From Candidatus Eiseniibacteriota bacterium (GTDB lineage: Bacteria > ARS69), in contig JBQTGV010000062.1 in NCBI GenBank assembly GCA_052390515.1, forward strand, positions 547 through 64,546: DNA of 64,000 nucleotides, read 5' to 3'. Each line of letters begins with the position of its first letter. The stretch's first letter is position 1. Below are positions 1 through 64,000 of this stretch, piece after piece. The notes below the pieces were generated by a model. The model was not told the DNA's origin, did no database searches, and was given only the letters and a program-made list of their open reading frames with translations. Both the position numbers and the translations under genes were made by a program.

Positions 1-2
1 GA

Positions 3-953
3 GCGCCCCGTCGTTCCGGGCGGTGACGCGAGGCCGGCCAGCTCGAGCAACGTCGGCGCGAGATCGGTCAGCTCGACCGGCGCTCCGGCGATCCGCCTGC
101 CGGCGGGCGCGGCCGTCCCGAAGACGAGGGGGACGTGCGTGCCGGCGTCGTACACGTCGGCCTTGGCGCGCGGAAACGGCATGCCGTTGTCGCTCGTCAC
201 GATGATCGGAACGTGGCCGGCGAGTCCGCGCGCTCCGAGCTGCCGCACCAGCGCTCCGAGCTCCCGGTCGACCTCCTCGACTTCGCCCGCATAGTCGGCG
301 AGGTCGTCGAGGATCGCGGCGGCGTCGGGGAGATGCGGCGGCCGGAATCCGGGAGCCGCACCGGACTGGCGCGGCGTGCCGCCCCTGCCGAACGGGCGAT
401 GCGGGCGGCGCGTCCCGTGCCAGTAGTGGAAGGGCGAATCCCCCACGCCGGTGAGCAGGGACTCGAGATCCGCGACCTCCGGCCCGGCGGGATCCGAAGC
501 GCCCGGCGACAGCCGGCCCGGTGCCCACCCCTTGCCGGAGTGCCCCACGGCCCATCCCGCCGCCACCAGCATCTCGGGATACGTCGCCACCGAATCGGGG
601 AACGCGCCCCACTGGTTGGCCGCTTCGCCCAGGGCATGCGGCGGCCGGCCGGTCAGCAGCGAAGCCCGCGAGGGCGCGCAGATCGGCGAAGCGCAGAACG
701 CGTAGCGGAACTGCACGCCCGCACGAGCCAGTCGATCCAGCGAGGGCGTGCGCACCCGGGGATCGCCGTACGCGCCGGCGACTGCCGCAGACCAGTCGTC
801 GGCGACGAACACGACGACGCCGGCCGGCGAGTCGGCGCTCTCATTCTGGGGAGCCGCCGCGGCCGGCCAGGCCGCCAGGCACAGCGCGCCCGCGGCGAGC
901 GGAACGGCGCCGCTGCGCGGCCAGGGCATCCCGCGGCGGGGATCGATGGGCAT
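3..953 (-). CDS. Secreted sulfatase (Cys-type, formylglycine-dependent); runs off the left window edge
   Basis: Not in the ORF track (no stop in window). Manual translation from ATG at 953 (GAGGTG SD upstream): signal-like MPWPRSGAVPLAAGALCLAAWPAAA, then VVVFVADDW...VRTPSLDRLARAGVQFRYAFCASPICAPSRASLLTGR, the CxPxR sulfatase signature. Confidence 0.9.
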   Translation of the reverse strand, partial: MPIDPRRGMPWPRSGAVPLAAGALCLAAWPAAAAPQNESADSPAGVVVFVADDWSAAVAGAYGDPRVRTPSLDRLARAGVQFRYAFCASPICAPSRASLLTGRPPHALGEAANQWGAFPDSVATYPEMLVAAGWAVGHSGKGWAPGRLSPGASDPAGPEVADLESLLTGVGDSPFHYWHGTRRPHRPFGRGGTPRQSGAAPGFRPPHLPDAAAILDDLADYAGEVEEVDRELGALVRQLGARGLAGHVPIIVTSDNGMPFPRAKADVYDAGTHVPLVFGTAAPAGRRIAGAPVELTDLAPTLLELAGLASPPGTTGR

Positions 954-1421
954 CACACCTCGGCAGTCGCGGGGTCCGATCGAGCGGCCATCCTCTCACT
1001 CGATCTGGGTACACGATACCGACGCGCGCCGCAACTCGACGGCGCGCGCCGCCGCCCGTGACCGCGGGCCTCTTTGCCCGGCACTCCGCTCGCCCTCCTC
1101 GTACGTGCCGACTCCCGGTCCGGCCAGATCCGCCCGCTTGTCGCCGGCGATCTTCGTATGGGCATGACTCCACCCCCCCGATGGGTCGTGCAACCGAGCC
1201 CGCTGCCATCTACGGAGGGGCGCCAGGGCGAGAAGCGCCGCCCGCCCGGGCTCGGCGTGTGGCCCGTGAGCGGGGATGACCTGCGGCTCAGCCGGTCGAC
1301 GCGCCCGGCCGGGGGACCTCAGGATCGGTCAACCTCCGGGGCGTGGGGGTCGATAGAAGTACCGAGATCGGGGTGTCCCTCCAGGAAGCGGCGATCGCGG
1401 GACCGGCGAGGTGGAACGGAC

Positions 1422-3395
1422 ATGTGCGGCATCGCCGGGATTCTCAACCTGGGGAGCTCCGAGCCCATCGATGAGCCCCTGCTGGCGCGGATGATCTCGA
1501 CCATCCGTCACCGGGGGCCGGACGAGTCGGGCATGTACGTGGACTCGACCGTCGGGCTGGCTCACGCGCGGCTCAGCATCATCGGCTTGACCGGCGGGAC
1601 GCAGCCGATCTGCAACGAGGACGGCACGCTCTGGATCGTCTACAACGGCGAAGCGTTCAACTACGTCGAGCTCCGCGAGGAGCTGCTCGGCCGCGGGCAC
1701 GTGTTCCGCACGACGACGGACACGGAGGTGCTGCTGCACCTCTACGAGGAGCACGGGGTCGAGTCCCTGAAGAGGATCAACGGCCAGTTCGCGCTGGCCA
1801 TCTGGGACTCGCGCAAGAGGGAGCTGTTCCTCGCGCGGGACCGCCTGGGGATTCGCCCGCTGTTCTACACCAGGAGCCGCGGCCGACTGCTCTTCGGGTC
1901 GGAGATCAAGGCGCTCTTCGCCGATCCGTCGGTGCCGCGGGCGATCGATCCGGTGGCCCTGGCGGAGACCTTCACGTTCTGGTCCACCCAGGCGCCCCGC
2001 ACCGCGTTCCGCGACGTGCACGCGCTTCGCCCCGGGCACACTCTCGTGGCGCGCGGCGCCGAGATCACCGAGACGCCGTACTGGCGGATCCCTCTGGTCA
2101 CGCCCGACGCGTACTACGGCGGCACGTTCGAGCAGGCTCGGGACGAGCTGCGCGCGCTGCTGAAGGACGCCGTTCGCATCCGCCTGCGCGCCGACGTGCC
2201 CGTGGGCGCCTATCTGAGCGGCGGCCTGGACTCCTCCCTGGTCACGGCCCTGATCGCCCGGCACTTCGACAACGATCTGCGGACCTTCTCCATGAGCTTC
2301 GAGGAGGCGCCGTTCGACGAGACGCCGTTCCAGCAGACCATGACCCGGCAGCTGGGGACGCGGCACAGCCAGGTGCACATCGGCAACGACCAGATCCGCG
2401 AGCTCCTGCCGGAGGTCGTCTGGCACTGCGAGACGCCGCTCACACGCACGGCGCCGGTGCCGCTCCTGCTGCTCTCGCGGCTGGTGCGGGATCACGGCTT
2501 CAAGGTCGTGCTGACGGGGGAGGGGGCCGACGAGGTCTTCGGAGGCTACAACATCTTCCGGGAGGCGAAGGTCCGGCGCTTCTGGGCGAGGCGCCCGAAC
2601 TCGACGCTTCGCCCGCTGCTCTTGGAGCGCCTCTACCCCTACGTCTTCCGAGACCCGGCACGGACCCGGTTCTTCCTCCAGAAGTTCTACGCCGTGAGAG
2701 ACGGCGATCTCGACGATCCGTTGTTCTCCCATCAGGTGCGGTGGCGAAACAGCGCACGCAACCGGACGTTCTTCTCCGACGAGGTGCGAGCCGCGCTCGC
2801 CGGCCACGATCCCGTGGAAGAACTTCGCTGCCGTCTCCCCGAGAGCTTCGGGTCGCGCGACGCGCTGTCCCGCGCGCAGGTGCTGGAGATGGAGCTCTTC
2901 CTGTCGAGCTACCTGCTGTCCTCGCAGGGCGACCGCGTGGCGATGGCGAGCTCGCTGGAGACGCGCATGCCGTTCCTCGACTACCGCGTGGTCGAGCTGG
3001 GATTCCGACTGCCGCCCCGCTGGAAGATCAACGCCCTGAAGGAGAAGCACATCCTCAAGGAGGCGGCGCGGGGCGTGCTGCCCGAGGAAGTGCGCGGGCG
3101 GGCGAAGAAGCCCTACCGAGCTCCCATCCGCGAGGCGCTCGCCGGCCGCGGCGGCGACGATTGGGTGCACGACCTGCTCTCCGCCCCGAGGCTGCGGCGC
3201 GCCGGCTACTTCGATGAGCGGAAGGTGGCCCACCTGCTGGCACGCTGCGAGGACGGAAGCGGCACGGGGGAGACGCAGGACATGGCGTTGGTCGGGATCC
3301 TCACGACGCAGCTCCTGCACCACCAGTTCGTGGAGAGCGCGGCGCTCTCGGACTCCGACGGGAGAACGCTGGACCGGGTGGTGCGCGTTGCCTGA
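1422..3395 (+). CDS. asnB: Asparagine synthase (glutamine-hydrolysing) family amidotransferase
   Basis: N-terminal MCGIAG (Ntn Cys), HRGPD, HARLSII, NGEAFN, RDRLGIRPLF, LSGGLDSS, LTGEGADEVFGGY, ETRMPFLD; GAGG SD before ATG 1422. Confidence 0.95.
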   Translation: MCGIAGILNLGSSEPIDEPLLARMISTIRHRGPDESGMYVDSTVGLAHARLSIIGLTGGTQPICNEDGTLWIVYNGEAFNYVELREELLGRGHVFRTTTDTEVLLHLYEEHGVESLKRINGQFALAIWDSRKRELFLARDRLGIRPLFYTRSRGRLLFGSEIKALFADPSVPRAIDPVALAETFTFWSTQAPRTAFRDVHALRPGHTLVARGAEITETPYWRIPLVTPDAYYGGTFEQARDELRALLKDAVRIRLRADVPVGAYLSGGLDSSLVTALIARHFDNDLRTFSMSFEEAPFDETPFQQTMTRQLGTRHSQVHIGNDQIRELLPEVVWHCETPLTRTAPVPLLLLSRLVRDHGFKVVLTGEGADEVFGGYNIFREAKVRRFWARRPNSTLRPLLLERLYPYVFRDPARTRFFLQKFYAVRDGDLDDPLFSHQVRWRNSARNRTFFSDEVRAALAGHDPVEELRCRLPESFGSRDALSRAQVLEMELFLSSYLLSSQGDRVAMASSLETRMPFLDYRVVELGFRLPPRWKINALKEKHILKEAARGVLPEEVRGRAKKPYRAPIREALAGRGGDDWVHDLLSAPRLRRAGYFDERKVAHLLARCEDGSGTGETQDMALVGILTTQLLHHQFVESAALSDSDGRTLDRVVRVA

Positions 3396-4233
3396 CCGCG
3401 CCGCCCTCCTCGAGGAGTGCACGTTCGCGGAAGGACCCGGTGTGGACGACTATCTCTACACGCGGGTGTACCTGCCCGCCGCCGAAACTCGCTCGACCGG
3501 GGTCGTCATCGCTCCTCCCGTGGGACACGAGCGGCTGCGCTGCTACCGGGAGCTCGTGGGGCTCGGGCGCGGTCTCGCCGAGGCCGGCTATCCCGCGATC
3601 CACCTCGATTACCGAGGCGAGGGAGAGAGCTCGGGCGATTTCGCGGACTCGGACCTGGGCTCGCGGGTGGCTGACGTGGGCGCCGCCGCGCGCGAGCTGC
3701 GCGGGCGGGCGCGGCTCGAGGAGCTCGTGCTCGTCGGCGTACGTCTCGGCGCGCTCGTCGCGCTGCTCGCGGCGCGATCCCTCGCCGTGACCCGCGTGGT
3801 CCTCTGCGAGCCGGTGTGCGATCCGAGGAGCCACGCGACGGACTTGCTTCGCGCCAACATCATCCTGCAACGGCAGTATCGCGGAGGGATCGCCGACACG
3901 TCTCCCGCGCTGCGCACGGCGCTCGCCTCGGGGCGCACGATCTCGGTCTACGGGTTCCACCTCGGCCGGAAGCTCCTCGGTGAGCTCGAAACGCTGGACA
4001 CGACCGCCGTCGTCGAAGGATTCGCGGGAGAGGCGCTCGTCGTGTACTTCGCCAGAGAAGAGCGCCCGCCGCGCCCGGATCTCGAGGCGTGGACGCGACG
4101 GTTCGTCGGAGCTTCTTCGCCGGTCGAGGCAGCGCGCGTGGTCACGGACTTCGGGTGGGCGGGCAAGGCCACGTGGAACTCCCGGCTCGAACCGTTGAAC
4201 GCGAGGGTGACGGAATGGCTCGCTCGGTCCTGA
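3388..4233 (+). CDS. Alpha/beta hydrolase-fold protein, resembling exosortase-system-associated hydrolase 2 (Arg at nucleophile elbow)
   Basis: LAEAGYPAIHLDYRGEGESSGDF and LVGVRLGALVA; TTG start overlapping the asnB stop (start inferred). Confidence 0.75.
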   Translation: MPDRAALLEECTFAEGPGVDDYLYTRVYLPAAETRSTGVVIAPPVGHERLRCYRELVGLGRGLAEAGYPAIHLDYRGEGESSGDFADSDLGSRVADVGAAARELRGRARLEELVLVGVRLGALVALLAARSLAVTRVVLCEPVCDPRSHATDLLRANIILQRQYRGGIADTSPALRTALASGRTISVYGFHLGRKLLGELETLDTTAVVEGFAGEALVVYFAREERPPRPDLEAWTRRFVGASSPVEAARVVTDFGWAGKATWNSRLEPLNARVTEWLARS

Positions 4234-5189
4234 GCACCGGGGGAGCGGTACGACGGACCGCCGTTGCGATCCTGAACCGAGACGGCAGGCGCATGTTCGG
4301 GATCCTGACGGCACCGGCGAGCGGCGCCGACGGTACGGAGGCCCTCGTGCTCTGCCACGCGGGAGTCACCAGCAAGGCCGGCACCGGCGAGTACATGAGG
4401 ATCCTGGCGGATCAGCTCGCCGCCCAGGGACGCTCGGTCCTGCGCTTCGATCAGTCCGGGGTGGGGGACAGCGAGGGCGAGATCGGCGACGGCCTCCCCA
4501 TCAACAGGTACTACCGGATGATCCAGACCGGCCTCTCCGTGGCCGATACGGAGGATGCCGTGGCTTGGCTCGCCGAGACGTGCCGGCCGGCGGGGATCTC
4601 GCTGCTCGGACATTGCGGCGGTTGTGTGACCGCGGCGCTCGTTGCCGCGCGCCGCCCCGGGACGTTCCGCGGGCTGATCTTCATCGCCCTGCCCGTTCTC
4701 TACTCTCCGCTGAACGGGGAGGCGGACGGCCGCGGTGATACGGACCGGAGGATCCCACACGCCCAGCTGAGGAAGCTGCTCCGGCCCGACGGATACCTGG
4801 GGGCTCTCCGGGGGCGGACCGACCTCCTGCTGATGACCCGGGCGGTGGCGAGCTACGGCGTCGAGCAGCTGCGGAAGTGGGCGCACCGGGGACCGGAGCG
4901 CCCTCCCTCGGGACTGCATCCGCTGTACAACCGCTTGCTCGGAGAGGCTTTCGAAGATCTGATGAGGAGGCGGACGCCGGTGTTGATCATCCTGCCCCAG
5001 TTCGACGTCGAGACCGAGACGTTCGAGGCGGAGTTCCGGGCGAAGGTGCTGGACGCGCATCCGGAATACCGCGACCTCTGCAGGGTGGAGTACCTGCCGG
5101 ACACCGACCACTCGGTGATGTTCGAATCTTCGCGGGAGCGCTTGAAGAGCGTCATCTCTGCGGGGCTCGACGCGATGGCGCACGCATGA
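4215..5189 (+). CDS. Alpha/beta hydrolase-fold protein, resembling exosortase-system-associated hydrolase 1 (Cys at nucleophile elbow)
   Basis: VLRFDQSGVGDSEGE, elbow LLGHCGGC, C-terminal PDTDHSV (His). Confidence 0.8.
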   Translation: MARSVLSTGGAVRRTAVAILNRDGRRMFGILTAPASGADGTEALVLCHAGVTSKAGTGEYMRILADQLAAQGRSVLRFDQSGVGDSEGEIGDGLPINRYYRMIQTGLSVADTEDAVAWLAETCRPAGISLLGHCGGCVTAALVAARRPGTFRGLIFIALPVLYSPLNGEADGRGDTDRRIPHAQLRKLLRPDGYLGALRGRTDLLLMTRAVASYGVEQLRKWAHRGPERPPSGLHPLYNRLLGEAFEDLMRRRTPVLIILPQFDVETETFEAEFRAKVLDAHPEYRDLCRVEYLPDTDHSVMFESSRERLKSVISAGLDAMAHA

Positions 5190-6226
5190 GCGCCCCGGGC
5201 CTCGGGCTGGACTCCCTGAAGCTCGACGCGGAGCGCGAGGTGGATCGGATCTGTCTTCGCCTGCGCGAGGCGCTGGCCGGACCGCTGCGTCGCCGCGGCC
5301 TCGTGATCGGACTGTCCGGGGGCATCGACAGCAGCGTCTGCGCGACGCTCGCGGCGCGGGCGCTCGGCGCCGCGCGCGTGTTCGGCCTGCTGATGCCCGA
5401 GCACCACTCCGACGACGACACGCTGCGGCTGAGCCGCGGTCTCGCCGGGAGCCTCGGGATTCGTTGGGCGCACGAGGACATCAGCGGCGTGCTGGACGCC
5501 GCCGGCTGTTACCGCCGCTACGACGACGCCGTGCGCAGCGTGGTGCCGGAGTATGGACCGGGGTGGAAGTCCAAGATCGTGGCATCGGATGCCACCGCGA
5601 GCCGGGGCTTTCGCCTCTTCTCCCTCGTGGCACAGGCGCCGGGGGGCGCGGTGGTCCGCACTCGGCTGCCGCTCGAGGCGTACCTGGGCATCGTCGCGGC
5701 GACGAGCTTCAAACAACGAACGCGCAAGATGATCGAGTACTACCACGCGGACCGCCTGCACTACGCGGTCGTGGGCACGCCCAATCGCCTGGAGTACGAC
5801 CAGGGCTTCTTCGTCAAGAACGGCGACGGTGCCGCGGACGTGAAGCCGATCGCGCACCTGTACAAGACCCAGGTCTACCAGCTGGCCGAGCACCTCGGCG
5901 TGGCGGCGGAGATCCGTTCGCGGCCTCCCTCCACCGACACCTATTCGCTGCCGCAGGGCCAGGACGAGTTCTACTTCTCGCTGCCCTTCGAGCAGATGGA
6001 CCTGTGCCTGTGGGGAAGGAACCATGGTGTTGCGCCGGAGGCGGTCGCGGCGGCCGTCGGGCTGACTCCCGATCAGGTGCGTCGCGTTTTCGAAGACATC
6101 GACACGAAGCGCGCGACGACCGCCTATCTGCACCTGTCCCCCCTGCTGATGGAAGACGTACCCGAGGTATCGCCGCGTTCCGGGAAGCGCGAGACGGCGG
6201 GCGCGGGGAGGTCGAAGCATGAGTGA
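5186..6226 (+). CDS. nadE: NH3-dependent NAD+ synthetase-like protein (cluster-associated paralog)
   Basis: PP-loop IGLSGGIDSS, KQRTRK, GTPNRLEYDQGFFVKNGDGAADVKPIAHLYKTQVYQLA, PPSTD, QDE; ATGA coupling to the previous gene. Confidence 0.85.
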   Translation: MSAPGLGLDSLKLDAEREVDRICLRLREALAGPLRRRGLVIGLSGGIDSSVCATLAARALGAARVFGLLMPEHHSDDDTLRLSRGLAGSLGIRWAHEDISGVLDAAGCYRRYDDAVRSVVPEYGPGWKSKIVASDATASRGFRLFSLVAQAPGGAVVRTRLPLEAYLGIVAATSFKQRTRKMIEYYHADRLHYAVVGTPNRLEYDQGFFVKNGDGAADVKPIAHLYKTQVYQLAEHLGVAAEIRSRPPSTDTYSLPQGQDEFYFSLPFEQMDLCLWGRNHGVAPEAVAAAVGLTPDQVRRVFEDIDTKRATTAYLHLSPLLMEDVPEVSPRSGKRETAGAGRSKHE

Positions 6227-6461
6227 CGTGAAGGACACGGTTCGCCGTTTCATCGTGGAGACGTTCCTGTTCGGGGAGAACGGACACCTGCAGGACGACA
6301 CGTCGTTCCTCGACGCCGGCATCATCGATTCGACCGGCGTCCTGGAGCTCGTGAGCTTCCTGGAAGCCACGTATGGAATCAGCGTGAGGGACGAGGAGCT
6401 GATCCCGGAGAACCTCGACTCGCTCGCCAACATCGAGGCCTACCTGGCGCGCAAGAAGTAG
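6219..6461 (+). CDS. Acyl/peptidyl carrier protein
   Basis: 80 aa, acidic; phosphopantetheine site in DAGIIDSTGVLELVSFLE; PENLDSL. Confidence 0.92.
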   Translation: MSDVKDTVRRFIVETFLFGENGHLQDDTSFLDAGIIDSTGVLELVSFLEATYGISVRDEELIPENLDSLANIEAYLARKK

Positions 6462-6476
6462 CCCGGGAGGGCGACG

Positions 6477-8030
6477 ATGCTGGTCCAGCAGTTCCTGGAG
6501 GACTCCGCGGCGCGCCTCCCGAACAAAGTCGCGCTGGTGTGCGGAAGCGAACGTCTCTCGTACAGCGAGATCGATCACCGCACCGGCCTCGTGGCGCGCC
6601 GGCTAGTCGCGCTCGGGGTGACGCGGCACGACCGCGTGGCCGTCTTCCTGGACAACTCGACCGAGCACGTCGTCGCGTTCTTCGGCGTACTGAAGGCCGG
6701 GGCGATCGCCATCCCGGTCAGCCCGACGATGAAGGCCCGGAAGCTCGGCTACATCCTGCGGGACTCCGGAGCCCGGGTGCTGATCGCCGGGGCGGAGAAG
6801 GCGCTCGTCGTCCGCGAGTCGGCGGAGCAAGCGACGGAGCTGCGGCACGTGGTGTGGTGCCGCCGGCCGGGTGCGCCGGTCAACCGGGAGGCGACGGACC
6901 TGCCCTCGGGTGTGAGCTCCGTCGAGTGGTCGTCGGTCCTGGCCTCCCCGGCGAACGCCGCTCTCCCGCGCTGCATCGACGTGGACCTGGCCACGATCAT
7001 CTATACCTCGGGGTCCACCGGCGAACCGAAGGGCGTGATGTGCGCTCACTGTAACGTGGTCGCCGCCGCGCGCAGCATCACGCAGTACCTCGAGAACGTG
7101 GAGGACGACGTCATCCTGGACACGCTGCCGCTCTCCTTCGACTACGGCCTCTATCAGGTGTTCATGGCCTTCCTCGTGGGCGCCACGGTGGTGCTGGAGC
7201 GCTCCTTCGCCTATCCGCATCAGGTGCTGGAGAGCCTCGTGCGTGAGCGCGTGACCGGCTTCCCGCTCGTGCCGACCATGGCCGCGATCCTGCTGCAGAT
7301 GGAAGAGCTGGCCGCGATGGACCTCGGCGCGCTGCGCTATGTCACCAACACGGCGGCCGCCCTGCCGGTCGCGTACGTGCGGAGGCTCCAGGCGCTTCTT
7401 CCCGGCGTGCGCATCTACTCCATGTACGGTCTGACGGAGTGCAAGCGCACCGCGTACCTGCCGCCTGAGCGGCTGAGCGAGCGCCCCGACTCCGTGGGGC
7501 TGCCCATTCCCAACGAGGAGGTGTTCATCCTCGACGACGCCGGGCGGGAAGTCGCTCCGGGGGAGATCGGCGAGCTGGTCGTGCGCGGCTCGAACGTCAT
7601 GCAGGGCTACTGGAACGCTCCCGAGGAGACGGCGCGCAAGTTCCGCCCGGGCCGCTGGCGCGGCGAGACGCTGCTGCACACCGGCGACCTCTTTCGACGG
7701 GACTCCGAGGGTTTCCTGTACTTTGTCGCGCGCAAGGACGACATGATCAAGACCAAGGGGGAGAGGGTCAGCCCGCGGGAGATCGAGGACGTGGTGTGCG
7801 AGATGGAGGGAGTGGCGGAGGCGGCGGTCGTGGGCGTGCCCGAGGATGTCGCGGGGCACGTGATCAAGGCGTGCGTCGTGCTGAGAGACGGCCGCACCAT
7901 CGGGGAGGAGGAGATCCGCAAGCACTGCAGCGCGCATCTGGAGGCCTTCGCCGTTCCCAAGTACGTGGAGATCCGCGCTTCGCTGCCGCGCACGCCGAAC
8001 GGCAAGATCGACAAGAAGGCGCTCGTCTGA
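6477..8030 (+). CDS. Stand-alone AMP-forming (ANL family) ligase / adenylation enzyme
   Basis: IIYTSGSTGEPKG, LSFDYG, SMYGLTE, HTGDL, RKDDMIK, PRTPNGKIDK. Confidence 0.93.
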   Translation: MLVQQFLEDSAARLPNKVALVCGSERLSYSEIDHRTGLVARRLVALGVTRHDRVAVFLDNSTEHVVAFFGVLKAGAIAIPVSPTMKARKLGYILRDSGARVLIAGAEKALVVRESAEQATELRHVVWCRRPGAPVNREATDLPSGVSSVEWSSVLASPANAALPRCIDVDLATIIYTSGSTGEPKGVMCAHCNVVAAARSITQYLENVEDDVILDTLPLSFDYGLYQVFMAFLVGATVVLERSFAYPHQVLESLVRERVTGFPLVPTMAAILLQMEELAAMDLGALRYVTNTAAALPVAYVRRLQALLPGVRIYSMYGLTECKRTAYLPPERLSERPDSVGLPIPNEEVFILDDAGREVAPGEIGELVVRGSNVMQGYWNAPEETARKFRPGRWRGETLLHTGDLFRRDSEGFLYFVARKDDMIKTKGERVSPREIEDVVCEMEGVAEAAVVGVPEDVAGHVIKACVVLRDGRTIGEEEIRKHCSAHLEAFAVPKYVEIRASLPRTPNGKIDKKALV

Positions 8031-8051
8031 GCCGGCCGGCTCCCCGCCGGT

Positions 8052-9818
8052 TCAGGACAGCGGCCAGAACATCGGGATCAGGAACAGGCAGGCCGCGAAG
8101 GCGAGCACGGTGAGCCCGGCGCCGGCCACCAGGAAGTCCCGCACCCGATAGCGTCCCGTCGAGTAGACGAGGAGGCAGGCCGGCTCGAAGGGCGTGATGA
8201 ACGAGCACGAGGCGGCGATGCACACGGCAATGGCGAAAGAGCGTGGGTCCGCACCCGCCACGGGTGCCGCTTCCAGCGCGATGGGGATGACCAGCAGCGC
8301 CGCCGCCGCGTTGCTGAGCGGCTGGGTGAGCAGGACCGTCAGCAAGTAGAACGTAGCCATCAGCACCAGCGGGTTGTCGCCCGGAACCGCGTCGGTCAGC
8401 GTCACGGCCAGGAGCCGCGCGGCTCCGGACTTCTCCATGGCGAGACCGAGGGTGGCCATTCCTGCCAGCATCACCAGGAAGCGGACGTTGACGTGTTCGC
8501 CGGCCTGCGACGGCTTCAGCAGGCCGATCGCCATGACGAGGCCAGCTCCTGTCAAGAACGCGGTCGGCGAGTCCAGCCAATCCAGCGCCGCGACCACGAT
8601 CGCGGCGGCGAAGACGGCGCTCGCCTGCAGGCACTTCCTGCCGTCGTACGTCTGCAGCGCGGTGCTCTCGGTGAGGACGACGTGCGGCTCCGCCGCCAGG
8701 CGCTCGAACATGTCCTTTCGACCGTAGACCAGCAGCACGTCACCGGCTCGGAGCGGGATCTGGATGATCCGGTCGACGGCGACATGCCCGCGGCGGTGGA
8801 TCGCCAGGATCGTCAGATGGTAGCGCCGCCGAAACTCGAGTTGCGTGAGGCTCTTCCCGATGAACGGCGAATTGTAGGAGACGGTCGCTTCCATGAGGGT
8901 GACGCCCTCGCCTTCGAGCCCTTGCCATTCCTTCGGCATCGGGTGGATGTCCAGACCCTTCGTGCCGCGGACGGCCGGGATGGTGCTCTCGCTGCCCTCG
9001 ACGAGCAGGATGTCGCCGGCTCGGATGACCTCCGTCGGTTCGGGCGCCTCGATCCGATGTGTCCCGCGCTCGATGGCCAGCACGGTCACACCGAGCTTCT
9101 CCCCGAGCGCGGCGCGGGACATGGACTCACCGATGATCGCGGCGTCGGGCCCGACGAGGACCTCGTAGAGGAAGGCGCGCAGCCCGTACGCCTCGATGGC
9201 GGCCAGCTCGGGGCGCGGGCGGACCAGGCGAGGGACGACGAGCAGCAGGTAGGGGATCCCGATCAGCGCCACGGCCACGCCGACGGGGGTGAGCTCGAAG
9301 AAGGACATCGGGCGGAGGCCGTGCTGCGCGAGAGCTCCGGAGACGGCCACGTTCGTAGACGTCCCGATGAGCGTGCACATACCACCGGTCATGGAAGCGA
9401 ACGCGATCGGCATGAGGTACTTCGCGCGGCTCACGCGGAACTGCCGCGCCACCGCCTCGGCCACCGGGATGAACGTCGCGGTGGCCGCGACGTTGTTGAT
9501 GACCGAGGAGACGGCGTTCACGGCACCGAGCAGGTACACGCCCATCTTGCGCTCGCTGCCGCCGGCCAGCCCGCGGATCCGGGTGGCGATGAAGGCGGCC
9601 GCCCCGTTGTCCAGGATCGCGCCGGTGAGCAGCATCACCCCGGCGATCATGACGACCGCGGAGTTGCCGAAGCCGGACGCGGCCTCCTGCGGCGTGAGCA
9701 CGCCGGCGATGACCAGAGCGCCCATCAGCAGCATGGCGAAGACCTCGATCGCGATCCACTCCCACGCGAAGTTCGCGATGGTCAGGACCAGCAGACCGAG
9801 GACGATGGCGATCTCCAT
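8052..9818 (-). CDS. SLC13/DASS family permease with two TrkA-C domains
   Basis: Multiple TM helices; INNVA, GGMCTLIGTSTN, LSNAAA, SFITP; two RCK-C repeats (LAIERG...GDILLVEG; LAIHRRG...GDVLLVYG). Confidence 0.9.
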   Translation of the reverse strand: MEIAIVLGLLVLTIANFAWEWIAIEVFAMLLMGALVIAGVLTPQEAASGFGNSAVVMIAGVMLLTGAILDNGAAAFIATRIRGLAGGSERKMGVYLLGAVNAVSSVINNVAATATFIPVAEAVARQFRVSRAKYLMPIAFASMTGGMCTLIGTSTNVAVSGALAQHGLRPMSFFELTPVGVAVALIGIPYLLLVVPRLVRPRPELAAIEAYGLRAFLYEVLVGPDAAIIGESMSRAALGEKLGVTVLAIERGTHRIEAPEPTEVIRAGDILLVEGSESTIPAVRGTKGLDIHPMPKEWQGLEGEGVTLMEATVSYNSPFIGKSLTQLEFRRRYHLTILAIHRRGHVAVDRIIQIPLRAGDVLLVYGRKDMFERLAAEPHVVLTESTALQTYDGRKCLQASAVFAAAIVVAALDWLDSPTAFLTGAGLVMAIGLLKPSQAGEHVNVRFLVMLAGMATLGLAMEKSGAARLLAVTLTDAVPGDNPLVLMATFYLLTVLLTQPLSNAAAALLVIPIALEAAPVAGADPRSFAIAVCIAASCSFITPFEPACLLVYSTGRYRVRDFLVAGAGLTVLAFAACLFLIPMFWPLS

Positions 9819-9953
9819 GGCCGCGGATCTTGCCCGAGCGTGTCCCGACCGTCAAACGAGGTGGTGCGGCGGGGAGCGTTCTGCGGGCCGGAGTTTCCGT
9901 GCGGCCCCGCTCATCATCTCGACTTGGCGCACGGATCGTCGGCCTCGCCGCCG

Positions 9954-10040
9954 CCTACGTGATCACGGCCGGATCTCGTGCTGGTCGACGTGTCGCTCTC
10001 CGAGGGCACCGGCCTCGGGCTGCTGCGGGGCCCCTTGGAA
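9954..10040 (+). pseudogene. Possible decayed response-regulator receiver-domain fragment
   Basis: RPDLVLVDVSLSEGTGLGLLR resembles the REC phospho-Asp segment; it is preceded by an in-frame TGA (9960) and has no intact downstream domain. Confidence 0.35.
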
Positions 10041-10186
10041 TCGCGGACCGGGGATCTCCCGAGGCCTAGCTCTCGATTGAGACGCACCTCTCGTTTTAGC
10101 GCCTCGTTTATGCCGCTCCGCCGTAGGTTGTCGTGCGGGTCGACGCCGGAGTCGGACGCGGCCCGCTGAACCCACGGAGTGACGCG

Positions 10187-10270
10187 ATGGCCGACGTGCT
10201 CTTCCTCGTTCTCATCTTCGGGTTTCTGGCGGCGTGCCTGGGACTCGTGGAGCTGTGCGACCGGATCTAG
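10187..10270 (+). CDS. 27-aa single-TM micropeptide upstream of kdpF
   Basis: [33 protein letters not shown] upstream; below the ORF-track cutoff. Confidence 0.7.
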
Positions 10271-10282
10271 GGAGGCGGTGGA

Positions 10283-10375
10283 GTGAACGCGCTGTACGTG
10301 ATCGGGGCCGCGGTGGCGCTCCTCCTTCTCGTCTACCTCGTCGTCGCCCTGCTCCAGCCGGAGAGATTCTCGTGA
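10283..10375 (+). CDS. kdpF: K+-transporting ATPase subunit F
   Basis: [30 protein letters not shown], with the YLxxALLxPERF signature; GGAGG SD; GTGA overlap with kdpA. Confidence 0.9.
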
Positions 10376-12099
10376 CCGTGAACGGCGTCGTGCAGCTGGC
10401 GCTCTATCTGCTCGCTCTGCTCCTTCTGGCGAGGCCGCTTGGCGCGTACATGGCCCGCGTCTACCAGGGGCGGCGCGTCGCGCTGGACCGAGTCCTCGGA
10501 CCGCTCGAGCGGGCCATCTACCGCGTGGCCGGAGTTCGCCCGGAGAGGGAGACGGGCTGGAAGAAGTACGCGACGGACATGCTGCTCTTCAACTTCGCGG
10601 GCATTGTCGTCGTCTACGTTCTGCAGCGCCTGCAGGCGGTGCTGCCGCTGAATCCGGAAGGGCTCGGACCGGTGTCGCCGCACTCGGCGTTCAACACCGC
10701 GGTGAGCTTCGGTACGAACACGAACTGGCAGGGCTACGGCGGCGAGACGACCATGAGCTATCTGACTCAGATGGCCGGTCTCACCGTGCAGAACTTCGTC
10801 TCGGCGGCCGCGGGAATGGCCGTCCTGGCAGCCTTCGTCCGGGGGTTCGCGCGGCGCGAGGCCGAGACGATCGGCAATTTCTGGGTCGACCTCGTCCGCT
10901 CCACGCTGTACGTGCTGCTGCCGCTCTCGCTGGTGGTCGCCGTCGTGCTCGTCTCCCAAGGCGTGGTGCAGACCACGTCGCCGTACCTGCACGCGGACCC
11001 CGTGCAGCCCGGACAGGCCGAGCAGGTGCTCGCCGTCGGGCCGGCCGCGTCGCAGATCGCCATCAAGCAGCTGGGCACGAACGGCGGCGGCTTCTTCAAC
11101 GTGAACTCCGCGCACCCGTTCGAGAATCCGACGCCTCTGTCGAACTTCGTCGAGATGCTCGCCATCCTGGTGATCTCCGCTGCGCTCTGCCACACGTTCG
11201 GGATCATGGTGGGCGACCGCCGGCAGGGGTGGGCCGTGCTCACGGCGATGACCGTGCTCTTCGTCGGGCTGCTCCTCGTGTGCGTGGCCGCCGAGCAGGG
11301 GGCAACGCCGCTCCGGGACCTCGGCGTCGACGACCGCGCCGGTCCCCTCCAGGCTGGAGGCAACATGGAGGGCAAGGAGGCCCGCTTCGGAGTCGTGAAC
11401 TCCGCGCTCTGGGCCACCGCGACCACCGCCGCGTCGAACGGATCCGTCAACGCGATGCACGACTCGTTCACGCCGATCGGGGGCCTCGTCCCGATGTGGC
11501 TGATGCAGCTCGGTGAAGTCGTGTTCGGCGGGGTGGGCTCGGGGCTCTACGGAATGCTGGTCTTCGCCATCATCGCGGTGTTCATCGCCGGTCTGATGGT
11601 GGGCAGAACGCCCGAGTACCTGGGAAAGAAGATCGAGGCGTACGAGATGAAGATGGCGGCGCTGGTGATCCTCATTCCGCCCGCCGTCGTGCTGACCGGC
11701 ACGGCCGTCGCCGTCGTGGTGCCGGCGGGGAAGGCGACCATCTTCAATCCCGGCGCGCACGGTTTCAGCGAAGTCCTGTACGCGTTCTCCTCGGCCGGCA
11801 ACAACAACGGCAGCGCCTTCGCCGGGCTCGGCGCGAACACGCCCTTCTACAACACGGCGTTGGGGCTGGCCATGCTGTTCGCCCGCTACTGGCTGGCCGT
11901 GCCGACGCTGGCCATCGCCGGCTCACTGGCGCGCAAGAAGATCGTACCCGCGGGCCCCGGCACGCTGCCCACGCACACGCCTCTCTTCGTCGCGCTGCTG
12001 ATCGGCGTGGTCGTGCTGGTCGGCGCGCTCACGTTCGTGCCGAGCCTCGCGCTCGGACCGATCGTGGAGCACCTGCAAGTGGCCGCGACGCGGTCCTGA
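10372..12099 (+). CDS. kdpA: K+-transporting ATPase subunit A
   Basis: [52 protein letters not shown]. Confidence 0.97.
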
Positions 12100-12106
12100 G
12101 CGGAGG

Positions 12107-14191
12107 ATGGACGTACCGATGTCGACACCCGTGAGGAAGCGGACTCTGTTGGACCGTCGGATCCTGCGACGCGCTCTCCTCGACTCCCTGCGCAAGCTGC
12201 ACCCCGCCGTACAGATTCGGAATCCGGTGATGTTCGTCGTTTGGGTGGGAAGCGTCCTCACCACGGTGCTCTTCGTGCAGGCGCTCACTGGACGCGGCGA
12301 AGCTCCGGTAGGCTTCATCCTGGCCGTGTCGGTGTGGCTCTGGTTGACCGTGCTCTTCGCGAACTTCGCCGAGTCCATCGCCGAGGGGCGGGGCAAGGCT
12401 CAGGCCGAGGCGCTCCGCCGGACGCGGCAGGACGTCCAGGCGCGGAAGCTGGCCAAGGCCGATCGGAACGCCGCGTCGGAGCGGGTGCCCGGAAGCGCGC
12501 TGCGCAAGGGCGACCTGGTGCTGGTGGAGCCGGGCCAGGTGATTCCCGGCGACGGCGAGGTGATCGAGGGCGCCGCCTCGGTGGACGAGAGCGCCATCAC
12601 CGGAGAAAGCGCCCCCGTGATCCGCGAGAGCGGCGGCGACCGGAGTGCGGTGACCGGCGGCACGCGCGTGCTCTCCGACTGGCTGATCGTGCGCATCGCG
12701 GCGAATCCGGGGGAGGCCTTCCTCGACCGCATGATCGCCATGGTCGAGGGCGCGAAGCGGCGCAAGACGCCCAACGAGATCGCGCTCAACATCCTGCTGG
12801 CCGGCTTCACCATCATCTTCCTGCTGGCCACGGCCACGCTGCTCCCGTTCTCGCTCTTTAGTGTCTACGCCGCCGGGCAGGGGACGCCGGTCACGGTCAC
12901 CGTCCTGATCGCGCTGCTGGTCTGTCTCATCCCGACGACGATCGGCGGGCTGCTCTCCGCGATCGGCATCGCCGGAATGGACCGCATGCACCGGGCGAAC
13001 GTGATCGCCATGTCCGGGCGCGCGGTCGAGGCCGCAGGCGACGTCGACGTGCTGCTCCTGGACAAGACCGGCACGATCACGCTCGGTAACCGCCAGGCGA
13101 CCGAGTTCCTTCCCGCCGCAGGCGTGCAGGAACGCGACCTGGCCGACGCCGCGCAGATCGCCTCGCTGGCGGACGAGACGCCGGAGGGCCGCAGCATCGT
13201 CGTGCTGGCGAAGGAGAAGTACGGCATCCGCGGGCGTGACGTGAGCGGCCTGGGGGCCAAGTTCGTGCCCTTCACGGCGCAGACGAGAATGAGCGGTGTC
13301 GACCTCGACGGGCGTCTCGTCCGCAAAGGTGCGCCGGACGCGATCGACGCGTTCGTCCGGGGGCTCGGCGGCGAGGTCCCCGCGTCGGTGAGGGCGGCGG
13401 TCGAGGGCGTGGCCAAGGGCGGCGCAACGCCGCTGGTCGTTGCCGACGGCGCGAAGGTGCTGGGCGTCGTGCAGCTCAAGGACATCGTCAAGGGCGGGAT
13501 CCGGGAGCGCTTCGGCGAGCTTCGCCGCATGGGCATCCAGACCATCATGATCACCGGGGACAACCCGCTCACTGCCGCGGCGATCTCCGCCGAGGCCGGG
13601 GTGGACGACTTCCTCGCGCAGGCCACCCCGGAGGCCAAGCTCTCACTCATCCGCAGCCTGCAGGCGGGCGGTCGGCTCGTGGCCATGACCGGCGACGGCA
13701 CGAACGACGCGCCGGCGCTCGCCCAAGCCGACGTCGCCGTGGCGATGAACACCGGGACGCAGGCGGCGAAGGAAGCCGGGAACATGGTCGACCTGGACTC
13801 CAATCCGACGAAGCTCATCGAGGTGGTGGAGACCGGCAAGCAGATGCTCATGACCCGCGGCGCGCTGACGACGTTCAGCATCGCCAACGACGTCGCCAAG
13901 TACTTCGCGATCATCCCGGCGGCGTTCGCCACCACCTACCCGGCGCTCGAGGCCCTGGACGTGATGCACCTGGCCACGCCGGAGAGCGCCATCCTCTCGG
14001 CCGTGATCTTCAACGCGCTGATCATCATCGCGCTGGTGCCGCTGGCGCTGCGCGGGGTGCGCTACCGGCCGATCGGCGCGTCTCGTGTCCTGCGTCGGTT
14101 CCTGCTGGTCTACGGAGTCGGGGGGATCGTGGCGCCGTTCGTCGGGATCAAGCTGATCGACATGCTCCTCACCGCCACGGGGTTGTCATGA
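12107..14191 (+). CDS. kdpB: K+-transporting P-type ATPase subunit B (alternative start 12119)
   Basis: [17 protein letters not shown] phosphorylation site, [14 protein letters not shown]. Confidence 0.98.
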
Positions 14192-14769
14192 GAGAGCCTT
14201 CGTCCATCCGCCCGGCAGTGGTCGTCCTCGCGTGCCTGACCGTCGTGACCGGGTTCGCGTATCCGCTGCTGGTGACCGCCGTCGGCCGGGCGGCGTTCCC
14301 GGGACCGGCGAGTGGAAGCCTCGTGATCCTCGACGGCCGGCCCGTCGGGTCGACGCTCATCGGCCAGCCCTTCGACGACCCGGCGTACTTCTGGGGAAGA
14401 CTGTCGGCGACCGGACCGACCGCCTACAACGGCGGTGCGTCCAGCGGATCGAACTACGGCCCGCTGAACCCGGCGGTCCGAGAGGCGGCGGAGACGAGGA
14501 TCGCGGCGCTGAAGCGGGCGGATCCCCAGAACGACGCGCCGGTCCCGGTGGATCTCGTCACCGCGTCCGGAAGCGGTCTCGATCCGCACGTCTCTCCCGC
14601 GGCGGCGCTGTACCAGATACCGCGCGTGGCGCGGGCGCGCGAGCTCGCCGAAGACGAGCTGCGCCAGCTAGTCGGGGAGCACACCGAGGCGAGGACGTTC
14701 GGCATTCTGGGAGAGCCCCGGGTGAACGTCCTGCTGCTGAACATCGCTCTCGAAGAGGGAAGGAAGTGA
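14188..14769 (+). CDS. kdpC: K+-transporting ATPase subunit C
   Basis: [39 protein letters not shown]. Confidence 0.97.
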
Positions 14770-15599
14770 CGTCGACCGCAACGGGTCGGAAGCAACAACG
14801 AACCCTCGGCACGTGCTGCACCGCTCCCGGGCAGCGCCAGGCCAAGCTCGCCGCCGCCTCGACCGCCGCGTTGCTCGTGCTCGCCCAGTGGCCCGCGGCG
14901 GCGACCCCGTCCTCCACGCTGTGGACCAACTGCACGATCGACATCCAGCCGTACCGCGTCCTGCACCTCACCTACGACAACTACACGACGATCGGGGAGG
15001 ACGGTCCCGCGGCGGGCGGCCAGCAGTTCGCGAACGATCTGGGCCTCACCGTCGGCGTGCTCCCGTTCCACAAGCTGCAGATGGAGATCGCGCTGGACTG
15101 GCTGGAGCCCAGCGACCATCCGGCGTTCCTGGCCGCCAAGGCGGGCGCGCCGGAAGGGGCGCTCTTCGAGGGCGCTCCCGCGCTCCAGCTCGGGATCTTC
15201 AACGTCGGCACAGAGAAAGGCGTCACCGACCAGAACGTGGTCCATCTCATCGTCGGGCGAAGCCTGCCTTCCGGTCTCGGGCGGCTTCACGCCAGCGCGT
15301 ACGCCGGCAGCTCCGACCTGCTGCGCAGCAGCACCGGCGAAGAGGAGAACACCGGGCTCATGCTCGCATACGACCGCGGCTTGTGGCCGGTGGAGGAGTC
15401 AGCCGGCGGGTACAAGCGCGTCGTCCTGGCCGCCGACTGGTGCTCGGGGGACAACGCGCTCGGGGGCGGGGGAGTCGGGGTGTACTACTACTTCGCCGGC
15501 AACGTCTCCATCCTGTCCGGTCCCCTGTGGTTCAACGACGACGGCCTGAACGGCGATTGGAAGTGGACGACGCAGCTCGACGCCAACGTGGAGTTCTGA
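14766..15599 (+). CDS. Putative outer-membrane beta-barrel protein inside the kdp operon
   Basis: GTGA coupling to kdpC; signal-peptide-like region ending AAA; amphipathic beta-strand pattern; C-terminal ...[11 protein letters not shown] (terminal Phe, beta-signal-like). Confidence 0.65.
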
Positions 15600-15658
15600 C
15601 CGGCCGTGAAGCCGGTGCGGCCTTGTCCGCCCATTTCCAGGCGAGGATAATCGCTCCC

Positions 15659-18349
15659 ATGGACGCTGACCGCCGCCCGAGCCCGGAGGAGATGCTCGCC
15701 CGGGCGGCGGAAGAGGAGTCGCAGCGCGGGCGCGGCAAGCTGCGCATCTTCTTCGGCGCGGCCCCCGGCGTCGGCAAGACCTACGCGATGCTGGAGGTCG
15801 CGCGCCAGCGGCGGGCCGAAGGCGTCGACGTCGTCGTGGGCTGGGTCGAGACGCACGGACGGAGCGAGACGGAGGCGCTCACCGAGGGTCTGGAGCGGAT
15901 CCCGGCGCACACCGTCGCGTACCGCGGCATCACCCTGCGGGAGTTCGATCTGGAGGCGGCGCTCCGGCGCCGCCCGGCGCTGCTGTTGCTCGACGAACTG
16001 GCCCACACCAACGCGCCGGGCTCCAAACACGCCCGTCGCTTCCAGGACGCGCAGGATCTGCTCGACGCGGGCATCGACGTCTTCACCACGCTCAACGTGC
16101 AGCACCTGGAGAGCCTGAACGACGTCGTCGCGCAGATCAGCGGCGTCGTGGTGCGCGAGACCGTACCCGACTCGGTGTTCCAGCAAGCCGAGGACGTCGA
16201 GCTGGTGGACATCACCCCGGACGATCTGCTCAAGAGATTGCGCGAAGGGAAGGTCTACATTCCTGCGCAGGCCGAGCGGGCCGTCGAGCGCTTCTTCCGC
16301 AAGGGCAACCTGATCGCCCTGCGGGAGCTGTCCCTGCAACGCACCGCCGAGCGGGTCGACGCGCAGATGACCCGCTGGAAGCGCGACGAGGGCATCGCCC
16401 AGGTGTGGCCGGCGCGGGAGCGCATCCTCGTCGCCATCGGACCCGCGCCGCAATCGGCGAACCTGATTCGCGCCGGCTACCGCATGGCCACGCGGCTGGG
16501 TGCGCCGTGGAGCGTCGTCTGGGTGGAGACGTCCGCCGCCCACCGCCTTCCGCAGTCGGACCGGGACCGCATCCAGCAACACCTGACCCTCGCCGGACAG
16601 CTCGGCGCGGAGACCGGGGTCGTCGCTGGCGAGCGCGTGAGCGAGGTCCTGCTGCACGCCGCCCGCCAGCAGAACGCGACGCGGATCGTCGTGGGGAAGC
16701 CCACTCACTCCCGCTGGCACGACCGCCTGCGCGGCTCGCTGGTGAGCGAGCTGGTCCGCGGCTCGGGCCCCATCGACGTGATCGCCACGCGCGGAGAGGA
16801 GGGCGAGCCCGCGCGGACCCGTCTGGAGCGCGCGCCGAGCCGCTCGACCGCGTCGCAGTTCTGGTGGGCGCTGGCCGTCGTCCTGGCGGCCACGGCGGTG
16901 TGCTGGCTCACACATTCGCTATTCGACCTGGCCGACCGCGCGATGATCTACCTCGTCGGCATCCTCTACGTGGCGAGCCGGTCGGGAAGGGGACCGGCCC
17001 TCCTCGCCAGCCTCGCGAGCGTCGCCGCGCTCGACTTCTTCTTCGTGCCGCCGTACTACACCTTCGCCGTCTCCGACCTCCGCTACCTCGTCACGTTCTC
17101 CGTGCTGCTGCTGACCGGCGTCCTGGTCAGCAGTCTCGCGCTGCGCATCCGCCACCAGGCGGAATCCGCCCAGGAGCGCGAGCGGCGCACCGCCGTCCTC
17201 TATGCCCTGACCCGGAGCTTCGCGTTCCGCCGCTCGGTCGCGGACATCGCCGAGGCGGCGGCGGCGCACGTGAGCGTGCTGTTCGAGATCAAGGCGGCGG
17301 TCCTGCTGGCGGCGGGACAGACTCTCGTGGCGCGGGCCGGCGGGCAGCACGCGTTCGTGCGCGACGAACGCGAGCTCACCGTGGCGCGGTGGGTGTTCGA
17401 TCACGGCCGCCCCGGGGGCCGCTCCACCGATACGCTCCCGGGAGTACAGGGGCTCTACCTGCCCCTGGTGGGCGGCAGCCGCACGCTCGGGGTGCTGGCC
17501 GTGGCGCTCGGCGAGCGGAGCGAGCCGCTCACCGCGTCCCAGCGCCAGATCCTGGACGTGTTCGGTAAGCAGGCCGCGCTCGCGCTGGAGCGCGCTCTGC
17601 TCGCGGAGGAGACCGAGCAGGCGCGGGTCGCGGTGGAGACGGAGCGACTGCGCGGCACCCTGCTCGCGACCATGTCGCACGACCTGCGCACGCCGATCGC
17701 GGCGGTGAAGGGCGCTGCGACGAGCCTGCTCGATGATGCCGCCGAGCTTCCGGCGAAAGAGCGTCGCGATCTGCTGGAGACCATCCGCGACGAGGCCGAG
17801 CAGCTCCACCGGATCGTCCGCGACCTGCTGGACCTCAGCCGGATCGAATCCGGTGCGCTGGTGATCGGCAAGGAGTGGTGCCCGCTGGAGGACGTGGTCG
17901 GCTCGTCGCTCGTGCGTCTCGACTCCGTCCTCGCCGGGCGCCGGGTGCGGGTGAGCCTGCCCGAGCCGCTGCTCCTCGTCCCGGTCGATCCCGTGCTGAT
18001 GGAGCAGGTGTTGACCAACCTGCTGGAGAACGCGGCGAAGTACACGCCGCCGGGAACGCCGGTCGACGTCGAGGCCGCGGTCGGGGAGGAGGGTGTCACC
18101 GTCGAGGTGGCCGACCGCGGCCCCGGCATCCCTCCCGAGGAGCTGGAGCGGATCTTCGCCAAGTTCCACCGTCTTCCCGGCGACGGGGGGGTGTCCGGTA
18201 CGGGGCTCGGTCTGGCCATCTGCCAGGCCATCGTCGCCGCGCACGGCGGCCGAATCTGGGCGGAGAACCGCGAGGGGGGCGGAGCACGCTTCCGGTTCGT
18301 CATCCCCCTCGAGGGCGCCGGAGCTCCGCCTGTGGAGCCCTCAGGGTGA
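15659..18349 (+). CDS. kdpD: Sensor histidine kinase KdpD
   Basis: GAAPGVGKTYAML, DELAHTN, USP domain, four TMs, GAF, SHDLRTP, NLLENAAKY, GTGLGL. Confidence 0.97.
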   Translation: MDADRRPSPEEMLARAAEEESQRGRGKLRIFFGAAPGVGKTYAMLEVARQRRAEGVDVVVGWVETHGRSETEALTEGLERIPAHTVAYRGITLREFDLEAALRRRPALLLLDELAHTNAPGSKHARRFQDAQDLLDAGIDVFTTLNVQHLESLNDVVAQISGVVVRETVPDSVFQQAEDVELVDITPDDLLKRLREGKVYIPAQAERAVERFFRKGNLIALRELSLQRTAERVDAQMTRWKRDEGIAQVWPARERILVAIGPAPQSANLIRAGYRMATRLGAPWSVVWVETSAAHRLPQSDRDRIQQHLTLAGQLGAETGVVAGERVSEVLLHAARQQNATRIVVGKPTHSRWHDRLRGSLVSELVRGSGPIDVIATRGEEGEPARTRLERAPSRSTASQFWWALAVVLAATAVCWLTHSLFDLADRAMIYLVGILYVASRSGRGPALLASLASVAALDFFFVPPYYTFAVSDLRYLVTFSVLLLTGVLVSSLALRIRHQAESAQERERRTAVLYALTRSFAFRRSVADIAEAAAAHVSVLFEIKAAVLLAAGQTLVARAGGQHAFVRDERELTVARWVFDHGRPGGRSTDTLPGVQGLYLPLVGGSRTLGVLAVALGERSEPLTASQRQILDVFGKQAALALERALLAEETEQARVAVETERLRGTLLATMSHDLRTPIAAVKGAATSLLDDAAELPAKERRDLLETIRDEAEQLHRIVRDLLDLSRIESGALVIGKEWCPLEDVVGSSLVRLDSVLAGRRVRVSLPEPLLLVPVDPVLMEQVLTNLLENAAKYTPPGTPVDVEAAVGEEGVTVEVADRGPGIPPEELERIFAKFHRLPGDGGVSGTGLGLAICQAIVAAHGGRIWAENREGGGARFRFVIPLEGAGAPPVEPSG

Positions 18350-18375
18350 CCGGCCGGCGGGCGGCGCGCGAGCCG

Positions 18376-19104
18376 GTGACGCCCGGTCCTCTGGTTCTCG
18401 TGGTCGAGGACGAGGCCGCGATGCGCCGGTTCCTGCGTCCGAGCCTCAAGGCGCGCGGGTACCGCGTGATCGAGGCGGCGACCGGCGAGGAAGGTCTCGC
18501 CATGCTCCGGCAGTACGTACCCGAGGTCGTCCTGCTGGATCTCGGGCTGCCCGATCTGGACGGGCTCGAGGTGACGCGTCGCGTGCGGCAGCAGAGCCAG
18601 GTGCCCATCGTGGTGCTCTCTGCGCGCGGACAGGAGACCGACAAGGTGTCTGCGCTCGATGCCGGGGCGGACGACTACCTGACCAAGCCGTTCGGGATGG
18701 ACGAGCTGGTCGCGCGGGTCCGCGCGGCGCTCCGCCACGCCCTGCAGCAAGCCGGCGTCCCTGCGACACGGGAGTTCCGCGCGGGGGACCTTCGCGTCGA
18801 CCTCGTCGCGCGGCGCGTGTTCGTCGGCGAGCAGGAAGTGCAGCTGACCGCCATGGAGTACCGCCTCGTCTCCGTGCTCGTCCAGCACGCCGGCCGGGTG
18901 GTGACGCATCGCCAGTTGCTCGAAGCGGTCTGGGGCCCGGGTCATGCGCAGGACACGCAGTACCTCAGGGTTTACATGGCGCACCTGCGGCGGAAGCTGG
19001 AGCAGGATCCTTCGCGGCCGCGCCTCTTCCGGACCGAGACGGGCGTCGGGTACCGGCTGCTCACCGACGACGCAGAGCCGTCCGCCCCGGCGCCGGCGCG
19101 TTGA
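18376..19104 (+). CDS. kdpE: OmpR-family response regulator KdpE (alternative start 18346)
   Basis: VVEDE, LLDLGLPD, ADDYLTKPF, YLRVYMAHLRRKLE, TETGVGY. Confidence 0.95.
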   Translation: MTPGPLVLVVEDEAAMRRFLRPSLKARGYRVIEAATGEEGLAMLRQYVPEVVLLDLGLPDLDGLEVTRRVRQQSQVPIVVLSARGQETDKVSALDAGADDYLTKPFGMDELVARVRAALRHALQQAGVPATREFRAGDLRVDLVARRVFVGEQEVQLTAMEYRLVSVLVQHAGRVVTHRQLLEAVWGPGHAQDTQYLRVYMAHLRRKLEQDPSRPRLFRTETGVGYRLLTDDAEPSAPAPAR

Positions 19105-19113
19105 TCGTCCGGC

Positions 19114-20202
19114 TCAGAGCTGCGACCACTCGCTCTGCGGAGGGGCGATCGGAGCTTGCGGAGCGCGAGCGCCGACCGCGTCGAGATGCTGTCGGGCGCG
19201 CAGCTCGAGGGCCCGCCGCTTGGACGAGGCGGCCTCGCTCATGCCCAGGGCCTCGTCGAGGTCGGCGGCGCGCGTCAGGTACACGGGCGTGACCGGGTCG
19301 ATCCGGGCGGCGGTCTCCCACAGGACGAGCGGGATGACCCGGAGACCGTCCGCCTCGAGTGGAGCCGCGACGTGATGCAGACAGCGGGCGGCGGCGTCGG
19401 GCCGGAACGCCGCGACGAAGGCCACCAGCGAGACGAGCAGGGCGGCACCGGAGGCGTCCGGCCGCGCAACGTCCGCTTCGCCCGCGACCCGACGCATCCC
19501 GTCCAGAGCCTGCGAGATCCAGGCGAACAGCGCGACGAACAGGACCGTGGCCGACATGAGGAAAGCCACCTCGAGATCCGGGCCGCCGATGCCGGGCGCG
19601 TCCGCGATCCGGCTCCGGTCCCACAGCCACTGCGAGTGACCGAGGACGGCCGCCGAGGCGATCATCGGTCCGAGGATCCAGAAGGCGCGAACCGCGCGCC
19701 GGTGTTCGCCGACGATCAGCAGCCCGAGGCCGGGGACGAGCAGCCCGAGGACGCCGACGCTCGCGCGGTGGCCCAGCCAGCGCGGAGGGCGAGGCCTGCC
19801 CAGACGACAGGCGGTGCCGATGGCGCACGCCCAGGTCGTGAAGACCAGCAGCGTGACCAGCGGCACGACGATCAGCCAGCACAGGACTCCATACGGGATC
19901 GACGTCAGCCACTGGCCGAGGGAGGCCCCGCGAGTGAGGAAGACGACGCCCAGCACGGCGGAAACCGCCCCTGCGATTGCCCACGAGAGTCGATGCCGCC
20001 TCGGCGACCAGAGCGAAACGACGAACGGGCCGAGCAGGTAGGCGGCGAGGAGCTCCTTGCCGCTCCGGCTTCGTCCCGGAGACGGGAACGGTGTCGGCGT
20101 GGAGCGGACGAGCTGGGGGCGGGGCCTCGGCTCGCCTGGTGCACCGGCGTCCGGCCGCGCGCCGGTCCGCGGCAGCGGGATGCTCCACACCTTGCGCGCC
20201 AT
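19114..20202 (-). CDS. Hypothetical multi-pass membrane protein with a C-terminal TPR-like helical region
   Basis: About 6 hydrophobic segments, GLLVPGLGLL motif, Pro-rich N-terminus; start inferred at MARKVW. Confidence 0.6.
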   Translation of the reverse strand: MARKVWSIPLPRTGARPDAGAPGEPRPRPQLVRSTPTPFPSPGRSRSGKELLAAYLLGPFVVSLWSPRRHRLSWAIAGAVSAVLGVVFLTRGASLGQWLTSIPYGVLCWLIVVPLVTLLVFTTWACAIGTACRLGRPRPPRWLGHRASVGVLGLLVPGLGLLIVGEHRRAVRAFWILGPMIASAAVLGHSQWLWDRSRIADAPGIGGPDLEVAFLMSATVLFVALFAWISQALDGMRRVAGEADVARPDASGAALLVSLVAFVAAFRPDAAARCLHHVAAPLEADGLRVIPLVLWETAARIDPVTPVYLTRAADLDEALGMSEAASSKRRALELRARQHLDAVGARAPQAPIAPPQSEWSQL

Positions 20203-20421
20203 GGGTCGCCTCGAGTCGGCGCCCTCGGGACGCCTGGGAGACAGGGTGCCGTCAAAGGTGCAAACCGTATGCCTCGCGGTGGGCGTCAGCGGCCGCCAGG
20301 ATCGACCAGACCTGCCGAGCGCGATCGGCACACGTTCGCCGCCCGCTGTGCGACTCCTGCGCGGCACCGTTCGCCGTGTCGTTCGTCGAGTGAACAACGG
20401 GGCGCGGTCGATCGGTCTTGC

Positions 20422-21903
20422 TCAGCGCTTCTCCAGGGCGGTCCGCAGCGCTTCGCACACGCGCTGCAGCACCTCGACGCGCGCCCAGCGCTTATCGTTC
20501 GCGGCGACGAGGTGCCAGGGGCTCGAGCCGGCGCTCGTCCTGGCGACCATCTCGTTCACCGCGGTCACGTACGCGTCCCACTTCTCGCGGTTGCGGTAGT
20601 CCTCGTCGGTGATCTTGTACTTCTTGTACGGGGTCTTCTCTCGCTCGCGAAAGCGCCGGAGCTGCTCGTCCCGGTCGAGGTGCAACCAGAACTTGACGAC
20701 GGGGCAGCCGTGGCCGACGAGCTGGTCCTCGAAGTCGTTGATCTCGTCGTACGCGCGGCGCCACTCGTTTTGCCGCGCGAACCCCTCGACGCGCTCGACG
20801 AGTACGCGGCCGTACCAGCTCCGGTCGAAGATCACGATCCGTCCCGCGCGCGGCATCTGTCGCCAGAAGCGCCACAGCCAGGGGAAGGACCGCTCCTCCT
20901 CGCTCGGCGCGGCGACCGGGACGACGCGATACACCTTCGCGGGGATGGCGCGGGTGAGCCGCCGGATCGCGCCTCCCTTACCGGCCGCGTCCCAGCCTTC
21001 GAAAACGATGACGCTGGAAACGCCCTCGTCCCACGCGGTCCTGGTGAGCTCGGCGAAACGAGCCTGCAGGTCGGCGAGCCGCTCGCGGTACGCGTCGTAC
21101 GGAAGCGATGCGGACAGGTCCACGCGGTCCAGCGGCCCGCGCGCGCCGGCTATCGAGACCGAGCGGGAGGCGGCGGCGGGAACGGGCGCCGTCCCATCGG
21201 CCAGCCGATCCTTCAGCGCGGCGAGGATCGTCCGGGCGACGACGATGTCGCGGTGGCGGCTGTCGGTCGTCTCGACGATCTGCCACGGTGCGTAGGCGGT
21301 GTCCGTCCTGCGCACGAGCCGCTCCGAAGCCTCCATGACCTCCGGATAGGAGTCGAGGATGCGCCGGTCGGCCTCGTCCACGAGCCATGAGCGGGCCGCG
21401 TCCTTCCTCGCCAGCTTGAGCCGTTTCTTGAGCACCTTGCGCGGGACGTGCAGCCAGAACTTGAGCAGCAGGACGCCGTCGTCCGCGAGCGTCTGCTCGA
21501 AGCGCCTCACGCGCGCCACCCGGCGCTCGAAGCCCGCGTCGTCGCTTCGCCCTTCCAGCAGATCGACGATGGCGCCGAACCCGGGGCCGCCGAGATGGAT
21601 GCCGATCCGGCCGCGGGGCGGAAGCCCCAGCCAGTAGCGCCACAGCCGAGGCCGCTGGCGCTCCTCCTCGGTCGGGGCGGTGAAGACGTGGGTGACGAGG
21701 TGCCGGGCGTCCATCCACTCGTGTAGGAGGTCGACGACCTCGGTCCGGCCGAAGCGGTCGTCTCCGGAGATGATGATCAGGGCCGCGAAGCCGGCTCCGC
21801 GTAAGTCGTACTGGGCGTTCAGGAGGTCCACGCGGAGGGGGCCCTCGAGAGATTGGTACTCCTCCCGGGAGAGCGCGTTGCCGACCTCGGCGGCCTCGAA
21901 CAG
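20422..21903 (-). CDS. pap: Polyphosphate:AMP phosphotransferase (two-domain PPK2)
   Basis: Two PPK2 domains: FEGWDAAGKGG, IFDRSWY, KFWLH, DYRNREKW. N-terminus (L)FEAAEVG matches the typical MFESAE start; inferred CTG start at 21903 (ORF track starts at 21831). Confidence 0.9.
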   Translation of the reverse strand: MFEAAEVGNALSREEYQSLEGPLRVDLLNAQYDLRGAGFAALIIISGDDRFGRTEVVDLLHEWMDARHLVTHVFTAPTEEERQRPRLWRYWLGLPPRGRIGIHLGGPGFGAIVDLLEGRSDDAGFERRVARVRRFEQTLADDGVLLLKFWLHVPRKVLKKRLKLARKDAARSWLVDEADRRILDSYPEVMEASERLVRRTDTAYAPWQIVETTDSRHRDIVVARTILAALKDRLADGTAPVPAAASRSVSIAGARGPLDRVDLSASLPYDAYRERLADLQARFAELTRTAWDEGVSSVIVFEGWDAAGKGGAIRRLTRAIPAKVYRVVPVAAPSEEERSFPWLWRFWRQMPRAGRIVIFDRSWYGRVLVERVEGFARQNEWRRAYDEINDFEDQLVGHGCPVVKFWLHLDRDEQLRRFREREKTPYKKYKITDEDYRNREKWDAYVTAVNEMVARTSAGSSPWHLVAANDKRWARVEVLQRVCEALRTALEKR

Positions 21904-22039
21904 GGGACACCTCCACGAACGTCGAATCGTGAGGCATCATACGCGAACGGCCGGCCGGGATCCCGCGCGGGTTTGACGGACGCGCACGTATCTGGCGGCC
22001 CGGCTGCGTCGTCGGTGCTCGCACAGGAGGCGAGAGGTA

Positions 22040-23443
22040 TTGAACAGCGCCGGCACCGCCTCGACCAGGCGCAGGCTCCGCGCGCTGCCGCCGTGGTCGG
22101 TCACCGCCGCGATGGCAGGCGTGTCGGCCCTTCTGGTCGGGGCGATGGTGTACGCCCTCCGGACCGGGATACGCATGAGCGTGGAGCACGCGCCGCTGGT
22201 GGACGCGGCGATGGAGATTCGCCTGGGTGCCACCACGGCCCACCTCTGGTTCGAAGAGATCCTGAGCGGTGACCGCCACGAGAGCATGGACCAAGTGTGG
22301 GCGCACCTGGACGCGGCCGACTGGTACGCCGGAGCGATGCTGGAGGGCGGGACGAACGCGGAAGGCACCTACGTCCCCCTGCGGGACCCCGAGCTCCGGC
22401 TGCGGATCGAGCAGGTCCGCGCCCGGCTCGCCGACTTCCGCCACATCACCTCGGAGAGGTGGATGGCCCGGGGCGAGTCCGGAGCGGGGACGAGCATCGA
22501 CCAGCGCTACGATGCGGTCTTCGAGAGCTTCGTGATCCTGGCCGACAGCGTGGAGACGGGGATCCAGGCGAACGTCGCCCGGGACGTGCAGGCCTTCCGC
22601 AGGACGCAGCTCGCGCTCATCGCCGGCTCCATTCTGCTGTCGGTGCTCGCCGGCGCGGTGATCGCGCGGTATCTGGCAGAGCGCGATCGCGCGGAGCGCG
22701 AGGCGGCGGAGCTGCGAGAGCGGCTCACGCACCTGGCGCGCGTCGGCACGGTCGGGGAGATGGCCACGGGGATCGCCCACGAGATCAACCAGCCGCTGAC
22801 CGCGATCGCGACGCTGGCGCAAGCCTGCCGGCGCATGGCGGACTCCGGGGCGATGCGTCCCGGCGAACTGGGCAACGCGCTGGAGAGCATCAGCGCGCAG
22901 GCTCTGCGCGCGGGTGACGTGATTCGTCATCTCCGCTCTCTCGTCCGCCAGCGCGCGTCGGAACGGAGCGAGGTGGACATCAACGAGCTCGTGCGCGAGG
23001 TGTGCAGACTCGCCGCGGTGGACACGCGGATGCATCGGGTCGGCGTCCGGCTGGACCTCGCCCCGGGTCTGCCGCACGCGCTCGCGGATCCCGTCCAGAT
23101 CCAGCAGGTGGTCCTGAACCTGATCCGCAACGCGGTGGAGGCCATGGACGGGGTCCCCGGCGCGCGCGACACCATCGAGGTCCGCACCGGCCTCCGCGGC
23201 CGCGACCACATCGAGGTGGGCGTGTCGGACTCCGGTCCCGGCCTCTCCGGAGAGGCGGCGGAGAGAGTGTTCGATCCGTTCTTCACGACGAAGAGTACCG
23301 GACTCGGCATGGGGCTGTCGATCAGCCGCTCCATCGTCGCATCGCACGGTGGGGATCTCTGGTACACGCCGAACGCTGATCGAGGCATCACCATGCGGTT
23401 CTCCCTGCCCCTGGGTGGCGGGAGTGGAGGAAAGGCGCGATGA
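22040..23443 (+). CDS. Membrane sensor histidine kinase (FixL/TtrS-like transmitter)
   Basis: Two TMs around a helical periplasmic domain; GIAHEINQPL, QVVLNLIRNAVEA, DSGPG, FFTTK, GLGMGL; start uncertain. Confidence 0.9.
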   Translation: MNSAGTASTRRRLRALPPWSVTAAMAGVSALLVGAMVYALRTGIRMSVEHAPLVDAAMEIRLGATTAHLWFEEILSGDRHESMDQVWAHLDAADWYAGAMLEGGTNAEGTYVPLRDPELRLRIEQVRARLADFRHITSERWMARGESGAGTSIDQRYDAVFESFVILADSVETGIQANVARDVQAFRRTQLALIAGSILLSVLAGAVIARYLAERDRAEREAAELRERLTHLARVGTVGEMATGIAHEINQPLTAIATLAQACRRMADSGAMRPGELGNALESISAQALRAGDVIRHLRSLVRQRASERSEVDINELVREVCRLAAVDTRMHRVGVRLDLAPGLPHALADPVQIQQVVLNLIRNAVEAMDGVPGARDTIEVRTGLRGRDHIEVGVSDSGPGLSGEAAERVFDPFFTTKSTGLGMGLSISRSIVASHGGDLWYTPNADRGITMRFSLPLGGGSGGKAR

Positions 23444-24051
23444 CAGAGCCGAACGTGACCGTGTTCGTCGTCGACGACGATGCCGCCGTCCGCGACGCCG
23501 TGTGCCTGCTGCTGAAGTCCGTGTCGCTTCGCGCGGAGGCGTTCCCCTCCGCGGCTGCCTTCCTGGATGCGCTGGACCCGGAGCAGCCCGGGTGCCTGAT
23601 CCTCGACGTTCGCATGGCGGGCATGAACGGCTTCGAGCTGCACCGGGAGTTGATCGCGCGGCGTTCCATCCTGCCGGTCATCTTCATGACGGGGCACGGC
23701 GACATCGCCATGGCCGTGCAGGCGATGCAGGACGGGGCCGTCGACTTCGTGGAGAAGCCCTTCCGGGACCAGGACCTGCTCGACCGGGTGCGCAAGGCCC
23801 TGGACCTCGACGCCACGAGCCGCGCCGACCTGCTTCGCGTGGAGGAGATTCGCCGGCGGATGTCGGACCTCACGCCGCGCGAACGGGAGATCCTGGGACA
23901 CGTCGTCGCCGGGAGTCCGAACAAGGCGATCGCCTACGACCTTTCCATCAGCGAACGCACCGTGGAGGTCCACCGAGCGCGGGTGATGGAGAAGATGAAG
24001 GCGGCGTCGCTCGCGCACCTGGTCCGCATGGTGCTCGAGACCGAAGACTGA
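23440..24051 (+). CDS. FixJ-family response regulator (REC + LuxR HTH)
   Basis: VVDDD, ILDVRM, TGHGD, EKPF, LTPREREIL...NKAIA...SERTVEVHRARVMEK. Confidence 0.95.
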   Translation: MTEPNVTVFVVDDDAAVRDAVCLLLKSVSLRAEAFPSAAAFLDALDPEQPGCLILDVRMAGMNGFELHRELIARRSILPVIFMTGHGDIAMAVQAMQDGAVDFVEKPFRDQDLLDRVRKALDLDATSRADLLRVEEIRRRMSDLTPREREILGHVVAGSPNKAIAYDLSISERTVEVHRARVMEKMKAASLAHLVRMVLETED

Positions 24052-24081
24052 TCGCCCGAGCAGCCCGCTCCGCACCCGTCC

Positions 24082-24097
24082 TACGGGAAGTCCCCGA
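24082..24097. promoter_or_regulatory. Putative regulator operator, copy 1 (TACGGGAAGTCCCCGA)
   Basis: Near-palindromic 16-mer repeated at 24584 with 1 mismatch; lies upstream of the REC-only gene. Confidence 0.45.
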
Positions 24098-24191
24098 TCG
24101 TTCGTCATCGCGCCACCCGATACCTTCGAAGCGTCCCGCTGCGGATCCGCCGGGAGGGTCGGCGACGAGTCCGCACGTGCGGAGTCGGTGC

Positions 24192-24611
24192 ATGTCGGGA
24201 AGTCCGCCTGGCCTCTCTCCGGGAACCGGGAGCCCGATCGTGGATGTCGTCGAGCACGACCGTGCCGTGAGGAGCGGCCTTTGCGAGCTGCTCCGCAGCA
24301 ACGGATTCTCGGTACGCCCGTTCGAGAACGGAAGGGAGTTCCTGGCGGCGCCCGCATGTCCGGACGCCGGCTGCGTCCTCCTGGATCTCGACCTCCCGGA
24401 CGTGCCCGCCCTCGAGCTGGTGAGTCGGCTCCGCGGAGGACGTCCCGTGGTCGTGCTCGCCGCCCATGCGAACGTAGCGACGGCGGTCGAGGTGATGCAC
24501 GCCGGCGCTTACTGGCTCCTGGAGAAACCGTTCGCGGCGGAGGTGCTCCTCGAGCGCGTGCGACGCGCGTCCCACTGCGGGCGTACGGGAAGTTCCCGAA
24601 TGGGCGACTGA
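24192..24611 (+). CDS. Single-domain response regulator (REC only)
   Basis: VDVVEHD, VLLDLDLPD, LEKPF; no output domain. Confidence 0.8.
   Translation: MSGSPPGLSPGTGSPIVDVVEHDRAVRSGLCELLRSNGFSVRPFENGREFLAAPACPDAGCVLLDLDLPDVPALELVSRLRGGRPVVVLAAHANVATAVEVMHAGAYWLLEKPFAAEVLLERVRRASHCGRTGSSRMGD
24584..24599. promoter_or_regulatory. Putative regulator operator, copy 2 (TACGGGAAGTTCCCGA)
   Basis: Repeat of the 24082 box; about 140 bp upstream of the secreted SGNH-like gene. Confidence 0.45.
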
Positions 24612-24735
24612 GGGGCTATTTCGTAGATCCGGAGCAGGGCTCCGTAGAGAGCCATCCATCCACTTGCCCCGGGAGGCAGTCGTGTTCCACATCTCGCAAG
24701 TTCTCGCGCGGAGACCCGCCGTCGGTCGAACGAAC

Positions 24736-26010
24736 GTGTTTCGCAGATGCTTCGCCGCGATCCTCGTCGCGTTGAGCCCGTCCCTGGCTGTGGCGGACGG
24801 CGCGCTGTGCGCCAGGACGTCCGTGGGTTTCGTGCCGCTGAGCGAATCCCGACCGTTCCTTCATCAGGGCGTGCCTGGCGGCCTCTACCCGAATGGGTCC
24901 GCGGTGCGTCCGGCGGCGCATGACGCGGCGGGTGCGTTTCTCGCGTCCCGCGTGGTCCCGCGCGACGCATCGGGCCTCCCCGATCCCGTGAACGGACGGA
25001 TCGGAGTCCTGACCATCGGTCTGTCCAACACCGCGCGGGAGACGAACGCACTCATTCTCCTGCAGGCGTCCGATCCGCAGCGCAATCCCGCGGTCATCAT
25101 CGTGAACGGCGCCGAGGCCGGAGCCGTGGCCGAAGTGATCCGGGATCCGGCCGACCCCTACTGGGGACGCGTCGCAGCCAAGGTTGCGGCCGCGGGGCTC
25201 ACGCCGGCCCAAGTCCAGGTCGTGTGGTACAAGACCGCGACGAAGAATCCCACGGCACGGTTCCCGCAGCACGCCCAGACGCTGCAGGCGAACAACACCG
25301 CGGCCGTGCAGATCCTGCCGGTCGCGTTCCCCAACGTCGTGCAGTGCTTCGTCTCCAGCCGCATCTACGCCGGCTACGCCAGCACGACGCTGAACCCCGA
25401 GCCGTGGGCCTACGAGAGCGGTTTCGCGTACAAGTGGATGATCGAGAGCCAGATCGCCGGAGCCCCCGAGCTGAACTACGACCCGCGCAGGGGAGCGGTG
25501 CGCGCGCCCTGGCTCGCGTGGGGTCCGTACCTGTGGGCGGACGGAACGAAAGCGCGCAGCGACGGCTTGACCTGGACGTGCGCCGACTTCATGAACGACG
25601 GCACGCATCCGTCGCCGGCCGGCATGGACAAGGTGGCGCACCTGCTGCACGAGTTCTTCCGCAACGACCCGGTCACGTCATCGTGGTACCTGTCCGCGCA
25701 GCCCACGGGCGTCGAAAGCCTGCCCGCACGGCTCTCCTGGACCGTGCAGCCGGCCTACCCGAACCCGTTCGTGTTCCGCATGGCCATTCCGCTCCAGGTC
25801 ACGTCCGCGGAGCGGATCCGCGCCGCCGTCTACTCGCTCGACGGCCGGCGCGTCCGGGGGCTGTACGACGCGCGGCTGGAGGCCGGCGCCCACGATCTCG
25901 CGTGGGACGGCACCGACGACTCCGGCCGGCGCGTCGTTGCGGGCACTTACCTGGTCCGCGTCGAGGGCGAGTCGGGCGTTCGCACCGTCAAGGCGACGCT
26001 GCTCCGCTGA
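24736..26010 (+). CDS. Secreted SGNH-hydrolase-like protein with C-terminal FlgD-Ig domain
   Basis: Signal peptide (…SPSLAVA); IGLSN and DGTHPS motifs; C-terminal YPNPF...GRRVR...WDGTDDSGRRVVAGTYLVR. Confidence 0.75.
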   Translation: MFRRCFAAILVALSPSLAVADGALCARTSVGFVPLSESRPFLHQGVPGGLYPNGSAVRPAAHDAAGAFLASRVVPRDASGLPDPVNGRIGVLTIGLSNTARETNALILLQASDPQRNPAVIIVNGAEAGAVAEVIRDPADPYWGRVAAKVAAAGLTPAQVQVVWYKTATKNPTARFPQHAQTLQANNTAAVQILPVAFPNVVQCFVSSRIYAGYASTTLNPEPWAYESGFAYKWMIESQIAGAPELNYDPRRGAVRAPWLAWGPYLWADGTKARSDGLTWTCADFMNDGTHPSPAGMDKVAHLLHEFFRNDPVTSSWYLSAQPTGVESLPARLSWTVQPAYPNPFVFRMAIPLQVTSAERIRAAVYSLDGRRVRGLYDARLEAGAHDLAWDGTDDSGRRVVAGTYLVRVEGESGVRTVKATLLR

Positions 26011-26048
26011 GGTCGATCGCCGATCGGATCGCGGCGTGGAGCCCCGGT

Positions 26049-26711
26049 TCAGGGGAAGTCCGGCATCTCCTCGGAATGAGCCCGCGAGATCGTGGGCTCC
26101 TCGCCCGGCTCGATGGCCTCCATCAGGCTGACGATGACGCGACGGCTCGCCGGGTGATCCTCCGCGCCGCCGGCCTCCAGCGGATCCGACTCGCCGAGTC
26201 CGACGATGGCGAAGCGCCCGAGCGGAACCTCGCTCTGCTCCAGCAGGTAGCGGAGCACGTTCGTGGCTCGTCTCCGGCTCAGCTCGTCGTTGTACGAGGC
26301 GTCCCCGATCGTGCAGGTGTAGCCGTAGAGATCCACGAGGAACTTCCGCTCGCTGCGGATCGTGGCCGAGGCTTGGTCCAGCGTCATGCGCGCGTCGCTG
26401 GTCAGCTCGGCGCTGTCGAAGTCGAAGTTCACGGTGTAGCGGTCCGCCTCGCGGAAGTCCAGGTCGCCGAGCGCGAGCTCGCGAGCCCGCTGCGAGTCCC
26501 GGGAGACGACCTCCACGCGGGCCGCGGCGTCGGAGAGATCGGTACGCAGCATCGTGTGCTCGCCGGCCATCTTCGTGTCGAGCTCCCCGACGCGCTCGCG
26601 GACGTAGCTCTTGGTCGCGCATCCCGTCGTGGCGGTGAGGGCGAGGGCGATCCCGAGGGCGAGTCCGGCCGCGGCTCGGCGGTCACCCTTCCTTGCGGTG
26701 TCGAAATTCAT
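26049..26711 (-). CDS. OmpA-family peptidoglycan-binding lipoprotein
   Basis: Lipobox TTGC; coiled region; VNFDFDSAEL, YNDELSRRRA, GLGESDP, SRRV. Confidence 0.9.
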   Translation of the reverse strand: MNFDTARKGDRRAAAGLALGIALALTATTGCATKSYVRERVGELDTKMAGEHTMLRTDLSDAAARVEVVSRDSQRARELALGDLDFREADRYTVNFDFDSAELTSDARMTLDQASATIRSERKFLVDLYGYTCTIGDASYNDELSRRRATNVLRYLLEQSEVPLGRFAIVGLGESDPLEAGGAEDHPASRRVIVSLMEAIEPGEEPTISRAHSEEMPDFP

Positions 26712-26766
26712 GAGGAAGCCTCCTATGCGCGCCGGCCGGCTGGCCGGCGCATTCGCCGTCTCACCA

Positions 26767-26781
26767 ACAAGCTTCGTGCCA
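26767..26781 (-). promoter_or_regulatory. Putative sigma-54 (-24/-12) promoter for the OmpA gene
   Basis: TGGCAC-GAAGC-TTGT on the minus strand, about 55 bp upstream of the start; adjacent to a sigma-54 activator. Confidence 0.6.
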
Positions 26782-26939
26782 CGGGTGAGGGACGCCCTGT
26801 CAAAGCCTCCAGTCGGCTCATTTCCAGCGACTTACGTCCCCGCGGCCGGTCGCCGCGGCCTGTCCGCCACCCCGGGCAGGTGCTTTCGAAACTCCCGTGC
26901 GTTACCTTCTTGCCGCCCTCCCCCTGGGAGACCACCGGA

Positions 26940-28358
26940 GTGAACCGACCGCAGCAGCCGTCCGGCGACCATGTTCCCGGCAGGATCCTCGTCGTCGACG
27001 ACGAGGAGACCATCCGCCAGGGGCTCTCCCGCGTCCTGGTCGGCGAAGGCTACGCGGTCGACACCGCCGCGGACGCCGAGAGTGCGCTTCGCCTGGCCCT
27101 CGCCTCGCCCCCGGACCTGGTCATCTCCGACCTGCACCTACCCGGGAAGAACGGCCTGGAGCTGATCGCCGAGCTGCAGGAGCGCGGGGACGAGGCCACC
27201 TTCGTCGTGCTGACCGGCCACGGCTCCATCGACAGCGCCATCGAAGCGACGCGCCGCGGCGTCTACGACTACCTGGTCAAGCCGATCGATCGGCCGCGGC
27301 TGACCACGGTCGTTCGCAAGGGGCTGGAACGGGCCGCCCTTCGCCGCGAGGTGCGGCACCTCCGCCGTGAGATGATCAGCGCCGGGCGCTTCCAGGAGCT
27401 GGTGGGCTGCTCGCCGCAGATGATGGAGATCTACCGGTTGCTGGAACAGATCGCCCCGTCCTCCGCCTCCGTGCTGATCACCGGCGAGAGCGGCACGGGC
27501 AAGGAGCTGGTCGCGCGCACGATCCACCGTCTCAGCCCGCGGGCCGCAGCGCGCCTGGTGGCCATCAACTGCGCGGCGATCCCGGAGAACCTCCTGGAGA
27601 GCGAGATCTTCGGCCACGAGAAGGGGGCGTTCACCGGGGCGACCGCCACGCGTCCGGGGTGCTTCGAGCTGGCGCACCAGGGGTCGCTGCTGCTCGACGA
27701 GATCGGGGAGATGCCGCCCGATCTTCAAACGAAGCTCCTGCGGGTGCTGGAGGACGGCATGGTGCGGCGAGTCGGCGGGGCGAGCGAGGTACGCGTCGAC
27801 GTGCGAGTCCTCGCTGCGACGAACATCCCGGTGGAGAAGCTCACCCGGGAGCGCGGCTTTCGCGAGGACCTGTATTACCGTCTCAACGTCTTCGCCATCC
27901 GCATCCCACCGCTGCGCGAACGGCGCGAGGACGTGTCGCTGCTGGCCGAGCACTTCCTCTCCGTGTTCGCCGGGGAGAACACGAAACAGGTCGCGGGGTT
28001 CTCCGACGAAGCCATGGAGCGGCTCCTTCGACACGACTGGCCGGGGAACGCCCGCGAGTTGCGCAACGCCGTGCAGCGGGCGGTGATCCTCTGCTCCGAC
28101 GGCGAGATCCTCCCGCGCCATCTCCCCGACACGGTGCGCGGGCGGGTTCGTGCGGTCCCGGGTGCGGCCGAGGACGGCGCCGTGAGCATCCCGGTCGGCA
28201 CGTCGATCGAGGAGGCGGAGAAGGCCCTCATCCTGGAGACCCTCGCCGCGAACGGCGGCAACAAGACCCGCACCGCCGAGGTCCTGGGCGTCAGCGCGAA
28301 GACGCTGTACTCCAAGCTGCGCCGCTACGAGGGTGGCGAGGTCGGCGCGGCGGAATGA
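26940..28358 (+). CDS. Sigma-54-dependent NtrC/ZraR-family response regulator
   Basis: REC (VVDDE, ISDL), GESGTGKE, GAFTGA, LLDEIGE, WPGNAREL, Fis HTH (GGNKTRTAEVLG). Confidence 0.96.
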   Translation: MNRPQQPSGDHVPGRILVVDDEETIRQGLSRVLVGEGYAVDTAADAESALRLALASPPDLVISDLHLPGKNGLELIAELQERGDEATFVVLTGHGSIDSAIEATRRGVYDYLVKPIDRPRLTTVVRKGLERAALRREVRHLRREMISAGRFQELVGCSPQMMEIYRLLEQIAPSSASVLITGESGTGKELVARTIHRLSPRAAARLVAINCAAIPENLLESEIFGHEKGAFTGATATRPGCFELAHQGSLLLDEIGEMPPDLQTKLLRVLEDGMVRRVGGASEVRVDVRVLAATNIPVEKLTRERGFREDLYYRLNVFAIRIPPLRERREDVSLLAEHFLSVFAGENTKQVAGFSDEAMERLLRHDWPGNARELRNAVQRAVILCSDGEILPRHLPDTVRGRVRAVPGAAEDGAVSIPVGTSIEEAEKALILETLAANGGNKTRTAEVLGVSAKTLYSKLRRYEGGEVGAAE

Positions 28359-30163
28359 GCGCTCGCGGAGGCCGGCGCCAGATCTTCGCGCTCCTGCTCC
28401 TTGCGCCGCTGGTGGTCGCGTCGTCCACGTTGCTCGAGCTGGCCAAGGTGGCGAGGCTTGCGACGGAGCGGGCTGCGGTGGAGTGCGACCTGATCACCGA
28501 CTCCGTCCGCCGCCAGCTCGATCTGCTCGCGCGCGAGCATCCCGGCGTGGAGCTGGACACGCTCGCGCGGGACCCGCGCCTGCAGCTCGTGCTCGGCGAC
28601 GCCGTCGTGCACGCAGCGTCCATCCTGCACCTCGCAGTGTGCGACCCCGATGGGATCGTGGTGGCGCACAGCATGTCCTCGCGGGTCGGGGAGCCCGTGG
28701 CGCGCGGCCTGCCTTTGCCCGTCGCCGAGAATCTGCCGGAGTCATTCCGCGCGCTCTGGGAGCTGCGCCGGAGCGAACAGGTGTACGAGCGGTTCACGCC
28801 GCTGACGACGGACGGCAACCCCTTCGCCTCCATCCAGGTGCTGGTCAGCGGCGCGTTCCTGCGCGACGGGATCCGCCAGGCGTTCTGGACCGGCGTGGCC
28901 GTGTCGCTGGTGGTGCTCACCGTGGCGATCGGCGCCGGCGCGCTGGTGACCCGCATCGCGCTCGGCCGGCTGCGCGTGCTGGAAGAGGGAGTCGCCGCGC
29001 TGCGCGAGGGCCGCTTCGAAGCGGCGATTCCGGAGACGGGCGCCGACGAGTTCGGCCGGATCGCGCGCGAGCTGAAGCTGCTCGGGGAGCAGTTCCAGCG
29101 GGAGCGCCGCGAGAGCGGGGCCGGCCGCACGCTGTGGCGCGCCGCCGACCTGCTGGGCGACGGGATCGTCGCCGTCGGTGCGACCGACGAGGTGATCCTG
29201 GTGAATGCGCCGGCGTGCGGCGTGCTCGGCCTGGACGGCAGCGGAGCGGTCGGGAAGCGGCTCACCGATCTCCTGCCCGCCGGCCATCCGGTGCAGGTGC
29301 TCTGCAGGCAGCTCCGTGCGGGGAGCGAGCGCAGCCTCTCCATCCCGCTCGGCGAGGACGGCGGGAAGGACGGGTCCCTGGCCGTCGGCCACCGCATCGA
29401 GGACGCGGACGGGTCGGACCCGGGGATCCTGATCGAGCTGAAGCCCGCGCGGGACCAGGCCGTGCTGCACAGCCTGGTCGACCAGTCGCGGGTGCTGACC
29501 CGGCTCGGCGAGATGGCCACCGGCGTAGCTCACGAGCTTCGGGATCCGCTGCAGACCCTCTCGCTCGATCTGGACGCGGTCGCCGGGGCAGCCGCCCGGG
29601 AGCCCGAGCTCGAGCCGTACGTGCGCAGCGCACGGCAGAAGGTGGCGCGGCTGGACCGGGCGATCCGCGGGTTCCTGACCATCGCGAGGATGCGGCCACC
29701 GGCCTTCGACGCGACGGACGTAAACGCGCTGTTGACGCAGCTGCGAGAGGAGATGGAGCCTGACGCAAACCTCGCCGGGCTCCAGCTCGACCTGGACCTC
29801 GGCCCGGGGGAAACCCTCATCGATGGGGACGCGCTGGCTCTCCGGCAGGCGGTCCAGAACGTGGTTCGCAACTCCATCTTGGCGTTGCCCTCGCGGCACG
29901 GCAGAATCGTATTGCGGTCCCGTCGAGACCGGGACAGGATCTCCGTCTCGGTGTCCGACAGCGGCCCCGGAATCCCCCCTGAGGCGCTGGACAAGGTGTT
30001 CGATCTCTTCTACACGACGCGGGAGGAGGGTACCGGTGTCGGCCTCGCGCTCGTACGCCAGGCGGTCGAGATGCACGGAGGCGACGTGGTCATCCGTTCC
30101 GAGCCCGGATCGGGGACGGTGGTGACGCTGAACCTTCCGCACGGATCGGCGAACGGGCGATGA
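28355..30163 (+). CDS. Sensor histidine kinase (TM-HAMP-PAS-HisKA-HATPase)
   Basis: HAMP (DEFGRIA), PAS-like LVNAPACGVLG, GVAHELRDPL, DSGPG, FYTT, GTGVGL. Confidence 0.92.
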   Translation: MSARGGRRQIFALLLLAPLVVASSTLLELAKVARLATERAAVECDLITDSVRRQLDLLAREHPGVELDTLARDPRLQLVLGDAVVHAASILHLAVCDPDGIVVAHSMSSRVGEPVARGLPLPVAENLPESFRALWELRRSEQVYERFTPLTTDGNPFASIQVLVSGAFLRDGIRQAFWTGVAVSLVVLTVAIGAGALVTRIALGRLRVLEEGVAALREGRFEAAIPETGADEFGRIARELKLLGEQFQRERRESGAGRTLWRAADLLGDGIVAVGATDEVILVNAPACGVLGLDGSGAVGKRLTDLLPAGHPVQVLCRQLRAGSERSLSIPLGEDGGKDGSLAVGHRIEDADGSDPGILIELKPARDQAVLHSLVDQSRVLTRLGEMATGVAHELRDPLQTLSLDLDAVAGAAAREPELEPYVRSARQKVARLDRAIRGFLTIARMRPPAFDATDVNALLTQLREEMEPDANLAGLQLDLDLGPGETLIDGDALALRQAVQNVVRNSILALPSRHGRIVLRSRRDRDRISVSVSDSGPGIPPEALDKVFDLFYTTREEGTGVGLALVRQAVEMHGGDVVIRSEPGSGTVVTLNLPHGSANGR

Positions 30164-30729
30164 CCTTCGCGGGCTCCCGTACGATTCCGCCGCTCGCCGC
30201 GCTCCTGTTCTGCGGTTGTTCCCTCATGCCCGGCGGATCGGCCGAACCGGACCCCGGCGAGCCGCCGCTCACGGAGACGGTGCCCGCGGACACGACGTCG
30301 ATCGCGGCGGCCGACTCGACAGTCGATGCGGCCCAGCCGGTCCTGACCGATGCGGAGCCGGTCCCCGTCGAGGAGCCCGCGCCCGCGAGTGACCCGGAGC
30401 CGGTCCCCGCGGTGCCCGCGCCCGATCCACCCGCCGAGCGCGTCGTCGCGGAAGCGGGGCCCGCCGAGCCGCTCGCCCCGGTTCAGGTGGAGCTGTCCGC
30501 CGAGGAGCGGCTCTCGCTGGCCACCGAGGCGCGGAAGGACCTCGAACTGGCCGAGCAGGCGCTGCGGAGCGAGGATCCCGATCCCCCGGGAGCGGAGCGG
30601 CGCGAGAAGCTCGACACCATCCGGAACCTCATCGACTCGGCGAAAGCTGCGTACAGCGAGGATCTGCGCGCCGCCGCGACGCTCGCGCACAAGGCGCGCT
30701 TGCTCGCCGAGGAGCTGTCGGGTACCTGA
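30160..30729 (+). CDS. Hypothetical lipoprotein (Pro/Glu-rich linker + helical C-terminus), coupled to the kinase
   Basis: Lipobox FCGC; ATGA overlap; C-terminal helices …LAHKARLLAEELSGT. Confidence 0.75.
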   Translation: MTFAGSRTIPPLAALLFCGCSLMPGGSAEPDPGEPPLTETVPADTTSIAAADSTVDAAQPVLTDAEPVPVEEPAPASDPEPVPAVPAPDPPAERVVAEAGPAEPLAPVQVELSAEERLSLATEARKDLELAEQALRSEDPDPPGAERREKLDTIRNLIDSAKAAYSEDLRAAATLAHKARLLAEELSGT

Positions 30730-30734
30730 CGCGA

Positions 30735-30860
30735 TCACCAGATCAGGACGGCCGTCACCACCGCAGCCACCACCGCCAGCACGACGAGCCCGAGCAAGGC
30801 GAAGCCGATCCACCAGCCTTCGGGCAAGCGAGATTCGGGAACCTGCGCCTTGTGTGCCAC
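30735..30860 (-). CDS. 41-aa single-TM small protein
   Basis: GGAGG SD 5 nt before GTG; MAHKAQVPESRLPEGWWIGFALLGLVVLAVVAAVVTAVLIW*; below the ORF-track cutoff. Confidence 0.6.
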   Translation of the reverse strand: MAHKAQVPESRLPEGWWIGFALLGLVVLAVVAAVVTAVLIW

Positions 30861-31285
30861 GAAGCCCTCCCGCGCCTGGAAGCGGATCGCGGGAGCGGGG
30901 AACGATGCGAGTTCCGGTCGCTCTTCTCCGTTCCCCCTCCCGGATCCGGTGGGCGCCCCGTTGCGTCGTACGCAAGCGCCCCGGGCGCGCAGGTGACTGC
31001 CCCCCGGCGGTCACCCGAAGAAGAAGCGCGCCCTTCCTGCGGACCGGTACCGAGACCGTTCGGGATCCGGTCCTGTCGGACGCCTACGCACGGACCGTGC
31101 CCGCACCGGCACGCCCCTGGACGGCCTCTGCCGGGGTCCTGCGGCTCCCGAGAGGTGTACTTTCGCCCGCATCCGGTAACTCCTACCGACCCGTCCGGCA
31201 CCGCGGAGAGGCTTCGGCCCGAGCGGGATGCGGCTGCGGCACGTCAGCGCCCCGCCACGATCGATCCGTTTCCTCGAGCCGTCGG

Positions 31286-31300
31286 TGGCACGACTCGTGC
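31286..31300 (+). promoter_or_regulatory. Putative sigma-54 (-24/-12) promoter
   Basis: TGGCAC-GACTC-GTGC; palindrome CGGTA-ACTCC-TACCG at 31174-31188 sits at a typical enhancer distance. Confidence 0.6.
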
Positions 31301-31348
31301 GGGCGCCACTGGCGGCGGGATCGGGAGTAGCGGAGAGGAGGCTCGTCG

Positions 31349-31606
31349 TTGTTGCACCTGCACCTGCTCATGCTCGTCATCGCCGTCGTGGCGCTTGCCG
31401 GACCGCCGCGCACCGGCACCGTGCGCACGTCGGCCATGGGGAGCGGGCCCCAGCCGCAGGCATCGCCCGCGGGGATGCCGGCCGCGCTGACCCCGGATGG
31501 AAGGGAGAACTCCACGGCGACCGGCGGGTCCTGGTCGAACGTCGCGGCGGTCAGCCTCGCCTCGCTCGGCGGGGCGCTCGTGCTGCGACGCCGCCGCCGG
31601 CGCTGA
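31349..31606 (+). CDS. 85-aa exported small protein with a C-terminal TM + poly-Arg sorting-signal-like tail
   Basis: AGGAGG SD; hydrophobic N-terminus; low-complexity linker; STATGGSWSN-VAAVSLASLGGALVL-RRRRRR. Confidence 0.6.
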   Translation: MLHLHLLMLVIAVVALAGPPRTGTVRTSAMGSGPQPQASPAGMPAALTPDGRENSTATGGSWSNVAAVSLASLGGALVLRRRRRR

Positions 31607-31693
31607 TCGGCAGGAGACTTCAGGCCACGGGAAGTACCGGCGGCGGCGGGGGGAGGTGCTGGGGCGCGCGCTCCTCGTCGTCGTCGCGGCGCT

Positions 31694-32734
31694 TCACTTG
31701 CGCTCGAACGCGATCCCCGGCTCCACCACGGGCGCGCGCCGCGGGCGGAAATCGACCCAGCGATCGAACAGGTAGGGCATCAGCGCCCTCTCCGTGACGA
31801 GCCACGCCACCGCGACGTAGCCGGCGCCCGCCACCAGGTCGACGATGTAGTGCTGGTTCAAGTACACCGCCGCGAACCAAGTCAGCGCGGGATACGCCAC
31901 GACCCAGCGCGCCCGCCGGCCGAAGCGGAGCACGGCGAAGACGGCGATGGTGAGCGGGTAGGCGCCGTGTAGCGAGGGCATGGCCGCGAAGAGATTCGGA
32001 CTGAAGTGGTCCCACAGCGTCTCGAAGAAGCGGACTCGGAACATCTGGTCCAGAGCGACCAGGCCGCCTGCCGCGCCCGAGACCAAGCCGACCTCCGAGG
32101 GCTGCCGCATCCCGTGAAGCTCCACGTACCAGGGCGGGGCTGCCGGATACAGCATGAACGTGGTCAGGCCGGTCAGGTTCAGCACGGTCAGCGTGTACAC
32201 GAAGCGATAGAATGTTCGCCGATCGTCGGCCGTGTGCCAGAGGATCCACATGAAGATGAGCGGCGCGCCGAAGTGGAGCGTGTACATGTTGGCGCTCAGC
32301 AGGTCCAGGGCGCCCTTGTACCACTCGCCGTCGTGTGCGGCCCGCCACCCGGCGAACCACAGTGGCGGTACCTCGCCCGGCGTGACCCAGCCGAAGAGCG
32401 CGGACTCCCAGCGGTACGGCTCGGCCACGTGGACGTACCCGCCCTGGATGGAGTCGGCTACCCCGCGCATCATGTCGTACAGGATCCAGAACAGGATGAA
32501 CGGAAACCAATCGACGAGGAACCGACGGCCGCTCTCCTTGCCGAGGAATCCGAACGCCAGCACCACGAGCGCCAAGAACAGGTGGTCCGGACGCACGTGC
32601 AGCAGCTGGTTGATCGCCATCGTGTACACGAGCACGAAAAGCAGGATGCCGATCTTCCAGCGCCGCTGGCTGCGGGGCGAGGGGCGGCGCTCGGCCGGTG
32701 CGGATTCCGAACCCGGGATCATGCGGCGATCCAC
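31694..32734 (-). CDS. PAP2 / Aur1 (inositol-phosphorylceramide synthase-like) membrane phosphotransferase
   Basis: YPAAPPWY, FAAMPSLH, VYLNQHYIVD motifs; multiple TMs. Confidence 0.85.
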   Translation of the reverse strand: MDRRMIPGSESAPAERRPSPRSQRRWKIGILLFVLVYTMAINQLLHVRPDHLFLALVVLAFGFLGKESGRRFLVDWFPFILFWILYDMMRGVADSIQGGYVHVAEPYRWESALFGWVTPGEVPPLWFAGWRAAHDGEWYKGALDLLSANMYTLHFGAPLIFMWILWHTADDRRTFYRFVYTLTVLNLTGLTTFMLYPAAPPWYVELHGMRQPSEVGLVSGAAGGLVALDQMFRVRFFETLWDHFSPNLFAAMPSLHGAYPLTIAVFAVLRFGRRARWVVAYPALTWFAAVYLNQHYIVDLVAGAGYVAVAWLVTERALMPYLFDRWVDFRPRRAPVVEPGIAFERK

Positions 32735-32786
32735 GTAGCATGCACCGTCCGGCCTGGCAACGCTTTCCTCTTCCGTCCCGGCCGAC

Positions 32787-35651
32787 TCAGTTCACGCGCA
32801 CGACCTTCTTCGTGCTACTGAAGTCCTGCGTCTCGAGCCGGTAGAAGTAGATCCCCGAGCTCACCTTCGTTCCGGCGTCGTTCTCTCCGTTCCACGAGAC
32901 CGAGTGCGTCCCGGCGGCGTGGAAACCCGACGCGAGGGTTCGCACGCGCCGCCCGCCGATGTCGAAGACCTCCAGGCTGATCTGCGCGCCGCTTCCCGGA
33001 ACGGCGAAGCGGATGGCCGTGTCCGCGCGGAACGGGCTCGGGACGGCGGCCTCCAGGCCGAACGCCTCCGGCACCGCGTCGCTCACCACGATCGTGGTCG
33101 CGGCGTCGTCGCAGTCGTATCCGGAGATGTCGTTGACGCCCCACATGTTCAGCGTACCGATGTCCTGTGCAACGACGTCAGCCACCTTCAGCTGCCACGT
33201 CCCGTCCAGCGGCTGGCCGATCAGTGCGGAGAGCGGCTGAGCCGGCGCCAGCGTGCCGGGATAGTTGCCGATGACGTCGTCGGTCGAGCCGCCGGTCTGG
33301 TTGTGCAGGATCACGTTCGTTCCCATCGGTGAGATGAGAGTCACCACGAGATCGCCGCGCCAGGTGTGGGTGATGTTCACGTCGATGTTGAGGTTCGCCG
33401 ACACGGTCGCGCCCGTGCCCGACACGATCAGGCTGCTGGTGACGCCCGCCGGCACGGCGTCCGGAATGGCGAGCGCCGGGCTCACCGACACGGAAGCACC
33501 TTGGGCGACTCCCGTACCCATCTGCAGATTGAGCGTCGTCTGCTTCGGGGCACCGTCGTCGTAGCTGACGAGCAGGCTCACGTCGACGGGGTCGCCGCAG
33601 GGGTGGCTGACCGGCAGCGAGATCGAGTAGTCCGTCGCGTTCGTGCCGGTGGCGCCGATGCCGAGGTCCGGGTAGCTCGACGCGCCCTGGACGACCACGA
33701 CTCCAGGCGTCGTCGATGAAAGCACCGCGGAGACCGCCGTGGCGCCGAGCGTGCCGTTGTTCTTCACGTCGATCTGGAAGTCGACGGTCTCGCCGGGGTC
33801 GGCCGCGCCGTTCGGTCCCGCGGACGTGAGCCCCACCGGCTCCACCACCCCGAGCGACACCGCCGGGATGTTCACGATGGCGTGCGCCAGGAACTTCGCG
33901 ATGAACTCGTCGGCGTGTGGGTCGCCGGGATGGAGCAGCCCCGCCGTCGCGATGATCGCGTTGGCCATGTCGCGCATCTTGATTCCGGAGCCGAGCCCGA
34001 ACTGCGCCTCGAGAATGATCCTATCGACGTCGGAGCGCGGATAGCTCATGCCCGTGAGGCTCAGCAGGGTCTGGAACAGCGGCGTGGACCATAGCTCGTC
34101 GGACTGGAATCCGCCGGGGATGGACTGGTGCGCGCCGTAGGTGGTGGTGTGTACGTACTGCGCGCCGAACGCGTCCATGACGCGCCCGGGCCAGCACAGG
34201 TTGCCGGTGCCGTGCCCGTCCCAGCTGAAGACCCACGTGGGATGATGAACCGATCCGTTCAGCGTGCTCCAGCTGTACGAGCCGGCCCAGTAGTCGCCGA
34301 ATCCTTCGCCCATGGCGCCGGCGTCACCCCCGCCCCACAGCGGGTTGATGCTGTAGTTGATGGCGTGGCCGTATTCGTGGAGCATCACGTCCGCGTCCTC
34401 GCTGTCGTCCACGCATCCGTGGCCGAAGGACATGCGGTTCGAGGCGGGCTGGTAGAAGGAGTTGTCCGCGCCCTGGAAGCCATCCGTATCCGTTCCGATG
34501 GGACCTTCCTGGATGCCGGTCGCGCCGGTGAAGCCGAGCGCCTGCATGTACCGCTGGCTCTGATCGATCTGGAAGTAGGTCATCGCGTCGTTGAACGCGT
34601 TGTTCCCGCGCACCGCCGTCCAGTTCCCGGTGGTCGTCGTGCTCGGCGCCGTGTTCGGCGTGTCCCAGTTGATGATGTCGATCCAGGGTCCGGTCAGGCT
34701 GTACACGCCCGCGTTGAGCGTGATGTCCAGCAGGCTGCGCGTGAAGTAGGCGCCGGTGAAGGACGCGGGCGCCGAACCGTCCTGAAGCGCGTCGCTCACC
34801 AGGGTGGTGCGCGGATCCGGGTCGAACACGACGCCCGTCCCGGAGGCACGGAGGCCGGCGGAGCGCATCCGGTCCGCGGACTGCTTCGCCTCGAAACGGG
34901 CGAAGGCGGCACGGCGGTCCGCGGCGGGGCCGGAGTACCCGGCGTTCCGCTGCTCCGGTGAAAGTCCGGTGAAGTCGTCGTTCACGCGGTAGAGGTTCGC
35001 GTCGCGGACGGCGAGCACCGCCCCGGTCTGCGCGTCGACACGGACCTCCCAGCCGCCGTAGGGCGCGGAGACGGGCAGGTCGACGATCCAGGTGAGCCGG
35101 AAATCCGCTCCCTCGGGCACCCAGGCGAGCCGTGCGCCCGGCTGGGAGAGGACCTCTCCGTGCGCGCGCAGGCGGTTCCACGCAGCGTCGAAAGCGGCCT
35201 CCCGGCCGAGGGCGGCCGTCCGCCCCGCACCGGCGTCCACCTTCTCCGGATAGGTGTTGTTGTACACCCGGTACACGCGGCCGTCGGCCCGGGCGATGGA
35301 GACGGTGATCCCGGCTCCCTCCACTTCGATCCCGCCGATGTCCTGGCGGAACGTGAAGTGCGTGCCGAGGAGGCTCTCCCGGACATGATCGAGCTGCAGG
35401 TTGGCGAGGCCCGCCGGCAGCTCGTAGCCCGCATGGTTCGCGACCAGGAAGGCCCGCGCGAGCGCTTCACCGGAAGCTCCCGCGGGGGTTCGCCAGGCGG
35501 GCTCGAACTGCAGCTTCGGCGTAGCACGGTGATCCTCATGGAAGCTGCCCGTCGCGGCGGCCGCCGCGAGCGCGGTCGGCGCGCAAACAGCCGCGAGCAC
35601 GAGCATGAAGCCGGCATGGAAGATCGCCGTCCGTCGGTAGCTGCAGGGCAT
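32787..35651 (-). CDS. Secreted M36/M4-like zinc metallopeptidase with propeptide, proprotein-convertase P-domain and FlgD-Ig CTD
   Basis: Signal peptide; FTP/PepSY-like region; HEYGH...MGEGFGD; P-domain ITHTWRGDLVVTLISP...GTWQLKVAD; CTD GRRVRTL...WNGENDAG...SGIYFYRL. Confidence 0.88.
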   Translation of the reverse strand: MPCSYRRTAIFHAGFMLVLAAVCAPTALAAAAATGSFHEDHRATPKLQFEPAWRTPAGASGEALARAFLVANHAGYELPAGLANLQLDHVRESLLGTHFTFRQDIGGIEVEGAGITVSIARADGRVYRVYNNTYPEKVDAGAGRTAALGREAAFDAAWNRLRAHGEVLSQPGARLAWVPEGADFRLTWIVDLPVSAPYGGWEVRVDAQTGAVLAVRDANLYRVNDDFTGLSPEQRNAGYSGPAADRRAAFARFEAKQSADRMRSAGLRASGTGVVFDPDPRTTLVSDALQDGSAPASFTGAYFTRSLLDITLNAGVYSLTGPWIDIINWDTPNTAPSTTTTGNWTAVRGNNAFNDAMTYFQIDQSQRYMQALGFTGATGIQEGPIGTDTDGFQGADNSFYQPASNRMSFGHGCVDDSEDADVMLHEYGHAINYSINPLWGGGDAGAMGEGFGDYWAGSYSWSTLNGSVHHPTWVFSWDGHGTGNLCWPGRVMDAFGAQYVHTTTYGAHQSIPGGFQSDELWSTPLFQTLLSLTGMSYPRSDVDRIILEAQFGLGSGIKMRDMANAIIATAGLLHPGDPHADEFIAKFLAHAIVNIPAVSLGVVEPVGLTSAGPNGAADPGETVDFQIDVKNNGTLGATAVSAVLSSTTPGVVVVQGASSYPDLGIGATGTNATDYSISLPVSHPCGDPVDVSLLVSYDDGAPKQTTLNLQMGTGVAQGASVSVSPALAIPDAVPAGVTSSLIVSGTGATVSANLNIDVNITHTWRGDLVVTLISPMGTNVILHNQTGGSTDDVIGNYPGTLAPAQPLSALIGQPLDGTWQLKVADVVAQDIGTLNMWGVNDISGYDCDDAATTIVVSDAVPEAFGLEAAVPSPFRADTAIRFAVPGSGAQISLEVFDIGGRRVRTLASGFHAAGTHSVSWNGENDAGTKVSSGIYFYRLETQDFSSTKKVVRVN

Positions 35652-35791
35652 GGTCGAGGACTCCTCGGTGAGGGGAACCTCGCGAGCATAACGGAGCCGG
35701 TCGGTTCGTTGAAAGGGTATCTCGGCGATTCACAGCGGCGCGTGGTACTGATTCCCGGCGGTCTTCGAGATTCGTCACGAAGGAGGCGATC

Positions 35792-37177
35792 ATGACGGGG
35801 AGCCGGGCGAAGGGGCCGGCCGCCGGAGTCCTCGCGGCGATCGTGCTCGCCGGGGCGGCGCACGGCCACCCGCATGCGGACGCCGAGGCGCCTTCGCCGC
35901 CGCGCAACCTCATCCTCTTCGTGGGCGACGGGCTGGGTCCGGCCTACGTGACCCTGGCGCGAACCTTCCAGGGTGCGCCGCTGGCGCTCGACTCCCTCCT
36001 CGTGGGGTCGGCGGGCACCGGCTCGGCCGATTCGCACGTGACCGACTCCGGCGCCTCAGCCACGGCGCTCGCCTGCGGCGTGCTCACCTACAACACCGCC
36101 ATCGGCGTCGATCCGGAGAAGCGACCGCGACGCTCGATCCTGGAGGCCGCGCAGGGGGCGGGGAAGGCGACCGGCCTGGTGGCCACGAGCCGCATCACGC
36201 ACGCCACGCCGGCGGCCTTCGCCGCGCACGTGAAGCACCGCGACCGCGAGGACGAGATCGCGGAGCAGCTTCTCGCGAAGCGCATCGACGTGATTCTCGG
36301 CGGTGGATCCCGGAACTTCGTTCCCAGTGAGGGGAAGCTCGGGCGCAAGGACGGCCGCGACTTGCTCGAGGCGGCTCGTGCGGCCGGCGTCCTCGTCGTG
36401 CGCGACCGTGCCGCGCTCCTCGCCCTGCCTCCCGGCGCCGCGCCGCTGCTCGGCCTCTTCTCTTCCTCGCACATGACCTGGGTTCTCGATCGCGGGCCGG
36501 AGGAGCCGTCGCTCGTCGAGATGACCAGAGTGGCCCTCGAGCGGCTCTCGACGAGCCCGCGCGGCTTCTTCCTCATGGTCGAGGGAAGCCGCATCGACCA
36601 CGCCGGGCACGCGCACGACGCGGCGACGGCGGTGCACGAAGTGCTGGAGCTCGACGCGGCCGTCGCGCTGGCGGTCGAGTTCGCCCGGCGGGACGGTGGC
36701 ACGCTCGTGGCCGTCACCGCGGACCACGAGACGGGAGGACTCTCTCTCGGCCGAGAGGTCGGCGGGCGAAGCATCTACGACTGGGAGCCGGACGTCCTGC
36801 GCGCGGTCCGACGCTCCGCCGACCACATCGCCGAGCGCGTCCGTGCGGGGGAGGATCCGCGTCGGGTCCTCGCGGAAGACGCCGGCCTCCTGGATCTCTC
36901 CGAGGAGGAGCTCGCGGGGATCGCGTCCGCCGCCGGCGACCTCGAAGTGGCGGTCTCCGACGCGGTCAGCCGCCGTGCCGTGATCGGCTGGACGACTCAC
37001 GGCCACACCGCGGTCGACGTTCCGGTGTGGGCCTTCGGACCGGGCGCCGCCGACCTGCGGGGGGCGCGCCCGATGGAAGAGCTGGGCCGCGCGCTCGCCC
37101 GCGCGGTCGGCCTGGAAGTGGGCGCCGTCCTGGACCCGTCGGCCTCGCGGTCCCCGCAGCCGACATCTTCGCCGTAA
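35792..37177 (+). CDS. phoA: Alkaline phosphatase (PhoA family)
   Basis: VGDGLG, VTDSGASATA (catalytic Ser), HATPAAF, EGSRIDHAGH, TADHETGG, HTAVDV. Confidence 0.93.
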   Translation: MTGSRAKGPAAGVLAAIVLAGAAHGHPHADAEAPSPPRNLILFVGDGLGPAYVTLARTFQGAPLALDSLLVGSAGTGSADSHVTDSGASATALACGVLTYNTAIGVDPEKRPRRSILEAAQGAGKATGLVATSRITHATPAAFAAHVKHRDREDEIAEQLLAKRIDVILGGGSRNFVPSEGKLGRKDGRDLLEAARAAGVLVVRDRAALLALPPGAAPLLGLFSSSHMTWVLDRGPEEPSLVEMTRVALERLSTSPRGFFLMVEGSRIDHAGHAHDAATAVHEVLELDAAVALAVEFARRDGGTLVAVTADHETGGLSLGREVGGRSIYDWEPDVLRAVRRSADHIAERVRAGEDPRRVLAEDAGLLDLSEEELAGIASAAGDLEVAVSDAVSRRAVIGWTTHGHTAVDVPVWAFGPGAADLRGARPMEELGRALARAVGLEVGAVLDPSASRSPQPTSSP

Positions 37178-37183
37178 GCCTTC

Positions 37184-38059
37184 CTACGGGACGGCCGCCT
37201 CCCGTCCGTCCACGCTCTCCACGAAGACGCTCAGCCCGTCGCGCACCACGACGATGTGGTCGGGCTCGACCGTCTCCCAGTGCACGTCGTCGGACAGGAT
37301 CTCGGAGGCGATGATCGCGCAGCCGGGCTCCGCCTCGGACCGCGTGATGTGGCAGCGACCGTCGGCGAACACGTAGCGGGAGCCGAGGCACCAGTGCAGG
37401 CTGGGGACTTCGGCGCTCCCACGGGCGAACCGGCTCGCCAGGATCGTCCAGCCGTCGGTGACGCAGAGATTCATGGCCAGCAGCCGCTCTTCGCGGTCCT
37501 CCCTCCACCACTCTTCCACCTGCAGGATGGTGCGTCGGAACGCCTCGAGCAGCTCCGCCGGATCGAAGCGCCGGTCGAGCGGCGGATGGAGCTGGCTCAA
37601 GAACAGGATGAAGAGCAGCTCGGTGTCGGTGTTGCCGGCAATCCTCGCGACCAGCTCGGCAGGGACGAAGCCGACGACCCTCTGGTGTAGCCGGCCGCGG
37701 CCGGGCACGTCCCCGTTGTGCATCCACAGGAGCGAGCCGCACTGGAACGGATGGCAGTTCGCCCGGCTGATCGGATCGTTGCGCGCGGCCGCGCGCACGT
37801 GCGCGAAGATGCAGCTCGACGCCACCCGCTCGGAGAGCGAGCGGAGGTTCTGGTTGTTCCAGGCCGGGGTGATCTCCTTGAAAACCGCGGGCTCCGCGGA
37901 GAGGGCGAAGTTGTACCAGCCGATGCCGAATCCGTCGGCGTTGATGCGCGTCCGGCTCTCCATGGCCTGGGCCGCCTGGTGGATCAGGCTGTTTGCCGGG
38001 CGGAAGATGAGGTCGGCGAGCGGCAGCGGATCTCCGCGGTAGGCCACGAAGCGGCACAT
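37184..38059 (-). CDS. Class II glutamine amidotransferase (EgtC/YafJ-like)
   Basis: MCRFVAY, NADGFGIGW, FAHVRAA, NCHPF, MHNG, GNTDTE, IIASE; GGAGG SD. Confidence 0.9.
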   Translation of the reverse strand: MCRFVAYRGDPLPLADLIFRPANSLIHQAAQAMESRTRINADGFGIGWYNFALSAEPAVFKEITPAWNNQNLRSLSERVASSCIFAHVRAAARNDPISRANCHPFQCGSLLWMHNGDVPGRGRLHQRVVGFVPAELVARIAGNTDTELLFILFLSQLHPPLDRRFDPAELLEAFRRTILQVEEWWREDREERLLAMNLCVTDGWTILASRFARGSAEVPSLHWCLGSRYVFADGRCHITRSEAEPGCAIIASEILSDDVHWETVEPDHIVVVRDGLSVFVESVDGREAAVP

Positions 38060-38083
38060 GGCAGTCCTCCACCGCCAATCTAG

Positions 38084-38161
38084 CATCGGGCGCGCGTTCG
38101 GCCCGGGCCTTGTCGGAGCCGCCATCGGGAGCGCACTCGGCCCCGGCCTTGTCGGAGCCGG
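38084..38161. repeat. Imperfect 39-bp tandem duplication (2 copies)
   Basis: CATCGGGCGCGCGTTCGGCCCGGGCCTTGTCGGAGCCGC / CATCGGGAGCGCACTCGGCCCCGGCCTTGTCGGAGCCGG. Confidence 0.85.
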
Positions 38162-38223
38162 ATCGGCGGGTCATAGTCCTGGGGAATCCCCTGCCACGGC
38201 GGCGGCGCCGCCGGAGGACCGAC

Positions 38224-40257
38224 ATGCTCCGTCCCGGGCCCGCGGGCACGGCGGCCGTCGTGGCCGCCTTCGCGGCGTGCGCCGCGGTCATGGGCGGCTG
38301 CGACCTGGGTCGGTCCGAGCGGGGAAACCTGCCTCCCGACACTGCGATCATCGCCGGTCCCCCGGAGGGGGAGGACGCCGGCTACCGCGTCCTGCTCGCG
38401 TGGTCGGGGGAGGACGCGGACGGCGTGGTCGACCGCTTCGAGATCGCGTGGGAGGAGCCGCGGGACTGGGCGGCGCTCCCCGGATACGACAGCACGTTCG
38501 TGGTGACCGCCGATTCCTGCTGCGGCGACCCACCCGCGGGCGGCGACTCCACCGGAACCTGGACCGAGCGGTTCCATCACGTCTTCATCCGTGCCCTGGA
38601 TGACCAGGGCGAACCCGACGGCACTCCCGCAGAGCGCAGCTTCAACGCGAAGACCATCGCGCCGCGCGCCGGGTTCCTGCTCGGTCCGGGACACGGCAGC
38701 TTGGCGCCGACGACGATGCGCATCGAGCTGACCGGAGCGGACGACGACGGCGTCGTGGTGGGCTACCGGTACACGCTCGTCACCGCGCGCGAGTACTTCT
38801 GGGATGGTCAGCCCTCGTTCTCGACGGCGCGCTTCCTGGCCTGGGCGGATACGCTGTCGTATCACCCGCGGGCGGACGGGAGCTACGACGAGTCCCGGCC
38901 GGCGCGCATCGAGAGCGGGGACGTGCTGCTGTTGTCCGATCTCCCGGTCGTGGACGATGTGGGCTCCGGCAATCTCTATCTCCTCGGGGTCCGCGCGGTG
39001 GACGACGCCGGCGCCGCCGAGCCGCGTCTGCGCTTCCCCACGAACGCGCGCCTGTTCAGCGTGTCGAGCTACGCGAACGGTCCGCGGGTCTACCTGCGGG
39101 TTCCGGAGATCTCACGCGCGCGGCCCGCGCGCCTCGGAGAGCCGGCGGGAGTGAGTCTCTTCGCGGCGGACGTCTCGCTGGAGTGGGCGGCGATTCCCGG
39201 GGTCGGCCGGGCACGGGTGACCGCGTTCCGCTTCGCCCAGGCGGACACCGCGGAGTGGTCGCCATGGACCGCGGCGCCCCAGTCGACGTGGTCGTGGGAG
39301 AGCCGGGTTCCCTGGCGCGCCCGACCCGGCGCCTTCGCCTTCTTCGTACAGGCGACGGATGCGCTGGGTGCGGTCACGACAGGAACCATGAAGTTCCACG
39401 TGTTGCCTTCGCCGCGGGACGGCGACGAGGCCTCGCGCACGGTGCTCGTCGTACTGGACACCGACGCGACGTCCCTGGAGCAGAGCTCGGTTCTCCCCCG
39501 GGACTACGCTGCGGTCGAGCGGAGCCTCGTCGTGCAGTGGTTCGCCGACTACCGTCACGACGTGTTCGAGACGCGAGGGACGACGGGGCCGGGCGCGGAT
39601 CTCCTGGCCCAGGCGAGCAGCGTGGTGTGGATCCACACCGCAGCCGTGGCCGACGGCGACGCGTCGGTTCTCTTCGGCAACGGGTACCCGACCCCGGAGC
39701 CGTTGCTCCCCGCGTACGTCGCCGCGGGCGGGAACCTGTTCGTGCTGGGCATCCAGCTCTCGGAGGCGCTGCGCACGCAGGTCGCGGTGACCGACGAACG
39801 TCCCGTGATCCTGAGCTACCCGCTGTCGCTGGTCCCGTCAGCCGCGGACTCGACGCGCATGCCGCACTGGGGATACCTGCACCTGGGTCTCTCGCGGATC
39901 GATGGGACGGTGCCGAATACGAACACGGGCGGGCTCGCGTCGTTGCGGCTCCGCGTCGCGAGGTCAGGCGTGCCGGGTTACCCGGACCTCCCGTTCGATC
40001 CGCTGACCTGGCCGCAGGGCATGCACGTCCGCGGTTTCGGCTACTACGACCGCGGGGTCGTCCCCAACGAGTCGGGGGAGACGATCTACACGGTCGACGA
40101 GAGCGGCATCTCGCTGGGCGTGAGGCGCCTGACCGATCCCGCGCGGGGCGGGAACACCGTGTACCTCGGCCTGCATCCCTACTGGGTCGAGCGCCCCGCC
40201 TTCCGCGATCTCGTGCGCGCGGTGCTCACCGACTTCGGCGAGACTCCGATTCGCTGA
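38224..40257 (+). CDS. Hypothetical large lipoprotein with repeated beta-sandwich (Ig/fn3-like) modules
   Basis: Lipobox VMGGC; recurring WSGEDADG/LTGADDDG and IRALDDQG/VRAVDDAG/VQATDALG motifs. Confidence 0.7.
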   Translation: MLRPGPAGTAAVVAAFAACAAVMGGCDLGRSERGNLPPDTAIIAGPPEGEDAGYRVLLAWSGEDADGVVDRFEIAWEEPRDWAALPGYDSTFVVTADSCCGDPPAGGDSTGTWTERFHHVFIRALDDQGEPDGTPAERSFNAKTIAPRAGFLLGPGHGSLAPTTMRIELTGADDDGVVVGYRYTLVTAREYFWDGQPSFSTARFLAWADTLSYHPRADGSYDESRPARIESGDVLLLSDLPVVDDVGSGNLYLLGVRAVDDAGAAEPRLRFPTNARLFSVSSYANGPRVYLRVPEISRARPARLGEPAGVSLFAADVSLEWAAIPGVGRARVTAFRFAQADTAEWSPWTAAPQSTWSWESRVPWRARPGAFAFFVQATDALGAVTTGTMKFHVLPSPRDGDEASRTVLVVLDTDATSLEQSSVLPRDYAAVERSLVVQWFADYRHDVFETRGTTGPGADLLAQASSVVWIHTAAVADGDASVLFGNGYPTPEPLLPAYVAAGGNLFVLGIQLSEALRTQVAVTDERPVILSYPLSLVPSAADSTRMPHWGYLHLGLSRIDGTVPNTNTGGLASLRLRVARSGVPGYPDLPFDPLTWPQGMHVRGFGYYDRGVVPNESGETIYTVDESGISLGVRRLTDPARGGNTVYLGLHPYWVERPAFRDLVRAVLTDFGETPIR

Positions 40258-40999
40258 TCGCCACGGAGTCCTTCGCCTCCGCCTTGCCTGCAGCTCCGCC
40301 TTCCCGGTGGATCAGGAAGCGCACCTCCGGCGGGAGCGAGCGGTAGAAGCTCGCGTGATCCTCGGGGGAGAGGGAGATGCGCAGGCGCACCGGATCGCCG
40401 CCCCGGAGAGCCTCGAAGAGGTCGGCGAAGCGGCCCGAGAGCTTTCGCGTCCAGGACTTCCAGGCCGAACCCTTTTGTGCAGCGGCCCGGAACTGCACCA
40501 CCGGGCCGTCGGCGAAGCGCAGCCCGAACCGCGGCGGGACCGGAACGACGTCCTCGATCGGAGGGGGGAGCGGTACCTCGACCGACCCCTCCTCCCGGGT
40601 GGGATCCGGCTCGGGCGCGGTGAACACGACTCGCTCGACGTTGCGCGGGGGATCCAGCTCTCCGCCGCTCCACACGCGAGCCTCGATCTCGGGAGCTTCG
40701 CCCCGCGGAAAGAAGCCGACACGCTGCCGGGCCAGCTCCACCGAAGTCACCTGATACTCGTGCAGCACCACGCCCCGGAGGCGAAGCGTCAGCCGCGGAC
40801 CGTCGGGATCGAGGACCAGGTAGAACGAGGAGCTGGATGCCAGTTCCACGAGACGCTCCAGCGCCTCGACCTCGGTGCGAACCTGCTCGGTCTCCCTCGG
40901 CGGGTCCTTCGCCTCGGCGGCCGGAGCTCCGAAGCCGAGCGCCGCGACGAGCGCGAGCCATGGGAAGGCGCGGTTCGCCATCATCGGAAGATACGTCAT
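40226..40999 (-). CDS. Exported YkuD-fold-like protein lacking the catalytic His/Cys
   Basis: Signal peptide; FYLVLDPDGPRLTLRLRGVVLHEYQV and RLRISLSPEDHASFYRSLPPEVRFLI mirror the YkuD termini, but there is no HG...GC motif. Confidence 0.6.
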   Translation of the reverse strand: MTYLPMMANRAFPWLALVAALGFGAPAAEAKDPPRETEQVRTEVEALERLVELASSSSFYLVLDPDGPRLTLRLRGVVLHEYQVTSVELARQRVGFFPRGEAPEIEARVWSGGELDPPRNVERVVFTAPEPDPTREEGSVEVPLPPPIEDVVPVPPRFGLRFADGPVVQFRAAAQKGSAWKSWTRKLSGRFADLFEALRGGDPVRLRISLSPEDHASFYRSLPPEVRFLIHREGGAAGKAEAKDSVAISESESRRSR

Positions 41000-41625
41000 C
41001 AGAAGATGTAGATCGGGGTTCCGATCGCGGCCGTCTTGTACACCTCGCGCAGATCGTCCCGTCCGAGACGGATGCAGCCGTGCGTGACGCTGCGTCCGAG
41101 GAGCCGCGTGTAGAGGGTCCCGTGGATCAGGTATCCGTCGCCGAAGGAGAGCGCGTACTCGCCGAGCGTGCCGCGCTCGAAGCGCTCCTCGGGGTCCTTG
41201 GGGATGGGCAGTCCCTCCTCGACGAAGGCCCAGTCCGGCTTGCGCCACAGCGGATTCACGATCTTGCTGCGAACCTGGAACACACCGCGCGGCGTGTCGA
41301 ACACCCACGACCGGGATCCGTCGTGCACCTGCAGCACCATTCCCGATCCACCCGAGCAGACCGCCTCGCGCACCACCTTGTCCCGATCCTTGAGCAGCAG
41401 GCGGTTGTGCGTCTGGTCGATCACCACGTGCACGCCCGACGGCTTCAGCCGGTCGTACTTGGCGCGAAGCTCTCGTTCCCGGGCCTCCAGTTTCTTCCGG
41501 TCCGCGCCGTCGCCGTCCGCCGCGGGCGCGGCCAGGGTCTCGTCCAGGCGATGCGTGTCGTATCCCGTCCCCAGCGCCGCGACGACGAGCAGCAGCAGCA
41601 GCACTCCGGCGGCACGCAGGATCAC
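40999..41625 (-). CDS. L,D-transpeptidase (YkuD, ErfK/SrfK type)
   Basis: FDTPRGVF, NPLWRKPDW, YLIHGT...SVTHGCIRL. Confidence 0.93.
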   Translation of the reverse strand: MILRAAGVLLLLLVVAALGTGYDTHRLDETLAAPAADGDGADRKKLEARERELRAKYDRLKPSGVHVVIDQTHNRLLLKDRDKVVREAVCSGGSGMVLQVHDGSRSWVFDTPRGVFQVRSKIVNPLWRKPDWAFVEEGLPIPKDPEERFERGTLGEYALSFGDGYLIHGTLYTRLLGRSVTHGCIRLGRDDLREVYKTAAIGTPIYIF

Positions 41626-42779
41626 TTCGTCGCCACCTCGTCGGCGAAGCGGGCGACGAGCGTCGCGAGCCGGCCGTCCTTGCCGTTGCCCCCGACGATC
41701 GTCACCCGCGTGCCCAGCGCCACGCGAGCGAACACGTCGTCCATGTCGTCATTGGACAGCGCGACGCAGCCGCGGGTCCAGTCCTCGCCGCGGCCTCCGT
41801 CGCCGTGGATCTCGATGAGCCCACCGGCGGTCGCGCGGCGCGGCACGTGCCCGAGCTCCTTGGCCCGCTCGAACCACGCGCGGTCCTCTTCGTTGGGGTA
41901 GTCCAGGAGCAGGGCCTTGTAGTAGATGGAGCGGCCGCGGTCCTTCTTCTCCACGATGCGGTAGCGGCCTTCGGGCGTCGCGCGGTCTCCGGACATGCTC
42001 TTCTCCGTAGCCGAGTTCGATCCCATGTCCGCCTCGTAGCGCTTCACCACGCGCCCGCCTTCGTACAGCGTCACCTGGTGCCCGTCCTTGTCGACGATCA
42101 CCACCGTCTCGCCCGTCTTCTTGGACCAGGCCACGGTCTCGTCGATCCACGTCCGCCACTGGCGTATGAGCTTCTCGTCACGGTAGCGCGAAGCCTGGGC
42201 GACCACTCCCTCGGACACGTCGCGCGCCAGTTCGAGCGCTTGCGTGGCCCGCTCCAGCGCGGCGTCGTGATGGTCCTGGCGGTGAAGCAGCTTCGCCTCG
42301 TCCACGGCGACGCGCGCCAGCTGGAAGTCCGAGCGGTCGGACTTCTCGAAGGGCATGACGCGCGCGAACTCCTCGCAGACCTGGACCATCTCCTGCGCTT
42401 CGGCGATCGCGCGCTCCGCGGAACCCTGGGCGTGGCGCTCGGCGTCGATGGCCGCCGACCGGGCCCGGGCGCACGCCGCGACCGCCTCCTCGATGAGACC
42501 GCGCACCACGCGGTAATCGCGGAAGGGAAGGAAGCGGACTTCCTGGCGGCGGTGCTCGGCGTTCGCCGCGCGCACCTTCGCCTCCGCTTCCTCGAGTGCT
42601 TCCTCCGCCCACTGGGACGCCCCGGCCTCGCGGGCCTTGGCGATCTCGCGGCGGGCGACGTCGAGGGCGGGGAAGGCCGGGTCCGTGTGACCCTGCAGGA
42701 TCGGATACGCCGCCGCACCGGCGGCGCCGAGAACGGCGCCGACCGGAAGCAGCTTCCACCAGCGAATCCGGATCCTCAC
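41622..42779 (-). CDS. L,D-transpeptidase-family protein (YafK/DpaA-like) with N-terminal helical bundle
   Basis: TM anchor, long alpha-helical region, GDRATPEGRY, YYKALLLDYPN, IEIHG...WTRGCVAL; start uncertain (42779-42848). Confidence 0.9.
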   Translation of the reverse strand: MRIRIRWWKLLPVGAVLGAAGAAAYPILQGHTDPAFPALDVARREIAKAREAGASQWAEEALEEAEAKVRAANAEHRRQEVRFLPFRDYRVVRGLIEEAVAACARARSAAIDAERHAQGSAERAIAEAQEMVQVCEEFARVMPFEKSDRSDFQLARVAVDEAKLLHRQDHHDAALERATQALELARDVSEGVVAQASRYRDEKLIRQWRTWIDETVAWSKKTGETVVIVDKDGHQVTLYEGGRVVKRYEADMGSNSATEKSMSGDRATPEGRYRIVEKKDRGRSIYYKALLLDYPNEEDRAWFERAKELGHVPRRATAGGLIEIHGDGGRGEDWTRGCVALSNDDMDDVFARVALGTRVTIVGGNGKDGRLATLVARFADEVATK

Positions 42780-42819
42780 GCCCGCCCCGCGTCCCCGAGT
42801 CCGGTTTGCGTCGACCGTC

Positions 42820-43416
42820 CTACTTGCGGCCCACCGCCGCCATCGCATCCTCGACCTGAGTCTTCACCGCCATGATCGCCGAGCCTGCGGCCTGAGCCTT
42901 CGCCGCCGACTCGCGGTAGCTGCCGGAGGCCATGAGCGCGTCGGCCTCGTTCAGCGACGTCTCCGCGCCGTCGAGGTCCGTGCCCAGAGCGGCGAGGTCC
43001 GCCTTGGAACCCTTGCCCTTGGGCGCGCCGGCGAGCAGCGTGCGCGCCTCGGCGAGAGCGGTCCGCTGCGCGGCGATCGCCGCGGTGGCGTCGTTCATCG
43101 CCTTCTCCTTGGCGGCGGCCGCCTTGGCCTGAGCGTCCGCGGCCGCCGTCTTGGCGGCCTCTGCCTTCTGCAGCGCGACGTCGTAGTTCCGCGTCAGCGC
43201 GAACTTCTCCGCCTGGGCCTTGATCTCGGCGTCGAGGGCGGCCTGAGCATCCTCCGCCGCACGCACTGCGTCGGGAGCATATTCGGGAGCATCCCCGGCC
43301 TTCACCTCATCGAGCGCCGCCTTGACCGCATCGATCTCCGCTTGGGGAGGCTCGGCGCATCCGGCAACCAGGAGGGCGAAGGTGATTCCCGACACGAGCC
43401 AGGGGGACTTGCGCAT
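42820..43416 (-). CDS. Ala-rich alpha-helical lipoprotein (DUF4398-like) ending in Arg-Lys
   Basis: Lipobox LVAGC; heptad-like Ala/Lys/Glu helices; C-terminus …AAVGRK; GGAG SD. Confidence 0.85.
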   Translation of the reverse strand: MRKSPWLVSGITFALLVAGCAEPPQAEIDAVKAALDEVKAGDAPEYAPDAVRAAEDAQAALDAEIKAQAEKFALTRNYDVALQKAEAAKTAAADAQAKAAAAKEKAMNDATAAIAAQRTALAEARTLLAGAPKGKGSKADLAALGTDLDGAETSLNEADALMASGSYRESAAKAQAAGSAIMAVKTQVEDAMAAVGRK

Positions 43417-43617
43417 ACTCGATTCTCCGGATGTACGACCTCCCGGATGGCGGGAGGTTCGAAAGGAACGGGCCAGGAGCCACGGCGAATTGCCGGGTTC
43501 GGAATCGGCCGCGCGGCATCATACGCGAAGCGCGACTGATCGGGAAGGAGCGCCGCGATCCGGCGAGGCCGGATTCCCGGTACCCTCCCGGAGGGGTTCG
43601 TAGCAGAATCCGGGCCC

Positions 43618-44514
43618 ATGTCCACGGTCCACCCGCCCGCCGGCTGGCGTCCCCACGCGGGGGTGCTCGTGGCCGTGATCGCCTGGGGCATCTCCTTTGT
43701 TGCCACGAAGGTAGCCCTGGTCGAGCTCACCCCGGTGACCCTGATCTTCTCCCGGTTCGGGCTGGGCGTGGTCCTGCTCCACGGGATCCTGGCCCTTCGC
43801 GGAGCGTCACTTCTACCCGGCCGCACCCATTTCTACGCGCTCGGCCTGATGGGCTTCGTGGGCGTCTTCGTCCACCAATTGCTGCAGGTGCACGGCCTCG
43901 AGCGCACCACCGCGGTGCGCACCGGCTGGCTGATCGGGCTCATCCCCATCTGGTCGGCCGTTCTCGCTGCGGTCCTCCTGCGCGAGCGCTTCGGGCCGGT
44001 CCGCGCGGCCGGGCTCGCCCTGGGCTTCGGAGGTGCGGTCCTGGTCGTGACGCGGGGGCGGCTCTCCGGCGACTTCCTCGCCCTCCCCCAGACCACGGGC
44101 GACTTCCTGATCCTGGCCAGCACGGTGAACTGGGCGCTCTACTCGGTGATCGGCCGGGGAACGTTGCGCACCCTGGGGGCCACCCGGGCCACCGCAGGCG
44201 CCATGCTGCTCGGCTGGATCCTGCTCCTGCCCTTGTACGTCCGCGAGTCGGGATGGACCCAGCTCGCGGGACTTTCCGCGTCGGGATGGGCGGCGCTTCT
44301 CTTCCTCGGTGTCGTCTGCTCGGGATTCGCCTACCTCTTCTGGTACGGCGGGCTCGAGCGGCTCGATGCCACGCGTGTCTCCTCGTACCTCTACATCGAG
44401 CCGCTGGTGACCCTCGCCGCGGCGGTGGCGGTGCTCGGCGAGCCGGTCGCCGGCACGACGATCGCGGGTGGACTGCTGGTGCTCCTCGGCGTGTGGCTCG
44501 TGCAGCGGGGATGA
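43618..44514 (+). CDS. DMT/EamA family transporter
   Basis: About 10 TMs in two repeats; AWGISFVATK, YLYIEPLV. Confidence 0.92.
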   Translation: MSTVHPPAGWRPHAGVLVAVIAWGISFVATKVALVELTPVTLIFSRFGLGVVLLHGILALRGASLLPGRTHFYALGLMGFVGVFVHQLLQVHGLERTTAVRTGWLIGLIPIWSAVLAAVLLRERFGPVRAAGLALGFGGAVLVVTRGRLSGDFLALPQTTGDFLILASTVNWALYSVIGRGTLRTLGATRATAGAMLLGWILLLPLYVRESGWTQLAGLSASGWAALLFLGVVCSGFAYLFWYGGLERLDATRVSSYLYIEPLVTLAAAVAVLGEPVAGTTIAGGLLVLLGVWLVQRG

Positions 44515-44522
44515 CGACGGGC

Positions 44523-45230
44523 TCAGCGCCGGCCGGCGCTCGCACCGAGCCAGGCCCCCGTCGGATCGAGCTCCGCGGGGATCGCCACTTCGACGTCCTC
44601 GTCACGGACGGGATGGCGGAACGCCACGCGGAACGAGCACAGGGCGATACCCGCGTCGAGACGCTCCCGCGATCCGTAGCGCGTGTCGCCGAGGATCGGG
44701 CAGTCACGGTGCGCGAGCTGCGCGCGGATCTGGTGCTTGCGGCCGGTGACGAGGCGAATTCCGAGGAGGGAGCGCCCGCCCCGCCGGTCCAGAACGGCGT
44801 ACGACAGCTCCGCGGCGGCCGACCCTTCGGGAGCGCCCTCGACGACGCGGGCACGACGCGCGTCGTCGTCCCAGATCAGCCGGTCCACGAGGGCTGCGGA
44901 CATGGGACTCGGCGTTCCCTCGACGACGGCGCGGTAGTCCTTCTCGAAGCGGCCTTCGCGGATCTCGCGGGAGAGGCGGGAAGCGGCCTTCGTGCGCTTG
45001 GCGAACACCACGACGCCCGACACGGGACCGTCCAGGCGGTGCACCACGGAGAGGAACGCCTCGCCGGGCTTCTCGTCGCGTTGCCGGATCCACGCCCGGA
45101 GCGCGTCGAGCAGCGAGTCCTGATCGGGCCCCGCACCCTGCACGATCCATCCGGGAGGCTTGAACACCGCGAGCAGATGGCTATCCTCGCGGAGCACCGG
45201 AACGGGCGGCGCGATTCGCGGCGCCGTCAC
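44523..45230 (-). CDS. RluA-family RNA pseudouridine synthase
   Basis: FKPPG, VHRLDGPVSG, TGRKHQIR, PILGDTRYG. Confidence 0.93.
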   Translation of the reverse strand: MTAPRIAPPVPVLREDSHLLAVFKPPGWIVQGAGPDQDSLLDALRAWIRQRDEKPGEAFLSVVHRLDGPVSGVVVFAKRTKAASRLSREIREGRFEKDYRAVVEGTPSPMSAALVDRLIWDDDARRARVVEGAPEGSAAAELSYAVLDRRGGRSLLGIRLVTGRKHQIRAQLAHRDCPILGDTRYGSRERLDAGIALCSFRVAFRHPVRDEDVEVAIPAELDPTGAWLGASAGRR

Positions 45231-45262
45231 TCTCTCCCTCCCCGAAAGCACCCGGATTGCCG

Positions 45263-45976
45263 ATGACGCGAGCGCACGGTCGACGGAAGCCGTCCGGGGC
45301 GCGCCCCGGAAGCCGCTTGGCGCCGTCCGCGGAGAGCGTTCGCACGCTGCTGGAGCGGAGCGGCATCCACCTGCGGACGCACCAGCTCGCGAAGTTGTGG
45401 GAGTTCCATCGCCTCCTCCGCGAGAGGAACGCGGCCGACGACCTGACGCGCCTCGTCGGCTTCGAGAGCATCGTCGTGAAGCATTACGTCGATTCGATGA
45501 TCGCCGGAAGCCTCTTCCACCTGCCGTCGCCCTTGCTCGATCTGGGCACCGGCGCCGGCTTCCCGGGGATCCCGCTCAAGATCCGCTACCCCGAGCTCGA
45601 GCTCGTCCTGGTGGAGTCGCGGGAGCGGCGAGTGCGCTTCCTCGAGGACGTTTGCGCGCGCCTCGAGCTCGAGGGTGTCCGCGTCGTGAAGCTCAAGGCG
45701 GTGCGCTCGAACCTGCGCATCCCGGTCTCGGGGGTGATCACGCGCGCGGTCGAGTCCGTCGCCGCGACGGTGCAGCGCGCCGGGCGGTGTCTCGAGTCCG
45801 GCGGGACGTTCCTCTTCCTGAAGGGGCCGTCGGTCGGTCCGGAGATCGCGGAGGCGATGGCACGCTACGGAGACAAGTACGAGCTGCTGCGCGACGAGAA
45901 GTACGTGCTGCCCGGAACGCCGCATCGCCGCCGTCTCGTCGTCCTGAGGAAGCGTCCGGCGCCTCAGCGAGTGTAG
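45263..45976 (+). CDS. rsmG: 16S rRNA (guanine527-N7)-methyltransferase
   Basis: DLT, KHYVDS, LDLGTGAGFPGIPL, LVES, TRAV, LKG. Confidence 0.92.
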   Translation: MTRAHGRRKPSGARPGSRLAPSAESVRTLLERSGIHLRTHQLAKLWEFHRLLRERNAADDLTRLVGFESIVVKHYVDSMIAGSLFHLPSPLLDLGTGAGFPGIPLKIRYPELELVLVESRERRVRFLEDVCARLELEGVRVVKLKAVRSNLRIPVSGVITRAVESVAATVQRAGRCLESGGTFLFLKGPSVGPEIAEAMARYGDKYELLRDEKYVLPGTPHRRRLVVLRKRPAPQRV

Positions 45977-47388
45977 CCGAGCGCGCGGAGCTGCTCTTCG
46001 ATCTTCGGGTCGACCGGCGCCGCGGCCGGCGTCTCTTCCACGCGCGGCCGATCGAACGGGGCGATGATCGCCGTGAGCTTCCCCACCAGCTCGGCGACGC
46101 GGGTCGGCTCGGCGTCAGCCAGGTTCGCGCGCTCCGTCGGATCCGCCGTCAGATCGTACAGTTCGTGCCGTCCGTCGGAACCCCACACGAGCTTGTGGTT
46201 GCCGTCGACGAGCGCGCGGATCCGCCGGAGGTAGGGCTGCATGGCTTCGGCCTCCGCCGCGCGATCGGGGAGGAAGTGCAGCACCTGCTCGGGGTAGTAG
46301 TACTCGGCGAGCACCGGGCGCGACGGCGGAACTTTTTCGCTCAGCAGATCGTAGGTCGGCATCGGCGAGGCCGGCGGGGCGACGCCCGCCGCGGCGAGGA
46401 TCGTGGGGAAGAGGTCGGCGAGCTGCACGCGATCGTCGCGCACCGTGCCGGCGCGGTCGCCGCCGGGAGGCCGCACGGCGAGGGGCACCCGGATCAGCGC
46501 CTCGTTCAGCGCCAGCATGTGCGAGACGTGGCCCAGGTCGCCGTGGTTCTCGCCGTGGTCCGACGTGACTACGACCAGCGCCTCGTCGAGGAGCCCCCTG
46601 CTCCGGAGCCCGTCCAGCAGCTCGCCGAGCACCGCGTCGGCGTAGGCCAGCTCCGCTTCGTACATCGCCGTGCGCGTGGGCAGCCGATCCATGGGAATCT
46701 CGCCGCGATGCAGGTACCACTTCGGAGCGGGGAACATCGCCGGATCGTCCTGAGCGACCGGACCGCCGGGAACGAATTCCTCCTGCCACGCGGTCGGGGC
46801 CTGGTACTTCCAGTGGGGTTCGATGTAGTTCACGAACAAGAAGAAGGGGCGCCGGTCGCGCCGTGCGTCGAGCCAGCGGAACACCCCGCGGTTCAGCTTG
46901 TGCGGGAGCCCTTCGCCTTCGAGCTGGGTTTTCCCGGTCCAGACCACGTCGGCCGTCTCGAAACCCTGCGCGAGATTCGCCTTGGCCGAGATCCACGGGT
47001 TGCCGGAGAGGCACACGGTCTCGAAGCCGCTCTCGCGCAGGAGCTCGGCCAGGGTGACCGCTTCCTCGTCGAGCCACTCGGACTCCTGCGTGGCGCGGTG
47101 CACGACGGGCCAGAGTCCGGTGAAGAGCGAGGCGTGCGCGGGCACCGTCCAGCAGGACGTCGAGTACGCGCGGTCGAAGCGGATGCCCTCGCCGGCGAAG
47201 GCGTCGAAGCGGGGCGTCGTACTCCGGCCGTGACCGTACGCGGAGAAGAAGTCCCGCCGGGCGGTGTCGATGACGACGACGACGATGTTCGGCGGCGCGT
47301 CGACGGGAGGCGCCGCGCACGCCGGAGAGGTGCCCAGCGCCGCTGCCAGAAGCATCCACGGAGTCGCGCGCCGGCCGGTTCGCGTCAT
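45964..47388 (-). CDS. Secreted sulfatase-like protein (alkaline phosphatase superfamily) with Thr at the nucleophile position
   Basis: PNIVVVVIDTARRD, SCWTVPAHASLFTG, TSDHGE, ELYDLTADPTE, LRALGY. Confidence 0.88.
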   Translation of the reverse strand: MTRTGRRATPWMLLAAALGTSPACAAPPVDAPPNIVVVVIDTARRDFFSAYGHGRSTTPRFDAFAGEGIRFDRAYSTSCWTVPAHASLFTGLWPVVHRATQESEWLDEEAVTLAELLRESGFETVCLSGNPWISAKANLAQGFETADVVWTGKTQLEGEGLPHKLNRGVFRWLDARRDRRPFFLFVNYIEPHWKYQAPTAWQEEFVPGGPVAQDDPAMFPAPKWYLHRGEIPMDRLPTRTAMYEAELAYADAVLGELLDGLRSRGLLDEALVVVTSDHGENHGDLGHVSHMLALNEALIRVPLAVRPPGGDRAGTVRDDRVQLADLFPTILAAAGVAPPASPMPTYDLLSEKVPPSRPVLAEYYYPEQVLHFLPDRAAEAEAMQPYLRRIRALVDGNHKLVWGSDGRHELYDLTADPTERANLADAEPTRVAELVGKLTAIIAPFDRPRVEETPAAAPVDPKIEEQLRALGYTR

Positions 47389-47400
47389 CGCCTCAGTCTA
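47389..47400 (-). promoter_or_regulatory. Putative -10 element (TAGACT) 6 nt before the ATG (leaderless-type)
   Basis: Minus strand TAGACT-GAGGCG-ATG. Confidence 0.45.
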
Positions 47401-47542
47401 CACCGCTGCGGAACACTGGGGTCCGTCAGGAGTGCCCCAAGGACATTGCCGGTCTGCCGGGGTGGTGGGGCGGGCGCTCTGCTAGACTCGCGCTCCTGGC
47501 CGCCGAGACAGGCCGCTAGGGTTGCCGATCGAAACGAGACGC

Positions 47543-49378
47543 TCACGGCCCGTACGCGCGCAGGTCGTCCTCCAGCTGCGCGAGGGCCTGCGGCGGGAAG
47601 CCGGGCGTCGCGCGGGCCAGCTCCAGGGCGCGCGCCGCTGCGGCCCGCCCCTCGCCGGTCCTGCCCAGGCTTCGCAGCGCGGCGGAGAGCAGGTGCTGCG
47701 GCATCGGCTCCGCCGGGGCGAGCGCGGCGGCCTCGCCGAAGGCGCGCGCCGCCTCCTCCGGCCGCGCCGTCTCCAGGCAGGCCATGCCGAGATCGATCCA
47801 CGGCCGCGGCGCGTCCGGCTGGACCTTCACCAGCTCGCGAAGCACGTCGATCGCCTCATCGTGGCGCGCCAGGCGGCGCAGGGCGAGCGCGGTGTTCAGC
47901 AGCACGTCGGGCGCCGCCGGCCGCAGCTCCCGGGCGCGCGCGAAGTGCGGCAGCGCTTCCTCGAATCGACCGAGGTGGTTGTGCGCGACGCCGAGATTGT
48001 GGTGCGCGTGATAGAAGTCGTCGCGAATCTCGACGGCCCGCGTGTACAGCCCGATCGCCTCGTCGTAACGGCCGGCGTAGGACGCGGAGAGCGCCAAGTC
48101 GTACGTGGCGGAGACGCTCTCCGGATTCACCGCGAGCGCGTGGCGGAAGAGCGAATCGTTCGTCCGCCAGCGCGGCATCTGGAGCTGTCCGGCGGCGGCG
48201 AACGCGGCGAGCACGACCCCCGCGACCGCGAGCCGTCCCACGCCCCGTCCCGCGGCGACCCACGCGCCCAACGAGAGCCCCACTCCGGCCAGCGAGAGGT
48301 ACGCGTAGCGATCCGCCACCGTGGATTGCGACTGGAACGCGAACGGCACCAGCCCGAGCACCGGCAGCACGGCGAGGAGCGCCATCCCGGACGCCGCGCG
48401 GTGGACGGCGCGGTCCGAGCGGAGGCGAAGCACGAGGGCCGCGAGGGCGAGCGGGATCAGCACGAACGGGACCGCCGGGAAGCGGGAGAGCACGGCGTGC
48501 GGCGTTCGCCCGTAGTCGATGGCGAGCGGCGCCGGCCAGAGGACCTTCGCGGCGTAGAAGCCGAGCGCGTCGAGGGCCAGGAGCGGTCGCGCCGCGAGCG
48601 GCGCCGGCGTCCACGAGAGAACCGCGTCCTCCTCCGTCTGCGTTCCGAGCGTGATCGCCATCGAGGCGAAGGCCAGGACGAGATGGGGAAGGAGCGGACC
48701 GGCGACACCGCGCCGACTCGTGCCCGGCGCGGTGAGCATGACCAGAAGCGCCGCGATCAGTGGCAGTGCGACGGCCTGCGGCTTGGCCAGCACCGCACCG
48801 GCGAACGCGAGGAACCCCGCGGCCCATGCCAGCGCCGCCGCGCGCCCGCGGCCCTGCCCGCGCAGCTCGACGAAGCGCAGGTGCAGCAGCAGCGCGCCGA
48901 GGCCGAGCGCTCCGGAGAGCACGTCCTTGAGCCCGGTCGCCCAGGCCACCGGCTCGACCTGCAGCGGGTGCAGGGCGAAGAGCGCCGCTCCTGCGGCCGC
49001 CCCCGCAGGGCTCCTTCGCCCGAGGAGCCGGTGCAGGAGCAGGAAGGCGAGCACGACGGCGGCGGCGTGGGCGAGCACGTTCGCGGCGTGGAACGGAGCG
49101 GGATCGACGATCGGTCCGGGGTGCACGCCGGGCCGGGTGACCGTGCCGGCCAGGCGCGCGAGGAGCCACCATGCGGTGTAGGTGACCGGCACGTAGAGCC
49201 CGCCGACGGGCTCGCGCCAGAACGCAGCCGCGCCCCCCGGCGAATCGGCCGCCATCCGCGGGTTCGCATAGATGTTGGCCTGATCGTCCCAGATGACGAA
49301 CTCGTACGCCGTGGTCCGGGCGTAGAGGACCACAGTCAGGGCGAAGAGGCATCCGGCCACGACCGCCGTACGACGCAT
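47543..49378 (-). CDS. TMTC-like GT-C membrane glycosyltransferase with C-terminal TPRs
   Basis: FVIWDD, HPLQVEPVAW, LAKP, ADRYAYL, W..NDSLF, followed by about 5 TPR repeats; start inferred at MRRTAVV. Confidence 0.8.
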   Translation of the reverse strand: MRRTAVVAGCLFALTVVLYARTTAYEFVIWDDQANIYANPRMAADSPGGAAAFWREPVGGLYVPVTYTAWWLLARLAGTVTRPGVHPGPIVDPAPFHAANVLAHAAAVVLAFLLLHRLLGRRSPAGAAAGAALFALHPLQVEPVAWATGLKDVLSGALGLGALLLHLRFVELRGQGRGRAAALAWAAGFLAFAGAVLAKPQAVALPLIAALLVMLTAPGTSRRGVAGPLLPHLVLAFASMAITLGTQTEEDAVLSWTPAPLAARPLLALDALGFYAAKVLWPAPLAIDYGRTPHAVLSRFPAVPFVLIPLALAALVLRLRSDRAVHRAASGMALLAVLPVLGLVPFAFQSQSTVADRYAYLSLAGVGLSLGAWVAAGRGVGRLAVAGVVLAAFAAAGQLQMPRWRTNDSLFRHALAVNPESVSATYDLALSASYAGRYDEAIGLYTRAVEIRDDFYHAHHNLGVAHNHLGRFEEALPHFARARELRPAAPDVLLNTALALRRLARHDEAIDVLRELVKVQPDAPRPWIDLGMACLETARPEEAARAFGEAAALAPAEPMPQHLLSAALRSLGRTGEGRAAAARALELARATPGFPPQALAQLEDDLRAYGP

Positions 49379-49390
49379 CCCGCGACTATA
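49379..49390 (-). promoter_or_regulatory. Putative -10 element (TATAGT) 6 nt before the ATG (leaderless-type)
   Basis: Minus strand TATAGT-CGCGGG-ATG, no SD. Confidence 0.55.
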
Positions 49391-49447
49391 AGCGACCCGT
49401 TCCTTGACAGTTGATCGGTTCGACCGGCTCGACGACACTCCCCGCCC

Positions 49448-50536
49448 ATGAACCGGGCCGATGCCGGCGGACGGCCGGCGAGCGACGCGGCCCCGCCGGA
49501 CTTCAGCGCGCGGCGCTTCCTGGTCGGGATCCTGCTCTTCACCGGGCTCGCCGTCGCGGGAACGGCGGTAGCCGTCGCCGGGCGCGGCGGGCTCGATGCA
49601 TTCCGCGTGGCTCCGATGCCGGATCCCAAGCTCCTCGCCGTCGCCGTCGCCCTGATGGGTCTGGACGTCTGGCTGAGCGGGCTCCGCGTCCATCACCTCG
49701 CCCACCGACTGGCGCCGGCGGTGACGCTCAAGGACGCCATCCGGGCCGACCTCGCCAACCGGTGCGTCGCCGGGCTGACCCCGTCGCAGAGCGGGGGTGG
49801 ACCCGCACAGCTCTACATCCTCGCGCGCGCGGGACTCTCGCTCTCGGGCGGGATGGCGGTGGGGACCATCAACTTCCTGTTCTCGAGCGTCGTGCTGGCG
49901 ATCCTGGGATTCGCCTCTCTTCCCGTCGTCCACCATCGCCTGCCCGGCTGGTTGCGTGCCTCGACCGACGCGGCCGTCGCGCTGCTCGTCGCGACCGTGG
50001 CCATCGGCGGATGGCTCATCGTGCGGACGCGGCACCGCCGCCTCTCCACCCTGGCCCCGGGCCGCGTTCGGCGGGCCTTCGACCGAGGCGTGGCCTTCAT
50101 GGCGCGCTCGCTGGAGATCGCCCGGCGCCTCTTCCTGGTGCATCGCGGGCCGGTGCTGCGCATTCTCCCGATCACGACCGCGCTGGTCGCGGTGAAGCTG
50201 GTCTGTATCGTCGCCGTCTTTCGTGCCTTCGTTCCGGAAGGGCACCTGTCCGAGCTGATCGGCGTCACCGTGATCCTCGTCATCTGCCTGAACTTCGCGC
50301 CGACGCCGGGAGGGAGCGGCATCGTCGAGGGCGCCGGAACCGCCTACCTGGCCGGCGCGATCGGGCCGGCGCTCTCCACCGGCGTCGTCCTCTACTGGCG
50401 CCTGCTCACCGCGTACGTCCCGCTGGTTCTCGGAGGCCTGATCCTCCTGGCGCAGCTCCGCCGCGACACGCAGCTCGTGCGCGCCGCCCGCCGGAATGCT
50501 CCCACCCGCCTTGACACCCCCTCGGACGGGACTTAG
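49448..50536 (+). CDS. Lysylphosphatidylglycerol-synthase TM / flippase-like domain protein
   Basis: [30 protein letters not shown]; multi-TM. Confidence 0.85.
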
Positions 50537-50539
50537 GCT
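50511..50539 (+). promoter_or_regulatory. Sigma-70 promoter for the tdk...ileS operon
   Basis: TTGACA-N17-TAGGCT. Confidence 0.7.
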
Positions 50540-50585
50540 CCCGCCGCCTGTCTCGTCCGTGGCGCGTGAGGGGCCGGGAGGTGCG

Positions 50586-51197
50586 ATGCGGGGCGATTCC
50601 TCGGTGGTCGGCGACGCCGGCTGGGTCGAGGTCATCTGCGGCAGCATGTTCTCGGGCAAGACCGAGGAGCTGATCCGTCGTCTCGTGCGCGCGCGCATCG
50701 CCCGGCAGGCGGTGCAGGCCTTCAAGCCGGCCATCGACGACCGCTACGGACGCGACCACGTCGTTTCGCACAACGGGCAGCGCATCTCCTCCGTCGAGGT
50801 CGCCGACGCGCGCGAGATCCTCTCCCGGGTGGCGCCCGACACGAAGGTCGTCGCCATCGACGAGGCGCAGTTTCTCGGAGCGGATCTCGTCGATGTAGTC
50901 GAGGAGCTGGCCGCTTCGGGTCGGCGCGTGATCGTCGCCGGTCTGGACCAGGACTACCGCGGCCGTCCCTTCGAGCCGGTTCCGCAGCTCATGGCCATCG
51001 CCGAGAGCGTCACCAAGACGATGGCGGTGTGCATGGTCTGCGGGCAGCCGGCGAACCGGACGCAACGGCTCGTGGACGAGTCGGAGCGGGTGCTGGTCGG
51101 GGCCGGCGAGGCGTACGAGGCGCGGTGCCGCCGCTGTTGGACTCCCGGACCGAAGGGGGCCCGCCCTGCGCTCGAGGCCGACGCCGCGGTCCGGTGA
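50586..51197 (+). CDS. tdk: Thymidine kinase
   Basis: [26 protein letters not shown], CxxC...YEARCRRC. Confidence 0.96.
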
Positions 51198-51865
51198 GCG
51201 TCGGCGAGAACCTGCGGCGGGTGCACGAGCGAATCGCCGAGACGTGCTGTCGGATCGGGCGCGACGCGGGGGAGATCCGGCTCTGCGTGGTCACGAAGCT
51301 GGCCGGCGTCGATCTCGTCCGGGAGGCGGTGCGGGAGGGGGCGATGATTCTCGGAGAGAACCGCGTTCAGGCGGCGGAGCCCAAGATCCGGGAGACGCGC
51401 TCCCTGGCGAACGTGTCCTGGCACCTGATCGGTCACCTGCAGCGCAACAAGGCGCGGCGCGCAGTGGAGCTGTTCGATCGCATCGACGCCGTGGACGGGA
51501 TGCCCGTCGCGCAGCGGCTGTCCGAGCTGGGCGTCGAGCGGGGGCGGCCGGTGCGCGCGCTGGTGGAGGTGAACACGTCGGCCGAACCGCAGAAGGGCGG
51601 GTTCGCCTCGGAATCGGCCGGCGAAGCTCTCGGCAGGATCCGGGAGCTGCCCGGGATCGAGCTCGAGGGGCTCATGACCATGGCGCCGTTCACCGATGAT
51701 CGGGAGCGCGTTCGCGCATCGTTCGCGTGCCTGCGCGAGTTGCGCGACGGCCTGCCGTTCGCTTCCGAGCTCCGGGTCCTGTCCATGGGCATGACCAACG
51801 ACTTCGAGATCGCCGTGGAAGAGGGATCGACGTTCGTGCGCATCGGCACCGCGATCTTCGCCTGA
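51194..51865 (+). CDS. yggS: PLP homeostasis protein
   Basis: [43 protein letters not shown]. Confidence 0.95.
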
Positions 51866-51878
51866 GCCGGAGGGGGAA

Positions 51879-52178
51879 GTGTTCGTTTTCGGAATCGCGC
51901 TGGAGCAGGTCGCACGGCTCATCGACCTGATCGCCTGGATGTACACGATCGTGCTCATCGGCCGGGTGATCTGCTCGTGGGTGAACGCGGATCCGTACCA
52001 TCCGATCGTGCGCTTCATCTGGATCGTGACCGAGCCGGTGCTCGTGCGCATCCGCCGGGTGATCCCGCCGATCGGGGGGCTCGATTTCTCGGTGCTCGTA
52101 GCGCTCGTCGTCGTGCAGATCGGGATCCAGGGGTTCCTGGTGCAGACGCTGCTGCGCTCCGCCGGACAGATGCAGTGA
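51879..52178 (+). CDS. yggT: YggT family membrane protein
   Basis: SWVNADPYHP, TEPVL..IRRVIPPIGGLDFS. Confidence 0.93.
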   Translation: MFVFGIALEQVARLIDLIAWMYTIVLIGRVICSWVNADPYHPIVRFIWIVTEPVLVRIRRVIPPIGGLDFSVLVALVVVQIGIQGFLVQTLLRSAGQMQ

Positions 52179-52203
52179 CCCGCACCATGGGGGAGAGACG
52201 CTC

Positions 52204-52848
52204 ATGAAGATCGGCCCGGTGGACGTTCGCACGCACTCCTTCACGAAGCGCATGCGCGGCGTGGACGAGGGCGAGGTCCGCACCTTCCTCGAGCTCGTGG
52301 CCGACCGGCTGGAGGAGTCGATCCTCGAAGGCGAGGAGCTGCGTGGCCGCATCGATCGGTTGGAGGGTGAGATCCGCGAGTTCAAGGCCCTGGAGCGGAC
52401 CATGCGGGACTCGCTGCTCTCCGCGGAGCGGCTGGTGGACGAGCGCACCGCTCAGTCGGAGAAGGAAGCGCAGATCATCATCAAGAGCGCCGAGGTGCAG
52501 GCGGAGAAGCTGCTGGTCCGCGCGCGCGACGACCTGGGGCGCGTTCGCGCGCAGGTCGACGACCTGCGCCGCCAGCGCATCACCTACATCGAGCGGTTCC
52601 GCGCGCTGCTTCGCTCGCAGGCGAAGATCCTCGAAGCGTCGGTGGAGAGCCTCGATCCCGAGGCCGAGTTCCCCGAGGCGAAGCGTCCCGCGGTGCCGCC
52701 AGGCCCTTCGCCCTCCACCCCGCCCATGCCCGGTGCTCCGCTGCCCGGTGGCGCCATTCCGCCGTACGCGGGCCTGCCCACGTTCGGACCCGAGGGCGAG
52801 CTCTACTCGGCCGACCGACCCGACCTGGGCGGGGGAGCGCATGCTTGA
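52204..52848 (+). CDS. divIVA: DivIVA domain protein
   Basis: IGPVDVRTHSFTKRMRGVDEGEVRTFLELVA, coiled coil, Pro-rich tail. Confidence 0.9.
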   Translation: MKIGPVDVRTHSFTKRMRGVDEGEVRTFLELVADRLEESILEGEELRGRIDRLEGEIREFKALERTMRDSLLSAERLVDERTAQSEKEAQIIIKSAEVQAEKLLVRARDDLGRVRAQVDDLRRQRITYIERFRALLRSQAKILEASVESLDPEAEFPEAKRPAVPPGPSPSTPPMPGAPLPGGAIPPYAGLPTFGPEGELYSADRPDLGGGAHA

Positions 52849-53150
52849 CGCGGGCCGCACCCCGCGAACCCGGTGACGAGGTGCTCGTGGAGGTGCTGGT
52901 CGTTCCCCGCGCTTCGCGCACCGAGCGGGCCGGCTGGGACGCGGACGGGCGGCTGCGCGTGCGGCTCGCCGCGGCTCCGGTCGACGGCAAGGCCAACCGC
53001 GAGCTGCTGAAGTTCCTGGCCGGCGAGCTCGGCGTCCCCGCCGGCCGCCTGCGCGTCTCCCGCGGCGAGACTTCCCGGCGAAAGACCGTCGCGGTGCGTG
53101 GGCTGTCGCGCGCGGAGATCGCGCTTGCGCTCGACGCGCCGGCGCGGTGA
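52845..53150 (+). CDS. yggU: DUF167/YggU family protein
   Basis: VVPRAS, APVDGKAN, GETSRRK. Confidence 0.9.
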   Translation: MTRAAPREPGDEVLVEVLVVPRASRTERAGWDADGRLRVRLAAAPVDGKANRELLKFLAGELGVPAGRLRVSRGETSRRKTVAVRGLSRAEIALALDAPAR

Positions 53151-53989
53151 GGGAGACGCGGGTGGCCACGTCGCAGTCGAGGGGAATCGAGGATGCGGTG
53201 CGCGCGCTGCGCGAGCGCGGGGTGGGATCCCCCGTCGCGACGTTCGTGCTCGGGTCCGGTCTGTCCGCAGCCGTCGCCGCGCGCGACGGGGTGAGCGTCC
53301 CCTTCGCGGAGATCCCCGGGTTCCCGCGCGGACGGCTCGAAGGGCACGACCGGCGCCTCGAGTTCGGGACGGTGGAGTCCCGCCCCGTGCTGGTGCTGCA
53401 CGGGCGGGCACACTACTATGAGGGCTTCGAGCTCCGCGAGGCGACGTTCCCGGTCCGCGTGGCCCGGGCCCTCGGGTCCCGGTGGATCGGCCTCCTGAAC
53501 GCGGCCGGGGGTCTCGATCCCACGCACGTGCCCGGGGACGTCGTCCTGATCACGGATCACATCAATCTGATGGGAGACAACCCGCTGATTGGTCCGAACG
53601 ACGACTCCCTCGGTCCGCGCTTCCCGGATCTGTCGCGCGCGTACGATCCAGGCCTCCGAGACCTCGCCGAGGCGGCGGCGCGCCGGCTCGATGTGCCGGT
53701 CCGTCGCGGAGTGTACGCGGCCGTGACCGGACCGCACTACGAGACCGCCGCGGAGCTGCGCATGCTGCGCCTGTTGGGTGCGGACCTGGTGGGCATGTCG
53801 ACCGTCCCGGAGACGATCGTGGCGGTGCACGGCGGGCAGCGCGTGCTGGGGATCAGCGTCGTGACCGACCGCGCGGATCCCGATTCGCTCCAGCCTCTCT
53901 CCCACGACGAGGTGGTGCGCGCCGCCCGCGAAGCCGCACCGAGAGTCGGCGGCATCCTCTGCGGCGTGCTCGCCGGGGAGCCGGCATGA
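53147..53989 (+). CDS. punA: Purine-nucleoside phosphorylase (trimeric type)
   Basis: VLGSGL, GRAHYYEG, NAAGG, GPHYETAAE, VGMSTVPE. Confidence 0.93.
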   Translation: MRETRVATSQSRGIEDAVRALRERGVGSPVATFVLGSGLSAAVAARDGVSVPFAEIPGFPRGRLEGHDRRLEFGTVESRPVLVLHGRAHYYEGFELREATFPVRVARALGSRWIGLLNAAGGLDPTHVPGDVVLITDHINLMGDNPLIGPNDDSLGPRFPDLSRAYDPGLRDLAEAAARRLDVPVRRGVYAAVTGPHYETAAELRMLRLLGADLVGMSTVPETIVAVHGGQRVLGISVVTDRADPDSLQPLSHDEVVRAAREAAPRVGGILCGVLAGEPA

Positions 53990-56900
53990 GTCCGCTGGCG
54001 CGAGAGCTGTATCCCGAGGCCGCGTTCGACGTGCCGCTGCAGGAAGCCGAGGAGGAGATCCTCGCGCTGTGGCGCGAGCGCGACGTGTTCCGCAGGACCG
54101 TGGACACGCGGCGCGGCGCTCGCCCCTTCGTGTTCTACGAGGGTCCGCCGACCGCGAACGGCCGGCCGGGCGTGCATCACGTGCTCGCCCGTGTGATGAA
54201 GGACCTGGTCTGCCGCTACCAGACGATGCGCGGGCGGCTCGTGCTGCGTCGCGGGGGGTGGGACACGCACGGACTCCCGGTCGAGCTCGAGGTCGAGAAG
54301 CAGCTCGGCATCGCCGACAAGCGCGAGATCGTCAAGTTCGGCGTCGGCGAGTTCAATCGCCGCTGCCGCGATTCGGTGTTCACGTATCTCGACGAGTGGC
54401 GCCGGCTCACCGAACGGATCGCGTACTGGGTGGATCTCGACGACGAGTACGTCACCTTGAAGAACGAGTACATCGAGTCGGTCTGGGCGGCGCTGAGGGC
54501 GATCCACGAGAAGGGGATGATCTACCGCGGCTTCAAGACCGTGCCGTATTCGACGAAGTCCGGCACCGTCCTCTCCGATCACGAGGTGGCACTGGGCTAC
54601 CGCGAGGTCGACGATCCCTCGGTGACGGTCCGCTGCCGGCTGGAGGACGAGCCCTCGACTTCCCTGCTGGTGTGGACCACGACGCCCTGGACGCTGCCGG
54701 GCAACGCAGCGCTCGCCGTGCATCCGGACGTGGAGTACGTCACCGTGGAGGTGCGCGGCGAGCGCGTGATCCTCGCCGCCGACCTGCGTGACGCGGTGAT
54801 CCCGGGCGAGGGGGAGATCGTCGCGCGGACGCGGGGCCGGGAGCTGGCCGGCCGCCGTTACGTGCCGCTCTACGACGATCACGCTTCGCTCCGTGCGCGG
54901 CATCCCGCGGCCTGGACCGTCGTGTGCGAGAAGTTCGTCACCACCTCCGACGGCACCGGCGTCGTGCACATCGCTCCAGGGTTCGGCGCGGACGACCTCG
55001 AGGCCGGGACCCGCCACGATCTGCCGCGCATCGTGCACGTGGACGACGAGGGGCAGCTCGCGAAGGAGCTTCGCGTCGGCGGCGGGCTCTGGTTCAAGGA
55101 CGCGGATCCGGTGATCCTGCGAGATCTGCAGGCGCGCGGCCTGGTGTGGGCCTCGGGCACGTACCGGCACACGTATCCGTTCAACTGGCGCGGGCAGGAT
55201 CCGCTCATGTACGTCGCGCGCGAAGCCTGGTACGTGCGCACGACTGCGTTCCGCGATCGGCTCGTCTCGCTGAACCGCGAGATCCACTGGGTGCCCGGGC
55301 ACATCCGCGACGGAAGGTTCGGCAACTGGCTGGAGAACAACGTCGACTGGGCGCTCTCCCGCGAGCGCTTCTGGGGCACGCCCTTGCCGTTCTGGGTCAG
55401 CGACCGCGATCCCGAGCGCGTGGAAGTGGTCGGTTCCGTCGCGGAGCTTTCCGCAAAGGCCGGCCGCGACCTCTCCGGGCTCGACCTGCACCGCCCCGCG
55501 GTGGACGAGATCAGCTGGCCGGACGGGAAGGGCGGGACGATGCGCCGCGTTCCCGAGGTTCTGGACGTGTGGTTCGACTCCGGCGCAATGCCCTACGCGC
55601 AGTGGCACTACCCGTTCGAGAACCGGGAGCTGGCCGAGTCCCAGTTCCCCGCGGACTACATCTGCGAGGCCATCGACCAGACGCGCGGCTGGTTCTACAG
55701 TCTGCACGCGCTGGGCACCATTCTCCGCGACTCACCGGCCTACCGCGCGTGCCTCGTGACCGGGCACATCCTGGGCGAGGACGGACAGAAGATGTCGAAG
55801 AGCATCGGCAACACGGTCGATCCGTGGGACGCGGTCGCCCTGGGCGGCGCCGACGCCCTTCGCTGGTACCTCACCGTGACGAACAACCCGACGAGCAACA
55901 TGCGTTTCGTGCGGGACGGCGTTCGCGAGGTGGCGCGCAAGCTGCTGGACACGATGGTGAACGTGTACCGCTTCTTCGCCCGCTACGCGAACCTGGACGG
56001 ATGGCCGGCGGACGCCGCGCCCGTCCGGGACCCGGACCGGACCCTGCTGGACCGGTGGGTCCGCTCCCGCCTGCACTCCCTGATCGGCGACTACCACGAG
56101 GCCTTCGACCGCCTGGAGCCGTGGCGCGCGGGACGCGCGCTCGAGCAGTTCGTGATGGAGGACCTCTCCAACTGGTACGTGCGAAGGTCGCGAAGCCGGT
56201 TCTGGGCGCACGGCATGGAGGCGGACAAGCGCGCCGCGTACGCGACGCTGCACGAGTGCATCGAAACGGCGACGCTCCTCGCCGCGCCCTTCCTTCCCTT
56301 CCTCGCCGAGCGCCTCTGGCAGACGCTCCGCGGGGCCGGCGGGCAGCGGGAGAGCGTGCACCTGGAAACGTGCCCGCAGGCCGACCCCGCCTGCATCGAC
56401 GCGCTGCTCGAGCGGCGCATGGAGCACGTGCGCCACGTCGTCCGGCTCGGCCGGGCCGGCCGCAACCGTGCCAACGTCAAGACCCGCCAGCCGCTCGCGC
56501 GCGTGCGCATCGGATCGCCCGAGGGGGAGGAGCTCGGCGACCTCTTGTCCATCGTGCTCGACGAGCTGAACGTGAAGTCGGCGGAGGCCGTGCGCGCCAC
56601 CGACGAGAAGGTCGAGCTCGGGGCGAAAGCGCGGTTCGACGTGCTGGGTCCGAGGTTCGGCAAGGACGTGAAGCAGATCGCCGCGGCCATCCAGGCCCTG
56701 TCGCCGGACGAGATCCGCGCGCTGGAGCGGGACGGATCGGCGAGGATCCGCGCGGCCGGCTCGGAGCACGAGATCACGAGCGACGAGGTGCTCGTCCGCC
56801 ACCAGGACCCGGAGGGATGGGTCCTGGAGCGCGAAGGCGGATGGTCCGTGGCGCTCGACCTCGAGATCGGGGAGGATCTGCGGCAGGAAGGCTTCGCCCG

Positions 56901-57141
56901 CGAGATCGTCAACAAGATCCAGTTCATGCGCAAGAAGGCCGGCTTCGACATCACCGATCGCATCGAGGTCGCGTTCGAGGGCACGGACGCGCTGCGCTCG
57001 GCGGTCGGCCGGCACGACGAGCTGATCCGGCGCGAGTGCCAGGCGGATCGCATCCAGGTGGGCCCCGCGCGAGGGGAGACCCGCGAAGAGTGGAAGATCA
57101 ACGGCGAGCCGGCGGTGCTCGCGCTGACGCGCGTCCGATGA
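53986..57141 (+). CDS. ileS: Isoleucine--tRNA ligase, type 2
   Basis: FYEGPPTANGRPGVHH, GWDTHGLP, WTTTPWTLP, DWALSRERFWG, KMSKS; type-2 C-terminus (RQPL...RK.AGFDITDRI). Confidence 0.97.
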   Translation: MSPLARELYPEAAFDVPLQEAEEEILALWRERDVFRRTVDTRRGARPFVFYEGPPTANGRPGVHHVLARVMKDLVCRYQTMRGRLVLRRGGWDTHGLPVELEVEKQLGIADKREIVKFGVGEFNRRCRDSVFTYLDEWRRLTERIAYWVDLDDEYVTLKNEYIESVWAALRAIHEKGMIYRGFKTVPYSTKSGTVLSDHEVALGYREVDDPSVTVRCRLEDEPSTSLLVWTTTPWTLPGNAALAVHPDVEYVTVEVRGERVILAADLRDAVIPGEGEIVARTRGRELAGRRYVPLYDDHASLRARHPAAWTVVCEKFVTTSDGTGVVHIAPGFGADDLEAGTRHDLPRIVHVDDEGQLAKELRVGGGLWFKDADPVILRDLQARGLVWASGTYRHTYPFNWRGQDPLMYVAREAWYVRTTAFRDRLVSLNREIHWVPGHIRDGRFGNWLENNVDWALSRERFWGTPLPFWVSDRDPERVEVVGSVAELSAKAGRDLSGLDLHRPAVDEISWPDGKGGTMRRVPEVLDVWFDSGAMPYAQWHYPFENRELAESQFPADYICEAIDQTRGWFYSLHALGTILRDSPAYRACLVTGHILGEDGQKMSKSIGNTVDPWDAVALGGADALRWYLTVTNNPTSNMRFVRDGVREVARKLLDTMVNVYRFFARYANLDGWPADAAPVRDPDRTLLDRWVRSRLHSLIGDYHEAFDRLEPWRAGRALEQFVMEDLSNWYVRRSRSRFWAHGMEADKRAAYATLHECIETATLLAAPFLPFLAERLWQTLRGAGGQRESVHLETCPQADPACIDALLERRMEHVRHVVRLGRAGRNRANVKTRQPLARVRIGSPEGEELGDLLSIVLDELNVKSAEAVRATDEKVELGAKARFDVLGPRFGKDVKQIAAAIQALSPDEIRALERDGSARIRAAGSEHEITSDEVLVRHQDPEGWVLEREGGWSVALDLEIGEDLRQEGFAREIVNKIQFMRKKAGFDITDRIEVAFEGTDALRSAVGRHDELIRRECQADRIQVGPARGETREEWKINGEPAVLALTRVR

Positions 57142-57704
57142 CCGGCGGCGAGGTGCAGGACAGGCCGCGCGCCGCGGGGCCGCGCTTCTACGCCGCCGCC
57201 GCGGCGGTGCTGCTGCTCGATCAGGCGACCAAGCTCCTCGTGGTCGGGGAGATGTCGCGCGGCGAGTCGCGACGCGTGCTCGGGGACTTCTTCCGCCTGA
57301 CCTACGTGCACAACGACGGGGCCGCGTTCGGGCTGGATCTCGGCAACCGCTGGTCGTTCATCGTCGTGACCGTGCTGGTGTCCGCGTTCATCGTGTTCTA
57401 CTACGCGCGTTCCGAGCGCACGCCGATGGCGCGCTGGGCGCTGGCCATGATCCTCGGAGGAGCCCTGGGCAACCTCGCCGACCGTGTGCGCATCGGCGAA
57501 GTCGTGGACTTCCTGCACCTCTCCGTCGCCGGATTCTCCTGGCCGATCTTCAACGTGGCCGACATCGGCGTGTCCGTCGGCGTGGGGCTCCTCGCGTTCC
57601 ACCTGTTCCGCAAAGAGGTCCCGTCGGATGGAGAAGGAGAGCTCGGGAGCCCCGGGCCGTCGGCTGACGCTTCGGATCCCACCGGAAGCAGCCGGACGAC
57701 TTGA
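57138..57704 (+). CDS. lspA: Signal peptidase II
   Basis: DQATK, HNDGAAFG, GGALGNLADR, VVDFL, FNVAD. Confidence 0.95.
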   Translation: MTGGEVQDRPRAAGPRFYAAAAAVLLLDQATKLLVVGEMSRGESRRVLGDFFRLTYVHNDGAAFGLDLGNRWSFIVVTVLVSAFIVFYYARSERTPMARWALAMILGGALGNLADRVRIGEVVDFLHLSVAGFSWPIFNVADIGVSVGVGLLAFHLFRKEVPSDGEGELGSPGPSADASDPTGSSRTT

Positions 57705-58638
57705 CCGGGCGCTCGCCCGGGCCCTCTCCGGAAGCCACTCGCGCTCCGGGCTCGCGCGTCTCGCCCGCGACGGCCGCGTCCTCGTGAATGGACGGCCGGC
57801 GAAGCCCTCGACCGAGGTCGGCGCCGGCGACGTGGTCGTCGTGGATCTGCCCGCTCCGGTCCCTTCGGAGATCGCCGCCGAGGACCTGCCGTTGGTCGTC
57901 GTCTGGCAGGACGAGCACCTCGCCGTGGTGGAGAAGCCCGCGGGAATGGTGACGCATCCGGCAGGACCGCTGCGCGCCGGCACGCTGGTCAACGCGCTGC
58001 TGCACCACCTCGGCGATCTCTCCGGAATCGGGGGCGTGCTCCGCCCGGGGATCGTGCACCGGCTCGATCAAGGGACGTCGGGGCTCCTGGTGGTGGCCAA
58101 GCACGACGAGAGCCACCGCCGGCTCGCGGCGCAGCTCGCCGACCGGACGCTTCGCCGGATCTACCAGGTCGTGGCCTGGCGCAGGGTCGCGCCCGCGTCC
58201 TTCGTCATCGACGCGGCCATCTCGCGGGATCCGCGGGACCGCAAGCGCATGGCGGTGGTGGAGCGCGGCAAGGAAGCGCGAACGTCGCTGCGGGTCATCG
58301 CCGCGACCCCTCTCGCCTCTCACCTGGAGGCCTCGCTGCACACCGGCCGGACGCACCAGATCCGCGTTCATCTGCGGCACGCCGGACACCCCGTCGTCGG
58401 GGACGCGACGTACGGCGGGCGTCGTCAGGCGCTGCGCGCGCTTCCGCCGGGACTGCGCCCGCGCGGCGAGAGCCTGCTCGCCGCCATCGATCACCCGGCG
58501 CTGCACGCCTTCCAGATCGCCTTCCGACATCCGTTCCGCGACGAGCTCCTGCAATTCGAGAGCCGGCCGCCCGCGGACTTCCTCGAGGTCCTCTCACGGA
58601 TTCCCTGGGAGGATCCGTCGGGACGGGAAATCCGCTAG
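57628..58638 (+). CDS. rluD: RluD-type 23S rRNA pseudouridine synthase with S4 domain
   Basis: RLDRAL S4 domain, KPAGMVTHP, GIVHRLDQGTSG, TGRTHQIRVH. Confidence 0.9.
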   Translation: MEKESSGAPGRRLTLRIPPEAAGRLDRALARALSGSHSRSGLARLARDGRVLVNGRPAKPSTEVGAGDVVVVDLPAPVPSEIAAEDLPLVVVWQDEHLAVVEKPAGMVTHPAGPLRAGTLVNALLHHLGDLSGIGGVLRPGIVHRLDQGTSGLLVVAKHDESHRRLAAQLADRTLRRIYQVVAWRRVAPASFVIDAAISRDPRDRKRMAVVERGKEARTSLRVIAATPLASHLEASLHTGRTHQIRVHLRHAGHPVVGDATYGGRRQALRALPPGLRPRGESLLAAIDHPALHAFQIAFRHPFRDELLQFESRPPADFLEVLSRIPWEDPSGREIR

Positions 58639-58699
58639 TATGAGGCGGGTGACCGACTCTCCAGGTCGGATGAACGCGGGACGGAGGGAGTACGTCTCG

Positions 58700-59125
58700 A
58701 TGGAAGCCGAGATCGAAGAAGTCCGGATCCAGGTGCCGAGCCGCTTCGAATTCCTGTCCGTGATCAACTCCGTCACCGAGGAGGTGGCGCAGCAGATGGG
58801 GTTCGACGAGGAGGCGCGGAACGCGATCACCATCTCCGTCGTGGAGGCAGGAACCAACGCGATTCAGCACGGCAACCGGCAGGACCCGGCCAAACCGACG
58901 GAGGTCGTGTTCCGCAAGGAGAGCGATCGGCTCGTCGTCACAGTCCTCGACCACGGGGACGGCTTCGATCCGGAGCGTCTCGGCGATCCCGTGGCCAGCG
59001 AGAACCTCCTCGCGCAGAACGGGCGGGGTGTCTACATCTTGCGCTCCTTCATGGACGAGGTGACGTTCGCATTTCCGCGGGGGACGGGAACCGAGTGCCG
59101 ACTCGTCAAGTACCTCCCCCGATGA
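58700..59125 (+). CDS. Anti-sigma factor / Ser kinase (RsbW/SpoIIAB-like HATPase)
   Basis: EAGTNAIQHGN, DHGDGFD, GRGVYILRSFMDEV; GGAG SD before ATG 58700. Confidence 0.9.
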   Translation: MEAEIEEVRIQVPSRFEFLSVINSVTEEVAQQMGFDEEARNAITISVVEAGTNAIQHGNRQDPAKPTEVVFRKESDRLVVTVLDHGDGFDPERLGDPVASENLLAQNGRGVYILRSFMDEVTFAFPRGTGTECRLVKYLPR

Positions 59126-59170
59126 CGTCTCCGGCAGTGCGATAGCCGGGCCCAACGATCCGGAGAGGCG

Positions 59171-61450
59171 ATGGCCTTCGAAGTCGTCGCAGCGACCGCC
59201 TACCTGACGTGCGGCGCGCTCATGCTGTTCCTGGGGTTCGTCGTGCTGCGGGAGAACCCCAGGCAGCGTGTGAACCGCGCCACCGCCGGCATGCTGGTGT
59301 TCGGCGGGCTCGGGCCGATGCTCGGCGCATACAGCACCCTCACCGGGCGAATCCCGGGAGGGCCGCGTCTCTTCCAGGACGTCTTCGCGCAGTTCGCGTT
59401 CCTCTGGGAGTTCTGGTTCCCATCGGTCCTGCTCTTCGCTCTCGTCTTCCCGACGCTGCAACCTCTGCTCCGGCGCCGGCCGTGGATCTCGACGGCGCTC
59501 TTCGTCCCGCACGTGTTCCACGTGCTGCTCGTGCTGCTGCTCTCCGAGTACACCGGGCTGCTGGATCGATTGCTGCCGACCGACGTGTTCGGGGGGCGCG
59601 GCACCGTGTTCGGGCAGGCCGCCGGAGTCCTGCACGTGGGGCTCGAGCTCGCGTTCAAGGCGCACGTGCGCTTCTTCTCGTTCGTGAACCTCGCCATGGC
59701 GGCGACGAGCTGGTTCCTGCTCATGGGCAGCTCGCGGCGGACCACGAACCCGAAGCTCCGCTCGCAGGTTCGCACGATCCGTCTGGGCCTCGGTCTCTCG
59801 CTCGCGCTGTACTCCGGCGGTGAGCTCGTTCCCAACGTGTTCGGGCTCTCCCTGCCGCGTTCGCTCTCCCTGCCGCTGGTCACCGTTTCACTGCTGGTGG
59901 GTGCCGCCTCCATCCTCGTGGCGATCGTGCGCGTCGGCTTCCTCGACGTGCGCTTCATCGTGCGTCGCGGACTGGTCTACGGTCTCGCAGCCGGAGTGGT
60001 CGTCGCGCTGTACCTGTTCGTCGGCAAGCAGATCGACACGCTCTCGGCGCAACTGGTAGGCGCGCGGATCCCGGTGTTCGAGACGACCTTCCTCGTACTG
60101 AGCCTGTTCCTGCTCCAGCCGGTCCTTTCCGGAATCGAGCGCGCCGTGGACCGCGGCTACTCCCGCGACCGCGCCGACGTCCGCAACGCGTTCACGCGGC
60201 TCGCGGAGGATGTGTCGCAGGAGCTCGACAGCCGCCGCGTGTGCGAGATGGTCGCCGGGACCATCCGCCACGAGATGGTCCTCCGCTCGGTCGCGATGGT
60301 GAACGTGGATCCGCGCACCGGGGCGCATCGCCTGACCGTGGCGCGGGATACGGTGGAGACGGTGGAGAGCTGGAAGCCGGGCGCGGCGCTGTTCCGCGCC
60401 CTGGCGGGCCGCACGGATCCGGTGCCGGTGCAAGAGCTCGTGGAGCGGCCCGCGGGTGCCGAAGAACGGGATGTGCTCGCCGCCGGGCTCGGCTGGATCG
60501 GCGTGGAGTCCGTGCTGCCGCTCTACGTCGCCTCGCGGGACCGTGGAGCGAAGCAGATCGTCGGGGCGCTCGCGCTGGGGGAGAAGGTGACCGAGACGCG
60601 GATGACCTTCGAGGAGACGTCGCTCGTCTCGCTGCTGGCGCACCAGGTGGGCATCAGCCTGCAGAACGGCGCGCTGCACGAGGAGCGGCTGATGAGCCGC
60701 CTGCTCGAGGAAGAGGTTTCCACCGCACGCAAGATCCAGGAGATGCTGCTGCCCTCCGCACCGCCCGAGCTGCCCGGCTGGGAGCTCAGCGCCAGCAACA
60801 AGCCGAGCCGCCACGTCGGCGGCGACTATCACGACTTCCTGCCCATGCCCGCCGGGGAGACGGGGATCGCCATCGGGGACGTGTCCGGCAAGGGCGTGCC
60901 GGCGGCGCTGCTCATGTCCAACCTGCAGGCCACACTGCGCGTCCGCTCGATGGGAGGGAAGCCGTCACACGAGGTCGTGGAGGAGGTCAACCGACAGATG
61001 TGTCGCTCCACGGGTCCGGAGACGTTCATCTCCTTCTTCCTCGGTGACCTTCGCCCGGAGTGCGGGACGTTCGGCTTCACCAACGCCGGGCACAACGCGC
61101 CTTTGCTGGTGCGTCGCGACGGACGCGTCGAGACGCTGGATGCGGGGGGGCTGCTCCTCGGCGTGTTCCCGGAGGCGACCTACGAGCGGGGAGTCGTCGG
61201 GCTGGAGCCGGGCGACGCGCTGGCGCTGTACACCGACGGCGTGACCGAGGCCGCCGATCCCGACGGAGAGTTCTTCTCGGAGGAGCGGCTCGTGGAGGCG
61301 CTGGTCCGTCACCGCCACGCGAGCGCCGCGGAGATCCACGACCACGTGCTCGACGAGGTTCGCCGCTTTCAGCGCGGCCGCGACCCGGACGACGATCTCA
61401 CGCTGATCCTCCTCAAGCGGTCCGTCGAGCCTGCCGGAGCGGTCGGGTGA
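59171..61450 (+). CDS. Membrane PP2C (SpoIIE/RsbU-like) phosphatase with multi-TM sensor and GAF domain
   Basis: About 9 TMs, GAF-like region, ARKIQ, VGGDYHD, GDVSGKG, NAGH, YTDGVTE, DDLT. Confidence 0.92.
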   Translation: MAFEVVAATAYLTCGALMLFLGFVVLRENPRQRVNRATAGMLVFGGLGPMLGAYSTLTGRIPGGPRLFQDVFAQFAFLWEFWFPSVLLFALVFPTLQPLLRRRPWISTALFVPHVFHVLLVLLLSEYTGLLDRLLPTDVFGGRGTVFGQAAGVLHVGLELAFKAHVRFFSFVNLAMAATSWFLLMGSSRRTTNPKLRSQVRTIRLGLGLSLALYSGGELVPNVFGLSLPRSLSLPLVTVSLLVGAASILVAIVRVGFLDVRFIVRRGLVYGLAAGVVVALYLFVGKQIDTLSAQLVGARIPVFETTFLVLSLFLLQPVLSGIERAVDRGYSRDRADVRNAFTRLAEDVSQELDSRRVCEMVAGTIRHEMVLRSVAMVNVDPRTGAHRLTVARDTVETVESWKPGAALFRALAGRTDPVPVQELVERPAGAEERDVLAAGLGWIGVESVLPLYVASRDRGAKQIVGALALGEKVTETRMTFEETSLVSLLAHQVGISLQNGALHEERLMSRLLEEEVSTARKIQEMLLPSAPPELPGWELSASNKPSRHVGGDYHDFLPMPAGETGIAIGDVSGKGVPAALLMSNLQATLRVRSMGGKPSHEVVEEVNRQMCRSTGPETFISFFLGDLRPECGTFGFTNAGHNAPLLVRRDGRVETLDAGGLLLGVFPEATYERGVVGLEPGDALALYTDGVTEAADPDGEFFSEERLVEALVRHRHASAAEIHDHVLDEVRRFQRGRDPDDDLTLILLKRSVEPAGAVG

Positions 61451-61890
61451 GCGGGCGCGTGGTGGCCTTCGATCTCGGAGGGCGCCGCATCGGCGTCGCG
61501 GTGTCCGATCCCTCCGCGACCATCGCCGAGGGGCGGGACACGCTGCTTCGCTCCGGGGAGGCGCTGCCCTGGAAGGCGATCCTCGCGGTGGTGGAGGAGG
61601 CCGGGGCGCAGCACGTCGTCGTCGGCGATCCGATCCGCATGGACGGCAGCGTCGGAGAGAGCGCGCGTCGTGCCCGCGAGTTCGCGTGCGAGCTGGCCGG
61701 GCGGAGCGGAGCGAAGGTCGAGCTGCAGGACGAGAGGCTGACCTCGGTGCAGGCGCGTCGCGCCCTGATCGAGACGCGCGGGGGTTCGGGGCGGCGGCCG
61801 AAGGGTGGAGAGGACGTGGACCGGGTGGCCGCGGTGTTGATCCTGCAGGCCTGGCTGGATCGGCGCGGCGCGAGGGAGGAGACGACGTGA
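61447..61890 (+). CDS. ruvX: Holliday junction resolvase-like / pre-16S rRNA nuclease YqgF
   Basis: AFDLGGRRIGVAVSD, VVGDP, DERLTS, VDRVAAVLILQ. Confidence 0.94.
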   Translation: MSGRVVAFDLGGRRIGVAVSDPSATIAEGRDTLLRSGEALPWKAILAVVEEAGAQHVVVGDPIRMDGSVGESARRAREFACELAGRSGAKVELQDERLTSVQARRALIETRGGSGRRPKGGEDVDRVAAVLILQAWLDRRGAREETT

Positions 61891-62975
61891 AGGCGGTTCG
61901 CCTCGTCGCCGTCGTGCTCGCGCTGGGCGCAGCGCTCGCCGCTGGCCTGCGCTACGGCTGGCTGCTGCTGCTCGAGTCTCCGGCCATCGCGCCGGGGTCC
62001 GCTGCTCCCGTCGAGCTCTCCATCGAATCGGGGGAACGTCTCGCCAGCGTGGCGGCCCGCATGGAGGAGGCCGGGCTCATCGTCTCGGCGAACCGCTTCG
62101 CACTACTCGCGCGGCTCACCCGCGCCGACCGCACGATGCACGCCGGCACGTACCAGTTCGCGCCCGGCACCGGTCCACGCGACATCCTCCGTGACATGGT
62201 CGAGGGCAACGTGCGGCTGCAGCGCGTCACGCTTCCGGAAGGCTGGCGACTCGCCCAGATCGCCGAGGAGGTGGAGCGGGAGCTCGGCGTGTCGGCCGAC
62301 TCGATCCGCGCGGCGGCCGCCGACCCGGCACTCCTCGAGACGATGGGCTGCCCGGCCGAGACGCTCGAGGGGTACCTGTTCCCGGAGACCTACTACTTCC
62401 CGGACGGCGTCTCCGCGCGGCAGATCGTCACCGCGATGGCGCATCGCTTCGACGACGTCTGGTCGGCGCTTCCACCGAATCCGCACGACGGGCTCACCCG
62501 CCACGACGTCGTGACGCTGGCCTCGATCGTGGAGGCGGAGACCCGGATCCAGTCGGAGAAGCCGCGGATCGCCGCGGTGTACCTGAACCGCCTCGAGCGC
62601 GGCTGGAAGCTGCAGGCCGATCCCACGGTGCGCTTCGGCATCGAGCAGTTCACCGGCCGCCTCTACTACCGGCACCTGGATATCGACACGCCCTACAACA
62701 CGTATCTGCACGAGGGGCTGCCGCCCTCGCCGATCGGGGCGCCCGGGCGGTCCTCGCTGCTCGCCGTACTGCAGCCCCTCGAACCCTGCGACGACCTGTA
62801 CTTCGTTGCGTCGGGGAACGGCGGGCACGTCTTCTCCCGCACCGGAGAGGAGCACATCCAGGCGAAGCTCGCCGCGCGGGCGCAGGCCGAGGCGGCAGGG
62901 AAGACCTTGGCGGAGGCCGCTTCCCTGGCCGAGGCCAGTCCCGTGGCCGAGACGGCCGCTCCGGTCACCCGTTGA
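61887..62975 (+). CDS. mltG: Endolytic transglycosylase MltG
   Basis: TLPEG, LEGYLFPETY, LASIVEAE, NRL...LQADPT, YNTY..GLPPSPI. Confidence 0.95.
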   Translation: MKAVRLVAVVLALGAALAAGLRYGWLLLLESPAIAPGSAAPVELSIESGERLASVAARMEEAGLIVSANRFALLARLTRADRTMHAGTYQFAPGTGPRDILRDMVEGNVRLQRVTLPEGWRLAQIAEEVERELGVSADSIRAAAADPALLETMGCPAETLEGYLFPETYYFPDGVSARQIVTAMAHRFDDVWSALPPNPHDGLTRHDVVTLASIVEAETRIQSEKPRIAAVYLNRLERGWKLQADPTVRFGIEQFTGRLYYRHLDIDTPYNTYLHEGLPPSPIGAPGRSSLLAVLQPLEPCDDLYFVASGNGGHVFSRTGEEHIQAKLAARAQAEAAGKTLAEAASLAEASPVAETAAPVTR

Positions 62976-63010
62976 CCCCTTCGCCCGGCGTTCCTATCCT
63001 CCATGCTCCG

Positions 63011-63856
63011 ATGTCCACCGACGACCGCATCCTCGCGAAGCTGGCGCGCCTCCGTGACTCCCTCCGCGATTGCGGCAGCGTCCTCGTGGGGTTCTCCGGA
63101 GGGGTGGATTCCACGCTCGTCCTGCGCGTGGCCGTCGAGCAGCTGGGAGCGCGTGCCCTGGCCGTCACCGGGCGTTCGCCCTCGGTCCCGGCACGCGAGA
63201 TCGAGGAGGCCGTCCGGCTCGCCGCGTCGCTGCGCGCCCGGCATCGTCTGCTCGACACCGACGAGCTCTCCGTGGCCGCCTATCGGGCGAACGGCTCCGA
63301 CCGCTGTTACCACTGCAAGACGGAGCTGTGGGCGAAGCTCGAGCCGGTCCGCCTCGCCGAGGGTCTCGCCTGGATCGTCGACGGGACGAACACGGACGAT
63401 CTCGGTGATCATCGCCCGGGACTTCGCGCCCGTTCGGAGAACCGAGTGAGGAGCCCGCTCGTCGAAGCGGAGATGTCCAAGGAGGACGTCCGCGACGTCT
63501 CGCGCCACCTCGGGCTGGACACGGCTGAGAAGCCGGCGGCGCCGTGCCTCGCCTCGAGGTTACCGTACGGAACGGAGGTCACGGAGGAGGGTCTGGCACG
63601 CGTCGAGGCGGCGGAGGATCGGGTGCGGAGCCTCGGGTTCCGGGAGTTCCGCGTGCGTCACCACGGGGACGTGGCGCGGGTCGAGGTGCATCCGGCGGAG
63701 CTGGATCGCGCGCTCGATCCTGTCCTGCGCGGCCGCCTCGTGCGCGCCCTGAAGGAAGCGGGGTACCGCTATGTCGCGCTCGACCTCGAGGGGTATCGGT
63801 CGGGCAGCCTGAACGAAGTCCTGCCCGCGGTCATCGGCAGGAGGGGGGACGCGTGA
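63011..63856 (+). CDS. larE: LarE-family ATP-dependent sulfur transferase
   Basis: FSGGVDS, RCYHCK, DGTNTDD, HRPG, PCLASR, RVRHHG, GYRSGSLN. Confidence 0.9.
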   Translation: MSTDDRILAKLARLRDSLRDCGSVLVGFSGGVDSTLVLRVAVEQLGARALAVTGRSPSVPAREIEEAVRLAASLRARHRLLDTDELSVAAYRANGSDRCYHCKTELWAKLEPVRLAEGLAWIVDGTNTDDLGDHRPGLRARSENRVRSPLVEAEMSKEDVRDVSRHLGLDTAEKPAAPCLASRLPYGTEVTEEGLARVEAAEDRVRSLGFREFRVRHHGDVARVEVHPAELDRALDPVLRGRLVRALKEAGYRYVALDLEGYRSGSLNEVLPAVIGRRGDA

Positions 63857-64000
63857 AGCCTGCGAAGACCGCCGCCGCCCGGAGCCGCAAGCAGGCGGGC
63901 TCGCCGCCGGAGGCCGTCCGGGTCCGCTGGCAGCGAAAGAACATCGTCATCTTCTGCGTGGGGATCGGCTCGGTGATCCTGGGCTACATCCTGCTCTCCC
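63853..64000 (+). CDS. Small membrane protein, truncated by the window edge
   Basis: GTGA coupling; basic N-terminus followed by KNIVIFCVGIGSVILGYILLS. Confidence 0.6.
   Translation, partial: MKPAKTAAARSRKQAGSPPEAVRVRWQRKNIVIFCVGIGSVILGYILLS

Follow-up and report, generated by a model that had tools for sequence, protein, structure and literature searches.

A six-gene set for probable aspartate-type loading, carrier-protein amidation and hand-over by a two-part cysteine enzyme

Results

Gene organization of the locus

Within the 64-kb window (the whole stretch of DNA that was analysed), a set of six genes was verified, all on the forward strand (Table 1). When the junctions were read from the sequence, the tight and mostly overlapping coupling described in an earlier sequence-only reading was confirmed: the asnB/hydr2-like, hydr2-like/hydr1-like, hydr1-like/nadE and nadE/ACP overlaps were found to be 8, 19, 4 (ATGA) and 8 nt, respectively, and a 15-nt gap separates the ACP and ligase genes. 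The asnB product begins with MCGIAG, and a GAGGTGG ribosome site lies 5' of its start. Two observations speak for the TTG start at 3388: the family-invariant Phe13 of the hydr2-like protein lies upstream of the next candidate start (GTG 3442), and the public gene call on this contig gives an identical 281-aa product (P0007). The set is flanked on the 5' side by an unrelated sulfatase gene on the minus strand, and on the 3' side by a convergent CitMHS/TrkA_C transporter gene and then kdp genes, also unrelated. As had been noted earlier, the ORFs scanned in the window, up to 26.8 kb and from 31.7 kb onwards, gave no gene for glycan synthesis or for a PPTase, and none of the scanned ORFs adjoining the set names an acceptor.

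Table 1. Features of the six-gene set (positions in the window)
Feature	Position	Strand	Description
asnB	1422..3395	+	657 aa, AsnB-type glutamine amidotransferase
hydr2-like alpha/beta-fold pseudo-hydrolase	3388..4233	+	281 aa, TTG start
hydr1-like alpha/beta hydrolase	4215..5189	+	324 aa
PRK00876-type NadE paralog	5186..6226	+	346 aa
Stand-alone ACP	6219..6461	+	80 aa, GIIDSTG
ANL adenylating ligase	6477..8030	+	517 aa, VinN / TIGR03098 kind

The two amidating enzymes

The NadE of the set scored 499 bits against NF002048 (cut-off 313) and 161 bits against the NAD+ synthase equivalog NF010587 (cut-off 255). A second NadE was found in the genome on contig C71, with 306 bits against NF010587, and in the NadE tree this copy clustered with those of 10 phylum relatives. 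Of 12 phylum genomes, this one alone had an NF002048-type NadE above the cut-off, and the other type was present in 11 of the 12; the NadE tree does not track taxonomy. The equivalog-grade copy on C71 and this distribution show that the cassette NadE is an extra copy and not the cell's own NAD synthase, as the sequence-only reading had proposed. It is a PP-loop ATP-pyrophosphatase that carries an insertion of about 70 residues compared to solved NadE structures, has no glutaminase domain, and matches PDB NadE chains in two blocks, with the PP-loop and the K-x-GDG-x-D block kept.

The AsnB protein (Pfam GATase_7 and Asn_synthase) retains its Cys2 nucleophile intact, has SGGLDS as its PP-loop, and scored 529 bits against TIGR01536 (cut-off 267). 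Its assignment as the XrtA amidotransferase TIGR03108 was rejected, since the score of 464 bits was under the cut-off of 817. The genome encodes five AsnB-type proteins above cut-off, this one included.

The ligase and the ACP

The ligase scored 518 bits against TIGR03098, below the cut-off of 592, and 297 bits against TIGR01733. Its best single-domain relative in the PDB was VinN (3WVN), matched over the full length with an E value of 1.2e-82 and 281 bits; the core alignment gave 206 bits. The recognition residues of VinN are D230, F231, S299, K330 and R331 (review PMC11253843, section 2.3), and its substrates are 3-methyl-Asp and L-Asp (PMC11253843, table). In the ligase these positions are D, Y, T, K and R, respectively, with the shortened loop aligned gap-free. 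This alignment narrows the unspecified acid of the earlier reading to an amino acid of the aspartate type, most probably L-Asp, which is probably loaded onto the ACP via its side-chain carboxyl. The genome (95% complete) gave no match to a glutamate mutase E subunit, so that no source of 3-methyl-Asp is visible. The D-Y-T-K-R code was present in 20 of 64 cassette ligases, among them the S. medicae homologue of SMb20650, and absent from 44 (37 without the Asp and with a longer loop, 7 with Gly or Ser in its place). Arg was the sole code position constant across all 64, and the loaded acid thus differs among cassette types. The ACP scored 25 bits against Pfam PP-binding (cut-off 20.8), and its phosphopantetheine serine lies within GIIDSTG. 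The single PPTase of the genome is of the Sfp type and is encoded on contig C138.

The hydrolase pair

The hydr1-like and hydr2-like proteins scored 44.5 bits against TIGR03100 (cut-off 168) and 87 bits against TIGR03101 (cut-off 203), respectively, so that, like the ligase and AsnB, they fall under the cut-offs curated for the exosortase-associated families. The hydr1-like protein has a Cys134-Asp264-His299 triad with a G-H-C-G-G elbow. This triad was invariant in 7 of 7, and among the best 150 of 1049 representatives (E<=1e-30) the Cys and the His were each found in 148. Its AF2 model (pLDDT 89.4) has generic esterases and trans-acting thioesterases as its nearest fold neighbours, and the protein is proposed to be a putative thioester transacylase or thioesterase. 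The nucleophile elbow of the hydr2-like protein, G-V-R-L-G, bears Arg instead of Ser; Arg119 was invariant in all 20 aligned relatives, and of 45 N-terminal domains from fused hydr2-hydr1 forms, 43 had the corresponding Arg. Such fusions, with the domain order of the six-gene set, made up 43 of 46 long representatives.

The complex prediction for the two proteins scored 0.89, compared to 0.00 for the best of three controls, with at least 81% of contacts agreeing between runs and a partner pLDDT of at least 79. Among solved complexes, 116 of 157 attain the score mark, as do 2 of 215 mismatched pairs; these counts hold only roughly, since the alignments were made for this analysis. The model, whose score is a confidence rather than a measured value, supports but does not prove binding between the hydr2-like and hydr1-like proteins, and the two hydrolases of the earlier reading are narrowed to one predicted Cys/Arg heterodimeric unit acting on carrier-protein thioesters.

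In 80 metagenome loci, picked by one peptide pattern and so not a random sample, hydr2 lay immediately 5' of hydr1 in 56 of 66 assessable cases, and of 30 pairs whose upstream sequence reached 3 kb or more, 22 directly followed an ANL-bearing ORF of more than 800 aa; most pairs are thus encoded immediately behind carrier-protein enzymes. Fusion partners of relatives of the pair also included a GT4 glycosyltransferase (P0042) and a polysaccharide deacetylase (P0096). The genome holds a second pair on contig C138, after NRPS, PKS (KS-AT-KR-ACP-sulfotransferase) and NRPS genes and before the PPTase gene. No thioesterase domain was found by Pfam in these NRPS/PKS/NRPS genes, so that the pair is the sole candidate for releasing the product of that line.

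Distribution and genome context

AsnB, NadE, ACP and ANL ligase form a widespread four-gene cassette, known first from Sinorhizobium pSymB, and its genes co-travel across many phyla. Of the related NadE loci, 44 extend 5 kb or more to each side; the ACP, ANL ligase and AsnB genes were found in 41, 41 and 34 of these, respectively, and all three together in 33, which indicates that the grouping is not due to chance. Any match to the hydrolase pair occurred in just 3 of 80 NadE-type loci. Cassette and pair were found together in Comamonas (L097), adjoining the XrtA ATPase TIGR03015, and at metagenome loci L144 and L164. The closely related Desulfatitalea cassette (L033) has no hydrolase pair; it carries an extra PrmC-like methyltransferase gene, of a family that methylates carboxamide nitrogen, and is followed by a GNAT/FemAB-like gene, with a polysaccharide deacetylase gene adjoining.

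The search for exosortase/PEP-CTERM genes identified a polysaccharide locus in the genome, but on contig C209 and not near the six genes. It encodes a FemAB-family XrtA/PEP-CTERM-associated protein (TIGR03019, 332 bits, cut-off 260) and, at 332.5 bits against TIGR03006 (cut-off 276), a polysaccharide deacetylase of the XrtA system. A search of the genome for an MBOAT gave no match.

Comparison with known systems

The pSymB operon asnB - SMb20651 - SMb20650 - nadE (Ramos-Vega et al. 2009, as cited in PMC9542644) holds the same four families, with NadE and ligase 60% and 52% identical, respectively, to those of the six-gene set; in S. medicae the asnB, ACP, AMP-binding and nadE genes are likewise adjacent and in one direction. 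According to PMC7232532, smb20650 is co-transcribed with the ACP gene, and SMb20650 acylates holo-SMb20651 in vivo and is not an oleate-CoA ligase. The precedent named in the sequence-only reading therefore stands. In contrast to that megaplasmid-borne operon, which has the order asnB-ACP-ligase-nadE and no hydrolase pair, the six-gene set lies on the chromosome of a member of a small uncultured phylum and has the two hydrolase genes as an insertion that separates asnB from nadE.

Ligase/hydrolase-pair sets were also found in exosortase loci, as the sequence-only reading had stated. The XrtA/PEP-CTERM set comprises a TIGR03098 ligase, an ACP, the PLP decarboxylase TIGR03099, hydrolases TIGR03100/TIGR03101 and a DltB-like MBOAT (178.6 bits to TIGR04091). 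As in the six-gene set, a small stand-alone carrier gene adjoins the ligase gene, and the hydrolases share the gene order and the elbows (Cys elbow in 4 of 4 sampled, Arg elbow in 3 of 4); the ligases are 40-44% identical and retain D, Y and R. However, the ligase and both hydrolases score below the cut-offs of these families as given above, NadE and AsnB amidation stands where the XrtA set decarboxylates (no TIGR03099 match in the genome at E<=1e-20), and the exosortase is distant and the MBOAT missing.

VinN-VinL-VinO, like the FlvN type, loads the starter of macrolactam polyketides, and the ligase matches VinN at five recognition positions. In the Vin system, as described in PMC10662134 and PMC11253843, Asp or 3-methyl-Asp is loaded as a beta-amino acid on a stand-alone ACP, and the alpha-carboxylate, left free, is then altered on the carrier. 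This carboxylate is removed in the Vin system, whereas it would be amidated by the six-gene set, which has no decarboxylase, VinM-type protecting ligase, VinK acyltransferase or nearby PKS. The likeness to Dlt D-alanylation (DltA, DltC, the MBOAT DltB, DltD), in which an ANL ligase charges a small carrier with an amino acid and an envelope polymer is decorated, is one of logic only: MBOAT and DltD are missing from the six-gene set, and the amino acid, tailoring and offloading enzymes are all different.

Discussion

New at this locus are the VinN-type ligase residues, the Cys/Arg hydrolase unit and the placement of NadE as a paralog. The six genes probably serve the loading of an aspartate-like amino acid, its amidation on a carrier protein and its hand-over by a two-part cysteine enzyme. 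From gene anatomy, family placement, paralogy, catalytic-residue conservation and genomic associations, we give an even chance to a self-contained tailoring line of Asp-type loading, amidation and offloading by the Cys/Arg pair. The ligase would adenylate an Asp-type amino acid, most likely L-Asp, at the side-chain carboxyl and thioesterify it to the holo-ACP, primed in trans by the Sfp-type PPTase, leaving the amino group and the alpha-carboxylate free. ATP-dependent amidation would then turn the free carboxylate into a carboxamide. A candidate catalyst is the NadE paralog, the enzyme most tightly linked to ACP and ligase, and the Gln-dependent AsnB-type enzyme may amidate that carboxylate instead or carry out a second amidation. 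Asp loaded by its side chain offers one free carboxylate to two amidating enzymes, so the scheme leaves one of them with no assigned substrate. In the last step the heterodimer would remove the product from the ACP: Cys134 of the hydr1-like protein would take up the acyl group as a thioester, with the Arg-bearing pseudo-subunit predicted to pack on the loops holding Asp264 and His299, and finally an acceptor amine or hydroxyl, or else water, would receive the acyl group. The earlier carrier scheme is thus largely supported for adenylation, loading, amidation and offloading by the hydrolases, but not for the surface glycan or lipid acceptor, since nothing in the genome shows such a transfer. 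A candidate acceptor is a precursor of the exosortase-type polysaccharide of C209. The main alternative to acceptor transfer is release of the free amidated amino acid, and hydrolytic release of a small molecule is as possible as attachment of the product to a surface glycan or lipid.

A reading with the same carrier chemistry but a free product throughout, such as an amidated aspartate derivative serving as compatible solute or signal, with the pair as releasing thioesterase and the polymer undecorated, is less probable, at well under an even chance. It is favoured by the lack of any glycan, lipid or membrane acyltransferase gene among the ORFs scanned in the window and of any MBOAT found in the genome, by the Sinorhizobium and Nitratireductor cassettes, which stand alone outside glycan loci, and by the resemblance of the pair to a chain-releasing enzyme when it lies 3' of NRPS genes. 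Neighbouring genes encode the transporter with TrkA_C and the kdp K+ system, and the osmolyte dipeptide NAGGN is amidated by AsnB-type enzymes; however, the transporter gene is convergent and so not co-transcribed, and the AsnB score against TIGR03104 (387 bits) is under the cut-off. Cassette relatives within polysaccharide loci (L033, L097) and the fusions of the pair to GT4 or deacetylase argue against a free product, as does the Cys nucleophile, which is more usual in transacylation than in simple hydrolysis.

The Cys enzyme could, for its part, be a simple hydrolytic or editing thioesterase. That the pair is a type-II-thioesterase-like editor clearing mis-loaded carriers, with the true transferase elsewhere (e.g. 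the C209 FemAB-family protein), is unlikely. The presence of that protein and of the deacetylase on C209, the GNAT/FemAB-like gene that follows the pair-less Desulfatitalea cassette, and the rarity of the pair in NadE-type loci are consistent with it. Known editing thioesterases are single Ser enzymes, though, and the invariant Cys with an obligate, often fused Arg-bearing partner suggests a more specific role; in the C138 line, moreover, where Pfam found no built-in release domain, the pair is the sole candidate for release. Ordinary clustered metabolism, with NadE for NAD, AsnB for asparagine and ligase/ACP for lipid metabolism, is highly improbable. The NCBIfam names fit it, TIGR01536 and NF002048 are above their cut-offs, and the NadE active-site blocks are conserved; it is nevertheless largely refuted by the paralogy and distribution of NadE. 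The multiple AsnB-type genes and the co-travel of the four genes over many phyla also speak against it, and the Sinorhizobium ligase, according to PMC7232532, does not substitute for FadD.

Organization and surroundings of the six-gene locus

Reading of the sequence bore out the six plus-strand genes at the coordinates that the sequence-only reading had given them (see table). Successive genes overlap by 8, 19, 4 (ATGA) and 8 nt and a single 15-nt gap follows, and the starts are preceded by purine-rich ribosome sites. The hydr2-like gene starts at a TTG codon at 3388. This start is supported by the invariant family residue Phe13, which lies upstream of the next candidate start, and by the public gene call, which gives an identical product.

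Genes of the six-gene locus and their family models
Gene	Coordinates	Strand	Model score
asnB	1422-3395	+	TIGR01536, 529 bits (cut-off 267)
hydr2-like hydrolase (hydrolase 1), 281 aa	3388-4233	+	TIGR03101, 87.3 bits (cut-off 202.75)
hydr1-like hydrolase (hydrolase 2)	4215-5189	+	TIGR03100, 44.5 bits (cut-off 168.45)
NadE paralog	5186-6226	+	NF002048/PRK00876, 499 bits (cut-off 313)
ACP, 80 aa	6219-6461	+	Pfam PP-binding, 25 bits (cut-off 20.8)
ANL ligase	6477-8030	+	TIGR03098, 518.3 bits (cut-off 592.35)

The flanking genes are unrelated and encode a sulfatase, a convergent CitMHS/TrkA_C transporter and kdpA/kdpB/kdpD. Among the other window ORFs scanned, on either side of 26.8-31.7 kb, only housekeeping or otherwise unrelated genes were seen, and none for glycans or a PPTase; the earlier remark that such genes are not adjacent held over the same ORFs. 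The window gave no match to Rfam families and no promoter-like sites, and terminator-like sites were at chance level (three found vs. 2.2 expected).

The window NadE is an extra copy

The sequence-only reading had held that this NadE is not the housekeeping NAD synthetase and had suggested a genome search for a second nadE and a NadE tree; both upheld the claim. The search found a second NadE on contig C71 with 306 bits to the NF010587 equivalog (cut-off 255) and only 120 bits to PRK00876. The window NadE showed the reverse, 161 bits to NF010587 (cut-off 255) and 499 bits to PRK00876. In the phylum sample of 12 species genomes, all those in the collection, the PRK00876 type was over cut-off in one, the genome under study (G000), and the C71 type was present in 11, the sole miss being a genome that is 82% complete. 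A quick maximum-likelihood tree was built from 38 rows (the window copy, 23 of 80 NadE-type loci, two plasmid copies, the C71 copy, 10 relatives and E. coli NadE). The window copy fell inside a PRK00876-type clade of 26 rows (aLRT 96) and the C71 copy grouped with the phylum relatives in a clade of 11 rows (aLRT 96), with branches of more than 4 changes per site between the two clades.

The second NadE, the equivalog scores, the phylum distribution and the quick tree led us to reject a housekeeping NAD+ synthetase identity for the window NadE. As judged from sequence, it is an extra copy, and the label "NAD(+) synthase" for the cassette NadE type is a systematic mis-annotation. Alignment to solved structures of NadE shows that the PP-loop and the K-x-GDG-x-D block are retained in the paralog, with an insertion of approximately 70 residues between them. 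G000 has five AsnB-type genes, that of the cassette included.

Among the 12 phylum genomes, the cassette NadE type and the hydrolase pair were limited to G000, and no hydrolase pair was found in the 11 others at E ≤ 1e-15. The order within the PRK00876 clade of the quick tree was at odds with taxonomy. Although the GC content of the six-gene locus (0.66-0.71) is like that of the genome (0.70), this distribution and tree order point to acquisition of the cassette and the pair by horizontal transfer.

The longest ORF of the housekeeping NadE on C71 (L019, 3056-4945, minus strand) is 630 aa, with the NAD synthase domain at residues 355-610. No Pfam match at E ≤ 1e-5 was obtained for the first 350 residues; this part may be a divergent glutaminase domain or the result of a start codon placed too far upstream.

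The four-gene core is a widespread cassette

A contig scan with the NadE paralog confirmed at least 555 NadE-related stretches, the best 80 at 57-70% identity, in Thermodesulfobacteriota, Verrucomicrobiota, Acidobacteriota, Planctomycetota, Actinomycetota, Myxococcota, Fibrobacterota and other phyla. Among the 44 of the best 80 loci with at least 5 kb on either side, an ACP was found in 41, an ANL ligase in 41, an AsnB-type gene in 34, all three in 33 and none in two. Gene order varied among the loci. The window NadE is 60% identical to the Sinorhizobium plasmid copy, and the S. medicae and Nitratireductor cassettes read asnB-ACP-ligase-nadE. The window locus shares with the Sinorhizobium-type cassette the NadE subfamily (NF002048, 499 bits vs. 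cut-off 313) and, next to it, genes for a stand-alone ACP, an ANL ligase and a Gln-dependent AsnB-type enzyme.

For the Sinorhizobium pSymB genes, PMC7232532 describes the ligase gene smb20650 as co-transcribed with the ACP gene smb20651, holo-SMb20651 as acylated in E. coli upon smb20650 expression, and FadD as not replaceable by SMb20650. Our literature searches found no paper assigning a product to the NadE/AsnB/ACP/ligase cassette, which occurs in hundreds of species from many phyla and has been given no product since 2009 in the literature searched. Although the four-gene core was known before as an orphan system, this locus is a new form of it in which the core is joined to the hydr2/hydr1 pair.

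Cassettes elsewhere carry further genes. Two Desulfobacterales loci (L034, 906-1850; L046, 6657-7586) have, immediately upstream of the NadE gene of the cassette, another NadE-like gene that is divergent (36-37% identical). The Desulfatitalea cassette has other candidate transferases in the form of a GNAT/FemAB-like gene, together with a PrmC-like methyltransferase and a polysaccharide deacetylase.

The ligase is predicted to load an Asp-type amino acid

The cassette ligase was nearer to NRPS adenylation domains than to fatty-acid ligases, and its best single-domain solved relative was VinN (3WVN; 281 bits, E 1.2e-82, full length). According to two sources (PMC11253843, PMC10662134), the stand-alone ACP VinL receives 3-methyl-Asp or L-Asp from VinN as a beta-amino acid, and the free alpha-carboxylate is subsequently removed on the carrier. 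The first of these sources ascribes recognition to D230, F231, S299, K330 and R331 and to a beta13-beta14 loop that is one residue shorter (PMC11253843). In the core alignment (206 bits), the five residues correspond without a gap to D, Y, T, K and R in the window ligase (in FDYGLY, TNTAAALP and TECKR), and the region of the shorter loop also aligned without gaps. None of the macrolactam context of VinN (VinO decarboxylase, VinM, VinK, PKS) was found in the window ORFs scanned.

The exact D-Y-T-K-R code was present in 20 of 64 cassette ligases, including the S. medicae homologue of SMb20650. In seven others Gly or Ser replaced Asp, all but one of them without Lys, and 37 were of a different type, with a longer loop and without Asp; the Arg was kept in all 64. 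Among six true TIGR03098 ligases, D and R were kept, Y was found in five (Ala in L223) and Phe replaced Lys. The search of G000, which is 95% complete, gave no match to glutamate mutase, and for this reason L-Asp is the simplest substrate candidate. Taken together, the residue code indicates that the ligase probably loads an Asp-type amino acid. This is a directly testable prediction, L-Asp as a beta-amino acid, that would apply to the Sinorhizobium enzyme as well.

Assignment of the cassette ACP to the planctomycete OlsH/OlsI ornithine-lipid route (PMC12493201) was considered and rejected, as the cassette ACP scored 54.7 bits against a cut-off of 130 on NF052616 and no GH3-like gene was present in the locus.

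The two hydrolases are predicted to form one Cys/Arg unit

The hydr1-like protein has the elbow G-H-C-G-G, and its Cys134, Asp264 and His299 were invariant in 7/7 relatives. Since a word-index search gave only six proteins, a full HMMER search was used instead and returned 1049 representatives at E ≤ 1e-30. In the best 150 of these, the triad columns held Cys in 148, His in 148 and Asp in 130 (Glu in nine). The hydr2-like protein has the elbow G-V-R-L-G; its Arg (Arg119) was invariant in 20/20 relatives, and no conserved His was found among the same 20 aligned sequences. Forty-six of the best 150 hydr1-like representatives were at least 520 aa long, and 43 of them were hydr2-like/hydr1-like fusions in the gene order of the window, with the Arg in 43/45 of the N-domains of such fusions.

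The modelled hydr2-like/hydr1-like complex scored 0.89, compared to 0.00 for the best of three controls. The mark for this score was reached by 116/157 solved complexes and 2/215 mismatched pairs, counts that are only rough since our own alignments were supplied. Contact agreement among runs was at least 81%, with partner pLDDT of at least 79. The modelled interface includes loops around Asp264 and His299 together with the conserved N-terminus of the Arg subunit. The model supports binding between the two products, which are predicted to form one Cys/Arg unit. Neither PDB sequence searches with both profiles nor a fold search found a solved structure of the family; the fold search with the hydr1-like model, like the PDB profile searches, returned only generic Ser esterases, lipases and thioesterases that act in trans, for example DcsB and GrgF.

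The superfamily as derived in this analysis, an elbow Cys/Asp/His hydr1 adjacent or fused to an elbow Arg hydr2, is broader than the curated equivalogs of the exosortase A (XrtA) system; the window genes have the Cys/Asp/His and the Arg and are adjacent, hydr2 first. A 7-row alignment gave 80 hydr1-like metagenome loci via a single peptide pattern, a set that was not drawn at random; the hydr1-like match was shown in 79 of them. Where the neighbourhood could be judged (66 loci), hydr2 was directly upstream in 56 and elsewhere in the locus in six. Thirty pairs had 3 kb or more of upstream sequence, and 22 of these 30 come after an ANL-bearing ORF longer than 800 aa. A NadE-type gene occurred in four pair loci, two of which (L144, L164) read asnB-ACP-nadE-hydr2-hydr1. 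In a Comamonas locus (L097), an XrtA ATPase (TIGR03015, over cut-off) is followed by asnB-ligase-ACP-nadE-hydr2-hydr1. The hydrolase pair is associated with carrier-protein enzymes. It is an optional add-on to the cassette, because only 3/80 NadE-type loci had a hydrolase match and 0/11 phylum relatives had the pair. Fusions to further enzymes also occur among relatives of the pair, namely to a GT4 glycosyltransferase (P0042, 31% identical) and to a polysaccharide deacetylase (P0096).

A second hydr2/hydr1 pair was found in G000 on contig C138, with the elbows G-G-R-L-G and G-I-C-S-G. It lies directly after NRPS, PKS and NRPS genes, in whose proteins Pfam found no thioesterase domain, and directly before the sole PPTase found in G000, which is of the Sfp type. 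The genes before the pair (L113, 1562-16130) form a hybrid assembly line of an NRPS (C-A-PCP), a PKS (KS-AT-KR-ACP-sulfotransferase), which we take to be CurM-like, and an NRPS (C-A-PCP).

Relation to the exosortase-associated set

The XrtA set comprises a ligase (TIGR03098), a PLP decarboxylase (TIGR03099) and two hydrolases (TIGR03100 and TIGR03101). In a verified canonical Burkholderiales locus these scored 810 bits for the ligase, 642 for TIGR03099, 373 for hydr1_PEP and 291 for hydr2_PEP, whereas the window ligase and both hydrolases fall below the curated cut-offs (see table), and equivalog membership was rejected for all three. The set has its decarboxylase beside the ligase; none was present in the window ORFs scanned, and G000, 95% complete, gave no TIGR03099 match at E ≤ 1e-20. 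TIGR03098 was over cut-off in 19/101 sampled genomes, including an unpublished one (G040) used for the count only. In four loci of the Burkholderiales sample, the canonical hydrolases had the elbows G-L-C-D-A in 4/4 hydr1 and G-x-R-L-G in 3/4 hydr2.

The XrtA set sits in an exosortase A polysaccharide locus, but the window does not. The suggested search for exosortase and PEP-CTERM genes found both in G000, on contigs other than that of the window (C62), and none of them is linked to the window. The single exosortase, on C209, scored 178 bits for 8TM_EpsH, over cut-off, and 168 vs. 208 for XrtA. Its neighbours encode a FemAB-family XrtA-associated protein (332 vs. cut-off 260), an XrtA-system polysaccharide deacetylase (332.5 vs. 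cut-off 276), a priming glycosyl-phosphotransferase and sigma-54 regulators. The PEP-CTERM search gave two matches, on C59 and C106.

The verified canonical set (L222, Burkholderiales G025) contains at 11585-13108 a DltB-like MBOAT with 178.6 bits to TIGR04091, below cut-off, followed by an unassigned 431-aa gene and by an AsnB-like gene that matches models only from approximately profile position 100. This arrangement resembles the Dlt system. In G000 (95% complete, 223 contigs), no match was found to MBOAT PF03062, the DltB-type component of a Dlt-like aminoacylation system.

Proposed scheme and alternatives

The best-supported scheme, in which the ligase substrate is assigned by homology, has four steps. 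The ligase would load an Asp-type amino acid on the ACP through the side-chain carboxyl, the free carboxylate would be amidated, the Cys/Arg heterodimer would remove the group from the carrier, and the amidated group would then be transferred to an acceptor or hydrolysed. Its weak points are that two amidating enzymes face one obvious carboxylate and that the ligase code varies among cassette types. The XrtA set and the macrolactam starter pathway can be seen as removing the free carboxylate by decarboxylation, and the cassette as neutralising it by amidation. The earlier interpretation as a carrier-protein tailoring system is partly supported, and it is sharpened here by two predictions, that the substrate is of the Asp type and that offloading is the work of a Cys/Arg heterodimer.

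A wider reading, possible but doubtful in our view, is that hydr2/hydr1 represents a hitherto undescribed transacylase class with two obligate parts, separate or fused, in which a Cys-Asp-His alpha/beta hydrolase works with a pseudo-hydrolase bearing an invariant Arg. Such enzymes would offload aminoacyl or peptidyl groups from carrier proteins, in lieu of a thioesterase domain in many NRPS lines and as the transferase in a Dlt-like aminoacylation of exosortase polysaccharides. In the window, the group handed over would be a beta-linked aspartate alpha-amide (isoasparaginyl) produced by the NadE/AsnB cassette. If true, this would be the first predicted substrate for the cassette. Among the rival readings, a line that releases a free small molecule is one that we consider rather unlikely. 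An editing role of the hydrolase pair is improbable, and it is very improbable that the genes belong to ordinary metabolism.

Like the substrate prediction, the predicted Cys/Arg heterodimer is directly testable, as a defined candidate offloading enzyme that may close many NRPS lines as well. The locus also connects VinN-type starter loading, the pSymB cassette and the exosortase-associated ligase/decarboxylase/hydrolase set, three systems hitherto considered separately. They look like variants of a single chemistry, with an amino dicarboxylate held on a carrier and its free carboxylate either removed or amidated.

Other features of the window

The stretch 26831-31694 (approximately 4.8 kb) held no confident gene by the codon-position GC filter, despite long ORFs on both strands. 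The gene at 62972-63856 (plus strand) scored 323 bits to TIGR00268 (cut-off 150) and encodes an ATP-dependent sacrificial sulfur transferase of the LarE type; it is another PP-loop enzyme, 55 kb from the cassette and unrelated to it. Two predicted secreted proteins (24496-26010 and 32787-35729) have terminal FlgD_ig-like domains, one of them together with a proprotein-convertase P domain, and these terminal domains may be a C-terminal sorting tag of the lineage.
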